Shown here: piece after piece, positions 1-63,450 of the stretch
Numbering within the stretch: position 1 is the first letter of the stretch
Layout of the letters: each line of letters opens with the position of its first letter
DNA from: an uncultured Candidatus Saccharibacteria bacterium
Lineage (GTDB): Bacteria > Patescibacteriota > Minisyncoccia > Spechtbacterales > HO2-43-30
Assembly: GCA_964374025.1 (NCBI GenBank)
Contig: CAYJWU010000001.1
Location: 1 to 63,450 of the forward strand
Direction: 5' to 3'
DNA: 63,450 nucleotides
Position numbers and translations under genes: made by a program
The notes under the pieces: model-generated
The model's database searches: none
What the model was told of the DNA's origin: nothing
Seen by the model: the letters and a program-made list of their open reading frames with translations, nothing else

Positions 1-17
1 ACAATGATTCCTCTCGG

Positions 18-47
18 GGCCTGATTTGCGAAATCAGGTCTTTTCTT
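18..47 (+). terminator. putative intrinsic terminator for a + strand gene lying left of the window
   Basis: 10-bp stem GGCCTGATTT/AAATCAGGTC (one G-T pair), loop GCG, followed by TCTTTTCTT. Confidence 0.4.
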
Positions 48-99
48 GCCCGTCGCACTTTTTATATTTCTTCCCCGAATCGCACTGGCAGGGTTGTCA
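34..99 (-). pseudogene. orphan SEC-C zinc-motif fragment, a degenerate copy of the secA 3' end
   Basis: Minus-strand reading gives [20 protein letters not shown]-stop (stop at 34-36), but an in-frame TGA sits at 97-99. Nt 55-78 are identical to 853-876 at the true secA 3' end. Confidence 0.6.
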
Positions 100-160
100 T
101 TCGGGGCTATCGATAAGTTTTAGATGTTCTGCGCTCAACACGAAAAACAAAAATAATCCC

Positions 161-194
161 AATCGCCTCGGCATTGTGCCGAGGCGATTTTTTT
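161..194. terminator. hairpin terminator, probably bidirectional, downstream of the 220-708 gene
   Basis: 11-bp perfect stem AATCGCCTCGG/CCGAGGCGATT with loop CATTGTG. T-run on the + side; T-rich tract (revcomp of 140-160) on the - side. Confidence 0.55.
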
Positions 195-219
195 CAATGT
201 TTTCAACCGTGAATTGTAC

Positions 220-708
220 TTACTCCCAAGGGCTGCCGCTGGATAATCTACGGGACTCCGCGAGAGAAAACGGCACTCGCGGAGTTTCTTTTTCCTTTTC
301 TTCAATCAAGGCGTAGTTTTTCTCCCGCTGCTGCTGTTCTTCCGTGCTTGCGATTTTGTGCGCCTCATCGTAACTTAAACCCTTTTCTGCCATGAGTTTG
401 CGTTCCGTAAGTTCGTGTTGAGTGGTGTATTCCAGCTCCACCGCGTTTATTGATCCATCAAGCCAAATCTCTCCTTCGGGAATAAAATTATAGACACGGT
501 CATTTCCGCCAAAAAGAAATTCGGAAAGAATTTTGCGGCGGATAAAACTTCCGTTTACTATCCAAACATCTAACCCCTCTTTCTTCCCCAAGTAATACTC
601 GTACACACCCTTGAGTGATCGGCGTCTGCCGTTTGAAGAGGGGGGATGGCCGTTGGGAATAGTCGCTACTTGTTTTTTGTCAGTTTTATCTATGATTTCT
701 TGATTCAC
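220..708 (-). CDS. hypothetical protein with an HELTE...AH motif (possible zincin-like)
   Basis: 162-aa ORF with a GTG start and no obvious SD. No family recognised. Lies between the two secA 3'-end repeats. Confidence 0.5.
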   Translation of the reverse strand: MNQEIIDKTDKKQVATIPNGHPPSSNGRRRSLKGVYEYYLGKKEGLDVWIVNGSFIRRKILSEFLFGGNDRVYNFIPEGEIWLDGSINAVELEYTTQHELTERKLMAEKGLSYDEAHKIASTEEQQQREKNYALIEEKEKETPRVPFSLAESRRLSSGSPWE

Positions 709-810
709 AACTATATTATGCAGTATGCTTTTTAAAAAAGCTATGTGGATAAATCATATTCTGCTTCAACGCTATCCGCCAATGCTTACCGTTCTCGTAC
801 CGTCTAATCC

Positions 811-839
811 ATCGCTCCAATCACAGGGGCGATTTTTTT
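811..839. terminator. hairpin plus T-run immediately after the secA stop codon
   Basis: Stem ATCGCTCC/GGGGCGAT (one G-T pair), loop AATCACA, then TTTTTTT on the + strand. Its sequence resembles the hairpin at 161-194. The T-run is on the strand opposite to secA. Confidence 0.35.
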
Positions 840-840
840 A

Positions 841-3480
841 TTACTGCCCGTGGCACTTTTTATATTTCTTCCCCGACCCGCAGTAACAGGGGTCGTTGCG
901 GCCTATAGTTGCGCGCGGAGATGATACATTTTGCTCCATGGGCATTTGCGGCGTTTCTTTTAGCTCCACCCTAAATACCGTAAGCACAACTTGGGTCTGC
1001 CAAGCGCCGAGCAGCCGCTCAAACATCGCGAGACCCTCGCGCTTATATTCAACAAGCGGATCCTTCTGGCCGTACGCGCGCAGGCGCACGCTGTCGCGCA
1101 AACTTTCCATTGTCTCCAGATGATCCATCCAAAGCACATCAAGCGTACGGAGCATTATAAACTTTTCAAGCTCCCGCATCCTTTTTACGCCCATCTTTTC
1201 CTCTTTCTCTTTATGCGTCTTGTTAGCTATATCAAGCACGGCGTCCAATAACTCCCGTTTTAAATCCTCTGGTTCTCCGGCTTTTTTTATAATTGCCAAA
1301 AAATTTGAATGAAAATCATCAGAAACAGAAAATATGCCCTTTGTATTTTCGAAAATTTCTTCTATGTTCCACTCGGCAGGGTGCCCGGCCGCGGTGTGGA
1401 AATTCACCATTCTTCGAAGTTCATCCTCGATCATATCGATTAGCTGTGAGCTTTTAGCATTTAGCTTATAGCCGGATAGTATTTCTCTGCGTCTTTCATA
1501 AATAACCTGCCTCTGCTTATTCAGTACCTCATCGTAATCCAAAACATGCTTTCGGGTGTCGAAGTGAAATCCTTCTATCTTTCCCTGCGCCGACTCAATT
1601 GCCCCAGAAATCATACCGCTTGCGATCGCTTGATCTTCGGGTATTTTAAGGGTTGCCATAAGACCCTTGATCCTATCGCCCCCGAAAATGCGCATAATGT
1701 CGTCTTCGAGAGATACGAAAAACTGTGAGGCGCCCGGGTCTCCCTGACGGCCCGCGCGGCCCCTAAGCTGATTATCTATGCGGCGCGCCTCATGGCGCTC
1801 GGTGCCTAATACAAAAAGTCCCCCCACTTCGCGCACTTTCTTCGCTTCATCCGCAGAGGGCGGATTACCCCCCAAGATAATATCCACTCCTCTGCCGGCC
1901 ATATTTGTCGCGACAGTAACCGCGCCAAACTTCCCGGCTTGGGCAATAATCGCGCCTTCTCTCTCGTGATTTTTCGCGTTCAAAACCTCATGTTTTACTC
2001 CGGCCTTTTCTAAAAAGATAGAAACTACTTCATTATTTTGTATGCTTGTTGTTCCGATAAGCACGGGCTGGCCAACTTTATTGCGTTTTTTTACCTCCCC
2101 CACAATTGCCTGCATCTTTCCGCGGGCGGTTCTAAATACCAAGTCCGGCTCATTTTTGCGGATCATGGGTTTATTTGTGGGAATAGATACAACTTCCAAT
2201 TTATATACCTTGTCGAGCTCTTCGGCAGAAGTCATGGCAGTTCCCGTCATACCGCTAAGCTTCTTGTACATTCTGAAATAATTTTGAAAAGTAATAGAAG
2301 CAAGCGTTCTTGATTCCTTTTGCACCTCCAACATCTCTTTCGCTTCAAGCGCCTGATGGAGTCCCTCGGAATATCGCCGCCCCGGCATCAGACGGCCGGT
2401 AAATTCATCTACAATTATAACCTCCCCTCCGTCAGCTGACGGATTCACGACATAATCCCTGTCTTTTTGGAACAAAACTTTCGCGCGCAACGCCTGCTCA
2501 AGCTGATGAACATATCTTATGCCCCCACCCTTTGCCTGATCGTAGATATTTTCTATTCCAAGGATTTTCTCGAGTTTCGCGATTCCCTCTTCCGTAATTG
2601 ACACTGTCTTCATTTTTTCATCTATATTGTAATCTGGCCCTTCTTGAAGCTGGGGCACAATGCGGGAAAAAGTTTTGTAAAGCGTGGTTGATTCTTCGTC
2701 CGGAGCAGAAATTATAAGCGGGGTGCGCGCCTCATCTATAAGGATAGAGTCCACCTCGTCAACTATCGCGAAATTAAAATCCCTCTGTACACGCTCGCCA
2801 AGCGAATACACTAGATTGTCTCGTAAATAATCAAAGCCAAACTCATTGTTAGTCCCGTATGTTACGTCCGCGGCATATGCTTCTTTGCGGGTACAGGGAC
2901 GCAGATAACTTTCTTGTACCTCAAAGGCGCCTTTTGTATCCCGCTCCTCATCCTTTTTTTCGTTTTTGTACGCAGAGTCATACAGATACGCCGCATCGTG
3001 CTTTATGCAAGCCACGCTCAAAGCAAGCGCGTCGTAAATCTGCCCCATCCACACCGCGTCTCTTTTGGCCAGATAATCGTTGACGGTGACTACATGCACG
3101 CCCCTACCGGTCAGGGCATTGAGATAGACCGGAGCGGTTGCCGCAAGAGTCTTGCCTTCTCCTGTCCTCATCTCCGCGATTTTGCCCTGATGCAGGACAA
3201 TGCCGCCCATAAGCTGAACATCAAAATGTCTCTGGCCAAGCGTGCGCTTTGATGCCTCCCGCACAAGCGCGAACGCCTCGGGCAAAACATCCTCCAGTGT
3301 AACGGGGTCTGACCCCGTTACATTTATTCGGTTTTTAAGTTCCGCGGTCTTTTCTTTCATCTCGACGCCAGAAAGCCGCTCGAACTCGGGTTCGTGCGAA
3401 TTTATCTTCTCCACTGTGCTCTGCAACTTTTTCACCTCTCTCGCGTTGGGATCGCCTAAAATTTTAGAGAATATTGACAT
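841..3480 (-). CDS. secA: preprotein translocase ATPase SecA
   Basis: 879 aa. DEAD-like motor motifs ([38 protein letters not shown]) and the C-terminal SEC-C zinc motif [14 protein letters not shown]. Confidence 0.97.
1449..1472. repeat. tandem heptamer array (AGCTTTT AGCATTT AGCTTAT AGC) inside secA
   Basis: Read directly. Encodes GYKLNAKS in the secA frame. 18 of 19 nt match the murB array (1454-1472 vs 6031-6049). Confidence 0.6.
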
Positions 3481-3498
3481 AACCTATGTAAAGTACCA

Positions 3499-3526
3499 CA
3501 AAAAAGACCCGACATCAAATCGGGTC
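3499..3526 (-). terminator. intrinsic terminator after the 3546-3935 gene
   Basis: 7-bp stem GACCCGA/TCGGGTC with loop CATCAAA. On the minus strand it is followed by TTTTTTG. Confidence 0.6.
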
Positions 3527-3545
3527 ATAATCGGGCCATGTTTCC

Positions 3546-3935
3546 TTATGTTTCCTGTTTCCCGGCAACTCGTAAATATAACCTATTAAGCGCTATGCGC
3601 AGCCGTTCCTTTTCTCGAGCTTCGGGAGTTTGGGGGGCCCTCGGAAACTCCTCCCGTCCAAAAAATCTGCATACCCTTCTTAGGAATTTTCCGATGGGCG
3701 CTTGGGAAATATGTGTTTGCGGCTCAACAATGGTCTCTCCCCCGCCATTCACGAAACGTGTGAGGAAAATTGTGTTGTTTCCCAAGCCCATTACCGGGCC
3801 CGCATGAATACGAACTTCTGCGTCGTCAACTATAGCCCTGAACTTCTCGCAATAATCGTCCCCTAAACTAGTCCATTTAATTCCGTTGCTTTCTGTTCTG
3901 CGGCATAGATCTTCTACATAAACATCCGGACTCAT
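3546..3935 (-). CDS. hypothetical protein
   Basis: 129-aa ORF with ATG preceded by GGAGG (revcomp of 3941-3945). No family recognised. Confidence 0.6.
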   Translation of the reverse strand: MSPDVYVEDLCRRTESNGIKWTSLGDDYCEKFRAIVDDAEVRIHAGPVMGLGNNTIFLTRFVNGGGETIVEPQTHISQAPIGKFLRRVCRFFGREEFPRAPQTPEAREKERLRIALNRLYLRVAGKQET

Positions 3936-3960
3936 CGCACGCCTCCTTTGAGTATAACTT

Positions 3961-4848
3961 CTAACTAGTTGATTTTTCCTCCGGCAAGAAAAAGGTGAGG
4001 CACCTGTCCGCGCCGCCCGATTTCTTAAACTCCCTTGTATTGCTCTTTCGCGTTTCGATATCGCGTTTCGCCATATCTTCTATAAATTTCTTTGTAGGAT
4101 TTGATGCAATGTAGATTACCGCAGATTCGCCCCCTTCGCCACGAATCTCCCTTTGCTCCACAAAAGCGCCATTGCAGGTAAAGTTTTTCGCGTCTTCCTC
4201 ACTCACGGCATAGAGATCGGCAGGCAGTGCATTCCAGATGATGCGTTTTGCCGCGCTGTCAAAGGCTGGCGGGTAAAAAACATAAAGCATCTTCGGGGAA
4301 ATAAAATTGCTTGCCATATCCTTATGGTAAAACTCCGGCATAGTAAGGCGCATTGGGATTACATTTTCTTCGGGTAATTCATGAATTTGCGCAAGGTGCC
4401 TTGCCGCTTCATACTGCGTCCGCCCCTGCCCATATCCCATAAGAACTATAGGCGGGTCAACGGTGTCAATTGTTACGACATCGCCCTGCCCCTCAAAGAT
4501 GACATTCGGCGGCAGTTTGAAAATATTAACGCCAAGCATTTTCTGGCGATGCTTATTAAACCAAAGTTCATATAGCTGCTGCTCTCCTCGCCGTATCGCA
4601 TGCGCAAAGTTTGAAAGAATAACCTTGCCCCACCTGCACCATCCGGCATTTGCGGTAAAGCACATATCCTGCAAGCCGGGCTCGGGATCAACGAACCATA
4701 CTTCTACACCCAAATTCATATACAGGCGTACGAGCTCCTGCCATTGCGCGCGCGCCCTTTTGGGATCCGGCTTTCTACGCCTATCCATATGGATATTAAT
4801 TTCTTCTTCGATATCAATGTAATCCGGCGGGCACATTAATACTCGCAT
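3961..4848 (-). CDS. amidinotransferase-fold (guanidino-group modifying, DDAH/arginine deiminase-like) protein
   Basis: 295 aa. N-terminal MCPPDY...INIHM pattern and C-terminal GGADRC (catalytic Cys context) typical of this superfamily. GGAGG RBS. Confidence 0.55.
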   Translation of the reverse strand: MRVLMCPPDYIDIEEEINIHMDRRRKPDPKRARAQWQELVRLYMNLGVEVWFVDPEPGLQDMCFTANAGWCRWGKVILSNFAHAIRRGEQQLYELWFNKHRQKMLGVNIFKLPPNVIFEGQGDVVTIDTVDPPIVLMGYGQGRTQYEAARHLAQIHELPEENVIPMRLTMPEFYHKDMASNFISPKMLYVFYPPAFDSAAKRIIWNALPADLYAVSEEDAKNFTCNGAFVEQREIRGEGGESAVIYIASNPTKKFIEDMAKRDIETRKSNTREFKKSGGADRCLTFFLPEEKSTS

Positions 4849-4887
4849 AAGAGACCTCCAATTTGTATATATTTTAAAGATCTATTT

Positions 4888-5295
4888 TTACCCCGCTGCT
4901 TCGGAAAAGCGCGTCATATCTTTTGCTTTTCGCGCTTCGCTTTTTTGTTTCGCGCCCTGTTTTCTTTTATATTTTTTTAGGCGCCTTTGCATCTCATCTT
5001 TCGCCTCATCGATTGCCTGGTACAAATCCCATTGCGTGCTTTCCGTGCGCACGCCCTCTACTCCGGGCAATCTTATCTGTATCTCCGCCCTGAAAATATC
5101 TCCGCTCTGATGATGTTTTGTCGTACGCTCAACCTCAACCCAACACTCGTAAGGCGGATTGCCCTTTGCCCCGAGCTTGTCGAGGGGCTCGCCTATCCCT
5201 TGCGTGAATTTATCAAGGCCGCCAATCTTTTTTTGGATATATTTGTAGATAGAATCGGAGAGTTGTATATTTGTACCCCTGATCGTGATTTTCAT
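4888..5295 (-). CDS. hpf: ribosome hibernation promoting factor (S30AE/RaiA family)
   Basis: 135 aa. MKITIRGTNIQLSDSIYKYIQKKI... and DLYQAIDEAKDEMQRRLKKYK are characteristic. Lys-rich tail. Confidence 0.85.
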   Translation of the reverse strand: MKITIRGTNIQLSDSIYKYIQKKIGGLDKFTQGIGEPLDKLGAKGNPPYECWVEVERTTKHHQSGDIFRAEIQIRLPGVEGVRTESTQWDLYQAIDEAKDEMQRRLKKYKRKQGAKQKSEARKAKDMTRFSEAAG

Positions 5296-5303
5296 TTCAC
5301 ATT

Positions 5304-6275
5304 TTAAAATCCTACATATTGTACCTCTTCTTCCGGTATTATGGCAAATTTATCGCGAATTCGCTGTTTCGCGAAATCTATAAGCATAGCAACATCTTCT
5401 GCCATAGCATCTTTATAGTTTACAAAAAAGTTTGGATGTTTCGCGCTTATCATCGCTCCGCCGATCCTATGGCCCTTTAATTCTGCTTCGTCTATAAAAC
5501 AAGCCATGGGAACTACCGGAAACGGATCGTTTTTTATTGAATTCCTGAACCTCGGATATCTATCAAATATCTCGCTTTTTATAAAATTTACATCTACTGC
5601 TTTAAATACGCTGCCGCAGGAGCCGTACTCAAGCGGATGACGCGCGGCGCGGTATTCTATTGTGTCTTTTGAAAATTTCCGCAGCGCGTTCGTATCTCCC
5701 TTCTCAAACTCAAGGGTTGCGGACAGAATAATGTAGTTTGGATTTTGTTTTCCGCCAAAGGCGGATCCGCCTCTGGCGGAAAAAATACTGTCCCTATACG
5801 CAAACTGGCACTTGTTATTGTTAAATTCTTTTATGTTGCCTTTGTTGTCTAAAAATCGCGCGGAGCTTAGAATATCTTTTATCTCTCCTCCGAATGCTCC
5901 CGCATTCCCCCGTATTGCCCCCCCAAAACTCCCCGGGATCCCGGAAGCCCACTCAAGGCCCTTGAGGCCGTTCTCGATGGAAATTCCAACCAATTCAGGC
6001 AAATCGATTCCGGCTTCGGCCTCTATTTTATTAGCTTTTAGCTTATAGCTTTTAGCTTTTAGCTTTACGACAAGGCCGTCGAATCCTTTGTCTGAAACCA
6101 AGATATTGCTCCCTCCGCCCAAGATAAAAAACGGCACCGCCTCCTTTCGCGCCCACGAAACCGCTTCGGCTATCTCATCCTCGCTTTTTGCTTCAACAAA
6201 ATACCTCGCCGGTCCGCCGATTTTATAAGTGGTATGTGAAACAAGCTTTATATTTTCTTGTATATCCAGCTTCAT
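5304..6275 (-). CDS. murB: UDP-N-acetylenolpyruvoylglucosamine reductase MurB
   Basis: HTTYKIGGPARYF, FILGGGSNIL, GIPGSFGGAIRGNAGAFG, YRDS and GSVFK motifs. Start placed at the ATG at 6275. The ORF extends to 6317 only by running into the palindrome. Confidence 0.9.
   Translation of the reverse strand: MKLDIQENIKLVSHTTYKIGGPARYFVEAKSEDEIAEAVSWARKEAVPFFILGGGSNILVSDKGFDGLVVKLKAKSYKLKANKIEAEAGIDLPELVGISIENGLKGLEWASGIPGSFGGAIRGNAGAFGGEIKDILSSARFLDNKGNIKEFNNNKCQFAYRDSIFSARGGSAFGGKQNPNYIILSATLEFEKGDTNALRKFSKDTIEYRAARHPLEYGSCGSVFKAVDVNFIKSEIFDRYPRFRNSIKNDPFPVVPMACFIDEAELKGHRIGGAMISAKHPNFFVNYKDAMAEDVAMLIDFAKQRIRDKFAIIPEEEVQYVGF
5749..5784. repeat. 36-bp near-perfect palindrome centred on GGATCC, in-frame in murB
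   Basis: TTTTCCGCCAAAGGCGGATCCGCCTCTGGCGGAAAA has one mismatched pair. It encodes FSARGGSAFGGK. Confidence 0.85.
6033..6067. repeat. five tandem heptamers (AGCTTTT AGCTTAT AGCTTTT AGCTTTT AGCTTTA) in-frame in murB
   Basis: Read directly. Encodes KLKAKSYKLKA. Confidence 0.85.
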
Positions 6276-6310
6276 GTCCAATAAAATACCACAAAACCGC
6301 CATGAAATCA

Positions 6311-6339
6311 ATTTCATCGGGGACTGTCCCCGATGAAAT
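6311..6339. repeat. 29-bp perfect palindrome ATTTCATCGGGGACTGTCCCCGATGAAAT
   Basis: Read directly. Abuts the transposase stop codon (6339-6341) and lies upstream of murB. Confidence 0.95.
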
Positions 6340-7079
6340 TAGTCTAATGCTATATCTTTCCAGTCCTCGTATGCTTGCGCCTTATGTTGCATCCAATCTT
6401 CTACCGCTTCCTTGCAGCCGTCTTCGCCCCCAAACAATTCCAAAAAGAGTTTTCGATTTGTAACCGATGGAAAATTTTTCTTCCCAATGTAATCTGGATA
6501 ACTAGACCACTTCCATGCGCTTAATTTTCGTTTCGCCTCCTTGAAATTTCTTAATCCTGACGTTTTCCATAACACCTCACGTAACTCTACGGGGTTTGTA
6601 TGAATATAGGAAAAAATCGTAACGAGTTGCTGATCTGTTTGTATATCTATTGCTTTATATCTATTTTGAAATAGAGACCCCACTCGCTCGTATTTTTTAT
6701 TAAAGTATACGACGTAACCGCCAAGCTTCCTCATAAATAACGAAATTCCACCGTCTTTGCGCTGGCGAAGCAAAAGATGAAAATGATTGGGCATCAAACA
6801 AAAAGCCAGAATATCCACAAGCAATTTTCTCTTCTTGGGTTCAACTTTTTTACGTTTCTTATACTCACTCGTACTGCCAGGGGCTATTTTATCGGGGACT
6901 GTCCCCGATAAAATAGCCCTGAAGTCTTGAGCTACTACATCCTCATCATTGAACTCATATAAATCGTGGATAAAACGATAGTAATCATTATTGCACATGA
7001 AGATATCGCGCTTCTCAACGCCTCGGTTGATCACGTGATAAATATTATCCGTGCTTAAAACTATCGTTTTTCGAGCCAT
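6339..7079 (-). CDS. REP-associated / IS200-family tyrosine (Y1, HUH) transposase
   Basis: YHVINRGVEKRDIF strand, HUH motif MPNHFHLLL, catalytic Tyr motif SYIHTNPV. Start set at the ATG at 7079 (MARKTIVLS). The upstream extension to 7178 is just the palindrome read in frame. Confidence 0.85.
   Translation of the reverse strand: MARKTIVLSTDNIYHVINRGVEKRDIFMCNNDYYRFIHDLYEFNDEDVVAQDFRAILSGTVPDKIAPGSTSEYKKRKKVEPKKRKLLVDILAFCLMPNHFHLLLRQRKDGGISLFMRKLGGYVVYFNKKYERVGSLFQNRYKAIDIQTDQQLVTIFSYIHTNPVELREVLWKTSGLRNFKEAKRKLSAWKWSSYPDYIGKKNFPSVTNRKLFLELFGGEDGCKEAVEDWMQHKAQAYEDWKDIALD
6881..6919. repeat. 39-bp perfect palindrome GGGCTATTTTATCGGGGACTGTCCCCGATAAAATAGCCC inside the transposase ORF
   Basis: Read directly. 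Exactly 13 codons, translated as RAILSGTVPDKIAPG. Confidence 0.95.
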
Positions 7080-7096
7080 AAATCTTTTTTTCCTTT

Positions 7097-7123
7097 TTTT
7101 ATCGGGGACTGTCCCCGATAAAA
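7097..7123. repeat. 27-bp perfect palindrome TTTTATCGGGGACTGTCCCCGATAAAA
   Basis: Read directly. Lies 18 nt upstream of the transposase ATG. Confidence 0.95.
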
Positions 7124-7164
7124 TTAATATAGCATAGTATTTGAAAATAAAAAGAGCGGAATAT

Positions 7165-7962
7165 TTACTCCGCTCCAATCCTCGACCACTCCGGGCCCCA
7201 GAGGTAATGCCCCGCCTGAATCAAGCAAAAAACTTGACCCGGCAGCATTTCTTCGTGCTTTTCTCTGATAAAATTATACACTGCTCCCGGATCGCAGTCT
7301 AAGAAAAAAACTTCGCCCTCGTTTTCCTGTGCGTCAGGATGCCTGCGCGTGATTTCGCCCGATGATATCGAAACCTCAGCCAAAAAATTTAATTCGTTAG
7401 CCATCCTTCGCTCAAGTCTCTGTGAAATACCCAAAAGAAAAAGGTTTAGAACCTCATCGCATTCAATTGCAAGCTCCTCCCAAAACTCCCTCTTTGCATG
7501 GCTGAATGGGTTATTTTCATCTAAAATTCCTCCCGGAAGAGCAATAATGCCAGGAAAATCCACAGTTTGAGATCTTATGTTCATCACAATCTTGGAGTCG
7601 GATGTTATCACAACAGCACTCATCCCCACCCCCATGGGAAGATCTTCTATTCCCCAGTCAAACGCCTCGGCAAATTCTTTGCGGCATATATCATATAATG
7701 CGTATGTAAGGGGACCGAGCGCAAGCATAAGTATGTTCCCATCCATTTTGGATCGCTCCAAGGATAGATGCCTCGCTTCACCATCAAAAAGATTTGGGTT
7801 TGTCTCCTTGCGAGTAAGAAATCGGGCGAGCGCAACAGTCCTCATTTCCTCTGTTACACTTGGAGCAAGCCCATCCTCAAAATTAACCATGACACCGTCC
7901 TCGTCCCACACCCCCCTAGTCAAAATATTTACGCTAGAAGCCACCAAACCCATCAGGTCCAT
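7165..7962 (-). CDS. Nudix-family hydrolase
   Basis: 265 aa. Nudix-box-like PGGILDENNPFSHAKREFWEELAIE. Confidence 0.6.
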   Translation of the reverse strand: MDLMGLVASSVNILTRGVWDEDGVMVNFEDGLAPSVTEEMRTVALARFLTRKETNPNLFDGEARHLSLERSKMDGNILMLALGPLTYALYDICRKEFAEAFDWGIEDLPMGVGMSAVVITSDSKIVMNIRSQTVDFPGIIALPGGILDENNPFSHAKREFWEELAIECDEVLNLFLLGISQRLERRMANELNFLAEVSISSGEITRRHPDAQENEGEVFFLDCDPGAVYNFIREKHEEMLPGQVFCLIQAGHYLWGPEWSRIGAE

Positions 7963-8030
7963 CGCTTCACCCCCCTAAAAGCAGCTTGATTTTACAAGAA
8001 CTTATTACACACATAACATAATTTCTATAA

Positions 8031-8057
8031 AATAAAAAGGGGCGGAACTATCCGCCC
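8031..8057 (-). terminator. intrinsic terminator downstream of the 8163-8471 gene
   Basis: Stem GGGCGGA/TCCGCCC with loop ACTA. On the minus strand it is followed by CTTTTTATTTTAT. Confidence 0.55.
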
Positions 8058-8114
8058 TAGCGCTGTTATTCAAAGAACCACCCTAGCTTTAACTTGCCTC
8101 CTTTATGTAAGTAT

Positions 8115-8143
8115 TTTGCCGGTTTTAAGGGAAAACCGGCAAA
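8115..8143 (-). other. 12-bp perfect hairpin 20 nt after the stop of the 8163-8471 gene
   Basis: TTTGCCGGTTTT-AAGGG-AAAACCGGCAAA. No U-tract follows on the minus strand. Confidence 0.5.
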
Positions 8144-8162
8144 CCGTTAGATTCCCCTTTAC

Positions 8163-8471
8163 CTACCTCGGCCTCGGCGAGTTGAACAACGCCACGATGC
8201 CCTGCGCTATGACAAGGTCAGAGCTGACACCATCTTCTGTTCGCGGAAGACTTTCTACCCCGGGAAAATGCGTTGGCAGGAGCGCTTGCACCGCTTCGAT
8301 GGCCTTGTCCTTGTCAAGGTTGCTGGCAGCGCTTTGGATCTCTGGCACTCTAAGCGCATACGAGGTTACATAGGCACGAACCTGTCGAGGAGTCATGTAA
8401 TCACCTCGTCGAGTCGGCCCATTCGCCCCCCTACCCCTCTGTTTCTGGCTTTGATGTCTTTTGTTGCTCAC
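8163..8471 (-). CDS. small basic hypothetical protein, visibly more GC-rich than its surroundings
   Basis: 102-aa ORF with a GTG start 6 nt after GGAGGG. Has its own consensus promoter and two downstream hairpins. Confidence 0.65.
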   Translation of the reverse strand: MSNKRHQSQKQRGRGANGPTRRGDYMTPRQVRAYVTSYALRVPEIQSAASNLDKDKAIEAVQALLPTHFPGVESLPRTEDGVSSDLVIAQGIVALFNSPRPR

Positions 8472-8529
8472 CTTTCCCTCCTATTGTTTCATTTACTGGG
8501 CTCTTATCTGCCCCAATTTTCATGCTTCT

Positions 8530-8558
8530 ATTATAGCAAACCCCATGCTCTCTGTCAA
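8530..8558 (-). promoter_or_regulatory. consensus sigma70-type promoter (TTGACA-17 nt-TATAAT)
   Basis: Minus strand: -35 TTGACA at 8558-8553, a spacer of exactly 17 nt, -10 TATAAT at 8535-8530. About 55 nt upstream of the GTG at 8471. Confidence 0.7.
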
Positions 8559-8586
8559 GGTTTTGACCTCAATATTCTAATTTAAT

Positions 8587-8907
8587 TCACACCTTTTCCG
8601 CTATCTGATGAAACCACTTTTCGTGTCTATCCATCCCGTGAGAAAACATAACCATTTCCTGAAAATAAGTATCGGCCTTCTTCGCGTAAGCATCAACCGC
8701 ATTCACTAAATCGCGCACATCTGATTTATCCGCTTTATTTTCCTTTATGTCCTCTATCTCGAGATCAATCTTTGTAAAACGCTGAGCGACATTTTCGAAT
8801 TGATTATCGATATCCGTAAACCGCCCATCGATGTCGGTAAACCGCTCGTCGATGTTCGTAAACTTCTTATCTAGGTATTCCATTAACTCACTAAAATCTT
8901 TATCCAT
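8587..8907 (-). CDS. coiled-coil protein with five heptad repeats (FTxIDxx)
   Basis: 106 aa: FTNIDER FTDIDGR FTDIDNQ FENVAQR FTKIDLE. Three clear 21-bp DNA repeats at 8806-8868. Confidence 0.65.
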   Translation of the reverse strand: MDKDFSELMEYLDKKFTNIDERFTDIDGRFTDIDNQFENVAQRFTKIDLEIEDIKENKADKSDVRDLVNAVDAYAKKADTYFQEMVMFSHGMDRHEKWFHQIAEKV

Positions 8908-8951
8908 ATGCCTATATCGTATGTCTGACTACCGAGCTTGTCAAATCTCAT

Positions 8952-10733
8952 TCACTTCACGCTCGCGCCCTCTTTGTACCAGTTAAGTTCGGCCTTATTG
9001 ATGAGGTACACCATGTCCCACAATCTCCCGGTTGCCGAGAATTTTTCCGGGGTCATATCGAGCCAGTGGCGGGTGCCATCGCCGTTTATTTCGTATACTT
9101 TAGGATCGTCTGCTGCGCGGACGAGCCAAGCATCCTTATAGAGCGCGAGGGTTTGGGCACTCACAACCCGCACGACCGCGAAATTGAGATGCCCATAAAA
9201 GTTAAAAATCTCCGCGCTTTGTATCCAGCGCTTGTATGGGCCCTTTGTAATATATACTTTGTAGTCGCCCTCGGCTCTTAGAAGCGTACCATCCGGAAAA
9301 TCCGGCAACTTTGGAGCAGATTCTATGGCAATTGATGTGACTGCTACGGGCTCTGGTGCTATAGCCGGCGCGCCCGAGTCGGCCGCGGGCACGGCTGTCA
9401 CGGTTGTTGCGGTCATAAGAAATGACACGCTCGGCGCGTTCCCCTGCGTTCCCTTACGCGCGGATTGATTTGAGGGAATAACTACTATTTTGGGAGTACG
9501 ATATCCAAAGTCCTCAACAAAAAAAACTCCATTGCCATTTTGAAGTGTCAATTCCTTTACTGCGAGGACCAGCCCATCCTGATCGTAGACAACATAAGGC
9601 ACGCGGAAATTACTCGTTTCCGACGCGTTGAAATCCAGCCGAAACACATGGTCCGCTGGCCTCTCCCGACTTAAAGGAACTTCAAATTTATTCCAATCGG
9701 CCCGCCAATCCTTAGTCGTCTCCTGGGAAGTAATAGTTTTACCCCCGGCGTCGGGAAGGCCAAATTTTAAACGGAAATTGCCCAAGGAAGGATTCTTATA
9801 ACAATACGCGTCTATTGGCGCAAGCGCGCAATTGTTGACGAGATTCGCAATGGTCCAATTTGTATAGACATCGGAGAAATCCTCTTTAAATCCAAAAAAT
9901 TTAAGGGCGTCGTTGAAACTCTCAATCCCCGCTTTCGCACTCTGAATCGTCGCGGCAAAAACAGACCTTCCATAATGGTCTAGTATGTATTGCGCGAAAA
10001 GATTTATAGAAGCATAATCTTTTATCTCGTTTTCCCAGTCCAAAATGGCGTCCGAGGGAATCTTTAAAAATGCCGCCGCGCGCGCCTCGAGATTACTCCC
10101 TCGATACACATCGGGGTTGTCATATCCAAGGAGCGTTGGAGAAATTTCCGAACGGAGCTCGTTTATCCACGTCTCTTCCTGCACAGAGCGCTGTAGTATT
10201 TTTTGGTTTAAAGTAATAAGATGCTGAAACTCATGAGCTAAAAAGGATTTTGCCCGCGGCTTTCCAATATGCAGCACATTAAGGTTTATCATTTCGCGCT
10301 CATTGGATACTGAAATTTTCTCCCGAGGAAAACCGTCCTGCTCGCGGATATAGCCGCCCGCGTCCTCGTCCATGCGCGTTAGAAGTATTGTGATTTTTGG
10401 GTCGCCGTCTACTCCCGGCGTATTTTCGCTGCCGAAAATATTTCGCAGTTTAGGATATATAACCGAATCAAACTCACCCGCAAGATTCTGAATGTCGGAA
10501 AGAAGAGCAAGCTGACTCCTAGGTTCAAGCCCATACCAATGCTGATCCGAAACATACCATCGCGCGCTTATCCCCTCATATTGAAGTGTTGCTGTAACTC
10601 TTTGATTTCCGCGCCAGTCATACGAGGAGTCAACAAAAAAAGTTACGGTATCGGCATAAGCGTATTGGGCGAAAATTACGCCTACACACGCTACGAGCAG
10701 AGAGAATATAAATTTTGTTTTTAGCGAAAACAT
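8952..10733 (-). CDS. secreted protein with HExxH zinc-metalloprotease motif and two C-terminal ~50-aa repeats
   Basis: Signal peptide MFSLKTKFIFSLLVACVGVIFAQYAYA, then LAHEFQHLI. C-terminal pair: LLRAEGDYKVYITKGPYKRWI / LVRAADDPKVYEINGDGTRHWL. Confidence 0.55.
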   Translation of the reverse strand: MFSLKTKFIFSLLVACVGVIFAQYAYADTVTFFVDSSYDWRGNQRVTATLQYEGISARWYVSDQHWYGLEPRSQLALLSDIQNLAGEFDSVIYPKLRNIFGSENTPGVDGDPKITILLTRMDEDAGGYIREQDGFPREKISVSNEREMINLNVLHIGKPRAKSFLAHEFQHLITLNQKILQRSVQEETWINELRSEISPTLLGYDNPDVYRGSNLEARAAAFLKIPSDAILDWENEIKDYASINLFAQYILDHYGRSVFAATIQSAKAGIESFNDALKFFGFKEDFSDVYTNWTIANLVNNCALAPIDAYCYKNPSLGNFRLKFGLPDAGGKTITSQETTKDWRADWNKFEVPLSRERPADHVFRLDFNASETSNFRVPYVVYDQDGLVLAVKELTLQNGNGVFFVEDFGYRTPKIVVIPSNQSARKGTQGNAPSVSFLMTATTVTAVPAADSGAPAIAPEPVAVTSIAIESAPKLPDFPDGTLLRAEGDYKVYITKGPYKRWIQSAEIFNFYGHLNFAVVRVVSAQTLALYKDAWLVRAADDPKVYEINGDGTRHWLDMTPEKFSATGRLWDMVYLINKAELNWYKEGASVK

Positions 10734-10740
10734 TTAAAAG

Positions 10741-12780
10741 TTATTGTTGATATCCGAGTGTCTCTGCTTTCGCAAAGGCCTCTTCCGCTCTCTCTTTATT
10801 TCCCGAAAGATCATAAGCGCGGCCTAAATACCAATGGGATTCGCCGAGGTCAGGCTCCAAAGCCACGGATTTACTAAGTAAATCAATCGCCTTTTCATAG
10901 TCATTAGTGAACATATATACCTGCGCAAGGAGCCGATATCCCTGCTGATTCGTTGGGCTCATATCTATCGCGTTTTTCAACACGTCTTCGGCCCTGGCAA
11001 TAAATCCCGGATCGTATTCCTGCGCGTTAGTATAAAAATCGCCAAGGATAACCTGATGCCGGAAATCGTAAGGATTTTCTTCGGCGGTTTTACGCATAAT
11101 TTTCTCTACCTCCATTACAAAATCCGCCGGAACCTTTTTTTCCGTGTCTTTTCTTAATAAATCAGAAATATTGATTGTGAAAAATTCAACGATCTGGCGA
11201 TTTCCGAGCGAGTTTAGGGATATGCTCTTTTTGTAAAGTTCTATGGTGTCTCGCGCATTAAGCCCTCCCCTGCTTATCTTAATACCCCAGTGCGCCGCCT
11301 GAAACGACTGAACGCCAAAATAAAAAAGGGAATAAACAAGAATGGCTCCAACTATCGCGGAAATTACGGGGGAAGGAGCGCGCAGCGCCGATTTTTCCCC
11401 ACTTTCTTTTTCTACATCTTTGAAATACGCGGCGCTGCCCGCGAACGCAAGCGTAAAGAAAAACATAATATAGGTGTTGAGCATATCAAAAACAAGCAGA
11501 TTCTGAACAAAATAAGCCAGAAGCGCTACTGTTAGCGCGCTTGGTAAAAACCAGTTTTGCGGCTCGCGGAAAATTTTTCGCCACAACATAAATAGTGCCG
11601 AAACAAATATGGAAAGGTACGCCATGAGCCCGATAATTCCGGAGTGTATTAAATTATCAAGAATAACATTATGGGTCCTATCAAACCAAACCTCTCCTCC
11701 GCATTTATCCAAAGGCAAACAGGGATTGAAATATTTTGTAAATACCGCGTTAAAATTTTCCGGGCCCCAGCCCAAAATAGGCCGTTCCTTCGCCCCTTGC
11801 CATGCCATATTCCAGACAACTTTTCTTGCGCCAATTGAAGCGCTCGAAAAAAATCCCGGGAGATTATCAATAATAGCTTTATTTTGTGTTAAAGTCCCCC
11901 AACTCACAATACTGCCGAATAATATTCCTGCCGCAAAAATTGAGATAGCGATCGCACGGGCGAATTTCACTTTTTTTGCGAAAAACAGCCAGGCAAGAAA
12001 GAAAATCAGGAAACCGCCGAACATGGACAAAAACGCGCCGTGAGCAGTCGAGAAAAATACGGAAAGTATAAGCAATGCAATCCCAATGCCATAAAGCGCC
12101 TGTTTTTGCAGCACGCGCTCTTTGTAAAAAAGCCACATTCCAAAAAATATATTAAAAAGCAAATAGGCCGACATAAAGCTGGAGTTGCCTATGGTAGAGC
12201 CGTCCTTTGTGTCAAACGGTATAATTGATATTCCGATTTTTTGAAAAAGAAAAATAAGCGATACTATGGCGGCCGCAATAAACGAGGCGCTTAAAAGTTT
12301 CTTCCAATGAGATGCATCGCGGAACGTGGACGCAACAACAAGGAAAAACATAGCAAGATGTATCCAGTTTATAGTCCCTGCCATACGCTCAAGAGTGCTC
12401 CAAAAACTGCGCTCAAGGTTTATCCCGGTAAAAGAGGTTACGACAGTAACAAGCAAAAAGGATCCGAGCGCGATAGATATCGCGTTCCAGCGCGGACGGA
12501 ATTGTTTATTTGATACAGCAAGAAGAAGCCACGCCGCGAAGATAATTTCGGTAAATATCCAAAAAAACACCGACTTCGGGACAACAAATGGGAAAAAAAA
12601 CGCGGGGTGCACGACAAGCGGCGCAAAGAGCGCGATATACGCGCCCCAGCGGATAATTTCAACCAAAAATAAAGCAAACCCCGCCTTTGTCCCGCTACGC
12701 GGGACTTCGGCGGGCAAGCCGCTTTCGGCCTTTCGTTTTTTACGGTTTGACTTTCTTCCCATCTTGAATGAGCGATTCAT
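10741..12780 (-). CDS. O-antigen ligase / Wzy_C-family polytopic membrane protein fused to C-terminal TPR repeats
   Basis: 679 aa with ~12 hydrophobic segments, a periplasmic-loop-like region and a C-terminal TPR region (YRLLAQVYMFTNDYEKAIDLLSKSVALEPD..HWYLGRAY). Confidence 0.65.
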   Translation of the reverse strand: MNRSFKMGRKSNRKKRKAESGLPAEVPRSGTKAGFALFLVEIIRWGAYIALFAPLVVHPAFFFPFVVPKSVFFWIFTEIIFAAWLLLAVSNKQFRPRWNAISIALGSFLLVTVVTSFTGINLERSFWSTLERMAGTINWIHLAMFFLVVASTFRDASHWKKLLSASFIAAAIVSLIFLFQKIGISIIPFDTKDGSTIGNSSFMSAYLLFNIFFGMWLFYKERVLQKQALYGIGIALLILSVFFSTAHGAFLSMFGGFLIFFLAWLFFAKKVKFARAIAISIFAAGILFGSIVSWGTLTQNKAIIDNLPGFFSSASIGARKVVWNMAWQGAKERPILGWGPENFNAVFTKYFNPCLPLDKCGGEVWFDRTHNVILDNLIHSGIIGLMAYLSIFVSALFMLWRKIFREPQNWFLPSALTVALLAYFVQNLLVFDMLNTYIMFFFTLAFAGSAAYFKDVEKESGEKSALRAPSPVISAIVGAILVYSLFYFGVQSFQAAHWGIKISRGGLNARDTIELYKKSISLNSLGNRQIVEFFTINISDLLRKDTEKKVPADFVMEVEKIMRKTAEENPYDFRHQVILGDFYTNAQEYDPGFIARAEDVLKNAIDMSPTNQQGYRLLAQVYMFTNDYEKAIDLLSKSVALEPDLGESHWYLGRAYDLSGNKERAEEAFAKAETLGYQQ
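12680..12714. repeat. composite GC-rich hairpin CCCGCC-TTT-GTCCCGC-TAC-GCGGGAC-TTC-GGCGGG inside the ligase-like ORF
   Basis: Read directly. Encodes part of LPAEVPRSGTKAGF. Same inner stem as 46300-46317. Confidence 0.8.
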
Positions 12781-13549
12781 TTATCCTATCCACTGACTTG
12801 TGCAACTTTAGATCTATGCCCTGTTCTTTCGCGAATTGTATAAAAGTCTTTATATCTTTGGGCAGACATGCTCCCGCGTAACCCCTGAATCCTCCATGCC
12901 AAACATCGAAATGGCTATCGTTTATGCGCTTGTCGTACGTAAATCCAAGTTTTACTCTAGAGTAATCAGCTCCGACTTTTTGGCATACATCATAAATCTG
13001 ATTTGCGAAAACCACTTTGTGCGCGTAATAGGTATTGAGCATATACTTTATAATCTCTGCCTCAATGGCCGGTAAAATCAAACTTTGCGCGCGAGGCAAT
13101 AGGGGCATAATTTTTTCTGCTAGTTTTTTGGTTTGCGAATTTGTGTACCCTAAAATCTGTTTGTCCGGATACGCGAAATCCTCTTTCGCGTATGCCGCTG
13201 TCAAAAATTCAGGATTGAAAAGAATTTTTATTTTTGGAAACTTTTTATGGAAATAATCTGTTGTGCCGGGAGGGATTGTGGATTTTATCAGCGCAATTCT
13301 CCCCTGGGGAATTTTCGCGAGATTTTCATCTATCGCGGAAATATCCGCTCCGCGATACACACCGGGTTTTGAGGTTTTTGCGTAAGGAGTAGGCAAGCAA
13401 AGAAAAATACACGGCTGCGCCAGAACCTCTTCTAATGTATTTGGGGTTTGCACATACTTATCCCAAATTTTCGCCTCTTTGTAATGGTGTTTTACGGCGC
13501 TGCCGACATAGCCCGCGCCTATGATGCCAAGTTCGCTGTGTTTAAACAT
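12740..13549 (-). CDS. short UDP-glucose/GDP-mannose dehydrogenase-family protein lacking the C-terminal domain
   Basis: N-terminal GIIGAGYVGS Rossmann motif and catalytic-Cys context GYAGACLPKD. Only 269 aa. Its 3' end overlaps the next gene by 41 nt. Confidence 0.65.
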   Translation of the reverse strand: MFKHSELGIIGAGYVGSAVKHHYKEAKIWDKYVQTPNTLEEVLAQPCIFLCLPTPYAKTSKPGVYRGADISAIDENLAKIPQGRIALIKSTIPPGTTDYFHKKFPKIKILFNPEFLTAAYAKEDFAYPDKQILGYTNSQTKKLAEKIMPLLPRAQSLILPAIEAEIIKYMLNTYYAHKVVFANQIYDVCQKVGADYSRVKLGFTYDKRINDSHFDVWHGGFRGYAGACLPKDIKTFIQFAKEQGIDLKLHKSVDRINESLIQDGKKVKP

Positions 13550-13558
13550 TGCGAATAG

Positions 13559-14458
13559 TTAAATAATTGCGCAATTAAGTAATTGGGTAATTCCGTCTTT
13601 GAGATTCACTTTTGGCTCCCATCCCAGCATCCTCTTCGCTTTAGAAATATCCGCCAGCGTATCCTGCACCTCCCCGGGCCTTGCGGGTATATAAACGCAC
13701 TTTCCCCCAATAATATCAGCGACTTCCTGCACGCTATGGTTGTCTCCCGCGCCGGTATTTATAACCTCGCCTGCACCTCTTTCAATTTCTGAAGCTAAAA
13801 TATTTGCTTCTACAATATCAGACACATGCGTAAAGTCTCTTGTTTGTTTTCCGTCGCCCACTATGGTAAGGGGAGAGCCCTCTGCCCTCATGCGCAAAAA
13901 CTTGGAGATTACCGTGGCATATTCCCCATTTGGATCTGTGCGAGGGCCATATACGTTAAAATATCTCAACGAAATTGTATCAATGCCATAAAGGTCTGTA
14001 AACTCCCGGCATAGCTCCTCGCCAATATATTTTGAAAGCGCGTAGGGATTGAGCGGCTTTGGGCGCATATCTTCAGAGAGCGGCAACCTGTCTTGAGGTC
14101 CATACGCGGAAGACGAAGCGCTATAAACAACTCGTTTTACAAGCGCATCGCGCGCCGCCAAGAGAACGTTTAGGGTCCCCATCACATTGGAACGAAATAC
14201 TCCGGCAGGATCTTCTATGGAGCGACCTATCCTCGGAATTGCCGCGACATGAAAAACAGTATCCTTACCTTTAAATATCGGCTTAATGGCTGTAAGGTCC
14301 GCGATGTCGAACGGAAAAAACTCCGCGCCTTTATGGAGGTTCTCGCGCTTCCCCGTGGAGAGATTATCAATTATGCTAACCCTGTGTCCGTCACTGATAA
14401 GCCGCTCGACAAGGTTGCTGCCTATAAAGCCGGCGCCGCCGGTAACAAGTAAGTTCAT
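13559..14458 (-). CDS. NAD-dependent nucleotide-sugar epimerase/dehydratase (GalE/WbpP-like SDR)
   Basis: VTGGAGFIGSNL, SSSAYG, YALSK (YxxxK). Confidence 0.8.
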   Translation of the reverse strand: MNLLVTGGAGFIGSNLVERLISDGHRVSIIDNLSTGKRENLHKGAEFFPFDIADLTAIKPIFKGKDTVFHVAAIPRIGRSIEDPAGVFRSNVMGTLNVLLAARDALVKRVVYSASSSAYGPQDRLPLSEDMRPKPLNPYALSKYIGEELCREFTDLYGIDTISLRYFNVYGPRTDPNGEYATVISKFLRMRAEGSPLTIVGDGKQTRDFTHVSDIVEANILASEIERGAGEVINTGAGDNHSVQEVADIIGGKCVYIPARPGEVQDTLADISKAKRMLGWEPKVNLKDGITQLLNCAII

Positions 14459-16182
14459 AAAGAATAGATATAAATATTGTTGTCGCTAAAAAGTGCCTCG
14501 TCTATACCATAATCACCCAAGCGCCAATTGGGGTTTTGATTCTTATCCCACATTATATAACTAACCCTGTATTTTTTCAACCCTTCTCTAAATCCGGCCT
14601 CCTTTACCCTCGCTGCCGTATTTAAATAATTGCTTATGACAATCTCGGGGTATTCTTCTACTTCCCTTTCCTTAAAACCTAAAACTTTTCTCACTTTGTT
14701 TTCCTGAACAGCATGTTGGTATTCCGATTCGTAGCCATCTCCGTATATAGCAGTAAAATTCTTCTTTACGAAATTTTCGTTGATATTTTCAAAAAAGTTA
14801 GTAAGGGTAAATCTTTCAGCTATCTCCTCGTCGCTCATGAGATAAAAATTGACATACGGCGAATGAAGCACGTTATTGCGCGTATATACAGTCACAAAGT
14901 AGGAAAGCAATTGATTGACATACACAACTTCGTCTTTCTCTGTATTTTTGTTCAACCAGTCAAGCGCCGGGGCATATCTCTGTAAGTCGCTACCGGGGAA
15001 AGTTTCAACCATTTCTTTAATATCCAAAAAATTCATCCGGATAAATACGAATAAAGTACCCGATACCAAAAATAGCACAGCTGCTGTAATGGCCATATTC
15101 AAAGCTCTATTCATAACTTCCTTTAATGGAACTTCCTTTAGTAAAAACGCTAGAGAAAAAACCGACCAAAAAATCGCGCCCATAGCGTAATGGCTTGCAA
15201 ACTGTATATTCCTGCCGGTCAGAACATGCTGATTAACTGTTATGAGCGCCGCCGTAAGTCCGGCTATCATAAGCAAGGAAACGGGGCTTACGCGCAACAA
15301 CTTCCTTTTGATAAAAAACACATACAGCGCGAGGAGCGACGCGCAGGGAATTATTATCTTTATTCCGGAGGGAAAATGGCTGTAAATCAAACCTTGGCGA
15401 ACCATTATTTCTTGAAATTCTGCAAACTGCGAGGCCTGCAAGGCATACATAAAGTATGGGATGCCCAAAACTATACCGGCCCCCAAAATCATAAGGACTT
15501 TTTTCCCAAGATCCGGAAATTTATACACATAAAGCAACACAATGAACAGGGCAAGCAAACTTCCGTAGAATGTCCAATAATAAGGATATACATAGAACAA
15601 CAATCCAAAATTGACAGCGCAAAGACCCACAAAAAGTTTCCGTAAGCGCGTACTCCGCAAAAGTAAAACAAGTAAGATCAGCTGACTAATCCAAAAAGTC
15701 AAAATAAATTGAGGGCTAACTGGCCTGCCAAGAATGTGGAGGTACACAAGAACCGTCAAAAATGCGCAAGTTGTAAACGCGGCGGAGCGAGAGCGGGTCA
15801 ATAAAAACGCGCACCAATACGTGAGAAGCACAATGACGAAGGGAAAAATAAAATCGTAGAAGACAAAACCAATGGGGGCGCTTACATTAAACAACTTTAG
15901 CGGCTGAGCGAGAAGCCACTCCGATAAAAAAAACTGCATGGGCGGCTTATCTTTATGCTCATAAATGTAGGCATTACCCAAAGTGGGATGCCCATCAATA
16001 ATATCCTGAACCCTCGCGAGATAATGCTGTTCGTCATCATGAAAAGATATGTTTAATATACCCTGGAAATCGTCAACGGTAAAAATGTAAAAAAGTTGGG
16101 GAAGCACTATGAGACAGCCGACAACAAGCGCCAACCCAAAAATCGCCCAATGAGTTTTAATAAGTTTATTTAACTTGTTCAT
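14455..16182 (-). CDS. polytopic membrane protein with a soluble C-terminal domain (putative GT-C-type glycosyltransferase/polymerase); paralogue of 48538-50268
   Basis: 575 aa. The N-terminal region aligns by eye with the paralogue (ILPQL..F....DF.G......D.E.HYL.R......GHP.LGN). Confidence 0.6.
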   Translation of the reverse strand: MNKLNKLIKTHWAIFGLALVVGCLIVLPQLFYIFTVDDFQGILNISFHDDEQHYLARVQDIIDGHPTLGNAYIYEHKDKPPMQFFLSEWLLAQPLKLFNVSAPIGFVFYDFIFPFVIVLLTYWCAFLLTRSRSAAFTTCAFLTVLVYLHILGRPVSPQFILTFWISQLILLVLLLRSTRLRKLFVGLCAVNFGLLFYVYPYYWTFYGSLLALFIVLLYVYKFPDLGKKVLMILGAGIVLGIPYFMYALQASQFAEFQEIMVRQGLIYSHFPSGIKIIIPCASLLALYVFFIKRKLLRVSPVSLLMIAGLTAALITVNQHVLTGRNIQFASHYAMGAIFWSVFSLAFLLKEVPLKEVMNRALNMAITAAVLFLVSGTLFVFIRMNFLDIKEMVETFPGSDLQRYAPALDWLNKNTEKDEVVYVNQLLSYFVTVYTRNNVLHSPYVNFYLMSDEEIAERFTLTNFFENINENFVKKNFTAIYGDGYESEYQHAVQENKVRKVLGFKEREVEEYPEIVISNYLNTAARVKEAGFREGLKKYRVSYIMWDKNQNPNWRLGDYGIDEALFSDNNIYIYSL

Positions 16183-16186
16183 AAAG

Positions 16187-16567
16187 TTACCGAAATACTA
16201 TTTTCTTGCTTAAGGAAAAATTAAAAATCGCGGTGATAAAAGCGGCGATCGAAATTGATACAAGATAATAAACGGATAAAACTGAAGTCATCATATAAAC
16301 CAGCGCGGCGTTTATGAAAAAGGCACAGCAATAAATGAGAAGGAACTTTGCGTATTTCCTGAAATAATTTTCTTTTGAGTGACCGCGAAAAGTTATGTAT
16401 GAATTAGCAAAAAAGTTAAAAGTCCAGTTTACAAGTACTCCCCCAAGGAAGGCCCAGAAATACCAAAGTCCCGCAAATTCCTTAAGCGCGTACGCGACTC
16501 CCAAATTTAGCGCCAACCCCAACCCTCCAATAACGGAAAAGACAATAAATGGAATGGTATTTTTCAT
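16187..16567 (-). CDS. GtrA-family membrane protein
   Basis: 126 aa with four hydrophobic helices. The size and pattern are typical of GtrA-like proteins next to polyprenyl-phosphate glycosyltransferases. Confidence 0.65.
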   Translation of the reverse strand: MKNTIPFIVFSVIGGLGLALNLGVAYALKEFAGLWYFWAFLGGVLVNWTFNFFANSYITFRGHSKENYFRKYAKFLLIYCCAFFINAALVYMMTSVLSVYYLVSISIAAFITAIFNFSLSKKIVFR

Positions 16568-17124
16568 TTTTTGACTACAAATATAAATTCGATCTCTTCA
16601 AATCCCCCCACCCAGAAACACCAGACGCGGCCGCAAAGAATCGGCGAGAGGTTTGCAAAAAAGCTTAAGACTGCCCCCCCAATAGAGGCGGCGAGATAAA
16701 TAGACGGCGACAATGTCTGTTTTTTTAAGTATTTTTGAGCGAACCAAGAAAATTTTATTTTTTCAATTTCAAGTTCAACCCTCATGTATCCGCCCTTAAA
16801 ATCTTTTCTAAAATAGTAGGGAAACGTTACGTCAAACCCCCGCATGTGCTCCGGATGCGTAATCCCCCGCGAGAAATGGGGCGAACGTATTACAATTTTG
16901 CCTCCGTTCGCAGTAATCCGATGCAATTCCCGCATAACGCCAAAAGGGCTACTAAGATGTTCAAGGACATGATCCGCTTCTATATAATCAAAAGTGTTAT
17001 CCGAAAAAGGGTATGGGAACACATTTAAATCATGCAGAACATCCGGGCGCACCGATTCCAGCCAGTCCAAATTAACAAAACCTTCTTTTTTAAATTCTCC
17101 ACAACCCAAATTAAGTTTTTTCAT
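16564..17124 (-). CDS. class I SAM-dependent methyltransferase (Methyltransf_11-like) with a hydrophobic C-terminal tail
   Basis: LNLGCGEF motif and DHVLEHL. Start chosen at the ATG at 17124, which overlaps the asnB-like stop (ATGA). Confidence 0.7.
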   Translation of the reverse strand: MKKLNLGCGEFKKEGFVNLDWLESVRPDVLHDLNVFPYPFSDNTFDYIEADHVLEHLSSPFGVMRELHRITANGGKIVIRSPHFSRGITHPEHMRGFDVTFPYYFRKDFKGGYMRVELEIEKIKFSWFAQKYLKKQTLSPSIYLAASIGGAVLSFFANLSPILCGRVWCFWVGGFEEIEFIFVVKK

Positions 17125-19001
17125 ACTCCATTTTTTCCGAGCCACGTTTGCAGCACTAAAAGCGTCCATAGTTTCTTGCGATTGTCTTTTTTGCCTGAAA
17201 AATGCTCGTTTTTTAATCGGTCTATATAATCGAAGTTAAACAGTCCGGCTCTTTTAATAGCATCCTCCGACAGAATCTCGCTGCAAAAATTCCTAAGTTC
17301 TCCTTTGAGCCATCGGGCCACCGGCATCCCAAAGCCCTTCTTGCGCCTAAAAACTATATCTCGGGGCAGTTTGTCCTCCATCAGCTTTTTAAGAATGTAT
17401 TTGGTAGTAAATCGCTTATATTTCATATTATAGGGAAGGGAGCTTGCAAAATCAACCAAATGATAATCAAGGAATGGCGAACGGACCTCCAGGGCATTGA
17501 GCATGCTCGCGCGATCAGTTTTTACGAGTACCCCGTCCATCAAGTATGTCCGTAAATATACATATAAAAGTCTATCCTCAAACTTTTTGGCATTACACTC
17601 TTTGAAATAATAGTCGGTCTCCTCAAATTCATTTTTGCTTTTTAGATCCTCCCATAAATCTTGCCGGAATAACCTCGCCCTTGCCTCTGAATTAAAACTC
17701 CCAAGCCATGTTTGATGCACGTATTCTTTTCTTGGACTATACGTGCCTTCTATAAACTTTTTCACCTTAAAATCTAAACTAAAATTTCCACATGACACCG
17801 GCAAGGCCAGCAACAATTTTTCAATGAAATACTTTCTTAAAAACGCGGGGGTTCTCACGTAAAAATTGTAAAACGCGTGAGCTTGGAAAGTAGGGTAACC
17901 GGCAAATAATTCGTCTCCCCCATCCCCGCTCAAAGCGACTGTCGCATGCTTACGGGTGAATTTAGAGAGTAAAAATGTAGGGATAAGAGAAGCATCGGCC
18001 AACGGCTCGTCCATTGAATTAAAAATTAGCGGCAGAAGCGCTAAAGCGTCTTTTTCTTCTAATACGGCGCTCGCGTGATCGGTGCCCAAAAAATCGGCTG
18101 CTTTTTTAGCGTAAAGCGATTCGTCGAAACTATCCTCCTTAAAGCCGATTGAAAAAGTCTTTATTTTTTCCATGCTATTTTTTTGAGCGTAATAAGCTAT
18201 CGTAGAACTATCCAATCCCCCGCTTAAAAAAATCCCCAAGGGCACGTCGGCTATTAACCTCGCTTTAACGCTTCTTTCAAGCTCTCGGTCAAGAATAGTA
18301 AGCGCGTCGTCAAACTTAATGGTATTATTGCCGCAACCTGAAACTTGCCAAAAGCGCTTTTTCTGGACACGCCCTTCCGCGTAAGTCAAAATTGTAGCCG
18401 GCTCCAATTTATAAACGCCCTCGCATATGCTCCATGGGGTAGGCACATACTCATACAATAGGTATTTATTAACTGCTTGAAGGTTCAGTTTCTTTTGAAA
18501 GGAACTGTGGCGCATCAATGCCTTGAGCTCCGAACCAAAAATTAGGGTGGGACCAAATTTCGCCCAATACAGCGGCTTTTTGCCCAACCTATCGCGCGCG
18601 AGTATCAATTTATTATGGCGAAAATCGTAAATCGCGATCGCGAACATTCCGTTTAATTTGCTAAAACAATCCTCTCCGTATTCTTCGTATAAATAAATTA
18701 TCACTTCGGTATCGCTCTTACTCAAAAAACCGTACTTGCCTAATTTCAAAAGATCTTCGCGCAATTCCTTGAAGTTATATATCTCGCCATTAAAAACAAT
18801 GCCGATGGATTTTGCGGCATTAAACATCGGCTGGTCTCCCAAAGGACTCAAGTCAATAATGCTTAAACGCGCGTGCGCGAGACCAATGTTGCCCAAAGTA
18901 AAAACGCCCTGACTATCAGGGCCTCTATGCTTTATGGCGGCAATCATCTTATCTAAATCGTCCCGATTGCCGTTTCCTGCATAACCGGCTAACCCGCACA
19001 T
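17121..19001 (-). CDS. asparagine synthase (glutamine-hydrolysing)-family amidotransferase, copy 1
   Basis: MCG N-terminal nucleophile, NGEIYNF, SGGLDSS PP-loop. Confidence 0.9.
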   Translation of the reverse strand: MCGLAGYAGNGNRDDLDKMIAAIKHRGPDSQGVFTLGNIGLAHARLSIIDLSPLGDQPMFNAAKSIGIVFNGEIYNFKELREDLLKLGKYGFLSKSDTEVIIYLYEEYGEDCFSKLNGMFAIAIYDFRHNKLILARDRLGKKPLYWAKFGPTLIFGSELKALMRHSSFQKKLNLQAVNKYLLYEYVPTPWSICEGVYKLEPATILTYAEGRVQKKRFWQVSGCGNNTIKFDDALTILDRELERSVKARLIADVPLGIFLSGGLDSSTIAYYAQKNSMEKIKTFSIGFKEDSFDESLYAKKAADFLGTDHASAVLEEKDALALLPLIFNSMDEPLADASLIPTFLLSKFTRKHATVALSGDGGDELFAGYPTFQAHAFYNFYVRTPAFLRKYFIEKLLLALPVSCGNFSLDFKVKKFIEGTYSPRKEYVHQTWLGSFNSEARARLFRQDLWEDLKSKNEFEETDYYFKECNAKKFEDRLLYVYLRTYLMDGVLVKTDRASMLNALEVRSPFLDYHLVDFASSLPYNMKYKRFTTKYILKKLMEDKLPRDIVFRRKKGFGMPVARWLKGELRNFCSEILSEDAIKRAGLFNFDYIDRLKNEHFSGKKDNRKKLWTLLVLQTWLGKNGV

Positions 19002-19003
19002 TA

Positions 19004-19954
19004 TTAAAAATTAATTTTTTCTTTTATCCCGTACGGCCTCTTATTCTGCGACTCATAATAAGTTCGCGTCAGCATCTCGCCAATTATGCCCATAACTATG
19101 AGCTGTACTCCCACCATAATAAAAAGCGCGGCTAAAATGGGGAGCGGAGTTTCCACAAGACTTCTTATGCCTAGAATCTTAAGAACTAACGCGGCAAATC
19201 CAGTAATAAGGCCGAAGAAAAACGCGATGAAACCAATCCCGCCGAAAAAATGCATCGGCTTATTTAAATATTTATCCAAAAACTTTATGACAACAAGATC
19301 CAGCAAAACCGAAAAAGTGCGGCCAATTCCATACTTGCTTTTCCCTTTTGTTCTCTGCCTGTAGTTCACTGTAATTTCCCCGACTCTTGCGCCTCGCCAA
19401 AGGGCATAGGCGGGAATGAACCTATGCATTTCGCCGTAAAGGCGGACACCCGCGATAACTTCCTTCTTGTACGCCTTGAGCGTACAGCCATAATCGTGCA
19501 GATTTAACCCAGTAATTTTGGATATTAGAAAATTCGCGAGGATCGATGGGAGTTTCCGCGAAAGCCGTTTTTCCCGCCATCTATCCTTTCTCCATCCAGA
19601 AACAACGTCATATCCCTCCTGCATTTTATCCAATAATCTCACTATGTCCCGGGGATCATTTTCACGGTCGCTATCAATCGGGATAATAATATCCCCGGAA
19701 GCGTACTCAAAGCCCGCCGATAACGCGGCTGTCTGGCCGCAATTAGCAATAAAGTCAATCACCTTAACGCGCTTGTTGATCTTTACGGCTTCCTTCAAGA
19801 CCGACAAACTTTCGTCGCGGGATGCGTCATTTACGGCTAAAATTTCGTAATCGAATCCAGGGCCAAGGCCCTCAAGGACTGTAAAAAGCTCCCCAAACAA
19901 TGGATGTAAATTTTCTTTCTCGTTGTATACCGGCATCACTATTGATATCTTCAT
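19004..19954 (-). CDS. GT2 polyprenyl-phosphate glycosyltransferase (GtrB/ArnC/DPM1-like) with two C-terminal TM helices
   Basis: ISIVMPVYNEKENL, AVNDASRD, DSDREND. Confidence 0.85.
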   Translation of the reverse strand: MKISIVMPVYNEKENLHPLFGELFTVLEGLGPGFDYEILAVNDASRDESLSVLKEAVKINKRVKVIDFIANCGQTAALSAGFEYASGDIIIPIDSDRENDPRDIVRLLDKMQEGYDVVSGWRKDRWREKRLSRKLPSILANFLISKITGLNLHDYGCTLKAYKKEVIAGVRLYGEMHRFIPAYALWRGARVGEITVNYRQRTKGKSKYGIGRTFSVLLDLVVIKFLDKYLNKPMHFFGGIGFIAFFFGLITGFAALVLKILGIRSLVETPLPILAALFIMVGVQLIVMGIIGEMLTRTYYESQNKRPYGIKEKINF

Positions 19955-20847
19955 CTCGCGATTTCTCTTATTATTTTATAGGTAAGAGGAACGAACAAAA
20001 GCGGCAGCAGCACTGCTCCCACAAAAGAATACGTTACCCCTACCGCGAGGATTACCGTCCCCGGCGCAAGCGCGGAAAATAAAATGAGCATTGCTGTCTC
20101 GCGAGTTCCCACTCCCCAAACTGTAATAGGCAGTAAACTCACGAGCGTTACAAGCGGCTGAAGAGCAATTATCGGCAAAAGGGGCATATTCACATCAAAG
20201 GCAAGGAATGTAAGTTTTATATACAGCATTACCAAAAACCACGCAACAAACGTGGGCATAATTATGAGAAACATCATCCGTGGATGCCTAATCAAAGTAT
20301 TAAAGGCGTAAAGAAAATTCTCAAATTTACCACGAAATGCCGGAGGAACACTCTTTTTAAAAATAAGGGCCAAGTAATAGAAAAGGATTAGTACAGTAAT
20401 TATTGCTAACCCCGAAAAGTAGACCATCTCTTTTTCTATGACGAGCCCCCCGAGGATTGCTAGGGTCGCTAAAGCCGCAACATCTAGTACCATCCCTAGA
20501 AAAATTCCTCCTGCGTGTTTTGCTACGGGCACCTTATCTTTTAAATAGTACGCCCGCATAAAATCGCCGCCATACAACGGGACAATTTTCGTAACAGGGA
20601 TATTGGCTAAGTAAAGCCTGATTATAGTCTTAAGGCCTATATCTCTGCCCAACATTCTTAAAATTATTTTCCACCTCAAGGCGCTGACTACATGCGCTAA
20701 AAGCAATATAAGGGGAGATAAGGCGAGAAGGGGCTTATTAGATTCATTAAACACTTCACGAATCTCGCCAATATCAATCCGGGAAAACAAAACAAAGAGT
20801 ATCAATATGGCGGCTAGAACGGGTAACAAAAATTTTATCTTTTTCAT
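19951..20847 (-). CDS. flippase-like (UPF0104 / lysyl-PG synthase TM-region family) membrane protein
   Basis: 298 aa, ~8 TM segments, translationally coupled to the GT2 gene. Confidence 0.5.
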   Translation of the reverse strand: MKKIKFLLPVLAAILILFVLFSRIDIGEIREVFNESNKPLLALSPLILLLAHVVSALRWKIILRMLGRDIGLKTIIRLYLANIPVTKIVPLYGGDFMRAYYLKDKVPVAKHAGGIFLGMVLDVAALATLAILGGLVIEKEMVYFSGLAIITVLILFYYLALIFKKSVPPAFRGKFENFLYAFNTLIRHPRMMFLIIMPTFVAWFLVMLYIKLTFLAFDVNMPLLPIIALQPLVTLVSLLPITVWGVGTRETAMLILFSALAPGTVILAVGVTYSFVGAVLLPLLFVPLTYKIIREIAR

Positions 20848-20853
20848 TGGTTA

Positions 20854-21648
20854 TTACGTTCGAAATTTTGCTCTTACTACGATATTCCAACTTAAAAACT
20901 TGAATGCCCCTGGAAGACACGCATCTAAGATTTTATCAATTAAGATCGCGAGTTTACTAAGCGCCACGCTAATAACTTGCGGATTTACAATGACCTGCGC
21001 GAATGGGGGGGTAAAAAAGCCCTGAAACTCAAGCTCTATATTTTGAAAATTATGTTTTGCGAGAATCTCATATAATTCTTTTTTGGAAAAAAACTTTTGA
21101 TCTTTCGAGTACGCGGGGTTCACTCGCGCCCACAGCCACCGCAAAGCTTGGATAAGTGGGTTAGCCCTATTTGGCTCAACCGCTATGAAATACGCGCCGG
21201 GCTTTGCGATATATATCAATGCCTTAATTACTCTGTCTAATTCTGTCATATGGTGGAGAGCGCCTACGGCTAAAATAAGATCCGCGCCATGAGGGCCAAT
21301 GGGACACGCCGTTGTATCCTTAATATTCGCCCTGATAAATTCTGCCCTTTTATTCGCGCCGTACATGTCTCTCGCTTTCGCGATAAGCCGCGCGGAGTAA
21401 TCTACCCCTATGTACCTTGCGTAATAACCTTCAAGATATTTACTTGAAGCGCCAAGACCGCAAGCGATTTCTATTATAGTGTTAAGCCGCGAGGATTTTT
21501 TTAATACGGGCTCCACCGCAAACATTAGCTGATATTGCCGCGGCAAAGAAGAGGACCTGACGATATCTTTTTGCGCGTACTTTTGAGCGATCCTGTCAAA
21601 AAGAGCTTGGTCTTGCTCTTCGATTATGCGTTCGTGGATATGGGCCAT
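20854..21648 (-). CDS. class I SAM-dependent methyltransferase
   Basis: IIEIACGLGASS motif I; LILAVGALHHM. Confidence 0.75.
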   Translation of the reverse strand: MAHIHERIIEEQDQALFDRIAQKYAQKDIVRSSSLPRQYQLMFAVEPVLKKSSRLNTIIEIACGLGASSKYLEGYYARYIGVDYSARLIAKARDMYGANKRAEFIRANIKDTTACPIGPHGADLILAVGALHHMTELDRVIKALIYIAKPGAYFIAVEPNRANPLIQALRWLWARVNPAYSKDQKFFSKKELYEILAKHNFQNIELEFQGFFTPPFAQVIVNPQVISVALSKLAILIDKILDACLPGAFKFLSWNIVVRAKFRT

Positions 21649-21655
21649 GCTAATT

Positions 21656-22489
21656 CTAGAGCGTCACTTTTTTATTTATAAGATCTGCCAAAAACCCAAG
21701 CATAAATATAAGAATGGCGGTGTTTAGCGTAACAACCGATGCGTCTCCCACGTCATGCAGAACAAAAATGTCCATTCCAAGAAGCACGACTCCAATCAGA
21801 AATAGAAAAAGGCCTATCGGCAAAAAAACCTTGAGGGGATTAAAGTACATCACCACGCGTACAATTAGCTGCAAAAAATTTAATGTGTCCCGAATTGGCC
21901 GTATTTTTGACTTCCCAACGCGCGCGTTATAAGAAACTGGCACAAACTTTACCCTAAGATCAGTGCTTAAAAAAGCTAGGGTCAGCGTAGTGCTTAAAGA
22001 AAAACCCTGCGGCAGGATATGAAAAAATCTAAGAGCCGCGCCTTTCTTAAATACTCGGAGCCCGGAGTTTAAATCGGGAATTTTATAGTCCACAAGATAG
22101 TTCGCAAGTTTATTCAAAAGCCATTTCGCCGGCTTTCTCAATAAAGGGACTCTTTGAAATGGCCGGCTTCCTATGACCATATCGTACTCCTTTATATAAT
22201 TTACCAATTTGGGTATATCTCCTACGGAGTGTTCCGTATCCGCGTCGCAAGTTACGATGATGTCGTTTGCCGCCTCTCTTATGCCTGTTTTTATTGCCGC
22301 GCCATATCCTTTATTTGATTCATGGCTTATAATTTTTACAGGGAAATCATGCGCGATTTTGTAGGTTGAATCGGTTGAACCGTCGTCAACAACAATCACC
22401 TCTGCAGGCATCTGAAGCGCGAGTATGCCGCTCAAGATCTTCCCGATTGATTTTTCTTCGTTGTATACTGGAATAACAATAGAAATCAT
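21656..22489 (-). CDS. GT2 glycosyltransferase (DPM1-like) with C-terminal TM helices
   Basis: ISIVIPVYNEEKSI, VVDDGSTDST, DADTEH. ATG at 22489 is preferred over the TTG at 22519. Confidence 0.85.
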   Translation of the reverse strand: MISIVIPVYNEEKSIGKILSGILALQMPAEVIVVDDGSTDSTYKIAHDFPVKIISHESNKGYGAAIKTGIREAANDIIVTCDADTEHSVGDIPKLVNYIKEYDMVIGSRPFQRVPLLRKPAKWLLNKLANYLVDYKIPDLNSGLRVFKKGAALRFFHILPQGFSLSTTLTLAFLSTDLRVKFVPVSYNARVGKSKIRPIRDTLNFLQLIVRVVMYFNPLKVFLPIGLFLFLIGVVLLGMDIFVLHDVGDASVVTLNTAILIFMLGFLADLINKKVTL

Positions 22490-22521
22490 GATATATTTTA
22501 CTATAATATAGTATAACAAAT

Positions 22522-23691
22522 ATGCTAAAAAGCAAGCTGCTCAATAGCAATACTTTCTTTTGTTTAGTCATTTTTGCGATAAGTTCAATAATTGGCGTTA
22601 CGTTTAACATTCTTACGCCCGATTTCCCCCTTAACCGAGATACTATTAATCATTACCATCCGATAGCCGAGAGTATTAGAGATGGAACCGGATTTGGCGA
22701 GCGCGGCGAGCCAACGGCCCGCGTCGCGCCGGGATATCCATTTTTTCTATCGCTAATCTATAGAGCGGGAGGAGGATTTGAAGCGGCTCGTATCGTTCAA
22801 ATTTTTATACTTGCCGGAATAAGTTTATTTGGGTACTTAATAGCTAAGAGATTCGTCGCTCGAAACTTCGCTTTCCTTGCGGCGCTGAATATCGCCGCGT
22901 GGCCGTATTTATTGCTGTACAGCAAACTCATCCTAACCGAAGTATTATCCATATTCTTTCTTATAGCCGCGGTTTACGCGCTGATCAATTTTTACGAAAA
23001 GCCAAGCACAAAAACAGCAATTCTCTCCGGCGCAATGCTCGGCATAACCGCCCTCACTCGACCTCTCGTCCTATTATTGCCGTTCTGGCTAGTTGGTTTA
23101 GCGTTACTTTTTGCGATACTATTTCGCAGAATGCGTCGCGTAACGTACGAATGGAAAAAATACTTTATTCTTCTTGCTGTTTTTATACTGACACTCTCCC
23201 CCTGGACCATTAGAAATTTTCTAGAGTTTAATGCTTTTATTCCGATAGCAGGCGGCTTAGAGGACAGCGTAAAACGCGCTTATGAAAGATTGGATTACAC
23301 AAAAGGATCAAAGGTGTTAAAGCCCGGAGAAGCAACGATCTTAGACAACGCGCGAGCGCGGCTAAAAAACATCTATTTATTTTGGAATCCCGGCGCGGGA
23401 GGAACGAACGCCGAACTTCTCCTTAAACAAAACCGGCTTTTCGGCGCGGCTTTTCTTATCTATAAAATAATTTTTATTTTAACCGTAGCCCTCGCGGCCC
23501 TTGGGCTATACCTTGAAAGAAAAAAAACCGCGATACTTCTTGGAGTTGTGATCCTCTACTTTTGGGCAGTGCATGTGATACTCTATCCATACCCCCGCTA
23601 TACGCTGCCAATTATGCCGCTAGTTATAATCCTCGCCTGGCTAGCGATAAGCTTGCTATGGAACCGTATAAGATATACATTAAAGCGATGA
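22522..23691 (+). CDS. GT-C fold glycosyltransferase (ArnT / PMT_2 / GT39-83-like)
   Basis: 389 aa, polytopic. An early loop (RDGTGFGERGEPTARVAPGYPFFL) is typical of ArnT-like enzymes. Confidence 0.6.
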   Translation: MLKSKLLNSNTFFCLVIFAISSIIGVTFNILTPDFPLNRDTINHYHPIAESIRDGTGFGERGEPTARVAPGYPFFLSLIYRAGGGFEAARIVQIFILAGISLFGYLIAKRFVARNFAFLAALNIAAWPYLLLYSKLILTEVLSIFFLIAAVYALINFYEKPSTKTAILSGAMLGITALTRPLVLLLPFWLVGLALLFAILFRRMRRVTYEWKKYFILLAVFILTLSPWTIRNFLEFNAFIPIAGGLEDSVKRAYERLDYTKGSKVLKPGEATILDNARARLKNIYLFWNPGAGGTNAELLLKQNRLFGAAFLIYKIIFILTVALAALGLYLERKKTAILLGVVILYFWAVHVILYPYPRYTLPIMPLVIILAWLAISLLWNRIRYTLKR

Positions 23692-25049
23692 TGCAAATGT
23701 GGGCGCTAAAAAAAATAATTCTCTTTACGGGAGATGCCCTGCTCCTTCTTTTGTCTTTGCCGTTGATGCTTATAGTTCGATTTGGCGGAGACCCCAGTGA
23801 GGAGGTAATACTTCAACACCTCTACCCATTTCTCTTTATATATCTTTTTATTCTGCTGACATTTTATGTAATCGGCCTCTACGATATAAGATCAGTTAAA
23901 TCCACCACCTCTTTCTTCGCGAGCATCATAATTGTCCATATTGCGGGAGGGGTCTTTGGCACAATCCTTTTTTATTTACTTAACCCCGCAGTCACCCCGA
24001 AAACAAACCTTGTCATAAATTTGTTCGTCGCGGCAATATTTGTCAGTCTTTGGCGGGCCCTATTTCAAAGATTTATTACAAGTCATTTGCGAATCAATGT
24101 AGCTATCGCGGGAATAAATGAACACGCGAGGGAACTTGCGACCATCATGAATATGCGCCCCTATATGGGCTATAATCTTGCGGCTCTCATAAGCACCGAG
24201 CCGATACTCGGAGACGGTATATTCGGCGAAACCAAAATATACTTTACGGACAAAGATCTCGTAGAAAATTTGCGGACAGCAAAAATAGACACGGTGATTA
24301 CAGCAGAAAATCCTCATTTAAACCCGGCGATCGCCCGCGCCTTTTATGAATGCATACCCCATAAAATAAGATTTCTTGACCTTGCCCAAAGCTACGAATT
24401 GCTTACCGGGCGCATTCCCATATCATACATAAATCAGACGTGGTTTCTTGAAAACATAAATGAGCAGCAAAAAAAACTATACGACAGCGCAAAAAGGATC
24501 CTAGATATCATCTCCGCGTCGGTAGTGCTCGCGGCACTTTTGCCCGCGTGGCCATTAATCGCATTTTTGATTAAATGGGAAAGCGCGGGCCCCGTGTTTT
24601 ATTTTCAAGAACGTGTCGGGGGAAACAAAAAGCTATTCCGGCTTATTAAATTTCGCTCAATGATAAAAGAGGCGGAACGCGGCAATCCGGTATGGGCCCA
24701 AAAAGTAGACCCGAGAGTAACAAAAATTGGCGCGTTTCTTAGAAGGACCCACCTGGATGAGCTTCCCCAAATGATAAATATAATAAAAGGAGATATAGGC
24801 CTTGTGGGCCCAAGGCCCGAGCGCATAGAGTTTGTGCGAGAACTTGAAAAACAAATCCCCCACTATAACATCCGCCACATTATAAAACCCGGATTTACCG
24901 GCTGGGCACAGATTAACTTTAGATATGCCCGCACGCCAATGGATACCTACGAGAAATTTCAGTACGATTTATATTACCTAAAAAACAGATCTCTAATCCT
25001 TGATATATCAATACTGCTTAAAACCCTGAACTTATTCTTCAGAAAGTAG
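23688..25049 (+). CDS. polyprenyl-phosphate glycosyl-1-phosphate transferase (WbaP-type bacterial sugar transferase)
   Basis: N-terminal TM block plus C-terminal catalytic domain (KRILDI, FRSM, DELPQMINIIKGDIGLVGPRPE, KPGFTGWAQI). ATG at 23688 overlaps the previous stop. Confidence 0.9.
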   Translation: MMQMWALKKIILFTGDALLLLLSLPLMLIVRFGGDPSEEVILQHLYPFLFIYLFILLTFYVIGLYDIRSVKSTTSFFASIIIVHIAGGVFGTILFYLLNPAVTPKTNLVINLFVAAIFVSLWRALFQRFITSHLRINVAIAGINEHARELATIMNMRPYMGYNLAALISTEPILGDGIFGETKIYFTDKDLVENLRTAKIDTVITAENPHLNPAIARAFYECIPHKIRFLDLAQSYELLTGRIPISYINQTWFLENINEQQKKLYDSAKRILDIISASVVLAALLPAWPLIAFLIKWESAGPVFYFQERVGGNKKLFRLIKFRSMIKEAERGNPVWAQKVDPRVTKIGAFLRRTHLDELPQMINIIKGDIGLVGPRPERIEFVRELEKQIPHYNIRHIIKPGFTGWAQINFRYARTPMDTYEKFQYDLYYLKNRSLILDISILLKTLNLFFRK

Positions 25050-26847
25050 CACGAATGTTGGGAGAAATCCATTGTTCGTCTGCTATATGGTATAATTTAT
25101 AGAATCTCGAACTCTTATCTTCCAATAAACTTCTTGGGGAGCCATCCTCTACTATTTTTCCATTTTCCAAAAATACAACCCTATCGCAATTGAGCAGTGT
25201 GGACAATCTATGGGCAATAATAAATATTGTAACCTTTCCCCTTAATTCATTTATTGCCTTTTTTATCATGAGTTCCGACTTATTATCCAGCGCGCTTGTT
25301 GCCTCATCCAGTATTAGGATTTTAGAATTTCTCGCAAGGTACCTTGCCAATACTATCCTCTGTTTTTCTCCTCCGGACAATAAAACCCCTCTTTCACCAA
25401 CTTGCGTTTTGAATTTATTTGGCTGCGCCTCTATGAAATCGTATATGTAAGCCCTTTGCGCCGCCGACTGCGTGTCGCGATCCGAAATATTATCATCATA
25501 AAATCGTATATTATTCTCTACGCTGTCATTTATTACAAATATATCCTGCGAGACGTATCCAATATTTTTTCGCCACTCTTTTATATCTATTTCTGATATA
25601 TCAACGCCATCAGCTAAAATCTTTCCGCCCTGCGGCTCAAGAAGCCGTAACAATAAATCTACCAAGGTTGTTTTTCCGGCGCCAGATTCTCCAATTATGC
25701 CAACCATCTCACCCATTTTTACTTTGAGGAAAAAATCGCATAAGGTTTTTTGCTTACCTTCTCCGTATCCGAAAGTAATATTGTTAAATTCCAGGTAATT
25801 ATTGAAGCTGAAGGGCTTCGTACCTTTATGCATTTCTCTATTTACAGTAATAGTATCCCTAAAACTCATTATCCTTTGGAGATACGGCAGGCTCTCGTTT
25901 ATTCTATACAGCGTTGCCTGCGCATTCTGAATATGCCGAAAAGTCTTATGGACAAGGTATATCGTAGCGGCAAAAGTGCCGATCTCAAAATTATTAGTAA
26001 CATATGAGAAAGCAAATATCACACTTATAAAAATAATACTGACTGGCTCTATTAGCACCGAGGAGGCCGCCCTAAGTAAAAGAACTCTTATCCGCACGAG
26101 CTTTAGCAGATCAAAGAATTCGTTTGCCTTGCTATGAATGGAATCTTCGACCAGACTCGCGCGGATGGTTTTTAGCCCGATAATGCTTTCGCTAACGTGA
26201 TGCGACATATCGCTATACGCGCTAGCGGCTATGCGGGACAGCTCTCTAATCTTATAAAACACCGGCCTGATGAAAAAAAATATAACAACCCCCATAGCTA
26301 AAGAAAGCGAAGTTACAACGGGAGATATATTAAAAGCAACAAGCACGTAAACGAGTAGACTCGCTGTAGTTACTATAACTTCTCCGAAGCACAAAAAAAT
26401 TCCCCTGGCTTCCTCGGCATCCCTTATCAGAATAGTTTCCAGGTACCCGATTTTTTGCCCTATGAGAAAAGTCCATTTGGACTTTAGGGTTTCCAAGAAC
26501 AAAACGCTTCTTATATTTCGCTCGTAATCCGCGGAGATCCTAACCGAGATATATTGTGAGATAATAAATACAATCCCCTTAAGAATAAATAATATAACTA
26601 CAAGAGGTAGCAGAGTCCTCAGGGAGAATTCCAAACCAAACCATCCCAAAAATTGTCCGATCGCTTTGGATATCAAGTCTCCCGCCTCTCCGGCTTGGGT
26701 TAGACTATGAAACAGAGGAATTAGAGCGGTCGCGCCAATACCCTCTAAGGATGCGCCAAAAAATCCAAGAAGCGCCAAAAAAATAATTTGCGGCCAGTAT
26801 CTTCCGTAGGCTCTTTTAAATAATTTTAAAGTAAGTAAATAGTACAC
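25039..26847 (-). CDS. fused TMD-NBD ABC exporter (MsbA/PglK-like)
   Basis: Walker A GESGAGKTT, signature LSGGEKQR, Walker B ILILDEATS. GTG start. Confidence 0.9.
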   Translation of the reverse strand: MYYLLTLKLFKRAYGRYWPQIIFLALLGFFGASLEGIGATALIPLFHSLTQAGEAGDLISKAIGQFLGWFGLEFSLRTLLPLVVILFILKGIVFIISQYISVRISADYERNIRSVLFLETLKSKWTFLIGQKIGYLETILIRDAEEARGIFLCFGEVIVTTASLLVYVLVAFNISPVVTSLSLAMGVVIFFFIRPVFYKIRELSRIAASAYSDMSHHVSESIIGLKTIRASLVEDSIHSKANEFFDLLKLVRIRVLLLRAASSVLIEPVSIIFISVIFAFSYVTNNFEIGTFAATIYLVHKTFRHIQNAQATLYRINESLPYLQRIMSFRDTITVNREMHKGTKPFSFNNYLEFNNITFGYGEGKQKTLCDFFLKVKMGEMVGIIGESGAGKTTLVDLLLRLLEPQGGKILADGVDISEIDIKEWRKNIGYVSQDIFVINDSVENNIRFYDDNISDRDTQSAAQRAYIYDFIEAQPNKFKTQVGERGVLLSGGEKQRIVLARYLARNSKILILDEATSALDNKSELMIKKAINELRGKVTIFIIAHRLSTLLNCDRVVFLENGKIVEDGSPRSLLEDKSSRFYKLYHIADEQWISPNIRATF

Positions 26848-26875
26848 GAAAAAAGGTTTAGTTGAAAGTTGCGCA

Positions 26876-28321
26876 TTAGCAAAGATCTCTTCGAATCTTT
26901 TGGGCTATATAATCCGCGATCTTTGCGTGATTTCCTTCCCTGTCTTCAACGTGGTCTGATATAACTCCGCTCACAGAACTCATATACATACCCTCACTAC
27001 AGGTAGATATTACATTATATATAAACCAAAGCCACTCCTCTTTGTTTTCGTCGTATATCCCCGAACCATTTTGAATAGCTTTAAATATAGCTGCGGGAAC
27101 ATCGCAGGGATCATTTGCCTTATAGATGAGATTGCTGTAACTAAAATAAATTTTAGAATCCAACATCACAACCGGCTTACGTTTAAGATACGCTTCCCAT
27201 CCAGAACTGCCGTTTAGAACAACCACAGCTTCAGAATTATCTATTAACAACTGTCTGTCTGTTAAGGGATGGATCAATCTAACATTTCTGATTTTTTTTA
27301 TTTTTTGGAGCCTCTTTAGCGATAGTTCGCCCGGTGTGGCAGGGTGCTCCTTTACATATAGTTTCATTCCAACCGGTAAATTTTCAGCAATTTCTTTAAT
27401 CAAAGAGTCCTGGTTATCCGTCCAATAATGAAAGCTTGCTAAATTGAATGCTTCTCTTTCATAAAATATTGGAAAATACACATAAGGTTCTTTTAGGGGT
27501 TTATCGTACGAAAACATATTATACGTAACGTATTTGTACCACGATTGCCTAACCAATCTCTTATTGGCATACTTAGTTACAGCGGCATCAATGGGGTCAT
27601 TCTGAAACCGTGCTTTAACCGCGGAATGAAAGTAGTAAAAAAAATCCCGAAAACGTTTGATAAAAGACTCGCCCATAAAAATATTAAATCTTTCTCGGGC
27701 ATCTTTGTTGCTTGAAAAATAATCGGTAATATAATCCGAAGCAATCCTGCGCTGCTCATTTGTCAGCGGTTTATACCCTTCTTTTATAGAATTCATAAGT
27801 TCGCTCCAACAATAGTCCTTGCCCATATCGCATAAAACTATGTATCTTTCTCCGGGACCTGGCATTAACATCCCGACTCGCGGTTTTCCGCGCGAAACTG
27901 CCACATTATAAGCGGCCCTTGAAGAAAAAAATGCCGCATCAACCAAAAGCAAATAATCAATATTATGATCTCCGAAAAACTTTTCCCAATATTCGTACGC
28001 AAGCGCGATTACATGCTGCTTTTCCACTTGGTCTTTGGAGGAAACGCGATCCAAATAAATATCGGACTTATACACGGAATTTATAGGATATGGGCCATGC
28101 CCCAAATCAAATTTAAGTAAATCACTTTGAGAAAGTGCGATCTCTTGATCCCATATATTGGAAATAAAATATACCTCAAATCCATCACGTCTGCACTCCT
28201 GGAACAAATCTTTGGTCCTTGCCACAAATAAAAATTCGATACCCTTATCCTTGAGTATCCTCGCCACATGTCGTAAAAGTATATAATCCTTACCTTCTGG
28301 TATATAACAAACTCGAATCAT
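26876..28321 (-). CDS. GT-B-like protein resembling capsule-synthesis (KpsC/KpsS, Capsule_synth) transferases
   Basis: VKEHPATPG (HP motif) and VVVLNGSSGWEAYLKRKPVVML in the C-terminal half. Confidence 0.45.
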   Translation of the reverse strand: MIRVCYIPEGKDYILLRHVARILKDKGIEFLFVARTKDLFQECRRDGFEVYFISNIWDQEIALSQSDLLKFDLGHGPYPINSVYKSDIYLDRVSSKDQVEKQHVIALAYEYWEKFFGDHNIDYLLLVDAAFFSSRAAYNVAVSRGKPRVGMLMPGPGERYIVLCDMGKDYCWSELMNSIKEGYKPLTNEQRRIASDYITDYFSSNKDARERFNIFMGESFIKRFRDFFYYFHSAVKARFQNDPIDAAVTKYANKRLVRQSWYKYVTYNMFSYDKPLKEPYVYFPIFYEREAFNLASFHYWTDNQDSLIKEIAENLPVGMKLYVKEHPATPGELSLKRLQKIKKIRNVRLIHPLTDRQLLIDNSEAVVVLNGSSGWEAYLKRKPVVMLDSKIYFSYSNLIYKANDPCDVPAAIFKAIQNGSGIYDENKEEWLWFIYNVISTCSEGMYMSSVSGVISDHVEDREGNHAKIADYIAQKIRRDLC

Positions 28322-28325
28322 AATG

Positions 28326-29321
28326 TTAGTTCCTTTTTTTACCGATTAAAAGCATGTTGGATGATAACATATTTTTTGAAAGAAAATTTTGAAATTTCTC
28401 GCCAAGTTCCCCCCATCTGTCTATGAGAATCTGCTTTAAGAATGGCTGATTGGATATATCAAAATTTCCGGCAAGCACATCTTTCCTTACCAATTCAGCA
28501 TCCAATTGCCCGGGCGTAGAACTGTGCATAACATCGAACCCGCATATTCCCAGCAAAAGGGCTAAAGACTCGGGATGAAAATAATTTAGATGTTCAACGT
28601 CAACAGTATCAGACACTTCTTTCGTAACTTTGAGGTTGAATCCTTCTATATTGGGGCATGTTGTTATGACAATACCGCCCCTAGACAATACGGCCCTGCA
28701 GCCAAGCAAAAACTCTTTTGGAGAAAATAAATGCTCGATAACTTCAAAATTTGTTATCACGTCTATCTTCCCGCGGAACTTCGTATCTTCTATGCGCCTC
28801 TCCACAGTTTCAATTCCCTTCTTGCGGCACGTATCGGCTAAATCGGTATTTGGCTCTACTGCAATAACTCGTTTAAACAAGTTCAGTTTCTTGATTTCTT
28901 CGCAGAAAGTTCCAAAACCCGCTCCGACATCAACAATTGTTCCTAAATTTACTTTATATTTCATGCAAAGATCCCTTACTAATTCGGCCCTTGGTTTGAA
29001 AATTTTTTCACGCCGGGCGTTTTCTGATGCCGGAAAAATATATTTATTCCAATAAACGTAATTGCGTGAATAGCGGGAATACTCATCTATTACTTCCCTC
29101 GTCGGGCGGGGACAAACAAAAACCGTATCGCATTTCTTGCAGCGGACAAAGGTTAATCCGTATTTACGCCATTCTTTTTTATATTCCTTGGAATCGCATG
29201 CGGGACAACAAACCGCTACAAACTTATCCCTACGCTTTAACAAATCCCTGACATCGAGGATGAAAAGGCGCTTTTGCTCGGCCATTAACTCATCTGGCCG
29301 AATATCATTTTCTTTAAGCAT
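28326..29321 (-). CDS. class I SAM-dependent methyltransferase with an N-terminal zinc ribbon
   Basis: CPACDS...CKKCDTVFVCP, then VDVGAGFGTF and NFEVIEHL. Confidence 0.8.
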   Translation of the reverse strand: MLKENDIRPDELMAEQKRLFILDVRDLLKRRDKFVAVCCPACDSKEYKKEWRKYGLTFVRCKKCDTVFVCPRPTREVIDEYSRYSRNYVYWNKYIFPASENARREKIFKPRAELVRDLCMKYKVNLGTIVDVGAGFGTFCEEIKKLNLFKRVIAVEPNTDLADTCRKKGIETVERRIEDTKFRGKIDVITNFEVIEHLFSPKEFLLGCRAVLSRGGIVITTCPNIEGFNLKVTKEVSDTVDVEHLNYFHPESLALLLGICGFDVMHSSTPGQLDAELVRKDVLAGNFDISNQPFLKQILIDRWGELGEKFQNFLSKNMLSSNMLLIGKKRN

Positions 29322-29324
29322 AAG

Positions 29325-30131
29325 CTATATTTTAATGGATCGAGAGCCAAAAGCACTGCACATAAACAAAAGTTTCCATTTATCCTCCGCAGAGAAATTC
29401 AACGTATTGGGATAGTCTTTTACCTTCGGAAGGAGACTGGGCGCGCGTTTGTGAAGGTTATAAAATTCCTGCTGCACCTCCAAAAATCCATAATTCTTAA
29501 GTTCATACTTGTAATTGAGGGGGTTTGCGCGAACATTAAACGTGACGATCTCAGGACCCGCTCCCCCCGTAAGTAATTTCACAATAGAATCTCTGTCGCC
29601 CTCATAAAAATATTTAGCAAAAAATTCTACGGTATAACTATTTAAAGAATAGATATCAAAAAGTTCGTTTGAGTGAGTCACAATAAGCGCCCCGCCTTTT
29701 TTGAGCATCCTTTGAGCTTGGCGATAAAACATATCACTCTCTTCGTCGTTAAGATATGCCAAGACATTAAACGAAGTTATGACATCAAAGCTCTCTGATT
29801 GAAATTTCGCCATGTCATATACGCTGCCCACTTCGGCTCTTTTCCCATTATGGCCATTTTTCTTCAAAGACTTTTTCGCGAGTTTTATCATCTTTTCCGA
29901 AATATCTATACCTATACAATCCGCCTTTCTCCCAAGGAACTCAATTACTGTAGCTCCGTCTCCGCAGCCGAAATCAAAACATTTTTTTCCCACAAAATCG
30001 ATATCTTGGTACAATTTCCGTATCATAGAAAATCTATGAAGATGATACGCATTGTTCATTTCTTCCGCGTATTTCTTCGCGCTTATGTCCCAATGTTTTT
30101 TTGAATCAATGTCTCGTGAATATATTTTCAT
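29325..30131 (-). CDS. class I SAM-dependent methyltransferase
   Basis: CFDFGCGDGAT; FDVITSFNVLAYL. ATG at 30131 overlaps the upstream stop (ATGA). Confidence 0.8.
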   Translation of the reverse strand: MKIYSRDIDSKKHWDISAKKYAEEMNNAYHLHRFSMIRKLYQDIDFVGKKCFDFGCGDGATVIEFLGRKADCIGIDISEKMIKLAKKSLKKNGHNGKRAEVGSVYDMAKFQSESFDVITSFNVLAYLNDEESDMFYRQAQRMLKKGGALIVTHSNELFDIYSLNSYTVEFFAKYFYEGDRDSIVKLLTGGAGPEIVTFNVRANPLNYKYELKNYGFLEVQQEFYNLHKRAPSLLPKVKDYPNTLNFSAEDKWKLLFMCSAFGSRSIKI

Positions 30132-31285
30132 ATAGTATCCCATATATAATCTTTTACCCACTCGCCTCGCTCATTTTTCCACCATACCCTGGGGTTACGA
30201 AATGTATCGGCAATCTTATCGAATTCCTCCTCCGTCATACCCGTCATATTCAAAAAATATTCTAGGGATTTTCTTGCTTTGACATGATCATATTTTCTCA
30301 CTAATTCTATGCCCGTTTTACGATCCATAATGCCCAATCTTATATCTTTGGAAGTATGGTCGGTACAGCGGCCATAACCAAATTTTATGTATTTTAAATA
30401 ATCCTTTATTCCGTTTTCGTGGATATCATCCACGTTTGATGTTGTTCTATATGTCCTTTCAAATGGCTCGGGGTTGGGCTTAAAGCCGTATTTCAAACTT
30501 ATTTCCCGAGTATGCTTATTCGCATCCCAATACACATATACTCCCATAAAGACGCCACGAACTCCCACTCGCGCAATTTCTTCATCCGAGGGAAATTTCG
30601 CCCACAGCAAATCTTCCTCCGACAAACCCTCTTCGCCAACAAAGTCATACCAGTCATATCCGCGCAAGGAATCTTCTTTGCGCTCCCGTACCGTAAACTC
30701 TGGTCTATCATCAAGGCTGTATTTGCCCGCAAGGTCGAGAAATCCATGCTCTCCGTAAATAACAAGCGGGATATTGAATTTTACCGCGATCTGAAACGGA
30801 GTTGTCCATACCCCGCAATGAAAATGCCAGCTCATATCACCGGTTTTTATAAAACCGGCGCGATTCATTTTTTTAATAACTCCAAGGCTCGGCGTAAATA
30901 TGTAATGATCGACGCCAAATACCCTGCTGATATTGCGCAGATTCTCCTCGCCCGTGGGGGTGTAATTGTGAGTATAGTACGTAACAAGAAGCGGATTCAA
31001 TCCCAATTTCTTCTTTATATACCAAACTTGAAAGTGGCTATCCTTCCCTCCGCTAACTGGAATAATGCAATCATAGTTACTTTTTGTCTTATCCCGATAA
31101 GAATACAACAAATCGGCAAATTCTTTTTCCCTCACATTCCAATCAATCTTCATCTTCTCGTCATTCACAACGCAACCACTGCAAACTCCCTCTTCATTGA
31201 GAGTCAAATTTACCGCAATCGCAGGATACGTGCACCGCGCACAATATCTCATACGCGGAGGACGATTTGTGGGATCATGTTGCAT
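30128..31285 (-). CDS. N-acetyl sugar amidotransferase (PseA / WbuX / WbpG family, PP-loop ATPase)
   Basis: N-terminal Cys cluster CARCTYP...CSGC, then PVSGGKDS PP-loop. Confidence 0.8.
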   Translation of the reverse strand: MQHDPTNRPPRMRYCARCTYPAIAVNLTLNEEGVCSGCVVNDEKMKIDWNVREKEFADLLYSYRDKTKSNYDCIIPVSGGKDSHFQVWYIKKKLGLNPLLVTYYTHNYTPTGEENLRNISRVFGVDHYIFTPSLGVIKKMNRAGFIKTGDMSWHFHCGVWTTPFQIAVKFNIPLVIYGEHGFLDLAGKYSLDDRPEFTVRERKEDSLRGYDWYDFVGEEGLSEEDLLWAKFPSDEEIARVGVRGVFMGVYVYWDANKHTREISLKYGFKPNPEPFERTYRTTSNVDDIHENGIKDYLKYIKFGYGRCTDHTSKDIRLGIMDRKTGIELVRKYDHVKARKSLEYFLNMTGMTEEEFDKIADTFRNPRVWWKNERGEWVKDYIWDTI

Positions 31286-31299
31286 GGGGTGTGAAAAAA

Positions 31300-32127
31300 T
31301 TATACTCGCATATCAATGCCGGACTCCTTCATATACTTTTTGGCATTTATGATACTCTGCTCAGTAAAATTAAAAATATTCGCTGCCGCAACTGCTGTCG
31401 CTTGCGCATCCCTAAGCCCTTCTACAAAATGTTCGAAGCGGCCAACTCCTCCAAGGGCTATAACGGGTATAGATACTGAATTTACAACCTTTCGTATGAG
31501 TACGAGGTCATATCCTTTCCCCGTACCATCTCGATCAATGGAATTAAGCAGTATTTCCCCCGCTCCCCTTTCTTCAACTTCGCGACACCAGAGAACCGGA
31601 TCGAGACCCGTTGGTTTTTTCCCAAAATCCGTATATACCTCATGCTTCTTTGTAATCGGATCATATTTTGCGTCAACCGATACAATAATACATTGGCTTC
31701 CGAATAGTTTTGCGGCGCGCGTAATAAATGACGGATCACTAATGGCTTTAGTATTAATGCTCACCTTGTCCGCCCCGTTTTTTAAACAAATACGCATATC
31801 GTCAAGCGTACGGATCTTTCCCCCTATTGTAAGAGGTACCGTGCATTTTGCTGATATACAACGGACAACATCAACAAAGCTGTCCCTGAATGTCACTGGG
31901 ATATCTTTCTTTGAAGTAGTCGAGCCGATCATACTCAAACGATCACGATAATCATGACCTCCTTCCCTGCTTATGTCAAGGTAAATAATTTCATCGGCCT
32001 TCCACGAACTGAATCTTTCGACTTGCCCAATCGGGTCCCCGAGCGACTGATGGAAACTAAACTCTCGGCTGCGCACAATAATGCCGTTTTTAAGAAGAAG
32101 AACAGCGATAAGTCGTGGCTTCAACAT
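31300..32127 (-). CDS. HisF-like cyclase subunit (WbuZ-type), glycan-associated
   Basis: RLIAVLLLKNGIIVRS and the (beta/alpha)8 pattern with GADKVSINT and GAGEILLNSIDRDGT. ATG at 32127 is preferred over the TTG at 32136. Confidence 0.8.
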   Translation of the reverse strand: MLKPRLIAVLLLKNGIIVRSREFSFHQSLGDPIGQVERFSSWKADEIIYLDISREGGHDYRDRLSMIGSTTSKKDIPVTFRDSFVDVVRCISAKCTVPLTIGGKIRTLDDMRICLKNGADKVSINTKAISDPSFITRAAKLFGSQCIIVSVDAKYDPITKKHEVYTDFGKKPTGLDPVLWCREVEERGAGEILLNSIDRDGTGKGYDLVLIRKVVNSVSIPVIALGGVGRFEHFVEGLRDAQATAVAAANIFNFTEQSIINAKKYMKESGIDMRV

Positions 32128-32132
32128 AGGAT

Positions 32133-32756
32133 TCAAAGATCTAAAAAGTTTTTAAAAATTTGCAGGCCATCCATATCGCTCTTTTCTGGATGAAACTGGG
32201 TCCCCCAGATATTGCCATCCTCAACCAGTGCCACAATATCATGACCATAGCAAGATGTGCCCGCAACTACACGCCTCTCGTCTGGCACAAAATGATAACT
32301 ATGCACAAAGTAGAAAATGGGCTCACTCTCAAATCTACTTGTTATTATATGGCGATTTTCTATCGCAACGTTGTTCCATCCAATATGAGGCAATCTATGC
32401 CCCGATTCCCTTGTATCAATTTTTACGACTTTTCCTTTTATGAAATCAAGTCCTTTATGCGATCCCCCTTCAAAACCCTCCGAGGCAAAAAGCTGCATAC
32501 CCAAACAAATTCCAAGGATTTTCTTTCTCTTTTCAACAACTTCTTCGCGTAAAACCGGAATGAGATTCCGCACACGGAGCCCCAAAATACCCGCGCCGAA
32601 ACTTCCCACGCCCGGCAATACAAGATGCGTCGCCTTCCTTATCGAATCTCGACTACTTGAAATTGTTGCCGATACTCCAAGCAGCTCCAGAGAATTCTTT
32701 ACTGACGTCAGATTTCCTACGCCATAATCAATTATGCAAACCTTGTGATAATACAT
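32133..32756 (-). CDS. HisH-like glutamine amidotransferase subunit (WbuY-type)
   Basis: CIIDYGVGNLTSV, GICLGMQ (nucleophile Cys), QFHPEKS. Confidence 0.85.
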   Translation of the reverse strand: MYYHKVCIIDYGVGNLTSVKNSLELLGVSATISSSRDSIRKATHLVLPGVGSFGAGILGLRVRNLIPVLREEVVEKRKKILGICLGMQLFASEGFEGGSHKGLDFIKGKVVKIDTRESGHRLPHIGWNNVAIENRHIITSRFESEPIFYFVHSYHFVPDERRVVAGTSCYGHDIVALVEDGNIWGTQFHPEKSDMDGLQIFKNFLDL

Positions 32757-32786
32757 AGTAATATAAAAATAAACACCTAAAAAACT

Positions 32787-34196
32787 TCACGCATGCCCAT
32801 TCTTAAGCCATTGAACATTTGAATATCTTTTATCTTCGTAATTCACTTTCCCATATTCGATCAAATCCTTAATCTCACGCACCCCATCCTCTATCTGCTT
32901 TGATGGAACGAAATGTAGCTCGCTTCGTGCCTTTCCAAAATCAACTTTATAATTTCTGATATCTGTTGCTCCCGTCTCTATTTGTATGCGCGCATCCGGT
33001 ACAACTTCGTGAACAATATCCCCCAGCTCCTCTATTCTGTAATTTTGCTCATTGCTGCCGCAGTTAAAAATCTGTCCGCCTACTTCTTGTATCGGCGCTT
33101 TAAGAATTTTTATAATAAATTCTCCGACATCTCTTACGTGCACATTCGGCCTCCATTGCTTGCCGCCCAAAATAGTTATAATTTTTCCTTTTACAGCCCG
33201 TGCTGTGAGTAAATTCACGACAAGATCAAATCGCGGCCTGAAAGATTTTCCGTATACAGTGGCCAATCTCAAGATAGTGGGCGCGAAATTCTCATCTCTC
33301 ATTTCAAGAAGCGCCCTCTCTGACGCAATCTTCATCCTTGCATAAAGTGAAACCGGCCTAAGCTCTGACTCTTCGTTGAGAAGCTCTTCGGATTCAGTCG
33401 CTCCGTACACACTACAGGAAGAAGTATATATTAACCTATTTATCTGGAAATATTTACACATCGAAGCAATAAGTCTAGTCGCAAGATAATTTGTCTGCAC
33501 TGTAATTTCAGGATTTATGGAACAGGCATAATCTCCAACAATCTCGGCAAGGTGTACTACTGCGTCCACATCGCGCATTGCGTCCGTTAAGTCTTCCACG
33601 TGCCTTGTGTCTCCTTTTACAATCCGAAGATTCCTTCGAGATTCTATGTCTTTTAATGAATCGTAGCCATATAAAAAAGCATCTAATACATTAACGTCAT
33701 AACCCCGGTCAAGCAAATCATGCACCAAAACAGATCCCGTATACCCTCCCCCTCCTATAACTAATATCTTCCTTACGTTTGGGGATCTCCAGCCACTGAA
33801 TTTGTTTTCCGAAAAGCGCGAAAATTTATCTCCGCGCACATCCAATATATCAACCACTTCTTTCGTCTTATTAACTAAAGGGATTTTAAAATATTCGAAT
33901 GGCCCGCGCGCAATTACCCTATTGCTCCTTAGAAATTTATTTATGCGGAAAAAATCCCACGAATCTTCCGCGACTAGCGGATCCGTATTCATAATAGAAG
34001 CTATATGCTCATCTATTCCCACGCCCCTCAAAATTGCTCTTCGCACGTCGCCGTCCGTTGCCGAACCAAGAATTTTCTTTTTTCCATCAACAACAAATAC
34101 AACTCTCTGTCCATTGCGATCTATAAGTCCAATGGCCTGTTTTATGCTAGCTTTATCACTAATCAGCATATCCAAAATTTTAGATCTGTTGTCCAT
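32787..34196 (-). CDS. CBS-domain pair fused to an NAD-dependent nucleotide-sugar epimerase/dehydratase
   Basis: N-terminal ~120 aa are CBS-like (VVFVVDGKKKILGSATDGDVRRAI). Then VIGGGGYTGS Rossmann motif and YARMK (YxxxK). Confidence 0.75.
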   Translation of the reverse strand: MDNRSKILDMLISDKASIKQAIGLIDRNGQRVVFVVDGKKKILGSATDGDVRRAILRGVGIDEHIASIMNTDPLVAEDSWDFFRINKFLRSNRVIARGPFEYFKIPLVNKTKEVVDILDVRGDKFSRFSENKFSGWRSPNVRKILVIGGGGYTGSVLVHDLLDRGYDVNVLDAFLYGYDSLKDIESRRNLRIVKGDTRHVEDLTDAMRDVDAVVHLAEIVGDYACSINPEITVQTNYLATRLIASMCKYFQINRLIYTSSCSVYGATESEELLNEESELRPVSLYARMKIASERALLEMRDENFAPTILRLATVYGKSFRPRFDLVVNLLTARAVKGKIITILGGKQWRPNVHVRDVGEFIIKILKAPIQEVGGQIFNCGSNEQNYRIEELGDIVHEVVPDARIQIETGATDIRNYKVDFGKARSELHFVPSKQIEDGVREIKDLIEYGKVNYEDKRYSNVQWLKNGHA

Positions 34197-34834
34197 TAAT
34201 CCGCCTTATAGATTTTAATGATATACTTATGGCCCCTGTATTTAAAAAAGGCAGGATATCTCCCATTATCTGCTACGCGCAAGTTATTGAACGCTTCTTT
34301 TATTGATTTATTGATATCCAGCTCGCCATCCCGCCAAGTTCTTCGGCGATACCATGAAGAGGTGCCTCGCTGAACCCTTGAAACAAAATTCGGATATTTT
34401 GCAATAAATTTAAGTGCCATTTCGATTACTTTGTTTGCCTGCTTTTCTCTAAGTTCGTCGTGTAACTCGTGGCCTTCTAGTATAATGTGATCTTCGAGAT
34501 AAATATTACCGCTGTCTACCTTTTCAGTTGCTTCGAATAAAGTAAACCAAATTTTCTTTTTCCCTTCGAGAACTTGCCATATGAGCGGAGCAAATCCGCG
34601 ACCTTGCGGCAATTTACTTCCATGTATAACAATATTATGTTTATTCAACTGTAATATATCCCTCCCAACAATTCTCTCGCAGCTTAAAAGAAACAAACAA
34701 TCGCCTCTTTTTATTTGACTATAACTATGCGCCAAAAAAACTGCGTGACCCTCTTTGCGCAAACTTTCTCTTAATCCTTTTGCGTGGGGGATAAACCAAC
34801 TACTTGGGTTATCCACCAAAATAGTAATCTTCAT
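34196..34834 (-). CDS. formyltransferase-family protein (Fmt/PurN-like N-terminal domain)
   Basis: NIVIHGSKLPQGRGFAPLIWQVLEG matches the formyl-transferase core. ATG at 34834 is preferred over the TTG at 34843. Confidence 0.7.
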   Translation of the reverse strand: MKITILVDNPSSWFIPHAKGLRESLRKEGHAVFLAHSYSQIKRGDCLFLLSCERIVGRDILQLNKHNIVIHGSKLPQGRGFAPLIWQVLEGKKKIWFTLFEATEKVDSGNIYLEDHIILEGHELHDELREKQANKVIEMALKFIAKYPNFVSRVQRGTSSWYRRRTWRDGELDINKSIKEAFNNLRVADNGRYPAFFKYRGHKYIIKIYKAD

Positions 34835-34855
34835 TGGTGGCAAGTTTATAAAATT

Positions 34856-35530
34856 TTAGTACTCCCGAATTGGATATCGAGTACCGTACCTTTCCTCTAG
34901 CTGCTTCAGCCCCCTTGCCACAAGTCCTCGATCTGCCGTTATGCTGTTTTCACGACGAATATAATGGAATAGGGGGGTTGCTACGTGCGCGCCTTTGTAT
35001 TTTTGATTCATTATTTTAATAAGAATATCGTATTCCGGAAAAATAAGTTCTTCGTCATATAACCCAACCTTAAAAAGAATCTCCTTCCTAAACATAATTC
35101 CTTCTGCGATACTGTTAAAAATATTATCGCCCAACGATACGACTTTTTTTGTGTTATTTCTTGAATGCTCCCAGTAATCGCAGTACGCAAATGCCGCTTT
35201 TTTATCTAGATTGAGTCGAGAATACAGCTCTTCTATACAATTTTTCTCAAACATATCGTCTGAATCCAGTAAAATCACGAAGGGGGTTGATGAATTTTTT
35301 ATACCAACATTAATCGCGGAAACAGGACCGGCATGCTCACTTTCTATTGCGCGGATTTTTTTATTAAAGCCGCGCACAATATTTATTGTCCCATCAGTTG
35401 ATCCGTCATCCACTACTATAACTTCGTATACGCCTCCCCCAAAAGATTGATCTAGCGCGCTAGAAATTGCTCTCTCAACAAACTCCCTAGAATTGAAAGT
35501 ACGTATAATAACACTAACTTTCGGTTTCAT
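34856..35530 (-). CDS. GT2 glycosyltransferase (SpsA-like, soluble)
   Basis: VSVIIRTFNSREFV, VVDDGSTDGT, LDSDD. Confidence 0.85.
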   Translation of the reverse strand: MKPKVSVIIRTFNSREFVERAISSALDQSFGGGVYEVIVVDDGSTDGTINIVRGFNKKIRAIESEHAGPVSAINVGIKNSSTPFVILLDSDDMFEKNCIEELYSRLNLDKKAAFAYCDYWEHSRNNTKKVVSLGDNIFNSIAEGIMFRKEILFKVGLYDEELIFPEYDILIKIMNQKYKGAHVATPLFHYIRRENSITADRGLVARGLKQLEERYGTRYPIREY

Positions 35531-35539
35531 ATTTGTCTT

Positions 35540-36646
35540 CTATTTAGTCAGTATATCGTCCCATGTTATGCTTTTGTTGGAAGGAATATCTTGCACCGCT
35601 CTATACCCTTTCATTAGTAAATCGTAGTACTTTGGCTCCAATCCGCTCCTGTTCTTTCCTGGGCGCAACACAGCAATGTTTCTTGAAGTAAACTTTTCTC
35701 CCTTTCTTATGCCCCGTATCGCAAAAATAGTCCTGTACAAAAAACTCCTATAGTAGTTCTCCTGCTTAATGTTTCGTTCGGTTTTGCCAAGCACAATTGA
35801 GTTTATTTTGATGTCGCCGCCTTTTCCGGCGCGGAGCTTATTTTCCGTATCCCTTATTGCTTTCACCATAGACTTCAATTCTCTGGGATTAAGCGCAAAA
35901 GAATGATCCGGCCCTGGCATGCGCCTATCTAATGTTATATGTTTTTCAACAACCTTAGCACCCAGAGCAACGGCTGCCTTTGGCCCCATGGCGGGATCTC
36001 GGCTATGGTCGGAAAACCCGACAATTGCGCGCGGAAAACATTGCTTAAACATATTTATTGTACGCAAATTTAAAACTTTTAGAGGAGCTGGGTATACGGC
36101 AACGCAATGCATAATAACTATCTTATTGTTGCCTTCGTTCTCTATAGCTTCCACGGCCTCTGCGATCTCTTTCAATTTAGCCATGCCAAATGAGATTATG
36201 ACGGGCTTATTCTTTTTTGCGACATGGCGGATGAGTGGTATGTGCGAAGATTCGGAAGATGTAATTTTATACGCATCTGTGCCAAATTTTTCCAGCATAT
36301 CCGCGCTGACCTCGTCGCAAACTGAAGAGAAAAACTCCAAGCCCTTTGCGTGCGAATATTTGCGCAATTTGGGCAGCCACGCAAATGGAAGCTCGGAGTC
36401 TCTAATAATCTCTAATATATCGCGCTTTTCCCCACTTGCAATTTTATATTTTCCTGCATTTTGAGGATACATTCTCCCTGCTCTAAAAAGTTGAAATTTA
36501 ACAGCGTTACAACCAGTTTCTGCCGCAACGTCAATTAACTGCAGAGCTTGCTCATACTTGCCGTCATAATTAATGCCGATTTCAGCGACTACAAAGCATG
36601 GATTTTCTGCTCCTATTTTTGTTTTGCCTATTTTGAATTCCTTCAT
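35540..36646 (-). CDS. nonulosonic acid synthase (NeuB / PseI / LegI family) with a C-terminal SAF domain
   Basis: VVAEIGINYDG, NAVKFQ, MHCVAVYPAP, GFSDHS, EKHITLD. Confidence 0.85.
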   Translation of the reverse strand: MKEFKIGKTKIGAENPCFVVAEIGINYDGKYEQALQLIDVAAETGCNAVKFQLFRAGRMYPQNAGKYKIASGEKRDILEIIRDSELPFAWLPKLRKYSHAKGLEFFSSVCDEVSADMLEKFGTDAYKITSSESSHIPLIRHVAKKNKPVIISFGMAKLKEIAEAVEAIENEGNNKIVIMHCVAVYPAPLKVLNLRTINMFKQCFPRAIVGFSDHSRDPAMGPKAAVALGAKVVEKHITLDRRMPGPDHSFALNPRELKSMVKAIRDTENKLRAGKGGDIKINSIVLGKTERNIKQENYYRSFLYRTIFAIRGIRKGEKFTSRNIAVLRPGKNRSGLEPKYYDLLMKGYRAVQDIPSNKSITWDDILTK

Positions 36647-36647
36647 A

Positions 36648-37793
36648 TTAAGATAATATTTCTTTTACTGAATGAATTACGTAGTTAACATCCCCTTTCG
36701 TCATTTTAGGATACAATGGGAGCGAAACTATTCTTCTGAATATTCCTTCCGTTATGGGCAAAATGCCCCGCTTATAACCGAATTTCTTTCGGTAAAAAGA
36801 TTGCATGTGCAGGGGTATAAAATGCACGCTTGCGGCTATGTTTTTCTTTGCGAGTTTTTCTATGAATAAATCTCGCGCAAAGCCTTCAACTAATATGGGG
36901 TATAAATGATATGCGTGCCTTGATAGGGCTTCTGTACTAAAAATTTTTATGCGCTTCAGGTCTTTCAGGCCATCCGTATACAGACTCGCGTATTCATTTC
37001 TTATTTTCATAAACTTATCTGCTTTTTTCAATTGACAAATACCGAGAGCCGCTTGGATATCAAACATATTGTACTTCCAACCCGCATATTCTATATCATA
37101 TCGCCAAGACCCGCCTTTAGAATATCTCTTCCAGGCATCTTTTGAAATTCCGTGCAGTCTGTTTTTTATTACGAAATCGGCAATGCTCCTGTTATTCGTT
37201 GTAAGCATCCCGCCTTCTCCCGTAGTAATGCACTTCGTAGGATAAAAACTAAAACAGGTTGTGTTGCCAAATGAACCAATCTTTTTCCCCCTATACTCAC
37301 TCCCTAGGGCATGAGCCGCGTCTTCGATAATAATGAGTTTCTTATTTTTTGCGATTTCATTAACTGCCTCAATATCATAGGGATTCCCGCCGTAATGAAC
37401 AGGGACAATAGCTTTTGTATTTCTCGTGATAGCGCCTTTTATTTTCTCGGGATCAATGTTTAATGTATCTTCCCTTATGTCGACAAATATAGGTTTTGCC
37501 CCTACGTTAACAACCATATTTGCGCAGGAAGCAAAAGTAAAAGAAGGCATTATCACCTCGTCTCCCGGACCTACGCCATGGGCAAGAAGAGCCAAATGTA
37601 GCGAGGCGGTACAGGATGTCAGCCCAATCGCGTATTTCACTCCGATGTATGACGCGAAATCCTTTTCAAATTGACGGGTCTTCGGGCCAGTAGATAGCCA
37701 CCCCGATCTAAGAATTGCTACTACCTCATTTATTTCATCCCTTTCAATTGTTGGCAGACAAAATGGCATAAATTTTTCATGCGCTTTATCCAT
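36648..37793 (-). CDS. DegT/DnrJ/EryC1-family PLP aminotransferase (PseC/LegC/SpsC-like)
   Basis: SCTASLHLAL, DAAHALG, SFYPTKCITTGEGG (PLP lysine context). Confidence 0.9.
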   Translation of the reverse strand: MDKAHEKFMPFCLPTIERDEINEVVAILRSGWLSTGPKTRQFEKDFASYIGVKYAIGLTSCTASLHLALLAHGVGPGDEVIMPSFTFASCANMVVNVGAKPIFVDIREDTLNIDPEKIKGAITRNTKAIVPVHYGGNPYDIEAVNEIAKNKKLIIIEDAAHALGSEYRGKKIGSFGNTTCFSFYPTKCITTGEGGMLTTNNRSIADFVIKNRLHGISKDAWKRYSKGGSWRYDIEYAGWKYNMFDIQAALGICQLKKADKFMKIRNEYASLYTDGLKDLKRIKIFSTEALSRHAYHLYPILVEGFARDLFIEKLAKKNIAASVHFIPLHMQSFYRKKFGYKRGILPITEGIFRRIVSLPLYPKMTKGDVNYVIHSVKEILS

Positions 37794-37796
37794 GGG

Positions 37797-38495
37797 TTAT
37801 CGCGAATTATTACGCAAAAATTCAATAATTTTTTCCAGTATAATTTCTCCTCTGTTATCACGGAAAAATACTGACTCTATTTTTTTAAACATTTGATAAT
37901 CCTCCTCTGTGTCTAATGTTAAACGAATGCCATCCGCGTTATACGACTTCAGGGGCGCTACATCCTTCTGCTTAAATAGTTCGGAATGTTTGTAGAAATA
38001 TGGAGTCACATGTTCGCGTTCGTAATCTAGTTTTGCGTCATGATGCGCGGCTTCAAGCGCGTGGAATGTAAATACCTCCGATCCGGTTCCCACGGGCATC
38101 CCGCTTCTATGGTTGCTCACGTAGTCTAAATTTTCATTTATCAAAATATCAACCAATCTGCTCATCTCTATCATATCTGTAAATATGTTATCGGAAGTAA
38201 CTCTGCCTATAATTTCGCTTGCAAATCTCCTCGCAGCTTCATAATATCGCCCAAGCACGTCCTGCTCGCTCCCTCGCGAATATATATATAATCTCTTTTT
38301 GCATAGTTCTTCTATGGCATCATCCTTCGGGTTAATAGTGGTCGCGACTATAACATTTCCCACGCGGCTGGAAGCCCTTGCGGATTCTACAATATACTCA
38401 AGTACTGATACTCCCGCAAATGGCAAGAGGACTTTCCCCGGCAAACGCGTTGATCCCATCCTTGCCTGTATAATAATATCTATGGCTCGTTTCAT
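37797..38495 (-). CDS. cytidylyltransferase of the SpsF / acylneuraminate cytidylyltransferase family
   Basis: IIIQARMGSTRLPGKVL N-terminus. Confidence 0.75.
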   Translation of the reverse strand: MKRAIDIIIQARMGSTRLPGKVLLPFAGVSVLEYIVESARASSRVGNVIVATTINPKDDAIEELCKKRLYIYSRGSEQDVLGRYYEAARRFASEIIGRVTSDNIFTDMIEMSRLVDILINENLDYVSNHRSGMPVGTGSEVFTFHALEAAHHDAKLDYEREHVTPYFYKHSELFKQKDVAPLKSYNADGIRLTLDTEEDYQMFKKIESVFFRDNRGEIILEKIIEFLRNNSR

Positions 38496-38508
38496 TTCTT
38501 CAAACTAA

Positions 38509-38760
38509 CTACCAATCCCTTATTTTATCACTAATGCTCTTCTTCATGCCGCGGTACCAATGTATCGCCCTTTTCTCAACCGCTGGAGATATAACCCTAA
38601 GCAATTCACGGCCCAAAAAACGATACTGCCCGCCAACTTTATTCGCGCGTATTATGCCCTTCTTTATCATACGCTTCATAGTGCTGCTGCTTACCTTAAG
38701 CAACATCTGTGTTTCCTTCGTGGTATATACTGCGTTTGGCTTTATCTCTTGATCTATCAT
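38509..38760 (-). CDS. excisionase/MerR-type helix-turn-helix DNA-binding protein
   Basis: YTTKETQMLLKVSSSTMKRMIKKGIIRANKVGGQYRF. ATG at 38760 is preferred over the TTG at 38790. First gene of the minus-strand sugar operon. Confidence 0.65.
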   Translation of the reverse strand: MIDQEIKPNAVYTTKETQMLLKVSSSTMKRMIKKGIIRANKVGGQYRFLGRELLRVISPAVEKRAIHWYRGMKKSISDKIRDW

Positions 38761-38866
38761 ATATAAATAAACTATACTAAATAGTACCAAAAGGTGTCAA
38801 TGAGTATCGCGGCTATTGCGCTATATAACAATATCTTGTTATCATATTCTCAATTACTTCTTGCAC

Positions 38867-38895
38867 TTGACTTCTATACCGAGAGGACCAATAAT
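38867..38895 (+). promoter_or_regulatory. candidate promoter TTGACT-17 nt-AATAAT for the + strand block
   Basis: Read directly. A second -10-like TAGTAT ends 6 nt before the ATG at 38911. There is no SD. Confidence 0.3.
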
Positions 38896-38910
38896 CAATA
38901 GTATCAAAGT

Positions 38911-39669
38911 ATGATTCCACTTAAAGAGGCTCTACTAAAAAATAAACTCTCCGTCGGCTCCTGGATTACCCTCGGTCATCCCGCGATAGCCGAAATGATG
39001 GCTAAGGCCGGTTTTGATTGGCTGACAATAGATATGGAGCATAGCGCGATTGATTTAGGCGATGCGCAAATACTTATGCAGGTTATTGAGCTCTCCGGCT
39101 GCACGCCTCTCGTCAGGGTTGGCGAAAACGACTCTTACTTGATAAAACGCGTGATGGATGCCGGAGCAAAGGGTGTCATCGTGCCAATGGTAAACAGCAA
39201 AGAGGAAGCTATAAAGGCCGTGGAGGCAGTAAAATATCCGCCCTTCGGGAAAAGGGGGGTGGGGCTGGGCAGGGCCCAAGGATATGGCCTGGAGTTTGAA
39301 AAATACAAAAAGTGGGCCGCGAAGGAAAGTGTTGTGATTGTCCAAGTTGAACATATTGAAGCAGTAAGAAACCTGGAGGCGATCCTCGCCGTAAAGGGCG
39401 TAGATGGCTTTATTGTCGGCCCGTATGATCTTTCGGGATCCTTGGGCGTTCCGGGTGAATTTGATAATCCCCAAGTCAAATCTGCCCTAGATCGCGTAAT
39501 AAAAATCGCGAAAAAGATGGGTAAAACAGCCGGTTTTCATGTAGTCTCTCCTGACCCAGAGCTTTTTAAGCGCAAGTTTGCCGAAGGATATCGGTTTCTC
39601 GCTTTTGGATTAGATACTCTCTTTTTAGGGGAATGCCTAAGGGAACGAATATCTAAAATTAAAAAATAG
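38911..39669 (+). CDS. HpcH/HpaI-family class II pyruvate aldolase (GarL/YfaU-like)
   Basis: GSWITLGHPAIAEMMAKAGFDWLTIDMEHS, VRV..ND, QVEH, FIGPYDLS. Confidence 0.8.
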   Translation: MIPLKEALLKNKLSVGSWITLGHPAIAEMMAKAGFDWLTIDMEHSAIDLGDAQILMQVIELSGCTPLVRVGENDSYLIKRVMDAGAKGVIVPMVNSKEEAIKAVEAVKYPPFGKRGVGLGRAQGYGLEFEKYKKWAAKESVVIVQVEHIEAVRNLEAILAVKGVDGFIVGPYDLSGSLGVPGEFDNPQVKSALDRVIKIAKKMGKTAGFHVVSPDPELFKRKFAEGYRFLAFGLDTLFLGECLRERISKIKK

Positions 39670-39670
39670 C

Positions 39671-40459
39671 ATGAAAAATCCAAAAAAGAAACTTAGAGTC
39701 ATCGGCATTATACCCGCGAGAATGGGATCAAGCAGATTCCCGGGAAAACCTTTGGCAAAAATTCTCGGCGTTCCCATGGTTGGGCATGTGTATTTTCGCT
39801 GTAAAATGGCCAAATCTCTTGACGAGGTTTATATCGCCACTTGTGATAAAGAAATAATGGACTACGCGTCATCTATCGGGGCCAAGGCAGTGATGACTAA
39901 AGACACCCACGAGCGCGCTTCAGACAGATCTGCCGAAGCAATGCTTAAAATTGAGAAAGGGCTGAAGCAAAAACAGGATATCGTTGTAATGATTCAGGGC
40001 GACGAACCCATGGTGCACCCCAAAATGATAGATGCTTCAGTAAAACCCCTTCTCAAAGACTCTTCCGTTCTTGTAAGCAATCTCACCGAGCCAATCGAAA
40101 GCCAAGAGGAACATGAAGATCCAAACTGCATAAAAGTGGTTTTGGATAAAAGGAACTTCGCGGTATATATGTCCCGCGAGCCGATCCCTACTCGTAAAAA
40201 GGGCGCGACTGGATTTCCAATGTGGAAACAGGTTTGCATAATCCCCTTTCGGCGCGACTTTTTGCTTAAATTTAATCAGTTAAAGCCCACTCCCCTTGAA
40301 ATTGCGGAATCAATTGATATGCTGCGCGTTTTGGAACATGGCTATAAAGTGAAGATGGCGCCCACTCCCTTTCAAACCCATAGTGTTGATACAAGAGAAG
40401 ATTTGGAACTGGTTCAAAGATTAATGGCTAACGACCCCCTAATAGTCAAATATTCATGA
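39671..40459 (+). CDS. KdsB-family cytidylyltransferase (CMP-ulosonic acid synthetase-like)
   Basis: VIGIIPARMGSSRFPGKPLAKILGVPMVGHV; IQGDEPM. Confidence 0.8.
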   Translation: MKNPKKKLRVIGIIPARMGSSRFPGKPLAKILGVPMVGHVYFRCKMAKSLDEVYIATCDKEIMDYASSIGAKAVMTKDTHERASDRSAEAMLKIEKGLKQKQDIVVMIQGDEPMVHPKMIDASVKPLLKDSSVLVSNLTEPIESQEEHEDPNCIKVVLDKRNFAVYMSREPIPTRKKGATGFPMWKQVCIIPFRRDFLLKFNQLKPTPLEIAESIDMLRVLEHGYKVKMAPTPFQTHSVDTREDLELVQRLMANDPLIVKYS

Positions 40460-41358
40460 AAATAGTTATATCCACAACCACATTTGGAGAATTCGATCAG
40501 AGCCCAGTAAAGATGCTAGAAAACGCCAGCGTAGATTTCACGCTCAATCCATACCGACGCAAATTAACCAGCGAAGAAGTAGTGGATTTCGCCAAAGACG
40601 CAGCGGGAATTATTGCCGGCACCGAATCGTTAAATGGCGACGTTCTACGACAACTCAAGGGCCTCAAAGTTATCTCCCGTTGCGGAGCAGGAGTTGATAA
40701 TGTGGACTTTAAGACCGCGGGTGAGCTTGGAATAAACGTCTATAGCACTCCCTACGGCCCAACAAGAGCAGTGGCTGAATTAACCGTTGGTTTAATGCTT
40801 GATTGCTTGAGGGGTATCTCACAAAGCGATAGATCTATCCGGAGGGGTGAGTGGCAAAAGCCCATGGGCTGGCTGTTGGAGGGGAAGACCGTGGGCATAG
40901 TTGGCTTCGGGAGAATCGGCAAAACAGTCTGCCGGCTGCTTCAGCCCTGGGGGGTAAAAATTATAGCGTATGATATTGTCCCGCCGCTGGATAACTTAGG
41001 AGCAACAATAGTAACTCTTGGAAATTTAATAACGAACTCGGACATTATCACGCTTCATACGCCGAGTGACGCCGGCTGTATTATCAATGCTTCTTCTATC
41101 GCTAAAATGAAAGACGGGGCCATTGTTATCAATGCCTCTCGCGGAGATTTGGTTGATGAAAACGCCCTCTATGACGCAATAACATCAAAAAAACTAGCCG
41201 GCGCGGGCATTGATACCCCCTCGGAAGAGCCATATGTTGGAAAATTAAGAGAGTTGGAAAACATAATTCTCACATCGCACATTGGTTCTTACGCGAAAGA
41301 AGCCCGCGTTCTAATGGAAAAGCAGGCAGTGGAGAACCTGCTTAATGGGTTAGCATAA
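40456..41358 (+). CDS. D-isomer-specific 2-hydroxyacid dehydrogenase (PGDH/glycerate dehydrogenase-like)
   Basis: GKTVGIVGFGRIGKTV, ASRGDLVDE, TSHIGS. Confidence 0.85.
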   Translation: MKIVISTTTFGEFDQSPVKMLENASVDFTLNPYRRKLTSEEVVDFAKDAAGIIAGTESLNGDVLRQLKGLKVISRCGAGVDNVDFKTAGELGINVYSTPYGPTRAVAELTVGLMLDCLRGISQSDRSIRRGEWQKPMGWLLEGKTVGIVGFGRIGKTVCRLLQPWGVKIIAYDIVPPLDNLGATIVTLGNLITNSDIITLHTPSDAGCIINASSIAKMKDGAIVINASRGDLVDENALYDAITSKKLAGAGIDTPSEEPYVGKLRELENIILTSHIGSYAKEARVLMEKQAVENLLNGLA

Positions 41359-41370
41359 GCCCTATCGCTA

Positions 41371-42327
41371 ATGGACATCTTTATAAATAGAGAGTTTGAC
41401 AAATATTACGCGCATTCTCCTATCGTGCATCTCGACATTGGCGCCAGCGGTGGCCTGCAAAAAAATTGGCGTGGGGCTCGAAGGCATTTAATTAAAATTT
41501 TCGTAGAGCCAGACGAACATACTTTCAATAACCTATCAAAAAACGCTGACGAGGGGACAATACTAATCAGTACTCCACTGTACAGCGAGAGAAAATTCAT
41601 AGATTTTTATATATGCAGGAAACAAGAGGTTTCGTCTATATATTTTCCAAACAGAGAGTTTTTGAATCAGTTTCCCGACCCCCAACGTTTTGATGTCATA
41701 GATACAACCAAATTAGAAGCTGACACCTTGGATAATGTTCTTAAAAAATACAATACCCCGGATAAAAAATATGTAATTGATTTCATAAAGGTTGACACGC
41801 AAGGCAGTGAGCTTGATATTATCCGGGGCGCGACAGAAACAATCAAAAATGGCGTTATGGGATTAGAGGTTGAAGTTGAATTTGCGGAAATATACAAGGG
41901 CCAGCACTTTTTTGAAGACGTGAATACTTTTCTTCGAGAACATGGTTTTGTTTTTTTTGACTTTACGCAAACAACGCATTGGCGAAAAAAGAAATTTTTT
42001 GGAAGCGGACAGCTCGTATCCGCGGACGCTCTTTATTTTAAAAAACTAGATTTATTCATCAACGAGATGAATCGCCTGCCTATTTTGACAAAAAAAATCG
42101 GGGTGCTTAAGTATATGAGCTTATGCCATTTATACAAAAATTTCGACCACGCGAATACTTTATTTAGAACATTCTCGGATCTATTTACCGAGCGGGAGGA
42201 GAGGGCTATTAATTTACTGTATCAAAAGCATTATTTAATATCCCTCGCGCGAAATCCTTCGCGCTTTTTAAAAACGCCAGGAAAAATATACAAATTATTT
42301 CGTAATTTAAAAAATAATGAGTCCTAA
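41371..42327 (+). CDS. FkbM-family methyltransferase
   Basis: HLDIGASGG and IKVDTQGSELDIIRGA. Confidence 0.75.
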   Translation: MDIFINREFDKYYAHSPIVHLDIGASGGLQKNWRGARRHLIKIFVEPDEHTFNNLSKNADEGTILISTPLYSERKFIDFYICRKQEVSSIYFPNREFLNQFPDPQRFDVIDTTKLEADTLDNVLKKYNTPDKKYVIDFIKVDTQGSELDIIRGATETIKNGVMGLEVEVEFAEIYKGQHFFEDVNTFLREHGFVFFDFTQTTHWRKKKFFGSGQLVSADALYFKKLDLFINEMNRLPILTKKIGVLKYMSLCHLYKNFDHANTLFRTFSDLFTEREERAINLLYQKHYLISLARNPSRFLKTPGKIYKLFRNLKNNES

Positions 42328-42967
42328 TCGAAAAATCGAAACGATTATCTTTGATTTTGACGGGGTAATTGTGGAATCCATGGGCATTAAAGAAAATGCC
42401 TTTATTTCTTTATTTAAAAGTTACCCGGATCATCTGGAAAAAATCGTAGCCCTGCACAGGGCGCATGGAGGACTCTCCCGCTTTGAAAAATTCAAAATTA
42501 TTTATAAAGATATTCTTGGCCTCCCATACAGCGAAGAAATAGAAAGGGAACTTGGGAATAAATTTGCGAAGTACGTTTACGAAGAAGTTGTGCGATGTCC
42601 GTTTGTGGCCGGCGCCAAAGAGTTTTTAGAAAAATATCATAAAGAACTATCCTTTTTCATAGTTTCCGGCACCCCAGAAGTAGAGATGCGCAACATCACA
42701 AGGGCTCGCGGACTCGACAAATACTTTATTGGGGTTTTTGGTTCTCCGGAAAAAAAAGGCGCGATATGCCAGAAAATTTTGCGCTCGCGTAGGTTATCGC
42801 GCGATACCGTCATAATGGTTGGCGATTCAATTGACGACTATGATGGCGCAAAGGAAGCTCAAATTAAATTTATCGGCAGAATAACCGACAAAAACACTTT
42901 TGCGGGCTTGAGTATAGAGGGAACAATTCATGATTTTTTTGAATTAGAAAAATATCTTGGCAACTAA
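42317..42967 (+). CDS. HAD-superfamily phosphatase
   Basis: IIFDFDGVIVES (DxD nucleophile motif); VGDSIDDYDGA. Confidence 0.8.
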   Translation: MSPNRKIETIIFDFDGVIVESMGIKENAFISLFKSYPDHLEKIVALHRAHGGLSRFEKFKIIYKDILGLPYSEEIERELGNKFAKYVYEEVVRCPFVAGAKEFLEKYHKELSFFIVSGTPEVEMRNITRARGLDKYFIGVFGSPEKKGAICQKILRSRRLSRDTVIMVGDSIDDYDGAKEAQIKFIGRITDKNTFAGLSIEGTIHDFFELEKYLGN

Positions 42968-44396
42968 ACTTACATCCTACGAAACAGCTTTGGCACTATA
43001 CGGACTGATTTTTTCCCAGCTTAAAAGGAAGGAACAGCGTTATTTCTTGGGAACCATAAAGCACGATTTTGTGTTTTTTATTTTTGCTCTAATCGTAAAC
43101 GGCACGCGCCGGGACAATGGAAATTTTCAATCGAAAAGCAGAATAATTCCAAGAAACTTTAATGAATGGCATTTTGGCAAAAGGCGCATTACTTTTGATA
43201 ACACTGCCCCAAACGAAAGCAATTCCTCTCTCTGGAACAGAGATCGCGACTATTTTTTAAACAATACCAGCGCAAGGAAAAATACGGACGGAATTGCTGT
43301 TTTAACCTACGGGATAGATTTAGAAAAATCTTTTGAACTTGAGAACCTAACAAAGGAAAGGGAGATTAAGGCGATAGTTGATTGGAAGGGCGACCTCAAA
43401 CACGCAAATATCAATGGCGCTATGGTGGTTAAAAAATCTCTCATTTCAAACATAAAATCACTTCCCTACTTTTTAGAAAACCTTGCCGCTTTGGCTCCTA
43501 TTTATCGCGGCCTTGCGAAAAACTGCGGCCTCCGCTGCTCTCTTCCGGCTTTTTTGAGATACTTTATTTACTATGCTTTTGCTTCCGCGCGCATTCGTTC
43601 GATTATAAGCCGTCTGTCCAAGGACAACCGTATCGGAAAAGTTATGCTTTCCGATTTAGATAACGTAGTTGGCAATTCGTTTTCATTATGGAGCCAATTT
43701 TACGGATTTTCGCAGATTGTCTATCCGCACGGCTCTCCTGTTTTTCTTAATAAAAACCGATATTTTGAGCCGGACGAATACTACATCTGGACGACATATC
43801 AGAAAACATACGCGAAGGAAACCCAAAACAGCAGAACTAAATTTATACCTTTTCCCCCGAAGTGGCTTCAAAAGTTTTCGATAAAACAAAAAGAAGAGGT
43901 TAGGAAAATCACTATCGTCACGGCCATGGAAGAGAATTTAGAAATCCCCTTCGGGAATAAGGAGAAGCTGATTGACTATATTGAGGAAATTTGCGAATTC
44001 GCGCTTGAAAGAAATATTCTAGTCAATATAAAATCGCATAAGCTCTTGGATTGGCATGACGAATATGATAAATTATGCGCGCGATATAAAAATTTAACGC
44101 ATGTCAAAAGTCGCTGGAATATAGAGGAGATCACAGAAACTGACATTGGCGTCTTAATGAATACGAGCTCCACGCTTAGCCTACAGCTTCTTTATTGCGG
44201 AATTCCGGTAATAACCTGCGAGGAATCAATGTCCGAAATTGTACCGAAGCATTTTTCGGCCCCGCGCTTACAATTTATAGTCAAAAATAAAATAGAGCTA
44301 CTCAAGATTTTGGAACAATTGACTTCCGACAAGGAGTTCTACAAAAAAGCCCAAACCCAAGCCCTTGAAACTTTCCGCTCAATTTTCGCTACCTAA
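42957..44396 (+). CDS. uncharacterised GT-B-like transferase (TagF/KpsS/sialyltransferase-like C-terminal half)
   Basis: VYPHGSP, IKSHKLLD, GVLMNTSSTLSLQLLYCGIPVI. TTG start, so the start is uncertain. Confidence 0.4.
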   Translation: MATKLTSYETALALYGLIFSQLKRKEQRYFLGTIKHDFVFFIFALIVNGTRRDNGNFQSKSRIIPRNFNEWHFGKRRITFDNTAPNESNSSLWNRDRDYFLNNTSARKNTDGIAVLTYGIDLEKSFELENLTKEREIKAIVDWKGDLKHANINGAMVVKKSLISNIKSLPYFLENLAALAPIYRGLAKNCGLRCSLPAFLRYFIYYAFASARIRSIISRLSKDNRIGKVMLSDLDNVVGNSFSLWSQFYGFSQIVYPHGSPVFLNKNRYFEPDEYYIWTTYQKTYAKETQNSRTKFIPFPPKWLQKFSIKQKEEVRKITIVTAMEENLEIPFGNKEKLIDYIEEICEFALERNILVNIKSHKLLDWHDEYDKLCARYKNLTHVKSRWNIEEITETDIGVLMNTSSTLSLQLLYCGIPVITCEESMSEIVPKHFSAPRLQFIVKNKIELLKILEQLTSDKEFYKKAQTQALETFRSIFAT

Positions 44397-44401
44397 CTTC
44401 C

Positions 44402-45238
44402 ATGAAAAAAATCTATCTATTTCTTGAGCCCCTATTAATATTCGTTGTTAAGAAAATCCCGGTTAAGCTGCTTCTGCGAATAAAGCAAAATACCCATTTG
44501 GTGAAGAAAATGGACTACTCCCGCCATGATATCTTCCTAAATATAGACTCAACATTTGAAAATCATGCTCGCCCCATTTCATGCGCGAGCGAACCCGAAA
44601 CGGTGCGATGGATAGAAACATTTTTCAGGAGCGGCGAAGTTTTTTACGATATAGGCGCGAATGTAGGCGCGTATTCGTTTGTCGCGGCAAAATTTTTCAA
44701 CGGAAATATAAAAGTATACGCGTTTGAACCGGCTTTCATGACCTATGCTCAACTTTGCAGAAATATTCTCTTAAATAACTGCGAAGATTGCATTACTCCC
44801 CTACCAATTGCTCTCGCCGATAAAACCGCTATAAATACTTTCAACTACCATAACCTCGCTACCGGCAGCTCAATCCACGCGCTTGGCGAAGCCATAGATG
44901 ATAGGGGCAGGCCTTTTGAGCCCCTAGCCAAACAACGGGTTCTCGCGTTCAGCATTGATGACCTAATTAGGCAATTTAATATGCCGATCCCAAATCACAT
45001 CAAGATTGACGTTGACGGCATTGAGCTTGCGATATTAAAAGGCGCGGAAACGACCCTAGAAAGTCCTCTCGTCAGGAGCATACTCTTGGAATTACAAAAG
45101 GGGGACTCGGAAACAAACGCGGCCGTTCAATTCTTGAGGAGCAAGGGGTTTGAATTTCACTCCAAGCATCAGGACCGAAACTACATTTTTGTAAAAAAGT
45201 ATGCAAAAAACCTGCCACATTTACCAAAAACGCGCTGA
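44402..45238 (+). CDS. FkbM-family methyltransferase
   Basis: FYDIGANVGAYS, VYAFEP, IKIDVDGIELAILKGA. Confidence 0.8.
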   Translation: MKKIYLFLEPLLIFVVKKIPVKLLLRIKQNTHLVKKMDYSRHDIFLNIDSTFENHARPISCASEPETVRWIETFFRSGEVFYDIGANVGAYSFVAAKFFNGNIKVYAFEPAFMTYAQLCRNILLNNCEDCITPLPIALADKTAINTFNYHNLATGSSIHALGEAIDDRGRPFEPLAKQRVLAFSIDDLIRQFNMPIPNHIKIDVDGIELAILKGAETTLESPLVRSILLELQKGDSETNAAVQFLRSKGFEFHSKHQDRNYIFVKKYAKNLPHLPKTR

Positions 45239-46832
45239 TACGTCTCCGAGTCAAGCTAATGCTTACGCCATTGAGGATTATACTGACTTCGGATCTGTCC
45301 AAAGGGCGGCGGAAATCAACAGAGATCTCTTCCTCGATGAATGGAATAAAGGGTATATAAAGGGCCTTACATATCAAGGATACGAATTAAGTTGGGCGGT
45401 TTATGATACCTTATATCATCGATTTTCTTTTCCGGTAACTCAAATAGAAAAATTATGGGAGGAAGTTAAAAATTATGAAAAAATTGTTTTGCATAATATC
45501 TATGATCCGTACGATTTTGTTTTAAAGCATCTTTGTTTTAACAAAAAATTAGAAATTAAAAACAGAAGTAAAATCTTTGAAAAAATAAAGGCAAAGAAGT
45601 TGTTTTTGATTTTTACCGCTTTTATAATTGCTATTATAGGCATCGCGTACTTCACCGTCTCAAAACGAAAAATCGCGGTATGGTCTAGCGATATGATATA
45701 CCCCGGAACTGATTCGGATTTTCGCGTAAACAAACTTTACGAGAATTTACGCGTAAATAATTTAAGGTTTCTGGAATTTGTCCGGCTCAATGACATATCA
45801 AGTCTATTTAAAAACTTTTTCATAAGAAAAAGGCTTGTAATTTACTACCAGCCCATTATTTACCTATTTTCTCCATTCATTATCCCGCGGAAACTCGCTC
45901 CAAAATCCATCTATAACTCGGCCTTACTATCATGCGATCGCGATATTCGGCTTGCCGCGAAAGTCATTCCAATCTTCCGGGCTATTTATAAACTTTTCGG
46001 CATAAGGTCTCTATGGACGCTATATTTCACGTCGCGAAATGTTTCCCTTGTAATTGCGGCGAAATGCTCCGGGATAAAAACAGTTGGGATGAAGCATGGG
46101 GCCGGCACAAAATCGTATGATATTTTTGAATTCATTCCCGCGTATTCTTCGGAAAAAAAACTTGGGCCGGATGTTTTTGGGGTGTGGAGCGCTTGGTGGC
46201 AGGATTATTTCCGGAAATACAGCAAAATTTTTGCCGAGGACTCTGTAAGGTACGCTGGACTTCTTAGGCCATATACCTTGCGGCAAATTTCAGAATCTAG
46301 TCCCGCAGTTGCGGGACAAAAAGCGCAAAACAACAAAATTAAAATCATGCTGCTCTCCGAACCCCTGACCGACCCAAAAGAAATCGCGCCCTACTTAAAA
46401 GTTTTACTGCGCGATCAACGCTTTTCCGTGGCTATCAAAATAAGGCCAATGATTAAGGATTTATTTTATGAAGAACTGCTGAAATTAATGCCGGAGGTGA
46501 AGTTTTTGCCTAAATACAGCGGAAACATTTTTGAGGACGGGAAAAAAGCCGATGTATTTTTAGGATCCCATACTACAGCCCTGCTTGAGGCCTCGCTTAT
46601 AAACCGACTTTCGATATTTGTGAAAACACAAAAGTGGGGTGACTATTTCGATTTGAGCGATATAGTTCCCGAACTCAACATCCTCGTTGAAGATCCTAAA
46701 GAGCTGCCGCAAAATATTATTTTGAGAATAAACCAAGAGCCCAAATTGAAAACCATTGAAAAAATCAAAACACGCTACTTTGGAGAAAATAAAGACGGCG
46801 CAAAGTGGGCCGTAAGCGAACTCAATATATAA
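45201..46832 (+). CDS. uncharacterised membrane-anchored GT-B-like transferase, same architecture as 42957-44396
   Basis: One TM (LFLIFTAFIIAIIGIAYFTV), GMKHGAG, DVFLGSHTTALLEASLINRLSIFV. Confidence 0.4.
   Translation: MQKTCHIYQKRADTSPSQANAYAIEDYTDFGSVQRAAEINRDLFLDEWNKGYIKGLTYQGYELSWAVYDTLYHRFSFPVTQIEKLWEEVKNYEKIVLHNIYDPYDFVLKHLCFNKKLEIKNRSKIFEKIKAKKLFLIFTAFIIAIIGIAYFTVSKRKIAVWSSDMIYPGTDSDFRVNKLYENLRVNNLRFLEFVRLNDISSLFKNFFIRKRLVIYYQPIIYLFSPFIIPRKLAPKSIYNSALLSCDRDIRLAAKVIPIFRAIYKLFGIRSLWTLYFTSRNVSLVIAAKCSGIKTVGMKHGAGTKSYDIFEFIPAYSSEKKLGPDVFGVWSAWWQDYFRKYSKIFAEDSVRYAGLLRPYTLRQISESSPAVAGQKAQNNKIKIMLLSEPLTDPKEIAPYLKVLLRDQRFSVAIKIRPMIKDLFYEELLKLMPEVKFLPKYSGNIFEDGKKADVFLGSHTTALLEASLINRLSIFVKTQKWGDYFDLSDIVPELNILVEDPKELPQNIILRINQEPKLKTIEKIKTRYFGENKDGAKWAVSELNI
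46300..46317. repeat. hairpin GTCCCGC-AGTT-GCGGGAC inside the 45201-46832 ORF
   Basis: Read directly. Encodes SPAVAGQ. Same 7-bp stem as 12689-12705. Confidence 0.75.
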
Positions 46833-46834
46833 AC

Positions 46835-47491
46835 TTACTTCACCTTTTTCACTTGAACAAAATTTATTTTTAGTGTCCCCCACTCTTTTTTGAATTTATC
46901 CTGAATTGGCAGTATTTTGACTTCAAATTTTGTCCGGTCTAACGCGTCAATAAGGCTCTGACATCCGGCATCTTTCCTCTTGCCCCATTCTCCGCTCCAA
47001 TAATCGTCAAAAATAACTACGGTGTTATTATCCATAACTTTTTGGCTATAATACCAATCATTCGTAATCGTCTCAATGCTGTGCCCGCCATCTATAAATA
47101 CCAAATCCATCTTTGGCAGCGAGGGGACTACTTTTGGCAAAGTTTCCTCCGTGAAACCTTTAAATAGCTGAATCTTAGCGCCGCTCGCCTCAAGTCGAGC
47201 CCGGACTTGTTCCATGGTCGGCGGTCTTTTTGAAACCTCTTTTGTAAAAACTTCTTCGTTCATAATCTCAAAAATATCAAAGCCGTAATATTCTACTTCA
47301 TCCGGACCGTTAAACTCCTGCGCGGCTTCAATCATCTCACGGGATCGCCCGCCATTCCAAGTTCCTATCTCCATAATTCTTTTACATCTATTTTTCTTGA
47401 TAATTTCAAACAAATAATTATAGCGCCGAGCCATTTCCGCGCCCCGCAGACGATGGCAAATTTTTTTAAGAATGCGAGATAATTGCCGCAT
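46835..47491 (-). CDS. class I SAM-dependent methyltransferase (Methyltransf_24 / O-methyltransferase-like)
   Basis: IMEIGTWNGGRS and VFIDGGHS. Confidence 0.6.
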   Translation of the reverse strand: MRQLSRILKKICHRLRGAEMARRYNYLFEIIKKNRCKRIMEIGTWNGGRSREMIEAAQEFNGPDEVEYYGFDIFEIMNEEVFTKEVSKRPPTMEQVRARLEASGAKIQLFKGFTEETLPKVVPSLPKMDLVFIDGGHSIETITNDWYYSQKVMDNNTVVIFDDYWSGEWGKRKDAGCQSLIDALDRTKFEVKILPIQDKFKKEWGTLKINFVQVKKVK

Positions 47492-47503
47492 AATTTTATT
47501 GCT

Positions 47504-48541
47504 TTAGTTCATCAAACTTTTATACGCCGCGATATACTGCGCGACAGTTTTCTCCAGGGGATGCGCCCGGGCCCATTCGTGACTATTTTCGCTCATAGCC
47601 TGCCGCCTTTTATTGCTGCTTAAAATCGTACTTATCGCGCCGGCTGTGGCCTCAATATCATTTTGCCTCACAAGAATTCCGTTGTAATCGTTTTTGACTG
47701 CGTCTTCAATGCCATTGCCTAAAGTCCCAACAACGGGCAAACCCGCTGCTGCTGCCTCTAAAAATACCAAACCGAAACCCTCAAAGTTATGATCAATATT
47801 CAAGGAGGTCAGCACGAATAGTTGAGATTTTTGATACAAGCCGCGCAATTCTACCTCGGAAACCTCGTTTAAAAACTCTACACTTTCGGAAACGCCATAT
47901 TTTGCCGCAAGCCCTTTTAGCTCATTAAAATAAGCAGTGTCACTATGACTGCCAACTATTTTGTACTTCAGGGTTGGGAAATTTTTCCCGGCTAAAGCAA
48001 AGGCCGGGATAGATATATGATAACCCTTGCGACGCTTAATCGCACCGACGCTTAAAATGAAATTTTCATCGCCGGGCAAATGCTCCGTGTAAAATAGCGC
48101 AAGATTCACGCCATGATTAATAACCTCAATGTTTCTTAACTTTACTTTTTTGAGCAGTTCCTCTTTTGTGAAATTACTTATAGCGATTACCGCATTCGCC
48201 GACTTACACGCAAGCTTAGACAAAAAGGCAGTTTTCCATCCATACAAAGGTTCTATCGCATAGGTACCCTGGGCAGTTACAACTATTTTTTTTGACAAAA
48301 ATATCCTTGCAAAATACGCGATAACGCCGTATGGATAAACATCAAGCGCGTGGATTATATCAAAGTCCCCTATATGCTTACGCGCGTAAACTACGGCCCT
48401 TAAAAAACCCCTCGCGCCCCCCTCTACGGCAAGGACTGTTGTTGCGCAGCCGTTTGCTTTTACGCCGCAAACTAGATCGGCAGCGTACCTGCCCCATCCA
48501 GATTTTGGATTCATGTCGGGAGTTAAATATAAAATTTTCAT
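47504..48541 (-). CDS. GT4 (GT-B) glycosyltransferase
   Basis: C-terminal EGFGLVFLEAAAAGLPVVGT motif. Confidence 0.85.
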   Translation of the reverse strand: MKILYLTPDMNPKSGWGRYAADLVCGVKANGCATTVLAVEGGARGFLRAVVYARKHIGDFDIIHALDVYPYGVIAYFARIFLSKKIVVTAQGTYAIEPLYGWKTAFLSKLACKSANAVIAISNFTKEELLKKVKLRNIEVINHGVNLALFYTEHLPGDENFILSVGAIKRRKGYHISIPAFALAGKNFPTLKYKIVGSHSDTAYFNELKGLAAKYGVSESVEFLNEVSEVELRGLYQKSQLFVLTSLNIDHNFEGFGLVFLEAAAAGLPVVGTLGNGIEDAVKNDYNGILVRQNDIEATAGAISTILSSNKRRQAMSENSHEWARAHPLEKTVAQYIAAYKSLMN

Positions 48542-50268
48542 ATGCTATTTTCTACTTTATACACAGCGAACTCGTTGGCCGCTTCATATATTTTTTTCAA
48601 CACCGGAATATCTTCGTACATAAAAGTTATTTCCTTTTTTTTGTCCCATACCACTAGGTCAACATCCAAGTCCTTGAATATTTCACCGTATGACAATTCG
48701 TAAAAATCTTTATATTTTGCCGCGATCGCGATAAGCGCCTCATCTGGAATACGATCGTCATCGCCGTATTTCTCCCGATAATAAATTCCAAATGCCTCGC
48801 TCGCGACCATGCTTCTTTCTTTTTGCATTATTGACTGTATGTCTTTGGGATATATGTTGCGCAATTTATATTCTAAAAACAATTTTTTAATAAAGTATTC
48901 TCTTCCAGCGAGATAAAACTGGGCATGGTGAACATTTAAAGAGTCGTGCTTTGTGTATACGGGCAATAACGCCGCGAGTGTCCCCGTGGCCCATATATTC
49001 TGCGCTGATGCGTAATTACTCTCAAGATAGGACATTATGCCGGAATACCTCTGGCTCTCGAGCGCCCCGGGATAGCGATAGTTATAGGAATTAATCTGAA
49101 CGAGCGCCGCATTATAAAAAAGAATGACAACGGCGGCTGTAAGTACAATAGTCGTCAATCTTTTCTTCATAAACCTTTCCAGGATATAGACAAATAGCAT
49201 GGCCATAAGAATACTGACGAGGGGCTTTGTTATATACCAGTGGTAATGACCCGCCTGCAGTGTTTGCCCCGTAATAATTTGCTGGTTTATCAAAATCCAC
49301 AAGGCGATGATTGAAAATAGAAAAAATATTTTGGACCTCTCGTGCTTGCGCGGCCAAAAAAATAAAAGGATCATCAAGGAGGCCGCGAGCCAGGTTCCAA
49401 AAATAAACGAATGACTGTCAATAATCCCGTATCTTGCGGCGGTGTCAATATAATCTTCGTGAAACTTAAGTTTTAAAAAGTTAATCCAATACGGTATTGT
49501 TACTAATATATGAAGAGTGCACGCATAACAAAGCGCCTTAATATTCGCTTTATGCTTCTTGTACGCATAATAAAAAAAATATAAAGCCGTAAGAACCACA
49601 AGGAAAGACCAGGTATATATGTATAGATAGATAGATAGGCCGGATAGCGCTCCATATAATAAAATAACTCCCTTGTTCGTTTTTACGTTGTAATTTGTCA
49701 CCCTGAATAATATATACAGGCACGCAAACAGAAATAAAGAACTCACTTGGGGATTGATGGGTCGTGTATAAATCAAAAAGTCGTCGGTATAGCTCGTTGC
49801 GGAGAGTAACGCTATAATTGACCCGGCTCCGCTCGTCAGATTGAATCCCAAAAGCACAGCGCATGATGCAAGTAGCGAGATTTTTTTACACAAAAATAAT
49901 TTATACGCAAAAAAATATATGAGCAAAAAAATCAGAAACGGGAAAACGAACTTTGAAAGTACATTAACCGAAGCCGCGTCCATAAATAAAATCTTTCCCA
50001 ATCCCGCGACAATTATTTCTCCCAGCGGCGGCTGGAAATAGGGCATATCTTTATCGGGCGAAAATACGTTTCCTAGCGCCGGGTGACCATCATACACTTC
50101 GCGGATCCGAGTGAGATAATGATGCTCCGCGTCAGCTCCAAACATATGAATTCCGGAAAAGTCTTGTGCAGAAAACATAAAAACTAATTGGGGCAAAATC
50201 GAAATAGTCCCTATTCCAAACGCCACGATAAATGCTACAAAATGATTTTTAAAAAAATTCTTTATCAT
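48538..50268 (-). CDS. polytopic membrane protein, paralogue of 14455-16182
   Basis: 576 aa. Shares the N-terminal pattern and overall topology with the 575-aa protein. Confidence 0.6.
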   Translation of the reverse strand: MIKNFFKNHFVAFIVAFGIGTISILPQLVFMFSAQDFSGIHMFGADAEHHYLTRIREVYDGHPALGNVFSPDKDMPYFQPPLGEIIVAGLGKILFMDAASVNVLSKFVFPFLIFLLIYFFAYKLFLCKKISLLASCAVLLGFNLTSGAGSIIALLSATSYTDDFLIYTRPINPQVSSLFLFACLYILFRVTNYNVKTNKGVILLYGALSGLSIYLYIYTWSFLVVLTALYFFYYAYKKHKANIKALCYACTLHILVTIPYWINFLKLKFHEDYIDTAARYGIIDSHSFIFGTWLAASLMILLFFWPRKHERSKIFFLFSIIALWILINQQIITGQTLQAGHYHWYITKPLVSILMAMLFVYILERFMKKRLTTIVLTAAVVILFYNAALVQINSYNYRYPGALESQRYSGIMSYLESNYASAQNIWATGTLAALLPVYTKHDSLNVHHAQFYLAGREYFIKKLFLEYKLRNIYPKDIQSIMQKERSMVASEAFGIYYREKYGDDDRIPDEALIAIAAKYKDFYELSYGEIFKDLDVDLVVWDKKKEITFMYEDIPVLKKIYEAANEFAVYKVENSI

Positions 50269-50273
50269 TGAAT

Positions 50274-50873
50274 TTACTTTAACAAAAAAACAAAATATCC
50301 CGACACTTGTTTCCCTGACTGAAATTTTACGGTCATATTATCAAGAAGTCGGGCAAGATATGCAACGAACTTCGTAATAAAGATTTTTTGAAGGGGCAGC
50401 ATGTTTGCTATTGTTTCAAATTGTCCTTTAATGGTGCATATTTCTATGCTTTTGAATTTGTTAAATAATTCCCTGACCCCGTCAACACTAAACCTCCAAT
50501 AATCGCACATCCCTTCTTCCGAACGGCCGTGATAGGGATAAAGAAAGGGTACATATAACAAACACATACCGCCCGGCTTTAACACGCGGAAAATCTCATC
50601 GGAAGCCAAAAACGGATTGCGGACAAACTGTAAGACCGACTTACAAATTATCGCATCCGCGCTTTGATCGCCTAAGGGGAGATTATTGATATCAGCTACT
50701 ATGTCAGGATTACATTTTTCCGAGATATCTATTGTGCGGTAGTCGCAATTAGAGAAATAGTGCTTATACCTTAAAAGTCCTTGGAATCTGTACCCGCTGC
50801 CAATATCAAAAATAACTTTCCCTTTGGCGATTTCTTTTATTTTTGCCTCAAAAAAGTTTTCGCTCTGACTCAT
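50274..50873 (-). CDS. class I SAM-dependent methyltransferase (Methyltransf_11-like)
   Basis: VIFDIGSGY; VLKPGGMCLL. Confidence 0.7.
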   Translation of the reverse strand: MSQSENFFEAKIKEIAKGKVIFDIGSGYRFQGLLRYKHYFSNCDYRTIDISEKCNPDIVADINNLPLGDQSADAIICKSVLQFVRNPFLASDEIFRVLKPGGMCLLYVPFLYPYHGRSEEGMCDYWRFSVDGVRELFNKFKSIEICTIKGQFETIANMLPLQKIFITKFVAYLARLLDNMTVKFQSGKQVSGYFVFLLK

Positions 50874-50876
50874 AAT

Positions 50877-51971
50877 CTAGTTATCTTTTATAAACTTCAG
50901 GATTTGCCGCGCTCTATGATCCCAGCTATATGCCGCAACCTCCTGCCGCGCGCGAGCCGCGATCATTTTAGCCTTCTCTTTATTATCAAATATGTATTTT
51001 ATGGCTTCAGCCAATGCTTTGGGATTATCAGGTTCAACTAAAATAGAATTGTTCTCGTTCAAAATCTCGCGGATTGAAGGCAAGTCCGAAGCTACAATAG
51101 GCCGGCCAGAGGCCATATACTCAAAAAGTTTCAATGGCGAAGTCCAGAATTTCGAAATATCATACTTTGCCGAGTTTGGCAAAATAAGAACATCAGCGGC
51201 CCCTAACCAACAAGGGATATCTTTGTGTTGCCGGTGTTCTTGAAACTTCACATTCGACAAATCTTTTCCCGCACCTCCCACGATATATACAATTATGTCT
51301 CCCGGTAAATATTGGGCGGCCTTAACCAACGTATTTACGCCTTTCCATGGATACAAACGTCCGGTATATAAAATTATTTTTTTATCTTGCGGCAAAGCAA
51401 ATTTTTTACGACATTCTTCTTTGGTTTCCAAAATAGCAAATTCAGAAACATCTACTCCGTCGGGTGCTACCAGTATCTTAACCTCGCTTATTCCGCGCCT
51501 CGCGAAAACCTCTTTGAGATGCCTGGTAATAGTTATAATACCCCTCGCTCTCCCGATAAAAAATAATCCTGCCTGAACTTTTGTGTGCGCCTCGTAAAAA
51601 ATACTCTTCCGGAAAAAAACAAAGGCAAAAGCTACGAATTTATCCCGCGTATATATTATATTGCCACTTCGCGCCAGTAAATAAAAGCTTACAAAAAACA
51701 AAAACGATAATTCGGTCAACCAAAAGGCCACAGGTCCCAGAAACTTATCCAGTATAATAAAATCAATGCAGGGGACTTTTTTTATTGTAAAATTTCTCTT
51801 CACGCCATAATACTCAAAGGAATCTTGCCGGATCGGATTTATGCGCCTTGGAACCCACAACTCCACCTCGACTTTGTCGGTTCTCGCAAAGGCCTCGCAC
51901 ATCTTCATTATTTGGAGTCCGTGCGCCTTTTCGGTTGGAATCCTTGAACAATTTATATAAATTATTTTCAT
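50877..51971 (-). CDS. GT4 (GT-B) glycosyltransferase
   Basis: LFEYMASGRPIVASD motif. ATG at 51971 is preferred over the TTG at 51980. Confidence 0.8.
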   Translation of the reverse strand: MKIIYINCSRIPTEKAHGLQIMKMCEAFARTDKVEVELWVPRRINPIRQDSFEYYGVKRNFTIKKVPCIDFIILDKFLGPVAFWLTELSFLFFVSFYLLARSGNIIYTRDKFVAFAFVFFRKSIFYEAHTKVQAGLFFIGRARGIITITRHLKEVFARRGISEVKILVAPDGVDVSEFAILETKEECRKKFALPQDKKIILYTGRLYPWKGVNTLVKAAQYLPGDIIVYIVGGAGKDLSNVKFQEHRQHKDIPCWLGAADVLILPNSAKYDISKFWTSPLKLFEYMASGRPIVASDLPSIREILNENNSILVEPDNPKALAEAIKYIFDNKEKAKMIAARARQEVAAYSWDHRARQILKFIKDN

Positions 51972-51972
51972 G

Positions 51973-53832
51973 TCAGCCAAAAAACTTTTTATGCCATACT
52001 TGAAATGTTAAAAGCGACCAAAGCGTATCTAAATTATATTGCTTCTTCGCTATATGGCGATCAAGCATTTCGCGTATTGCCGTAAAATTCAAATATTGCG
52101 ATGTTTCACTGCAATACGAAGAAGAGAGGACTTCGTAGGCAAAATCTTTCATCCCCTCTCGAAGCCATATTGAAGCCGGAGAGAACCAACCCTTTTTGTC
52201 CTTATTTATGATATGCGGGGGTAAATATTTTGCCATGGCCTTTCGGAAAATCTGCTTATTTTTACTGCCCCCTCCCACCTTATATTTTGTAGGTATAGTA
52301 AAAGCAAGCTCTACTAATCTATGGTCAAGAATTGGCACCCTCTCCTCCAATCCATGCGCCATCGTCATTTTGTCAGAACGCATCAATGATTCGTCCGGAA
52401 GCCAACGCGCGAGATCAAGATACATCAAATATTTTCCGAAATCCTTAAATCTATTTCCGGGAAAATAACTTTCGAGATGTATATTAAAGCGATCCGGATC
52501 AAAAACACGCGGATTTAATACCTTGCTTAGAGTGTCGCTCTTTTCGCTCATAAAAAGCAGGTATCGCTCAAAGGTCTTTGGGACGTTGAGTTTATAATTC
52601 AAATCCTCTTTATTAAAAATATTTTCGAGAACCGCGGGCAAAAAATCCTTACGCAAGAAAGCCGGAAGAATCTGGTAAAAATCCAATAATTTACTGTAAT
52701 AATATCGCGGGTATCCGCCAAAAAGCTCGTCGCCTCCGTCACCCCCCAGAGCCACAACCACCTCTTTTCTCGCCTCCTTGGCCAAAAGGAATGTTGCAAT
52801 TTGAACGGGATTGGCCACCGGCTCATCCATATGGTACACAGTTTGCTCAAAGACATCTCTCGCCTCCTTGTCGCTCATAAATAATTCATGGTGATCGGTG
52901 TTGTAAAATTTGCCGGTTGCTCTCGCTAAATAAAAATCGCGGTTAAATTTATTTTCGAAAACCTCGCTTTTTCTTGATGAAGCAAAACCAACTGAAAATG
53001 TTTTGATTTTTGATGTCAGGATCTCGCTTGCCGCGCCCAAAACCGCGGTGGAGTCTATCCCTCCGGATAAAAAAATACCGACCGGCCTTTCCCCGACAAG
53101 CTGTCGTTTCACTGAATCAGAAAACAGTTCCCGGATTCCATTGACTAGATCCCGTTCGTTATTTACGCTATCGCCTCCTTCTATATCCCAATATCTTTTT
53201 ATTTCCAGGGAATTATTTTTATAAGTAAGAAAATGGCCCGGCTGAAGCTTGAATATATTCTTAAAAAGAGTTAACGGGCCCGGCACATAAAACATCTTAA
53301 AATACAGCGGGAAAGCGCTTTCTTCTATTGTTTTTTTAATTGGATGGCAAAGAATGGCTTTTATTTCAGAAGAAAAGATAAGTTTTTTACCGTCAAAATA
53401 ATAATACAGCGGCTTTACCCCAACCCTGTCGCGCGCAAGATACAGCATATTTTGATTTAAGTCCCAAAGGGCAAACGCGAATATGCCGTTCAAAAAGTCA
53501 ACGCATCTTTCGCGATGTTCTTCATACAAATGAACTATCACCTCCGTGTCTGTATCGGAATAAAAGGCGTGACCCTTCTTTTCTAAAACTCCGCGCAATT
53601 CTTTAAAATTATAAATTTCTCCGTTTAAAATAACGCAAATAGTTTTGTCTTCATTCCAAATCGGCTGACGGCCTCTTTCCGTAAGATCAATAATTGAAAG
53701 CCGGGCGCTGCCAAGAGATATTTCTTTATCGCAAAAACTGCCGTCTTGATCCGGCCCGCGATGCTTTGTCGCGCCAATCATATCTTGGATTAAATTCTCG
53801 TCTTTAAAATTAAACCCGTTTATCCCGCACAT
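51973..53832 (-). CDS. asparagine synthase (glutamine-hydrolysing)-family amidotransferase, copy 2
   Basis: MCG nucleophile, NGEIYNF, SGGIDST PP-loop. Confidence 0.9.
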   Translation of the reverse strand: MCGINGFNFKDENLIQDMIGATKHRGPDQDGSFCDKEISLGSARLSIIDLTERGRQPIWNEDKTICVILNGEIYNFKELRGVLEKKGHAFYSDTDTEVIVHLYEEHRERCVDFLNGIFAFALWDLNQNMLYLARDRVGVKPLYYYFDGKKLIFSSEIKAILCHPIKKTIEESAFPLYFKMFYVPGPLTLFKNIFKLQPGHFLTYKNNSLEIKRYWDIEGGDSVNNERDLVNGIRELFSDSVKRQLVGERPVGIFLSGGIDSTAVLGAASEILTSKIKTFSVGFASSRKSEVFENKFNRDFYLARATGKFYNTDHHELFMSDKEARDVFEQTVYHMDEPVANPVQIATFLLAKEARKEVVVALGGDGGDELFGGYPRYYYSKLLDFYQILPAFLRKDFLPAVLENIFNKEDLNYKLNVPKTFERYLLFMSEKSDTLSKVLNPRVFDPDRFNIHLESYFPGNRFKDFGKYLMYLDLARWLPDESLMRSDKMTMAHGLEERVPILDHRLVELAFTIPTKYKVGGGSKNKQIFRKAMAKYLPPHIINKDKKGWFSPASIWLREGMKDFAYEVLSSSYCSETSQYLNFTAIREMLDRHIAKKQYNLDTLWSLLTFQVWHKKFFG

Positions 53833-53844
53833 AAATAATATAAA

Positions 53845-54906
53845 TCAGCTTTTGAAATACATAACAAAGTTTTCTATTAAATGATCGAGGTTATGATGTT
53901 TAGTAACGATCTTACGTAACTTCTGCGCAAGTACAGTTCGTTCTTCTTTTGGCAAAGCTAACAATTTTTTAATTTTATAAGCGCAACTTTTGTAATCACC
54001 TTCTTTAAATAACAAGCTTGGCCCGAACTTACGCAGCATAGGATAAAAAGCTTCATTGGATACAAGCACCAACGCGCCGCATGCCATGGCCTCAAGCACG
54101 GCCTTATCAATACTGCCAGTGCGACTCGAGTTAAGAAAAAGATCGGTGTCTCGGTAGTATCTTATGGTTTCGGAATGTTGTTTCGGACCCGCAAAAGAAA
54201 TAAATCTCTCCAGCCCCTTTTGTTTTACCAACTCTGCGAGCTTACCAAGATAATGCGGATGCTCCTTTGAAGATTTTGATCCCAAAATTATCATCTCTAT
54301 ATTTTCCGCGCCTTCCTCATTTATGAGAATATCCATGGCATCTATTTGCGTTTCAAGATTCTTTGATGGTTCGATTCTGCCAACAGTTAAAATTTTGTAG
54401 CGGCTATTTTGACCTTTGGAATCCGCGGAGGGATAAAAAATATTTACATCAATGCCATGTCCGCAAATCTCTACTTTTCTGCTTTTTGTCCTGAAACTTT
54501 CTTTGCTTGCCGTGTATACCCTGTCAACAAACTTTTCCGCAAGCCAAACTTTCCAATTTTTAGATTTATGCGTATACCACATCACCATCCTCTTGCCAAA
54601 AATTTTTACAAGAGGTGCGCTTGCGATTGCGTATATCGGGCACATGTGCACAAATACTCCATCGACATCTTTTAAATTCCTTAACAGGTACTTTTGCAAT
54701 CTAAAAAACTGACCGATTCTTGATGTGTTCCTCTCCTTGCCTATAGAGTAGACCTCAACATTATGCGGCAAATCAAATTCTCCCCTTGAAAGACACGCCA
54801 CATATAGTTTATCGGTCTTTTGCGCAAATTTTTCGATCCAGCGGTGGAAAAAACCGAGATTATCATCGCTTGTATCAACTTTTTGTGTAATAATGAGCAA
54901 TTTCAT
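53845..54906 (-). CDS. GT4 (GT-B) glycosyltransferase
   Basis: GSIDKAVLEAMACGALVLVSN motif. Confidence 0.8.
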   Translation of the reverse strand: MKLLIITQKVDTSDDNLGFFHRWIEKFAQKTDKLYVACLSRGEFDLPHNVEVYSIGKERNTSRIGQFFRLQKYLLRNLKDVDGVFVHMCPIYAIASAPLVKIFGKRMVMWYTHKSKNWKVWLAEKFVDRVYTASKESFRTKSRKVEICGHGIDVNIFYPSADSKGQNSRYKILTVGRIEPSKNLETQIDAMDILINEEGAENIEMIILGSKSSKEHPHYLGKLAELVKQKGLERFISFAGPKQHSETIRYYRDTDLFLNSSRTGSIDKAVLEAMACGALVLVSNEAFYPMLRKFGPSLLFKEGDYKSCAYKIKKLLALPKEERTVLAQKLRKIVTKHHNLDHLIENFVMYFKS

Positions 54907-54910
54907 TTTT

Positions 54911-56002
54911 CTATGCGTTGATCATATCAATATAATTTTTGATATACTTTTCGTTTGAAAAGTTTTTGCGCACGAATCTTTGCCCTGCTTCCCCCATTCT
55001 TATTGCGTGATCCGGATTATCAATCAAATACGCTAATTTCAGAAATAAGGCATCTACATCTTTTGGTTCGATCAAGAATCCATTCTCGCCATCTCTTACA
55101 ACTTCTGACACCCCCCCAACCCTTGGAGCAATAACTGGCTTTCCCAGGGCCATTGCTTCTATAAACACACGCCCAAATCCTTCGTTCAATGAAGGAAGGG
55201 CAAATGCGTAACAATCCCTCATAACTTCCCTAACTTCATTAAGCGATAATTTTCCTGTAAAAATAACATTACCGCTAAGCCCTGAACTATAAGCTAAAAG
55301 CTCTAAACTCTTTTTTGACGGCCCGTCTCCCCCGATAACGAGTTTAAAATTCGGAAATTGTTTATGAATCCGCGAAAAAGCGCCTATTAAAGTTTCTATA
55401 TTCTTAATAGGAGAAAGTACCGCTATTGCTGCCACATAATTTTTAAAACTTACATTCTTTTCCCCTAAAAAAACATCAATATCCGTAAAGGCTGGAAAAA
55501 CAAAATACTTCTTATTGGGAAAATGCGGCCGTATTTCTCCTTGCGAAATAAAGGTAATTGTGCGAATTTTATCCGCTTGTCCCAGTGTCCACATTCCAAG
55601 ACGCGGAACGATTTTGCGCAAAAGAGGAAATGGGAGCCGATTACGGGTTAGAAATGGCACTTTACGCCAATCTCCATGAATTTCAATAATAAGCTCCTTC
55701 CTAAATACAATTTTTAAAAAAGCGCCAACAATGCCTTCTGTTAAGGGGCCCTGGCAAACTATAGTATCTACCTTTTTAGTAAGGCACAAGTAACTCCCGA
55801 GAACAATTGCCGCAGGCAAATATATAAATCTAGATCTTATAAGATAAAAGTAGCATCCCCAAATGTACTTCGGAAAGGACTTTCCCCTGCCAATGACGAA
55901 TACATTTATGCCCTTACTTAATCCCTCAAATTTCTTCTCGAGATGTTGGGTAGATTCACCTTTCTCATATTTGGTTATGCTAATAAAAAGCACGTTTTTC
56001 AT
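54911..56002 (-). CDS. GT4 (GT-B) glycosyltransferase
   Basis: EGFGRVFIEAMALGKPVIAPRVGG motif. Confidence 0.85.
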   Translation of the reverse strand: MKNVLFISITKYEKGESTQHLEKKFEGLSKGINVFVIGRGKSFPKYIWGCYFYLIRSRFIYLPAAIVLGSYLCLTKKVDTIVCQGPLTEGIVGAFLKIVFRKELIIEIHGDWRKVPFLTRNRLPFPLLRKIVPRLGMWTLGQADKIRTITFISQGEIRPHFPNKKYFVFPAFTDIDVFLGEKNVSFKNYVAAIAVLSPIKNIETLIGAFSRIHKQFPNFKLVIGGDGPSKKSLELLAYSSGLSGNVIFTGKLSLNEVREVMRDCYAFALPSLNEGFGRVFIEAMALGKPVIAPRVGGVSEVVRDGENGFLIEPKDVDALFLKLAYLIDNPDHAIRMGEAGQRFVRKNFSNEKYIKNYIDMINA

Positions 56003-56784
56003 AACCTTTTAAAAATATTTCTAAAAAAACCATACCACGGAGATAAAAGCGCCTTAAATTGTAAGTCACTAACAGCGTTGTTCAGAGGTACGCGCGGCAA
56101 TAAACGCGGATCGGAAGCCCTGGATACAATCCCGGTTTTTGAAGTAAAGGCAATTTTAAAACCCAATTCCTCTAACGCCCTAACAACGGTTTTATTAACT
56201 TTTCCTCTTGGGTAGCAAAAAGAATCTACGGGTTTTGCGGTATATTCTTCGAGAATCCGTTTTGATTCTTTTATTTCGTACATTAATGCCTCGGCATCTA
56301 AATCTGGCAGGTTAGCATGCGTATGTCCATGCGCCCCAAACTCAATACCGCGCCTGGCTAGGGATTGAATCTCGTCGGCATTCATCATGGGAAGTACGGG
56401 CACATCTTTCCTGCAAAAATTATTCACCCCGCCGATATGCGCGGTGGAAACAAAGATTACTGCCGAAAAATTATATTCGCCGAGTTTATCCGCTGCCGCG
56501 ATGTTATTCTTATATCCATCATCAAAAGTAATAAGAACTTTTCTCGCATCTTTTTTAAAACTCTTATTCATTAAATAATTTTTGAATTCATTAAGCGATA
56601 AGGTCGTGTAGCCTTGCGAATGAAAATATTTTATGAATCTTTGAAATCTGTCGCTCGAAATTGAAATAACTGACCCGCTCTCATCCACTGAATGAAAAAA
56701 CAAAACAGGCAACCCTGCTCGTGGAAAAAATTTATGGAGCAAGCATATAAGCAGGAACAACGCGGGTTTTAAAAAATGTATCAT
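55999..56784 (-). CDS. polysaccharide deacetylase (NodB homology domain)
   Basis: LITFDDGYKNN and GAHGHTH. Confidence 0.85.
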   Translation of the reverse strand: MIHFLKPALFLLICLLHKFFPRAGLPVLFFHSVDESGSVISISSDRFQRFIKYFHSQGYTTLSLNEFKNYLMNKSFKKDARKVLITFDDGYKNNIAAADKLGEYNFSAVIFVSTAHIGGVNNFCRKDVPVLPMMNADEIQSLARRGIEFGAHGHTHANLPDLDAEALMYEIKESKRILEEYTAKPVDSFCYPRGKVNKTVVRALEELGFKIAFTSKTGIVSRASDPRLLPRVPLNNAVSDLQFKALLSPWYGFFRNIFKRL

Positions 56785-58952
56785 TTTTCGAATAAATTAA
56801 TGTGCTCGCTCGCCACATCGGCAAAACTTCTTGTCGTATCCATGTTCATAATTACATTCTCATAATCCTGCCACTTTTTTGCGTCTAATAGAAAAAGAAT
56901 AGCGAAAATCAATTCTTTTTTATCCTTGGGATTAAAAGTCATAATGTTAGCCAAAACATTCTCCGGCAAACCGTTCTCTCTTGTGGCGATAACCGGAGTT
57001 CCCGCGGCACAGCTTTCAAGCACAAGATTTGGAGTAACCTCTGACAGCGACGGCACAACAACGAGCCAGCTCCGTTTAATTTCCCGGATAAGAACATCTC
57101 GGGAAAGCGCCCCCACCATTAAAACGTCGTCTTTCAGTCCGAGTTCATATATCGCTTTGTTCAATTCCCGCGCTTCGGGCCCATCGCCAATAATTTTTAA
57201 TGTTATTTTTGACTTCGCGAATCTTTTTACTTCTTTAAAAGCATGCAGCAAAAAGTTTATGTTCTTCAACTTGAGAAGTCTCCCTGCGTATAGAAGTACA
57301 AGGTTTTCTGGAAAACTTCTCTCCCTTTTGTCTATTTCGGGATACGAATTTTCTATGACATGTATTCTACGGCCGTTTAACCCGTAGTAACGAATATACA
57401 ATTCCTTCAAAAAACTAGAGGTAAATATTACAAAATTGCAGCGCCTGAACAAAACCCTGAGGATTCCAAAAATTATTTTCTCTCTTTTGGACTTCTTATA
57501 CGCCTCATAAAACAATCTAAGCGGCGCGTCTGTTCTGCCGCGCTCTACCGCTCTTTCCCAAAGAAAATCACCGCCCACTCTTAGGGCTAATTTTTTACCG
57601 CGCAATTTAGCGGCAAGAAAGGCTGGGAGAAGGATTTTGGGCGAGGAGCTTAGGGCATAACAGATTTCGAAATTTCGTAGAGATAAAAATATTTTTCTAA
57701 ACGAGCAAGCCTGCCTTCCGCTTATAACATCGGCTTCATACCCCCTTCTTTTAAGTTCCGACAAAAGTTTCTCGGCATAATATGATGGTCCGCCGATATC
57801 CGGCGGAAATATGCTTGTGAGTAGCAATATTCTCGGGGAAGATATGCCTTTGTACATTGAACCAACCCTCGAGGCGATGTTATTCCACGAATATCCTGAA
57901 GCTTTTTTAACTCCCTCTCTAGCCAGCAAATCCGCGGTCTTGGAATTATCTAAAATAAATCGCAGGGCTTGAGCTAATGAACTCGCGTTGGCGGGAAGGG
58001 CCAATAATCCCGTCTTTTTGTCTTCAACTAATTCCGCGAGGCTCCCAACACTCGTTGCGATAACCGGAATCCCAGAAGCCATCGCTTCAATGGCCGTAAT
58101 CCCAAACCCTTCTGACAGCGATGGCATTACAAATACATCGGCTATGTGGTAATAATGCGGGATATCGTCGTGCCTGATTGCGCCTACGAATTGGACAGAA
58201 TCTATAACGGCGAGTTTCTCTGCCTGCCTCTCAAGATTTACGCGCTCACTGCCATTGCCTACTAAAACGAACTTGATATTCCGGCCCCCTTTTTTTAGAA
58301 TTGAAAGTGCTTCTATAAGATATTTATGCCCCTTAACCTTCTCTAGGCGCCCCACGCTCAAAATAGTAAACTCGCTTTTTATGTGGGGGGTTTCACCCCC
58401 CACATAAAAAAACTTTTTCAAATCAACTCCATTCGGTATTATTTCTATATTTTTAACGCCGAGTTTTCTAAACCCTTCGTAAACAGCCCGGCTTGAAGCA
58501 ATACACAGCCGCGCCCGCCTATATATTATGCGTGATGCCAGTTTTGAAATAGAATTGTTCCAGATAACGCTCTGCTCCGTGCCTATAAACGGCTTTCGTG
58601 TAATCATTGATATAAAACATCCCATCAGCGCGCTTACAAAACCATGACAATGAAATATATCAACACAACGTACAAGCAAAAACGAACGAAAAGCAATAAA
58701 CGGAACCGCGCTTGCGATATATAAAATAGATGAGTGCGACAAATCCTGAAGCGAAAATAACGAAGTGCGATAAATCGTAACATTGTTTTTCTTTTCGAAA
58801 TTGGGAGCCCCATTCACGCGACCCGTTACGACAATAATACGTAAATCCTCCGGCTGACGCTCGGCAATATTTTGCGACCACTGCTCAAGTCCGCCGATAA
58901 CGGGAGGGTAATGCAATATGGGGTATAGAATCGTTAGCTTTTTTGAAAACAT
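56781..58952 (-). CDS. tandem double GT4 glycosyltransferase fusion
   Basis: 723 aa with two GT-B C-terminal motifs: EGFGITAIEAMASGIPVIAT and EVTPNLVLESCAAGTPVIAT. Confidence 0.8.
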   Translation of the reverse strand: MFSKKLTILYPILHYPPVIGGLEQWSQNIAERQPEDLRIIVVTGRVNGAPNFEKKNNVTIYRTSLFSLQDLSHSSILYIASAVPFIAFRSFLLVRCVDIFHCHGFVSALMGCFISMITRKPFIGTEQSVIWNNSISKLASRIIYRRARLCIASSRAVYEGFRKLGVKNIEIIPNGVDLKKFFYVGGETPHIKSEFTILSVGRLEKVKGHKYLIEALSILKKGGRNIKFVLVGNGSERVNLERQAEKLAVIDSVQFVGAIRHDDIPHYYHIADVFVMPSLSEGFGITAIEAMASGIPVIATSVGSLAELVEDKKTGLLALPANASSLAQALRFILDNSKTADLLAREGVKKASGYSWNNIASRVGSMYKGISSPRILLLTSIFPPDIGGPSYYAEKLLSELKRRGYEADVISGRQACSFRKIFLSLRNFEICYALSSSPKILLPAFLAAKLRGKKLALRVGGDFLWERAVERGRTDAPLRLFYEAYKKSKREKIIFGILRVLFRRCNFVIFTSSFLKELYIRYYGLNGRRIHVIENSYPEIDKRERSFPENLVLLYAGRLLKLKNINFLLHAFKEVKRFAKSKITLKIIGDGPEARELNKAIYELGLKDDVLMVGALSRDVLIREIKRSWLVVVPSLSEVTPNLVLESCAAGTPVIATRENGLPENVLANIMTFNPKDKKELIFAILFLLDAKKWQDYENVIMNMDTTRSFADVASEHINLFEK
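58381..58405. repeat. 25-nt perfect hairpin ATGTGGGGGGT-TTC-ACCCCCCACAT inside the double-GT4 ORF
   Basis: Read directly. Encodes VGGETPH in the inter-domain linker of the first GT module. Confidence 0.85.
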
Positions 58953-59659
58953 ACAAGACGTACCCTCCCTAAAATTCTGCTAGAAACTCTACCTATAGTC
59001 TTATCAAAGAAAATAAGGGCTCCGGGGGGCAAGAAGTTGACGGGCGGGTATGTATTAAATAATTTTTGAGAAATAAAATTAAGATTGTATCGCGTAAAAT
59101 ACTTGGAGATTCCCCTGACCGTCGCGTCATTATAGTATTTCCCCTCTTCGTTTACTAATTTTTTCCATTTGACTGCAAAATTTGCAATCTTATATAGACT
59201 TAAATAATTAATAAAGTCGCATACAAGAAATCCGCCGGGCTTAAGTACCCTAGAAACTTCTGCTTGCGCCCCCTTATAAGTCGCGGCCGAAGCATACCCA
59301 AAACTGACAACCACATCGAAATAGTTACTGGGATAAGCAAGAGAGTATACATCCCCCTGTTCTATTTTAATTTTTCCCATAAGACCCGCGCGTTTTACAT
59401 TGTCTCTTGCCCCGCCCACGCATACTTTACTTATATCACACCCAATAATTCTAAAATTCGCGCGTTTCGCAAGGAGCATATCCACTTCTCCAAAACCGCA
59501 GCCAACATCCAGCATGAGTCCGTCTCGCCTTTTGCCCAATAACTTTAACGCGTTATCCGCCGTAAGCGAAAAAGTGGCTTTTTTGGAGGAGCTCTGCGTA
59601 TCAACGCTTTTTGCGTATTTCTCCCATTTAGTTTTTCGCAAAATTATATCTTCGCCCAT
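58934..59659 (-). CDS. class I SAM-dependent methyltransferase
   Basis: MLDVGCGFGE; VLKPGGFLV. Confidence 0.8.
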   Translation of the reverse strand: MGEDIILRKTKWEKYAKSVDTQSSSKKATFSLTADNALKLLGKRRDGLMLDVGCGFGEVDMLLAKRANFRIIGCDISKVCVGGARDNVKRAGLMGKIKIEQGDVYSLAYPSNYFDVVVSFGYASAATYKGAQAEVSRVLKPGGFLVCDFINYLSLYKIANFAVKWKKLVNEEGKYYNDATVRGISKYFTRYNLNFISQKLFNTYPPVNFLPPGALIFFDKTIGRVSSRILGRVRLVCFQKS

Positions 59660-60633
59660 AAAGCAAGTGTTGCAAAACGTTTCATAATGGAAGGGGGAAT
59701 CAATCCAAGTATATTACGTAAAGTTGAATTGGCTGACCCTTTGCTGCTGCCCCCTATTTCATGTATTAGATATTCTTTCGTTCCCCAGCCGCGTTTAAAA
59801 ATTTCTAAACTGGACCCCTTTCTCGTGCCGCCTAGGTCAAAATAATCATATTCTCTTCCTGCATATGCCCGCATTACATGCCACAAAATCTGGTGACCAA
59901 TCTTTTTGCTGCGAAACTTCTCGTCCGATGCGCTTATGAAATAATGGATAAATGGAGGGTAGAGTAAGAATACACTCCCCCCGACGACCCTCCCTTCGTT
60001 CTTTGCCACAAAAATTTTTGCATGATTGCTAAAAAATGTAACTGCCGAAAATGGCAGCGGAATATTTTTGTGCCTCTTCACTGTGCGTAAATATAAACTA
60101 TAAAACTGTTTCAGCTCGTCCTCATCCCCGCACTCTTTAATCTCCACAAATCCCTCACCTTTTTTAATTTCCTGTTTTAGTGTCTTGCGAAATCCGCCCC
60201 ATAAATTTTCCGGAGATTTTTTTGAAAAATTTTCTAACCAGAAAGTTGTTCCCGAAGGCAGGGGATTATTTCTCGGCGGATTTGAGGCCTGTTTTGGCAA
60301 TATGTATGGATGAAACTTTATCCTTGCCCTCTCGCCGAAAAACTGTCTGAAATCTGATATAAACTCTCCAAGACCCACGCTATCTTTCAACGGCAAAGGT
60401 CCGCCATATTCGCAAAAAGGATGCGAAACTATCTTTTCTTTTCCAAACATTCTGCATCTTGCGATACTCAACAAAAGTTCGTCGCGCCATAAATAATGTT
60501 CAAATTTAAGCCAAAAAAATTCTTTTTCCAAAAAACTTTCCCAAACTGGCGTATGAAAAAAAGTTTTGAAAAGAGCTTTATCCAGTAAATCTTCCCATTC
60601 GCTTTCATTTTCTATTTTTTGAAATGTATTCAT
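59644..60633 (-). CDS. FemAB-like / Acetyltransf_6 GNAT-fold acyl(aminoacyl)transferase
   Basis: 329 aa. FVAKNEGRVVGGSVFLLYPPFIHYFISASDEKFRSKKIGHQILWHVM...YFDLGG is typical of the FemAB-related family seen in EPS loci. Confidence 0.6.
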   Translation of the reverse strand: MNTFQKIENESEWEDLLDKALFKTFFHTPVWESFLEKEFFWLKFEHYLWRDELLLSIARCRMFGKEKIVSHPFCEYGGPLPLKDSVGLGEFISDFRQFFGERARIKFHPYILPKQASNPPRNNPLPSGTTFWLENFSKKSPENLWGGFRKTLKQEIKKGEGFVEIKECGDEDELKQFYSLYLRTVKRHKNIPLPFSAVTFFSNHAKIFVAKNEGRVVGGSVFLLYPPFIHYFISASDEKFRSKKIGHQILWHVMRAYAGREYDYFDLGGTRKGSSLEIFKRGWGTKEYLIHEIGGSSKGSANSTLRNILGLIPPSIMKRFATLALWAKI

Positions 60634-61396
60634 TGGCTATTTCCTCGCCCCGCCTGAATTGATACCCATGCTTTTTCAATAAATCCAAAATTTTAAAAAG
60701 CTTTCCGGTAAATTTAGGGTCGTGAAACATATCCCACGAATGAAAGCTGAATGACACATATTGCGGCTTATGCATGGTAAATAAAAATTGATACGTAGAA
60801 AATGGCAACCCCCTTATCCATGCTCCGGCAAGCGGGACGCCTAAGAGGTGGCCGGTTACCGGCAACTCAAGAATGTCCATATCGCCTGCCTTCTTGTACG
60901 CTATTTCGCTTGGATAATATGGTATTTTGGGAGCGCTGCCCCGATATCCGCGATATTTTTTAAACGGCGGGTAATGCGGCACAACACTGCTGTCGTAGTA
61001 AAATCCGGCGTTGCTCACGGTCCTTATCGCAGTATTATCTATTATATGCGAAGGGGCGCGGAAACCTTTCGGCGCAACACCCAAGGTTTTCTTGTACAAA
61101 TTCACGAAGCGCTCAAGCTCTTCCCGTATATGGGATACGTGCACCAAATCGAAAAAAGTGTGGGAGTAACTATGGCAGCCAATTTCATGATTTTGCGACC
61201 AGCCCAGCACGAGCTTGGGATATTTCTCCAAAACTTCACCGGTGACAAAAAGCGTAGAGGATATGCCCGCCCCTGTAAGTTTATTTAAAATTTCATCCAC
61301 GCGCTCGGCGCCCCTGAAGGTCTTTGCGTGTTCAGACCCATAATCATGCTCAATGTCCACAGAAACAAAACAAATTTTTTCTTTAATTTGACTCAT
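60605..61396 (-). CDS. polysaccharide deacetylase-family protein (EPS-locus subfamily-like)
   Basis: ICFVSVDIEHDYG, LFVTGEV, CHSYSH. Confidence 0.7.
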   Translation of the reverse strand: MSQIKEKICFVSVDIEHDYGSEHAKTFRGAERVDEILNKLTGAGISSTLFVTGEVLEKYPKLVLGWSQNHEIGCHSYSHTFFDLVHVSHIREELERFVNLYKKTLGVAPKGFRAPSHIIDNTAIRTVSNAGFYYDSSVVPHYPPFKKYRGYRGSAPKIPYYPSEIAYKKAGDMDILELPVTGHLLGVPLAGAWIRGLPFSTYQFLFTMHKPQYVSFSFHSWDMFHDPKFTGKLFKILDLLKKHGYQFRRGEEIANEYISKNRK

Positions 61397-62375
61397 ACTT
61401 AATGATTTCTTTCATACTATCTTCTAGCATGTACTTCGGTTTATAGCCGATAAGTTTTTTTATTTTTGAAATATCCGGACGGCGACGCTGCATATCCTCA
61501 AAGCCCTCCGGATAGACTTTGGCGTACGGGATGTAACGTATTTTAGATTTGCTTTCCGTAAGTTTAATTACTTTCTTCGCTAAATTCTCAATTGTTATTT
61601 CTTCATCCGAGCCAAGATTGTAGACCTCTCCAGCGCTTTTCTGATGCGCCATTACTTTTAAAACCGCGTCAACAACGTCGTTGACATAACAAAACGACCG
61701 CGTCTGTTTCCCGCTGCCATGAACTGTCAGAAACTCACCCCTTAGGGCTTGCCGCACAAACCGCGGCACAACCATTCCGTACTCTCCGGTTTGGCGCGGC
61801 CCAATAGTGTTAAAAAACCTGACAACGCGTACCGGAAGTCCTTTTTCCTTAAAATAAGCAAGCGCCAAAAACTCATCCACACCCTTTGAGAGGGCATATC
61901 CCCAACGGTAATTTTTGACAGATCCGTAAACCCTGTCATCGTCTTCGCTAAAGGGCAACTTGGTATTTTTGCCGTAGATCTCCGAAGTCGACGCGATAAG
62001 CACTGGGGTCTTTTTGCCAAGCGCGGCATTTAACACGTTTTCGGTGCCGCGTATATTTAAAATCCACGACTCCAGCGGCTTTTCCATAATCGTTTTCACC
62101 CCAACAGCCGCTGCAAGATGATAAACCTCATCTGCGCGAGAGACCATTTTCTCGACCAGAGATTTATTCAGAACATCGCCTTCTTCAAATACAAAATTCC
62201 TTTCGGAGAGCAGGTGCCTTATATTATCTAAAGAGCCAGTTGAAAGATTGTCCAGCACAAACACCCTCTTGCCTTGCGCGAGAAGTTTTTCGCAGAGATG
62301 ACTGCCTATAAATCCGGCCCCGCCGGTGACAAAAACGGCTTTCTGCCTCCCGGCGGACAAGTTTTGTTTGCTCAT
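61383..62375 (-). CDS. NAD-dependent SDR decarboxylase/dehydratase (UDP-glucuronate decarboxylase / ArnA C-terminal-like)
   Basis: VTGGAGFIGSHLCEKLL, STSEIYG, YALSK, RFFNTIGPRQ. AAGGAG RBS. Confidence 0.75.
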   Translation of the reverse strand: MSKQNLSAGRQKAVFVTGGAGFIGSHLCEKLLAQGKRVFVLDNLSTGSLDNIRHLLSERNFVFEEGDVLNKSLVEKMVSRADEVYHLAAAVGVKTIMEKPLESWILNIRGTENVLNAALGKKTPVLIASTSEIYGKNTKLPFSEDDDRVYGSVKNYRWGYALSKGVDEFLALAYFKEKGLPVRVVRFFNTIGPRQTGEYGMVVPRFVRQALRGEFLTVHGSGKQTRSFCYVNDVVDAVLKVMAHQKSAGEVYNLGSDEEITIENLAKKVIKLTESKSKIRYIPYAKVYPEGFEDMQRRRPDISKIKKLIGYKPKYMLEDSMKEIIKYESN

Positions 62376-62408
62376 AAACTCCTTTTAGAGTACTATGAAA
62401 TTGGCTTT

Positions 62409-63450
62409 ATGTCTAGGATTCTATTCATAATAACGCAATCTGAAATTGGCGGCGCGCAGCGATATCTTTTGGAATTGGCCCCGTATCTTGCCTCGCAAGG
62501 ACACGAAGTACTGGTAGCGGCTGGCGAAGGTGATGGACCATTATTTACGGAGCTAGAATCAAGAATTATGAATCATGAATTAAGAACCTATAATATTCCA
62601 TATCTGGTTAGAAACTTAAATCCGTTTAGTGATGCAAGGGCATTATTTTCTATACTAGTAGTTCTAAAAAAAGAACAGCCAAACATCGTATTTCTCCAAA
62701 GTACAAAGGCGGGGTTCTTGGGTTCTCTTGCCGTAAAATTATTCATGATTCATAATTCAGGATTCATGATTCATGTGATATACCGCATCGGCGGCTGGTC
62801 CTTCAACGACCCGCGGCCATGGTGGATGAACAAAATACTTTTTTGGATGGAGAGAATCAGCGCGCCGTGGAAAAATATTATTATAGTAAATTCTGAATTG
62901 GATCGCAAAATCGCGATAGACAAAAAAATCGCGCCGCCAGAGAAGATCGTGAAGGTATATAATGGAATAGACGCGGATAAATTAAAATTTTTGACAAAGG
63001 AAGAGGCTAGGACAATTATCTTATCGAAGCTTTTTCGTAACCAGCCCTTCACTACCTCACCCCCTCCGGCTCCCCCTCTCCTTAGTAAGGAGAGGGGGAT
63101 GGGGGGTGAGGTATATGAATATGGCAAACTTTTGTTAGTAGGCGCAATCGCAAATCTTTACGCCACCAAAGGCATAAAATACCTGATAGAAGCTGCGCAT
63201 ATTTGTCAATTGTCAATTGTCAATTGTCCGCTGCTGTTTATCGTCATCGGCGAAGGCCCCGAGCGCTCAAAACTAGAGGCGCTAATAAAAAAATATAATC
63301 TCGGAGATAAGTTTTTCCTAGTCGGACGCATACCGAACGCATCACAATACCTAAAAGCATTTGATATATTTGTTTTGCCGTCGGTAAAGGAAGGATTTCC
63401 TTGGGTACTGCTTGAAGCAATGGCCGCGGAAGTTCCTATAATTGCGACAA
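62409..63450 (+). CDS. GT4 (GT-B) glycosyltransferase, 3' end truncated by the window edge (not in the supplied ORF track)
   Basis: Hand translation from the ATG at 62409 stays open to the window end: MSRILFIITQSEIGGAQRYLLELAPYL...VLPSVKEGFPWVLLEAMAAEVPIIAT. Confidence 0.8.
   Translation, partial: MSRILFIITQSEIGGAQRYLLELAPYLASQGHEVLVAAGEGDGPLFTELESRIMNHELRTYNIPYLVRNLNPFSDARALFSILVVLKKEQPNIVFLQSTKAGFLGSLAVKLFMIHNSGFMIHVIYRIGGWSFNDPRPWWMNKILFWMERISAPWKNIIIVNSELDRKIAIDKKIAPPEKIVKVYNGIDADKLKFLTKEEARTIILSKLFRNQPFTTSPPPAPPLLSKERGMGGEVYEYGKLLLVGAIANLYATKGIKYLIEAAHICQLSIVNCPLLFIVIGEGPERSKLEALIKKYNLGDKFFLVGRIPNASQYLKAFDIFVLPSVKEGFPWVLLEAMAAEVPIIAT
62564..62580. repeat. AATTATGAATCATGAAT, inverted partner of 62741-62757
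   Basis: Read directly. Encodes IMNHE in the GT4 frame. Confidence 0.85.
62741..62774. repeat. two direct copies of ATTCATGATTCAT separated by 8 nt
   Basis: Copies at 62741-62753 and 62762-62774. Encodes FMIHNSGFMIH. The first copy plus 4 nt is the exact reverse complement of 62564-62580. Confidence 0.85.
63054..63112. repeat. GC-rich compound hairpin element in-frame in the GT4 gene
   Basis: Inner perfect 13-bp arms CCCCCTCTCCTTA-G-TAAGGAGAGGGGG (63072-63098). Outer arms ACCTCACCCCC / GGGGGTGAGGT. Encodes TSPPPAPPLLSKERGMGGEV. Confidence 0.9.
63203..63228. repeat. tandem heptamer array (TTGTCAA x3 then TTGTC) in-frame in the GT4 gene
   Basis: Read directly. Encodes CQLSIVNC. Confidence 0.9.

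What the first reader, a model, noticed from the sequence alone, without database searches (positions are those of the whole stretch)
6311..7123. Y1/HUH transposase gene bracketed by, and carrying in-frame, the same perfect palindrome (REPtron-like unit)
The core ATCGGGGAC-T-GTCCCCGAT occurs three times in this window and, as far as I can see, nowhere else in it.
- 6311-6339: a 29-bp perfect palindrome. It overlaps the first base of the transposase stop codon.
- 6881-6919: a 39-bp perfect palindrome.
- 7097-7123: a 27-bp perfect palindrome, 18 nt upstream of the ATG at 7079.

The enclosed ORF has the Y1 transposase hallmarks: the YHVINRG strand, the HUH motif NHFHLL and the catalytic Tyr in SYIHTNP. 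IS200/IS605 TnpA and RayT enzymes act on exactly such ssDNA hairpins. rayT genes flanked by their cognate REPs are known as REPtrons (established).

The unusual part is the middle copy. It lies inside the transposase ORF, is exactly 13 codons long and keeps the frame (RAILSGTVPDKIAPG). It falls in the variable loop between the first strand and the HUH motif. The enzyme's presumed substrate hairpin therefore appears to have inserted into its own gene without inactivating it.
Basis: partly seen in the sequence, partly recalled or inferred. Interest (0 to 1): 0.8.

Follow-up and report, generated by a model that had tools for sequence, protein, structure and literature searches.

The report
Nuclease gene carrying its own hairpin
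A small DNA-cutting enzyme gene from an ultra-small (Patescibacteria) bacterium has the same DNA hairpin just before it, inside its coding sequence and just after it; dozens of distant relatives share this three-hairpin layout, each with a different hairpin sequence, so it is a conserved, co-evolving design and not a one-off accident.

Summary
Three exact copies of ATCGGGGACTGTCCCCGAT sit in perfect palindromes at 6310-6340, 6881-6919 and 7097-7123. They bracket, and lie in frame within, an intact 246-aa Y1/HUH gene (7079..6339, minus strand).

The middle copy is not a recent self-insertion.
- In 86 homologous loci (34-74% identity), 40 show the same upstream/internal/downstream trio and 23 more show two of the three.
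- The hairpin sequence differs from locus to locus, but the internal copy matches its own flanks (0.89 arm identity against 0.35 to other loci).
- It always lies in the same loop, which is predicted disordered.
- Close relatives show compensatory changes in all three copies.

Further copies away from the gene are rare: 9 in 450 kb. There is no GTAG guide, and the NCBIfam RayT model scores below its cut-off. The unit is therefore not a classical REPtron.

Protein motifs and the GGGGWSAS-type core place it nearest TnpAY1 subclass 2.1 (TIRYT). In-frame REPs inside tnpAREP genes are already described for subclass 2.4, at a different position.

The most likely mechanism is that the hairpins are the enzyme's cognate single-stranded DNA sites and are kept identical by copy-correction.

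Verdict: a new variant of a known kind, of moderately high interest.

The parts
7097..7123 (.). Upstream copy of the cognate hairpin. It is a 27-bp perfect palindrome, TTTTATCGGGGAC-N-GTCCCCGATAAAA, with 17 nt between it and the ATG.
   Evidence: ssDNA fold -12 kcal/mol, z -5.6. It has no T tail, so it is not terminator-like.
6339..7079 (-). Y1/HUH nuclease gene (246 aa from the ATG at 7079; the stop codon is 6339-6341). It is of the RAYT/TIRYT type (TnpAY1 class 2, subclass 2.1-like).
   Evidence: Pfam Y1_Tnp 38.2 bits. NCBIfam REP_Tyr_transpos 45.9 bits, below the cut-off of 80. AF2 model pLDDT 81.6. Foldseek best match 4er8_A. 7364 homologues were found, and all named ones are Patescibacteria.
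6881..6919 (.). Internal, in-frame copy of the hairpin. It is a 39-bp perfect palindrome with stem 19 and covers codons R54-P67 (AILSGTVPDKIA).
   Evidence: ssDNA fold -20.7 kcal/mol, z -8.7. The homologous position carries the locus-specific hairpin in 47 of 86 relatives. Compensatory changes appear on a codon-anchored alignment.
6846..6932 (-). Coding region for residues 50-78, the loop predicted to be disordered between helix alpha1 (30-42) and strand beta2 (88-95). It contains the hairpin-encoded peptide and a K/R-rich stretch.
   Evidence: pLDDT is below 50 for residues 50-78. The loop is about 29 aa longer than in a non-Patescibacteria relative. Loop length is the same in relatives with and without the hairpin.
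6777..6788 (-). HUH motif, N98-H99-F100-H101.
   Evidence: Invariant in alignment A1 and intact in all 86 loci.
6606..6608 (-). Catalytic tyrosine Y158, in the class-2 signature YIHTNP (Y---NP).
   Evidence: Invariant. The motif class is taken from Quentin et al. 2018, Table 1.
6310..6340 (.). Downstream copy of the hairpin. It is a 31-bp perfect palindrome with stem 15 and overlaps two bases of the stop codon.
   Evidence: ssDNA fold -14.9 kcal/mol, z -7.7. In relatives the downstream copy abuts or overlaps the stop codon: its centre lies +8 to +26 nt past the end of the stop in most loci, and up to 11 nt inside the gene end in a few.
3298..3322 (.). Dispersed sister-type hairpin, TGTAACGGGGTC-T-GACCCCGTTACA (stem 12). 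It lies in frame inside secA and encodes [10 protein letters not shown].
   Evidence: 17 nt are identical to the cognate hairpin of the sister Y1 loci L169/L170. Most SecA homologues have a shorter loop at this position.

Best explanation
This is one member of a large Patescibacteria family of domesticated-looking Y1/HUH single-strand DNA nucleases. The family is of the RAYT/TIRYT type and is closest to TnpAY1 subclass 2.1. Its conserved gene architecture carries the enzyme's cognate DNA hairpin three times: just upstream of the start codon, in frame in a disordered surface loop between helix alpha1 and strand beta2, and abutting the stop codon.

Shown by the data:
- The trio recurs in about half of 86 divergent loci.
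- The hairpin sequence differs between loci, but within each locus the three copies match.
- Hairpin sequence tracks the protein phylogeny.
- Stems are strictly Watson-Crick.
- The loop orientation flips freely.
- The reading frame through the hairpin varies, so the DNA structure is what is conserved, not the peptide.

Inferred:
- The hairpins extrude in single-stranded DNA (or as cruciforms) and are bound, and probably cleaved and rejoined, by the encoded enzyme.
- The three copies are kept identical by copy-correction between them. This could be enzyme-mediated hairpin replacement or short-tract gene conversion, with template switching perfecting and extending each palindrome.
- The internal copy began as an insertion of the cognate hairpin into a permissive loop at the base of the Patescibacteria family, and has since co-evolved in place.

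The role of the internal copy is not resolved. It may give a cis-regulatory benefit, such as self-limitation of the enzyme, or it may merely persist through the homogenising drive. I lean towards passive persistence with possible autoregulation.
For: **Enzyme identity.** Pfam match, AF2 model, Foldseek best matches 4er8 RayT and then IS608/ISDra2 TnpA, and HUH plus Tyr intact in 86 of 86 loci.

**Family-wide trio.** The classes are UID 40, U-D 16, UI- 4 and -ID 3 of 86 loci. Perfect palindromes occur at 6.6 per kb upstream, 3.2 per kb in the loop and 9.9 per kb downstream. The rest of the CDS has 0.14-0.26 per kb and the rest of the loci 0.47 per kb.

**Co-variation.**
- Arm identity of the internal copy to its own flank is 0.89, against 0.35 to other loci. 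The own flank is the best match in 34 of 38 loci.
- Protein identity correlates with hairpin identity: Spearman 0.26, with 0 of 1000 permutations reaching it.
- Close relatives show GGGGACAGTCCCC x3 (window, L168) and GGGGTCTGACCCC x3 (L169/L170). L167 has the asymmetric GGGGACAGACCCC at the internal and downstream positions and its reverse complement upstream.
- On an ungapped codon-anchored alignment, 5 of 19 pairs changed on both sides; 1 of 500 shuffles reached this.
- Two paralogues in one contig each have their own hairpin variant.

**DNA-level constraint rather than peptide or RNA.**
- All three reading frames are used, and loop orientation varies.
- There are 44 compensated differences between copies against 23 isolated mismatches. 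G:T (5) is about equal to A:C (4).

**Link between this hairpin and this enzyme type across phyla.** The same 19-mer flanks, as dimers, Y1 homologues in Pseudoduganella, Thermoleophilia, Allosphingosinicella and Actinomycetes genomes. It also fits the GGGGWSAS TIR motif of TIRYTs (Di Nocera 2013).

**Ancient insertion.** The loop is about 29 aa longer than in the Pseudoduganella relative and in RayT.

**Hairpins can land in frame in other genes.** Examples are secA here and the DprA linker and a ComFC-like ORF in L106.
Against: - No biochemical evidence: binding or cleavage of these hairpins by this protein is inferred from family knowledge only.
- 23 of 86 homologues have intact catalytic motifs but no detectable hairpin pair. 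The hairpins are therefore not obligatory for keeping the enzyme.
- No guide tetranucleotide or conserved cleavage motif was found next to the stems, unlike IS608 or E. coli RayT.
- Sequence similarity to solved Y1 enzymes is weak (E 0.0055-0.76).
- The homogenising mechanism is not identified. Recurrent re-insertion at one hot spot cannot be fully excluded for the distant loci.
- Perfect dyad symmetry is also what a dimeric double-stranded-DNA binding protein would select.
Confidence: 0.6

Rival explanations
1. Recent, lineage-specific self-insertion. The substrate hairpin jumped once into this particular gene and happened to be tolerated.
For: The middle copy shares 27 nt exactly with the upstream copy. 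Cognate hairpins do land in frame in other genes. Relative to non-Patescibacteria relatives the loop is an insertion.
Against: Homologues at 34-74% identity have the segment at the same position and of the same length. In 47 of 86 it is encoded by their own palindrome. The close relatives align codon by codon without gaps and show compensatory substitutions.
Confidence: 0.03
2. RNA-level elements. On this reading the three palindromes act in the mRNA (5'-UTR translational control, an internal pause or processing site, 3' stabiliser or terminator) and have nothing to do with the enzyme's DNA activity.
For: All three copies lie within or at the edges of the transcription unit. The upstream copy sits between a possible -10 box and the start codon, and the downstream copy abuts the stop codon.
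Against: - None has a T tail, and the upstream gene has its own canonical terminator at 7176-7153.
- Stems are strictly Watson-Crick with no excess of G:T over A:C.
- Loop orientation flips between copies and loci, which changes the RNA loop.
- The same core flanks Y1 genes and is dispersed on both strands in other phyla.
Confidence: 0.1
3. Double-stranded operator sites. On this reading the palindromes are dyad-symmetric binding sites for a dimeric DNA-binding protein. That protein could be the Y1 protein's own C-terminal helical domain or a host regulator. Co-variation would then reflect operator-repressor co-evolution.
For: The dyad symmetry is perfect. The upstream copy lies in the promoter/5' region. 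Subclass 2.1 proteins are reported to carry HTH-like C-terminal domains. The apical G-rich arm is the most conserved part.
Against: - Stem length varies from 6 to 23 pairs, and each copy has private self-complementary extensions beyond the shared core. This fits hairpin formation, not half-site recognition.
- Copies inside the gene and at its 3' end are not where operators sit.
- Pfam finds no HTH domain in this protein.
Confidence: 0.1
4. Autonomous IS200-like insertion sequence. On this reading the flanking hairpins are simply the left and right ends of a mobile element, and the internal copy is incidental.
For: The hairpins hug the ORF. Genomic neighbours differ completely between loci, with 157 Pfam families among 90 neighbours. 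Even 72-74% identical relatives sit in different contexts.
Against: - The Tyr motif is Y---NP, not the Y---Q of IS200 transposases.
- There are no near-identical duplicates: only 3 of 86 loci have a second copy, at about 40% identity.
- There is one copy in this 63-kb window and the same context in four samples.
- There is no TnpB partner, and the family is almost absent from viral contigs.
Confidence: 0.15

Closest known systems
TIRYT / TIRtron (Di Nocera et al. 2013, PMC3733652), equivalent to TnpAY1 subclass 2.1 (Quentin et al. 2018, PMC6006769) and Group 1 RAYT (Bertels et al. 2017, PMC5581495)
   Same: - The protein motifs NHFH, FQ, YIHTNP and WSSY and the length of 246 aa fit the published subclass 2.1 signatures (NH[YF]H, FQ, Y[IV]HLNP, SS tail, median 238 aa).
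- The gene is flanked by inverted or self-complementary repeats whose core GGGGACAG fits the published GGGGWSAS motif.
- The gene is low in copy number, and there are few dispersed repeats.
   Different: - A third copy lies in frame inside the gene, in a loop of about 30 aa that typical members lack.
- Each flank is a full perfect palindrome rather than one arm of a terminal inverted repeat.
- Pfam detects no HTH-like C-terminal domain.
- Patescibacteria were not covered by those surveys. Quentin et al. reported no REP-like structures for subclass 2.1.
REPtron: E. coli-type RayT/TnpAREP with flanking REPs or BIMEs (Nunvar 2010; Ton-Hoang 2012; Messing 2012, PDB 4er8)
   Same: It is the best structural match. 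It has the class-2 Y---NP motif. The gene is single-copy, is flanked by its cognate hairpins, and co-evolves with them.
   Different: - There is no GT[AG]G guide at the hairpin foot.
- The palindromes are perfect, not imperfect.
- There is no abundant dispersed REP/REPIN population: 0 further exact copies in 62 kb, and 9 in 450 kb around relatives.
- The NCBIfam equivalog scores below its cut-off.
TnpAY1 subclass 2.4, with REPs inserted in frame within tnpAREP (Quentin et al. 2018)
   Same: The cognate REP lies inside the enzyme's own gene without breaking the reading frame, in a peripheral variable region.
   Different: - There the insertion lies between the HuH and Tyr motifs (beta3:alphaC). 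Here it lies before the HuH motif (alpha1-beta2).
- Those REPs are GTAG-tagged 'double-foot' REPs in Cyanobacteria and Bacteroidetes, with dispersed families.
- Fixed position, trio co-variation and compensatory evolution were not reported there.
Rickettsia palindromic elements (RPEs) and intragenic REPs (Ogata et al. 2000, from my own knowledge; Di Nocera 2013)
   Same: Palindromic repeats inserted in frame into loops or linkers of functional, even essential, genes. Here the examples are secA, a DprA linker, a ComFC-like ORF, and possibly murB and a glycosyltransferase linker.
   Different: RPEs are longer (about 100-150 bp) and CGTC-tagged, and have no known dedicated enzyme. Here the hairpins are 17-47 bp and are tied to a specific Y1 gene.
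IS200/IS605 TnpA with subterminal left-end and right-end hairpins
   Same: Same HUH/Y1 fold, and hairpins at both ends of the gene.
   Different: It has the Y---Q motif, high copy number, imperfect hairpins with guide and cleavage tetranucleotides, and often TnpB. None of these is seen here.

Membership tests
Y1/HUH transposase superfamily (Pfam PF01797) | Profile match above the gathering threshold | tested here: met
   38.2 bits against a cut-off of 23, E 1.8e-9, residues 79-161
Y1/HUH transposase superfamily (Pfam PF01797) | HUH motif and a single catalytic Tyr on a C-terminal helix | tested here: met
   N98-H99-F100-H101 and Y158 are invariant in A1 and in all 86 loci
Y1/HUH transposase superfamily (Pfam PF01797) | TnpA/RayT fold | tested here: met
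   AF2 pLDDT 81.6. Foldseek gives 4er8_A at E 1.5e-5 with TMt 0.67, followed by 2a6o, 2vju and 2xm3
RAYT / TnpAREP (REPtron) | Class-2 Tyr motif Y---NP | tested here: met
   YIHTNP. Criterion taken from Quentin 2018
RAYT / TnpAREP (REPtron) | NCBIfam equivalog NF047646 above its cut-off | tested here: not met
   45.9 bits against a cut-off of 80
RAYT / TnpAREP (REPtron) | Gene flanked by its cognate palindromes | tested here: met
   Copies at 7097-7123 and 6310-6340. The same arrangement holds in 56 or more of 86 relatives
RAYT / TnpAREP (REPtron) | REP with a 5' GT[AG]G guide tetranucleotide at the foot of an imperfect hairpin | tested here: not met
   No GTAG or CTAC next to any copy. Flanking positions carry 0.4 bit of information or less across loci. 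The stems are perfect
RAYT / TnpAREP (REPtron) | Cognate REP/REPIN family dispersed at high copy number in the genome | tested here: inconclusive
   There are 0 further exact copies and 1 variant (in secA) in the 63-kb window. Around relatives there are 9 copies in 450 kb. The whole genome is not available
TnpAY1 subclass 2.1 / TIRYT | Motifs NH[YF]H, FQ, Y[IV]HLNP and an SS tail, with a length of about 238 aa | tested here: met
   NHFH, LFQ, YIHTNP, WSSY, 246 aa. Relatives have NH[FY]H and Y[IV]H[LT]NP (compared with Table 1). The comparison is by motif only, because the authors' HMMs are not available
TnpAY1 subclass 2.1 / TIRYT | Flanking inverted repeats carrying GGGGWSAS | tested here: met
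   The core GGGGACAG is present in all three copies. Motif taken from Di Nocera 2013
TnpAY1 subclass 2.1 / TIRYT | C-terminal HTH-like domain (Bac_DnaA_C, HTH_23 or HTH_28) | tested here: not met
   Pfam reports only Y1_Tnp at E <= 0.01. The C-terminal 165-246 is modelled as helical but unassigned
IS200/IS605 insertion sequence | Tyr motif Y---Q, several near-identical copies, frequent TnpB partner | tested here: not met
   The motif is YIHTNP. There is one copy in the window. Second copies in 3 of 86 loci are only about 40% identical. No TnpB was found among 90 neighbours
TnpAY1 subclass 2.4 (in-gene REP) | REP insertion between the HuH and Tyr motifs; GTAG 'double-foot' REPs | tested here: not met
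   Here the insertion lies upstream of the HuH motif (residues 54-67 against HuH at 98-101), and there is no GTAG

The most novel reading that the evidence does not exclude
The in-gene hairpin is a working part of a self-contained three-hairpin module. On this reading the Y1 enzyme recognises all three copies in single-stranded DNA and itself catalyses hairpin replacement. That keeps the copies identical, flips their loops, and occasionally seeds copies into coding linkers of essential genes such as secA and dprA. The copy inside its own coding sequence would give DNA-level self-limitation or self-editing of the enzyme. That would make these tiny genomes a minimal natural system showing how RAYT-type enzymes move their hairpins.
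Probability: 0.2. Interest if true: 0.8.

Novelty: new variant of a known kind. Interest (0 to 1): 0.62.

Why it matters
What RAYT/TIRYT-type Y1 enzymes actually do, and how their palindromes are copied and co-evolve with them, is still unresolved more than ten years after their discovery.

This Patescibacteria family offers an unusually compact and informative case.
- It has three cognate hairpins within 0.8 kb and almost no background copies.
- Dozens of natural specificity swaps are already sampled.
- The internal copy must satisfy coding and hairpin constraints at once, which exposes compensatory evolution directly.

It gives concrete protein and hairpin pairs for in vitro tests of recognition and strand transfer.

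It also shows that cognate hairpins colonise disordered loops and linkers of essential genes in gene-dense genomes. This is a source of small lineage-specific protein insertions, and annotators and structure modellers should be aware of it.

Tried and rejected
- **Chance or artefact.** Rejected by the shuffle test and by four identical independent assemblies.
- **13-aa lineage-specific indel.** Rejected. Loop length is the same in relatives with a trio (median 28.5), with flanks only (28) and with no hairpin (25).
- **Intrinsic terminators.** The scan flags none of the three palindromes. It does flag a separate terminator after the upstream NUDIX gene.
- **Guide or cleavage motif next to the stems.** None was found.
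- **Sense-RNA wobble bias.** None was seen, but only 23 mismatches were available.
- **Conserved synteny or partner gene.** None was found.
- **Phage carriage.** Only 2 distant hits were found in the viral collection.
- **Link between hairpin loss and loss of catalytic residues.** There is none: all 86 proteins are intact.
- **Literature searches.** Searches for the core sequence and for REP or Y1 work in Patescibacteria found nothing relevant.
- **Source organism name.** The look-up returned no name.
- **Use of the genome-contig scan.** It did not recover the source genome, but it did reveal the cross-phylum distribution of the core.
Full report
**1. The observation**

The 19-nt core ATCGGGGACTGTCCCCGAT occurs at 6316, 6891 and 7101. 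It occurs nowhere else in the 63,450-nt window, even with 3 mismatches allowed, and none of 100 shuffles gave 3 hits.

Each copy is the centre of a perfect palindrome:
- 6310-6340: stem 15, 31 bp.
- 6881-6919: stem 19, 39 bp.
- 7097-7123: stem 13, 27 bp.

As single-stranded DNA they fold at -14.9, -20.7 and -12.0 kcal/mol, with z-scores of -7.7, -8.7 and -5.6.

The minus-strand ORF 7079..6339 (246 aa) reads through the middle palindrome. It matches Pfam Y1_Tnp at 38.2 bits against a cut-off of 23. It has NHFH at residues 98-101 and YIHTNP at 158-163.

Four independent public assemblies carry the same ORF and the same three palindromes without a single difference in this stretch.

**2. Context**

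The genes on the minus strand run NUDIX (7962..7165), the Y1 gene, murB (6275..5304) and a hibernation factor. The NUDIX gene has its own canonical terminator at 7176-7153. None of the three palindromes has a T tail.

All named homologues are from Patescibacteria. The best named SecA hit is Nealsonbacteria.

**3. The key result: the middle copy is not a private insertion**

In the protein alignment of the 31 homologues chosen from the closest hits, the hairpin-encoded peptide SGTVPD is matched at the same position by SGTVPD, TGTVPE, TGTDPG, TGSDPD and similar peptides. GTVP is GGGACNGTCCC and GSDP is GGGTCNGACCC. Both are palindromes.

I therefore fetched DNA for 80 metagenomic loci (34-50% identity) and for five close relatives (67-74% identity), and scanned them. 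With the window this makes 86 loci.

| Arrangement of the locus-specific palindrome | Loci |
|---|---|
| Upstream, in the loop, and downstream (UID) | 40 |
| Both flanks only (U-D) | 16 |
| Internal copy plus one flank (UI- 4, -ID 3) | 7 |
| No cognate pair detected | 23 |

At least two of the 'flanks only' loci are really trios with a diverged internal copy (L115, L167).

The palindrome differs completely between loci. Examples are ACGAGGCTAAGCCTCGT in L082, CGGAGGACAGTCCTCCG in L089, TACGGAGGTCCGTCCTCCGTA in L111 and ATGGACTTACGAAGTCCAT in L130.

Perfect palindromes (stem of 8 or more) are strongly concentrated at the three positions:

| Region | Palindromes per kb |
|---|---|
| 100 nt upstream | 6.6 |
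| Loop codons 45-85 | 3.2 |
| Around the stop codon | 9.9 |
| Rest of the coding sequence | 0.14-0.26 |
| Rest of the loci | 0.47 |

**4. Co-variation**

- The arm of the internal copy is 89% identical to the arm of its own flank, against 35% to the flanks of other loci. The own flank is the best match in 34 of 38 loci.
- Hairpin similarity rises with protein identity: Spearman 0.26, with 0 of 1000 label permutations reaching it.
- The close relatives form a small evolutionary series.
  - The window and L168 have GGGGACAGTCCCC three times.
  - L169 and L170 have GGGGTCTGACCCC three times.
  - L167 has the asymmetric GGGGACAGACCCC at the internal and downstream positions, and its reverse complement upstream.
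- A shared asymmetric state in all three copies argues for copying between sites, not three independent compensations.
- On an ungapped, codon-anchored alignment of the six sequences (not fitted to the structure), 5 of 19 pairs changed on both sides. Only 1 of 500 shuffles reached this. The covariation score was 0.186 against 0.105 (0 of 500), and the slid controls were lower.
- Between the window and L166 the peptide ILSGTVPDKI is kept, while synonymous changes in one arm are matched by synonymous changes in the other.
- One contig with two paralogues has a distinct hairpin variant around each.

**5. What is conserved is the DNA structure**

- The internal hairpin is read in all three frames in different loci, and the peptides are unrelated.
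- The asymmetric loop nucleotides show that copies are flipped relative to one another with no fixed rule. Upstream and downstream copies are flipped in 17 of 32 trios and in the same orientation in 10.
- Copies of one locus differ at 44 stem positions by a full base-pair exchange.
- Only 23 isolated mismatches occur in 169 copies, and G:T (5) is no more frequent than A:C (4). This speaks against selection acting only on the sense RNA.
- Each copy also has private self-complementary extensions beyond the shared core. Examples are GGGCTA/TAGCCC in the window's internal copy and a 23-pair stem upstream in L168. This fits local symmetrisation, for instance by template switching, or selection for stem length.

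**6. The protein and the loop**

- The AlphaFold model has a mean pLDDT of 81.6. Residues 50-78, which include the hairpin-encoded residues 54-67, are below 50. They lie between helix 30-42 and strand 88-95.
- The best structural match is E. coli TnpAREP bound to a REP hairpin (4er8_A, E 1.5e-5), followed by the IS608 and ISDra2 TnpA structures. Sequence-level similarity to these is weak.
- Loop length between the anchors N44 and R84 is the same in loci with a trio (median 28.5), with flanks only (28) and with no palindrome (25). Hairpin-less loci keep peptide remnants such as MDLRNPY and DIVSPY, which resemble MMDLRSPS from intact hairpins. The hairpin therefore decays in place and is not an indel.
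- Against a typical non-Patescibacteria relative (Pseudoduganella, L059) the loop is about 29 aa longer. The loop with its hairpin is thus an insertion at the base of the Patescibacteria family.

**7. Is it a REPtron?**

- Outside the gene ±200 nt, 449,923 nt of flanking sequence in hairpin-bearing loci hold only 9 further copies, allowing up to 2 mismatches.
- The window has no further exact copy, and one variant.
- No GT[AG]G or other conserved motif adjoins the stems. Only the apical 5' arm is G-rich (GGGG or GAGG).
- The NCBIfam RayT equivalog scores 45.9 bits against a cut-off of 80.
- The motifs NHFH, FQ, YIHTNP and WSSY and the length fit TnpAY1 subclass 2.1 in Table 1 of Quentin et al. 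2018. The authors equate that subclass with the TIRYTs of Di Nocera et al. 2013, whose flanking repeats share GGGGWSAS. The window core GGGGACAG fits this motif.
- The identical 19-mer is a dispersed, often dimeric, repeat in Sphingomonadales, Pseudoduganella, Actinomycetes, Vicinamibacteria, Bacillota and Atopobiaceae genomes. In five of the fetched 8-kb loci it flanks a Y1 homologue, as dimers on both sides where the ORF and both flanks lie within the stretch, with no internal copy.
- The hairpin and enzyme pairing therefore crosses phyla. The internal copy and the near-absence of dispersal are the Patescibacteria peculiarities.

**8. Mobility**

- Neighbouring genes are unrelated housekeeping genes: 157 Pfam families among 90 neighbours, the commonest in only 5.
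- Relatives at 72-74% identity lie in different contexts.
- There are no near-identical duplicates and no TnpB. Only two distant relatives occur in 2.9 million viral contigs.
- All 86 proteins keep the HUH motif and the Tyr.
- This pattern resembles a domesticated RAYT-like gene that relocates occasionally more than it resembles an active insertion sequence.

**9. Precedent**

Quentin et al. [quoted passage not shown] The general phenomenon is therefore known.

Within the library I could search, the following appear to be new:
- a family-wide, fixed-position internal copy ahead of the HuH motif;
- its concerted evolution with the flanks;
- its occurrence in Patescibacteria.

**10. Mechanism**

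- Shown: the architecture, the co-variation, the DNA-level constraint and the permissive disordered loop.
- From established knowledge of IS200/IS605 TnpA and RayT: such enzymes bind and cleave hairpins in single-stranded DNA.
- Inferred: the three palindromes are this enzyme's cognate sites, and they are homogenised by copy-correction, either enzyme-mediated or recombinational. The internal copy either persists passively through that drive or additionally limits the enzyme in cis.

The rival explanations are weighed in their own section. They are RNA elements, duplex operators, an autonomous insertion sequence, and a one-off insertion.

**11. Verdict**

This is a new variant of a known kind (RAYT/TIRYT). 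Interest is about 0.6: it is not unprecedented, but it is an unusually clean natural experiment on hairpin and enzyme co-evolution.

Noticed in passing
window 3298-3322 (inside secA, ORF 841..3480, minus strand): A perfect 25-bp palindrome, TGTAACGGGGTC-T-GACCCCGTTACA, lies in frame in secA and encodes [10 protein letters not shown]. 17 nt are identical to the cognate hairpin of the sister Y1 loci L169/L170, one base-pair flip away from this genome's trio. Most SecA homologues have a loop 4-5 aa shorter here. Some Patescibacteria SecAs carry their own odd inserts at the same spot, for example P0239 'EEYGGQSSVKLDE', where GGQSS is the peptide of the L089-type hairpin.
   Followed up: partly
window 5748-5783 (inside murB, ORF 6275..5304, minus strand): Two adjacent small hairpins, TCCGCC-AAA-GGCGGA and TCCGCC-TCT-GGCGGA, together form a 36-bp near-palindrome. 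They lie in frame and encode SARGGSAFGGK. They are unrelated in sequence to the Y1 hairpin. Whether this is an insertion relative to other MurB proteins was not tested.
   Followed up: partly
window 58376-58410 (inside the 723-aa ORF 56781..58952, minus strand): A 35-bp perfect palindrome with stem 16, TTTTTATGTGGGGGGT-TTC-ACCCCCCACATAAAAA, lies in frame at about residues 181-192. That position is between the N- and C-terminal halves of the first of two tandem GT4 glycosyltransferase units.
   Followed up: partly
window 13169-13193 (inside the 269-aa UDP-glucose dehydrogenase-like ORF 12740..13549, minus strand): A perfect palindrome with stem 10, ATACGCGAAA-TCCTC-TTTCGCGTAT, inside a coding region.
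   Followed up: no
L106 1234 and 2020; L108 2460: In a relative's contig, exact copies of the hairpin that flanks its Y1 gene lie in frame in other genes. One is in the linker between the DprA DNA_processg_A and winged-helix domains. One is in a ComFC-like phosphoribosyltransferase ORF. In L108 one lies near the end of a GH1 glycosidase ORF.
   Followed up: partly
L001-L081 (genome-contig hits to the 19-mer): The exact core ATCGGGGAC[A/T]GTCCCCGAT is a multi-copy repeat in unrelated phyla. Many hits come from one Sphingopyxis MAG, an Actinomycetes MAG, Bacillota AS10tlH2TH_376, Vicinamibacteria and Pseudoduganella species. It often occurs as close dimers with opposite loop nucleotide, and with genome-specific palindromic extensions such as tgcaa...ttgca. 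This suggests abundant REP-like families for subclass 2.1-type Y1 enzymes, which a 2018 survey scored as lacking REPs.
   Followed up: partly
window 7153-7176 (minus strand): A canonical intrinsic-terminator-like hairpin with a T tail lies directly after the NUDIX gene and just before the upstream Y1 hairpin. The Y1 unit therefore appears to be transcriptionally insulated from its upstream neighbour.
   Followed up: no
L094, L121, L161: Three of 86 loci carry a second, about 40% identical Y1 paralogue within 5-9 kb. In L121 each paralogue has its own related hairpin variant: TGTTGGAGGCTAAGCCTCCAACA against TGTGGGAGGCTCAGCCTCCCACA.
   Followed up: partly

What the first reader, a model, noticed from the sequence alone, without database searches (positions are those of the whole stretch)
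14455..19001. Duplicated module: AsnB-type amidotransferase, Methyltransf_11 methyltransferase, ~575-aa polytopic membrane protein (second copy at 48538-53832)
Two stretches of the island repeat the same gene logic on the minus strand.
- 19001->14455: AsnB (626 aa), methyltransferase (186 aa), GtrA, membrane protein (575 aa).
- 53832->48538: AsnB (619 aa), GT4, methyltransferase (199 aa), membrane protein (576 aa).

The two membrane proteins are clear paralogues. Their N-termini align by eye: ..ILPQLFYIFTVDDFQGI...DDEQHYLARVQDIIDGHPTLGN vs ..ILPQLVFMFSAQDFSGI...DAEHHYLTRIREVYDGHPALGN. I cannot assign them to a named family. Each has about 11-13 TM segments plus a ~170-aa C-terminal soluble domain, which is GT-C-like or polymerase-like.

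The recurrent linkage suggests a functional unit. It might amidate and methylate a (uronic or ulosonic) acid residue and transfer or polymerise it outside the membrane.
Basis: partly seen in the sequence, partly recalled or inferred. Interest (0 to 1): 0.6.

Follow-up and report, generated by a model that had tools for sequence, protein, structure and literature searches.

The report
Unnamed GT-C sugar transferases, two copies
The two ~575-residue membrane proteins belong to a large, unnamed family of ultra-small (Patescibacteria) bacteria with the fold of enzymes that attach lipid-carried sugars to the cell surface from outside; the amidotransferase and methyltransferase beside them are recurrent but optional tailoring partners.

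Summary
Both gene sets sit at the stated coordinates as tightly coupled minus-strand operons, and the components are old paralogues (membrane proteins 26% identical, E 6e-41; AsnB 37%; methyltransferases 27%).

The membrane proteins match no Pfam or NCBIfam model. AlphaFold models of both are confident (pLDDT 90 and 92), and their best 29 PDB matches are all GT-C glycosyltransferases (OST/STT3, DPY19, PglB, AglB, AftA, ArnT). They have 11 TM helices. An acidic D-x-E motif in the first outside loop aligns with the PMT_2/ArnT aspartate.

The family is large (about 1,100 clusters at 50% identity) and almost confined to Patescibacteria.

Its steady partners are not AsnB:
- a polyprenyl-phosphate sugar synthase (GT2) lies within 5 kb in 95% of 60 loci;
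- a methyltransferase does in 87%;
- GtrA does in 25%;
- AsnB does in only 13%.

Natural GtrA, GT2 and GT4 fusions to the family exist.

Module 1 is therefore an Arn/Gtr-like multi-component outside-the-membrane glycosylation system. Its AsnB and small methyltransferase probably tailor a uronic-acid sugar. The GT2-AsnB-methyltransferase cassette also pairs with YfhO and PMT_2 GT-C enzymes elsewhere. Donor sugar and acceptor remain unknown.

The parts
14455..16182 (-). W1: 575-aa GT-C-fold glycosyltransferase of an unnamed Patescibacteria family. It has 11 TM helices, a D49-D50-E51 motif in the first outside loop, and an outside C-terminal domain of about 190 aa.
   Evidence: No Pfam or NCBIfam hit. 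AF2 model pLDDT 89.9, pTM 0.89. The Foldseek top 29 PDB hits are all GT-C. hhalign to PMT_2-like proteins gives probability 95.3%, E 2e-8.
16187..16567 (-). GtrA-family small membrane protein (126 aa), the proposed flippase for the lipid-linked sugar.
   Evidence: PF04138, E 8e-18. GtrA is fused to the N-terminus of at least 9 family members elsewhere.
16564..17124 (-). Small class I SAM methyltransferase. It is 186 aa from the ATGA-coupled start; the maximal ORF of 201 aa reaches 17169.
   Evidence: Methyltransf_11, E 1.2e-7. Relatives at 41-59% identity lie next to or near AsnB in L037, L095, L046 and L033. The start overlap is shown.
17121..19001 (-). AsnB-type glutamine-dependent amidotransferase (626 aa) with the N-terminal Cys2 and the SGGLDS PP-loop.
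   Evidence: Asn_synthase E 5.7e-100 and GATase_7. TIGR01536 scores 474 bits, above its cutoff; TIGR03108 scores 552 bits, below its cutoff of 817.
19004..19954 (-). GT2 (316 aa) with two C-terminal TM helices: an ArnC/GtrB-type polyprenyl-phosphate sugar synthase.
   Evidence: Full-length match to ArnC (E 6.5e-48) and GtrB sll0501 (E 3e-40) in the PDB. Glycos_transf_2, E 5e-29.
13559..14458 (-). UDP-hexose/HexNAc 4-epimerase-like SDR (299 aa), overlapping W1 by 4 nt.
   Evidence: Best PDB matches are UDP-glucose 4-epimerase (E 4e-61) and WbpP/WbgU (E about 1e-56).
12740..13549 (-). Short UDP-sugar 6-dehydrogenase-like protein (269 aa) without the C-terminal domain.
   Evidence: UDPG_MGDP_dh central and N domains. 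Matches UDP-glucose dehydrogenases over their residues of about 90-316.
48538..50268 (-). W2: 576-aa paralogue of W1 from a different deep clade, with the same GT-C fold and a D46-A47-E48 motif.
   Evidence: BLASTP to W1, E 6e-41. AF2 model pLDDT 92.1, pTM 0.92. The Foldseek top 29 hits are all GT-C, with AftA at TM 0.52 and ArnT at 0.49-0.51.
50274..50873 (-). Small class I methyltransferase (199 aa), a subfamily distinct from the module 1 enzyme.
   Evidence: Methyltransf_11, E 4e-12. It is 30% identical over 198 aa to the L006 methyltransferase that sits next to a w2-type AsnB.
50877..51980 (-). GT4 glycosyltransferase (367 aa).
   Evidence: Glycos_transf_1, E 1.8e-23. Close relatives lie in L095 and L098 (E 3e-70 and 1e-73).
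51973..53832 (-). Second AsnB-type amidotransferase (619 aa), with Cys2 and the SGGIDS PP-loop.
   Evidence: Its closest match among the loci is next to the family gene in L006 (E 2.7e-175).
47504..48541 (-). GT4 glycosyltransferase (345 aa), overlapping W2 by 4 nt.
   Evidence: Glycos_transf_1, E 1.8e-38.
19951..22519 (-). The upstream part of the same operon: DPMS/ArnC-like GT2 (21656-22519, 287 aa), methyltransferase (20854-21648, 264 aa), and an LPG_synthase_TM flippase-like protein (19951-20847, 298 aa). This is a possible second lipid-sugar supply line, for W2 or for the divergent PMT_2 gene.
   Evidence: Pfam. The GT2 matches DPMS (E 4e-18) and ArnC (E 9e-15) in the PDB.
22522..23691 (+). 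PMT_2-family protein (389 aa), a third GT-C-type candidate in the island, transcribed divergently.
   Evidence: PF13231, E 5.8e-10.

Best explanation
W1 and W2 are GT-C-fold glycosyltransferases of an unnamed family found almost only in Patescibacteria. [quoted passage not shown]

Proposed steps for module 1:
1. Sugar supply (inferred). The 4-epimerase and the short UDP-sugar dehydrogenase supply a UDP-hexuronic or HexNAc-uronic acid.
2. Lipid loading (homology shown, activity inferred). The ArnC/GtrB-like GT2 (19004-19954) loads a monosaccharide onto polyprenyl phosphate on the cytoplasmic face.
3. Tailoring (inferred). AsnB converts the sugar's carboxylate to an amide using ATP and glutamine, and the small methyltransferase adds a methyl group. 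This happens either on the nucleotide sugar or on the lipid-linked sugar; ArnD acts on a lipid-linked sugar in the Arn pathway (general knowledge).
4. Flipping (inferred from family). GtrA flips the lipid-linked sugar to the outside.
5. Transfer (fold and topology shown, chemistry inferred). W1 uses the D-x-E motif of its first outside loop to transfer the sugar to an unknown surface acceptor, which could be a glycan, lipid or protein.

Module 2 has the same last step but carries no GT2 or GtrA of its own. It sits among GT4 genes. W2 probably draws its donor from one of the island's two polyprenyl-phosphate GT2 enzymes.

AsnB and the methyltransferase are optional tailoring modules, not part of the family's core.
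For: Fold:
- Both AF2 models are confident.
- For both, the 29 best PDB matches are GT-C enzymes.

Remote homology: the family profile aligns to PMT_2-like proteins at 95% probability, and the family's EL1 acidic motif lies on the PMT_2 conserved Asp-x3-Tyr.

Topology:
- W1 has 11 TM helices, with K+R counts of 17 in inside loops and 4 in outside loops.
- All conserved polar motifs and the C-terminal domain are outside.

Partner identity:
- The window's GT2 is a full-length ArnC/GtrB homologue.
- The small GT2 next to family members elsewhere matches dolichol-phosphate mannose synthase (E 3e-30).

Fusions: among 190 family proteins there are at least 9 GtrA fusions, 5 GT2 fusions and 1 GT4 fusion.

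Synteny in 60 non-redundant loci:
- GT2 lies within 5 kb in 57, often adjacent or fused.
- A methyltransferase does in 52, GtrA in 15, and AsnB in 8.

Interchangeability: the cassette ArnC-like GT2 + AsnB + small methyltransferase is joined to different GT-C families in different genomes.
- With this family in the window, L037, L095 and L098.
- With a YfhO-family GT-C in G084.
- A looser version (AsnB, GT4, a 293-aa methyltransferase of another subfamily, GT2) precedes a PMT_2-GtrA fusion in G125.

AsnB catalytic motifs are intact in both copies.

Literature: definitions of such systems and of GT-C hallmarks are in PMC8035078 and PMC11127046. A glycan cluster combining asnB, a UDP-ManNAc dehydrogenase, methyltransferases and Pse genes is described in PMC6120980.
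Against: - No biochemical data exist for any family member, so donor, acceptor and chemistry are inferred.
- Module 2 lacks an adjacent GT2 and GtrA.
- GtrA is near only 25% of family genes.
- GT2 and class I methyltransferase genes are common in any glycan island, and I computed no matched background. The fusions, not the proximity counts, carry the weight.
- AsnB is found in 19% of genomes of the phylum, mostly without this family, and usually sits among GT4 genes. Its presence here could therefore reflect shared island residence.
- Genome-level association is weak: odds ratio 3.8, p 0.024 with the window's own genome; 3.1, p 0.06 without it.
- TM-scores to solved GT-C structures are only about 0.4-0.5.
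- TIGR01536 scores both AsnB proteins above its cutoff as ordinary asparagine synthase.
Confidence: 0.7

Rival explanations
1. AsnB and the methyltransferases share the island with W1 and W2 but do not work with them. They tailor nucleotide sugars for the cytoplasmic GT4/GT2-built polymer. That polymer is started by the Bac_transf enzyme (23562-25049) and exported by the ABC transporter (25039-26847) or handled by the Wzy_C-TPR protein. The GT-C enzymes add an unrelated, unmodified side-chain sugar.
For: - AsnB occurs in 78 of 401 genomes of the phylum, and 72 of those lack the family.
- In 20 AsnB loci from genomes where the family search found no copy, its commonest neighbours are GT4 genes.
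- In module 2 AsnB is flanked by GT4 genes.
- On the family tree the AsnB linkage is not clustered and needs 5-7 gains or losses.
Against: - In module 1 and its counterparts (L037, L095, L098), AsnB sits directly after the ArnC-like GT2 with gaps of 2-15 nt. It lies inside the GT2...GtrA...GT-C set and not among GT4 genes.
- The same GT2-AsnB-methyltransferase trio travels with a different GT-C family in G084.
Confidence: 0.25
2. W1 and W2 are oligosaccharyltransferase-like enzymes. They would move a preassembled oligosaccharide from polyprenyl diphosphate onto protein (PglB/AglB-like) rather than a single sugar from polyprenyl monophosphate.
For: - OST catalytic subunits (STT3, AglB, PglB) and the protein C-mannosyltransferase DPY19 are among the top Foldseek hits for both models.
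- The island encodes an initiating phosphoglycosyl transferase and an ABC flippase-like protein.
Against: - There is no WWD(YG) motif in W1 or W2, and only 1 of 190 family proteins contains WWD.
- The family fuses to, and sits beside, polyprenyl-monophosphate sugar synthases and GtrA, the signature of monosaccharide donors.
- AftA and ArnT match about as well as OST (TM 0.49-0.52).
- Sequence-level remote homology is to PMT_2/ArnT-like proteins.
Confidence: 0.08
3. The membrane proteins are Wzy-type polymerases, O-antigen ligases or transporters, not glycosyltransferases.
For: They are polytopic membrane proteins in a polysaccharide island with no family assignment.
Against: - There is no Wzy_C or transporter hit.
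- Transporters appear in Foldseek only at E > 0.1 with TM about 0.1.
- A separate Wzy_C-TPR protein and an ABC transporter are already present.
Confidence: 0.03

Closest known systems
Three-component / multi-component transmembrane glycosylation systems: GtrA-GtrB-Gtr(type) of Shigella/Salmonella, and CsbB-GtcA-YfhO or GtlA-GtcA-GtlB of Firmicutes (PMC8035078, PMC11127046)
   Same: The parts match: a GT2 polyprenyl-phosphate sugar synthase with C-terminal TM helices, a GtrA-family small membrane protein, and a polytopic GT-C enzyme with an acidic motif in an outside loop. In module 1 all three are encoded together. In G084 the same GT2-AsnB-methyltransferase cassette is followed by a true YfhO-family protein.
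   Different: - The GT-C belongs to a family with no Pfam or NCBIfam model. It matches no YfhO model at the thresholds used, and PMT_2 only faintly in 2 of 36 members.
- A methyltransferase lies near the family gene in 87% of loci, and in some loci an AsnB amidotransferase is inserted between synthase and transferase.
- The host is a Patescibacteria genome of about 0.8 Mb whose surface acceptors are unknown.
Arn pathway for lipid A modification (ArnA, B, C, D, E/F, T)
   Same: - The window's GT2 is a full-length ArnC homologue (E 6.5e-48).
- ArnT is among the structural matches (TM up to 0.51).
- The pathway logic is shared: a UDP-uronic-acid-derived sugar is loaded on undecaprenyl phosphate, tailored, flipped and transferred outside by a GT-C. 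That ArnD tailors the lipid-linked sugar is general knowledge, not tested here.
   Different: - There are no ArnA, ArnB or ArnD counterparts in module 1. An AsnB amidotransferase and a methyltransferase stand in their place.
- The flippase candidate is GtrA, not ArnE/F.
- I assume the acceptor cannot be lipid A, because Patescibacteria are generally reported to lack lipopolysaccharide; this rests on my own knowledge and was not tested here.
AftA arabinofuranosyltransferase (PDB 8if8), with the OST/DPY19 structures
   Same: These are the best structural matches. AftA gives the highest TM-score for W2 (0.52) with the lowest rmsd. All share the GT-C architecture and use of polyprenyl-phosphate or dolichol-linked donors.
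   Different: Sequence identity is 8-14%. The OST WWDYG motif is absent. No decaprenyl-phosphoarabinose genes were seen among the window's annotated genes.
AsnB-like amidotransferases of surface-glycan clusters: WbpS of P. aeruginosa O6 and WbtH of Francisella (from my own knowledge), Tanf_01265 of Tannerella forsythia (PMC6120980), and the XrtA/PEP-CTERM amidotransferase TIGR03108
   Same: All are AsnB family enzymes with intact glutaminase Cys and PP-loop. They sit in a glycan cluster next to a UDP-sugar dehydrogenase, an epimerase, methyltransferases and nonulosonic-acid genes.
   Different: Both window proteins score below the TIGR03108 cutoff (552 and 447 bits against 817). No substrate is known. 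Here the gene is embedded in a lipid-linked, outside-the-membrane glycosylation module.

Membership tests
GT-C glycosyltransferase superfamily | Polytopic membrane domain of 7-13 TM helices with an extracytoplasmic loop or domain after TM1 (PMC11127046) | tested here: met
   W1 has 11 TM helices and a 66-residue first outside loop with two short helices. The positive-inside count is 17 against 4. W2 has the same layout.
GT-C glycosyltransferase superfamily | Structural similarity to solved GT-C enzymes | tested here: met
   Foldseek against the PDB. For W1, ranks 1-29 are all GT-C, with best E 3.9e-7 and TM 0.40-0.49. For W2, ranks 1-29 are all GT-C, with best E 2.2e-6 and TM up to 0.52. These are predicted models, not experimental structures.
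GT-C glycosyltransferase superfamily | Conserved DxD or modified acidic motif in an extracellular loop (PMC8035078) | tested here: met
   W1 has D49-D50-E51 and W2 has D46-A47-E48, in the first outside loop. The Asp is at least 90% conserved and the Glu 87% conserved across the family. The motif aligns with the conserved Asp of PMT_2-like proteins. A catalytic role is not shown.
GT-C glycosyltransferase superfamily | Uses a polyprenyl-phosphate-linked sugar donor | not testable with these tools
   Indirect evidence only: fusions to GT2 and GtrA, and adjacency to DPMS/ArnC-like GT2 enzymes.
Three-component (Gtr-type) glycosylation system | A polyprenyl-phosphate sugar synthase (GT2, GtrB/ArnC/DPMS-like) encoded with the GT-C | tested here: met
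   Met for module 1: GT2 at 19004-19954, ArnC E 6.5e-48. Not met for module 2, which has no GT2 within the module. Family-wide, 57 of 60 loci have one.
Three-component (Gtr-type) glycosylation system | A small flippase candidate (GtrA family or equivalent) encoded with the GT-C | tested here: inconclusive
   Present in module 1 (PF04138, E 8e-18) and absent from module 2. Family-wide it is within 5 kb in 15 of 60 loci, plus N-terminal fusions.
PMT_2 (PF13231) / ArnT-like GT-C families | Match to the Pfam model at its gathering score | tested here: not met
   Neither window protein hits the model. Only 2 of 36 family members hit PMT_2, at E 0.003 or weaker. Only a profile-profile relation is found (probability 95%, columns 43-246).
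YfhO (PF09586) | Match to the Pfam model | tested here: not met
   No YfhO hit in W1, W2 or any of the 36 aligned members at E <= 0.05. The true YfhO protein of G084 shows no relation to the family profile.
Oligosaccharyltransferase (STT3/PglB/AglB) | WWDYG-type motif in the C-terminal outside domain | tested here: not met
   There is no WWD in W1 or W2, and only 1 of 190 family proteins contains WWD.
Wzy polymerase / O-antigen ligase (Wzy_C, PF04932) | Match to the Pfam model or fold | tested here: not met
   No Pfam hit and no such structure among the Foldseek matches.
Glutamine-hydrolysing asparagine synthase family (AsnB) | N-terminal nucleophile Cys2, PP-loop SGGxDS, and a family model above its cutoff | tested here: met
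   The N-termini are MCG... and the PP-loops are SGGLDS and SGGIDS. TIGR01536 scores 474 and 469 bits against a cutoff of 267. Membership says nothing about the carboxylate substrate.
XrtA/PEP-CTERM system amidotransferase (TIGR03108) | Score above the curated cutoff (816.9 bits) | tested here: not met
   The two proteins score 551.6 and 446.7 bits.

The most novel reading that the evidence does not exclude
AsnB and the small methyltransferase may act on the polyprenyl-phosphate-linked sugar, or on a dedicated UDP-uronic acid made only for it. A Patescibacteria-wide 'five-component' system would then build an amidated and/or methylated acid sugar on the lipid carrier. It would hand that sugar to interchangeable GT-C enzymes (this family, YfhO or PMT_2) that decorate the surface of these ultra-small, host-attached cells. 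That would be a new way of making uronamide sugars, and a new CAZy-level GT-C family.
Probability: 0.25. Interest if true: 0.65.

Novelty: new variant of a known kind. Interest (0 to 1): 0.45.

Why it matters
- **Unknown surface chemistry.** Patescibacteria (CPR) are mostly uncultured and have tiny genomes, and little is known about their surface chemistry (my own knowledge). This genome nevertheless spends roughly 55 of its 778 kb on one glycan island.
- **A function for a large unnamed family.** Assigning about 1,100 unnamed sequence clusters to the GT-C fold and to lipid-sugar-dependent outside glycosylation gives them a testable function.
- **A candidate tailoring route.** The GT2-AsnB-methyltransferase cassette plugs into three different GT-C families. 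This points to a specific modified sugar, probably an amidated or methylated uronic acid, as a recurrent surface decoration.
- **A handle for experiments.** The system gives a starting point for glycan mass spectrometry, for glyco-engineering, and for understanding surface variation in these organisms.
- **Limits.** The general mechanism is already well known, and an earlier follow-up in this scan described what seems to be the same or a related family. The advance is therefore incremental.

Tried and rejected
- **Family and sequence searches on the membrane proteins gave nothing useful.** Pfam and NCBIfam scans found nothing. A profile search of PDB sequences returned only chance hits.
- **Wzy, ligase and transporter readings** were rejected on fold.
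- **The OST reading** was rejected as a family assignment, because the WWD motif is absent and the partners are monophosphate-sugar synthases.
- **A recent tandem or segmental duplication of the module** was rejected. There is no DNA similarity beyond 269 nt at 65%, and the paralogues lie in different deep clades.
- **More family copies** were looked for among the other large unassigned membrane proteins of the window (8952-10733, 42957-44396, 45201-46832). None was found.
- **AsnB as an obligate partner** was tested by genome co-occurrence and by mapping onto the family tree, and rejected.
- **The 605-aa and 566-aa membrane proteins of G084** were compared with the family by hhalign and showed no relation. 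Pfam then showed the 566-aa protein to be YfhO.
- **PDB searches with the methyltransferases** gave only generic class I matches and no substrate clue.
- **A flaw in my first gene-picking script.** It dropped ORFs whose longest start overlapped a labelled neighbour, which hid the 605-aa gene in L046. Later statistics used stop-to-stop frames and domain coordinates instead.
- **Literature.** A search for Patescibacteria + GT-C + glycosyltransferase found no paper.

Full report
**1. The observation**

Module 1 reads:
- GT2, 19004-19954, 316 aa.
- AsnB, 17121-19001, 626 aa.
- Methyltransferase, 16564-17124. It is 186 aa from an ATG that overlaps the AsnB stop as ATGA. The longest ORF is 201 aa.
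- GtrA, 16187-16567, 126 aa.
- Membrane protein W1, 14455-16182, 575 aa.
- A 4-epimerase-like SDR (13559-14458) and a short UDP-sugar dehydrogenase-like gene (12740-13549) follow.

Module 2 reads:
- AsnB, 51973-53832, 619 aa.
- GT4, 50877-51980.
- Methyltransferase, 50274-50873, 199 aa.
- Membrane protein W2, 48538-50268, 576 aa.
- GT4, 47504-48541.

Neighbouring genes are separated by -8 to +12 nt, so each set is a translationally coupled operon. Pfam confirms every domain call.

The components are paralogous but old:
- W1 and W2 are 26% identical over their full length (E 6e-41).
- The AsnB proteins are 37% identical (E 7e-127).
- The methyltransferases are 27% identical over 85 residues (E 9e-9).
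- At the DNA level only 269 nt inside AsnB align, at 65%.
- The window and the whole 778-kb, 34-contig genome hold exactly two family copies.

**2. What the membrane proteins are**

Neither protein matches any Pfam or NCBIfam model. A profile search of PDB sequences gives only chance hits.

Homologues are plentiful:
- The word-indexed search found 40, all labelled hypothetical, from Parcubacteria-type MAGs.
- The exhaustive search of 50%-identity representatives found 1,135 clusters at E <= 1e-3 and 748 at E <= 1e-10.

Structure prediction:
- An AlphaFold2 model of W1 built on 36 homologues has mean pLDDT 89.9 and pTM 0.89.
- W2, built on 40 sequences, has pLDDT 92.1 and pTM 0.92.
- Foldseek against the PDB returns only GT-C glycosyltransferases in the first 29 places for each model. 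These include yeast and human STT3, C. elegans DPY19, AglB, PglB, AftA, ArnT, AftD, AftB, ALG3/ALG9, PMT and EmbA/B.
- Best E-values are 3.9e-7 and 2.2e-6, with TM-scores of 0.4-0.52. Unrelated transporters and receptors follow at E > 0.1 with TM about 0.1.

At the sequence level, the family profile aligns to PMT_2-type proteins from the same kind of islands. Probability is 95.3% and E is 2e-8 over columns 43-246. This places the family's 'D-D/x-E..Y' on the PMT_2 'D...Y' motif.

Topology of W1:
- The model has 11 TM helices.
- The N-terminus and the short inside loops carry 17 Lys+Arg. The short outside loops carry 4.
- This puts the 66-residue first loop and the 190-residue C-terminal alpha/beta domain outside.

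The residues conserved across 134 family members all lie on the outside face. They are E51, Y54, R57, G64, N70, K77, R153, P157, Y197, Y199, W203, N317, Q318, T322, G323, H331, Q401, Y433 and T434.

These are the hallmarks of GT-C enzymes as defined in PMC11127046 and PMC8035078. The OST-specific WWD motif is absent.

**3. Who the family works with**

Rosetta-stone fusions. Among 190 family proteins collected here, at least 9 carry an N-terminal GtrA domain, 5 an N-terminal GT2 domain and 1 a GT4 domain.

Partner identity:
- The 316-aa GT2 of module 1 is a full-length homologue of ArnC (E 6.5e-48) and GtrB (E 3e-40).
- The roughly 240-aa GT2 that sits next to family genes elsewhere matches archaeal dolichol-phosphate mannose synthase (E 3e-30).
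- Both are polyprenyl-monophosphate sugar synthases.

Synteny. I assembled 60 non-redundant family loci with at least 3 kb on both sides and labelled neighbours with seed-based profiles. Within 5 kb of the family gene:

| Neighbour | Loci (of 60) | Share |
|---|---|---|
| GT2 | 57 (3 fused, many adjacent) | 95% |
| Class I methyltransferase | 52 | 87% |
| GT4 | 40 | 67% |
| GtrA | 15 | 25% |
| AsnB | 8 | 13% |
| Second family copy | 7 | 12% |

- The commonest architecture is [GtrA]-GT2(DPMS-like)-methyltransferase(about 290 aa)-GT-C, seen in roughly 22 loci.
- In L008, L084 and L086 no other labelled glycan gene lies within 5 kb. In L008 the flanking genes are unrelated housekeeping genes.
- I did not compute a matched background for the proximity counts, so the fusions carry the main weight.

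**4. How far the AsnB-methyltransferase linkage holds**

Genome sampling in the phylum:
- The family occurs in 13 of 401 sampled genomes and AsnB in 78.
- Six genomes have both, always on one contig within 16 kb.
- Seven family genomes have no AsnB, and 72 AsnB genomes lack the family.
- The odds ratio is 3.8 (p 0.024), or 3.1 (p 0.06) without the window's own genome.

On the family tree:
- W1 and W2 sit in different deep clades (supports 99 and 97).
- AsnB linkage needs 5-7 changes and is no more clustered than shuffled labels.

AsnB is therefore not a core partner. In AsnB loci from genomes where the family search found no copy, its usual neighbours are GT4 genes.

Even so, the linkage is not a one-off.

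Module 1 has component-level counterparts elsewhere:
- L037 (G060) carries GtrA, GT2 (E 3e-112 to the window's), AsnB (4e-146), methyltransferase (6e-67) and the GT-C.
- L095 and L098 carry the GT-C followed by GT2 (about 1e-116), AsnB (about 1e-193), a methyltransferase (a w201-type match in L095 only) and GtrA. So the order is permuted.

Module 2 has a counterpart in L006: w2-type AsnB (2.7e-175), w199-type methyltransferase and w353-type GT4.

In all 8 AsnB-positive family loci a methyltransferase hit lies within about 1.5 kb of AsnB, adjacent in most. The w201-type methyltransferases are 41-59% identical.

The cassette is not tied to this GT-C family:
- L037's GT-C belongs to W2's clade, although its GT2, AsnB and methyltransferase match module 1.
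- In G084 the cassette (GT2 312 aa, AsnB 626 aa, methyltransferase 194 aa) is accompanied by an unassigned 605-aa polytopic protein and a 566-aa YfhO-family GT-C.
- In G125, AsnB, a GT4, a 293-aa methyltransferase of another subfamily and a 279-aa GT2 precede a PMT_2-GtrA fusion.

The simplest reading is that GT2 + AsnB + methyltransferase (+ GtrA) make and deliver a particular lipid-linked sugar. The GT-C, which sets the acceptor, is exchangeable.

**5. Most likely mechanism**

Shown:
- The fold, topology and conserved outside motifs of W1 and W2.
- The homology of the GT2 to ArnC/GtrB.
- The GtrA family membership.
- The intact AsnB catalytic motifs: Cys2 and the SGGxDS PP-loop.
- The fusions and synteny.

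Inferred:
- The GT2 loads a monosaccharide on polyprenyl phosphate, GtrA flips it, and W1 transfers it to a surface acceptor through the D-x-E loop.
- AsnB adenylates a sugar carboxylate and amidates it. The methyltransferase methylates the same sugar.

A uronic acid is suggested by two genes fused to the 3' end of the module 1 operon: a WbpP/GalE-like 4-epimerase and a short UDP-sugar dehydrogenase-like gene. It is also suggested by known AsnB-like enzymes of glycan clusters:
- WbpS and WbtH, which I cite from my own knowledge.
- The T. forsythia O-glycan cluster, which combines asnB, wecC, methyltransferases and Pse genes (PMC6120980).

Whether tailoring happens on the nucleotide sugar or on the lipid-linked sugar is open.

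W2 has no GT2 or GtrA of its own. The island encodes a second DPMS/ArnC-like GT2 (21656-22519), followed by a methyltransferase and an LPG_synthase_TM flippase-like protein. It also encodes a divergent PMT_2 protein. So there are two candidate lipid-sugar supply lines for three GT-C-type enzymes.

**6. Comparison with known systems, and novelty**

The system works like the Gtr, CsbB-GtcA-YfhO and Arn pathways. It is not a member of the PMT_2, YfhO, OST or Wzy families by their own models.

- The GT-C family is unnamed in the libraries available here. I could not check CAZy.
- A literature search found no paper linking Patescibacteria and GT-C.
- An earlier follow-up in this scan (e1-3898083) reached the same fold assignment for what looks like the same or a related family in a Falkowbacteria genome. 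My result agrees with it but was obtained independently.
- Two things go beyond a new family member. Methyltransferases are regularly embedded in the system. The GT2-AsnB-methyltransferase cassette is shared among three GT-C families.

I rate it a new variant of a known kind, of moderate interest.

Noticed in passing
L046:2449-7818 and L063:7263-8963 (G084:C35): The same ArnC-like GT2 (312 aa), AsnB (626 aa) and small methyltransferase (194 aa, E 3e-78 to the window's) occur without this family. Between AsnB and the methyltransferase lies an unassigned 605-aa polytopic protein (L046:3260-5077, no Pfam hit). A 566-aa YfhO-family GT-C follows the methyltransferase.
   Followed up: partly
L052:5001-11175 (G125:C1): AsnB (629 aa), GT4, a methyltransferase (293 aa) and a GT2 (279 aa) are followed by a 526-aa protein that fuses a PMT_2 GT-C domain to a C-terminal GtrA domain. 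This is another Rosetta-stone link between GT-C enzymes and GtrA.
   Followed up: partly
L008:5684-8990, and also L005, L007, L084, L086 and others: The commonest context of the family is a DPMS-like GT2 (about 240 aa), a conserved methyltransferase of about 290 aa (39-53% identical between loci) and the GT-C. In L008 it stands among unrelated housekeeping genes. The role of this methyltransferase is unknown, and the window has no clear counterpart.
   Followed up: partly
window 19951-23691: A DPMS/ArnC-like GT2 (287 aa), a methyltransferase (264 aa) and an LPG_synthase_TM (MprF-flippase-like, 298 aa) sit back to back with a divergent PMT_2 protein (389 aa). This may be a further outside-glycosylation set that uses an MprF-type flippase domain instead of GtrA.
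   Followed up: partly
window 8952-62375: One almost uninterrupted glycan island covers more than 50 kb of a 778-kb genome. It includes a nonulosonic-acid operon (NeuB, DegT, two CMP-transferases, formyltransferase, HisH/HisF-like), a Bac_transf initiating enzyme, an ABC exporter, a Wzy_C-TPR protein, seven GT4 domains, two NodB-type deacetylases and a FemAB/GNAT-like protein.
   Followed up: partly
window 12740-13549: The UDP-sugar dehydrogenase-like gene is only 269 aa and lacks the C-terminal domain. L006 carries a similar 292-aa form near its family gene, so the short form may be a natural variant and not decay.
   Followed up: no
L041:8001-9900 (G350:C1:149277-151146): One family copy is split into 485-aa and 153-aa frames, so it is a frameshifted or decaying paralogue. 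G350 has three family matches and G244 at least three within about 15 kb, so local multiplication of the family is common.
   Followed up: no
L122 (Euryarchaeota SAG AAA252-I15) and P0008 (MAG labelled Nanoarchaeota): Distant family members (22% and 39% identity) occur in records labelled as archaea. This could be real transfer between episymbiont lineages or mislabelled bins.
   Followed up: no
window 8952-10733, 42957-44396, 45201-46832: Three further large ORFs (593, 479 and 543 aa) have no Pfam hit and are not related to the family profile.
   Followed up: no
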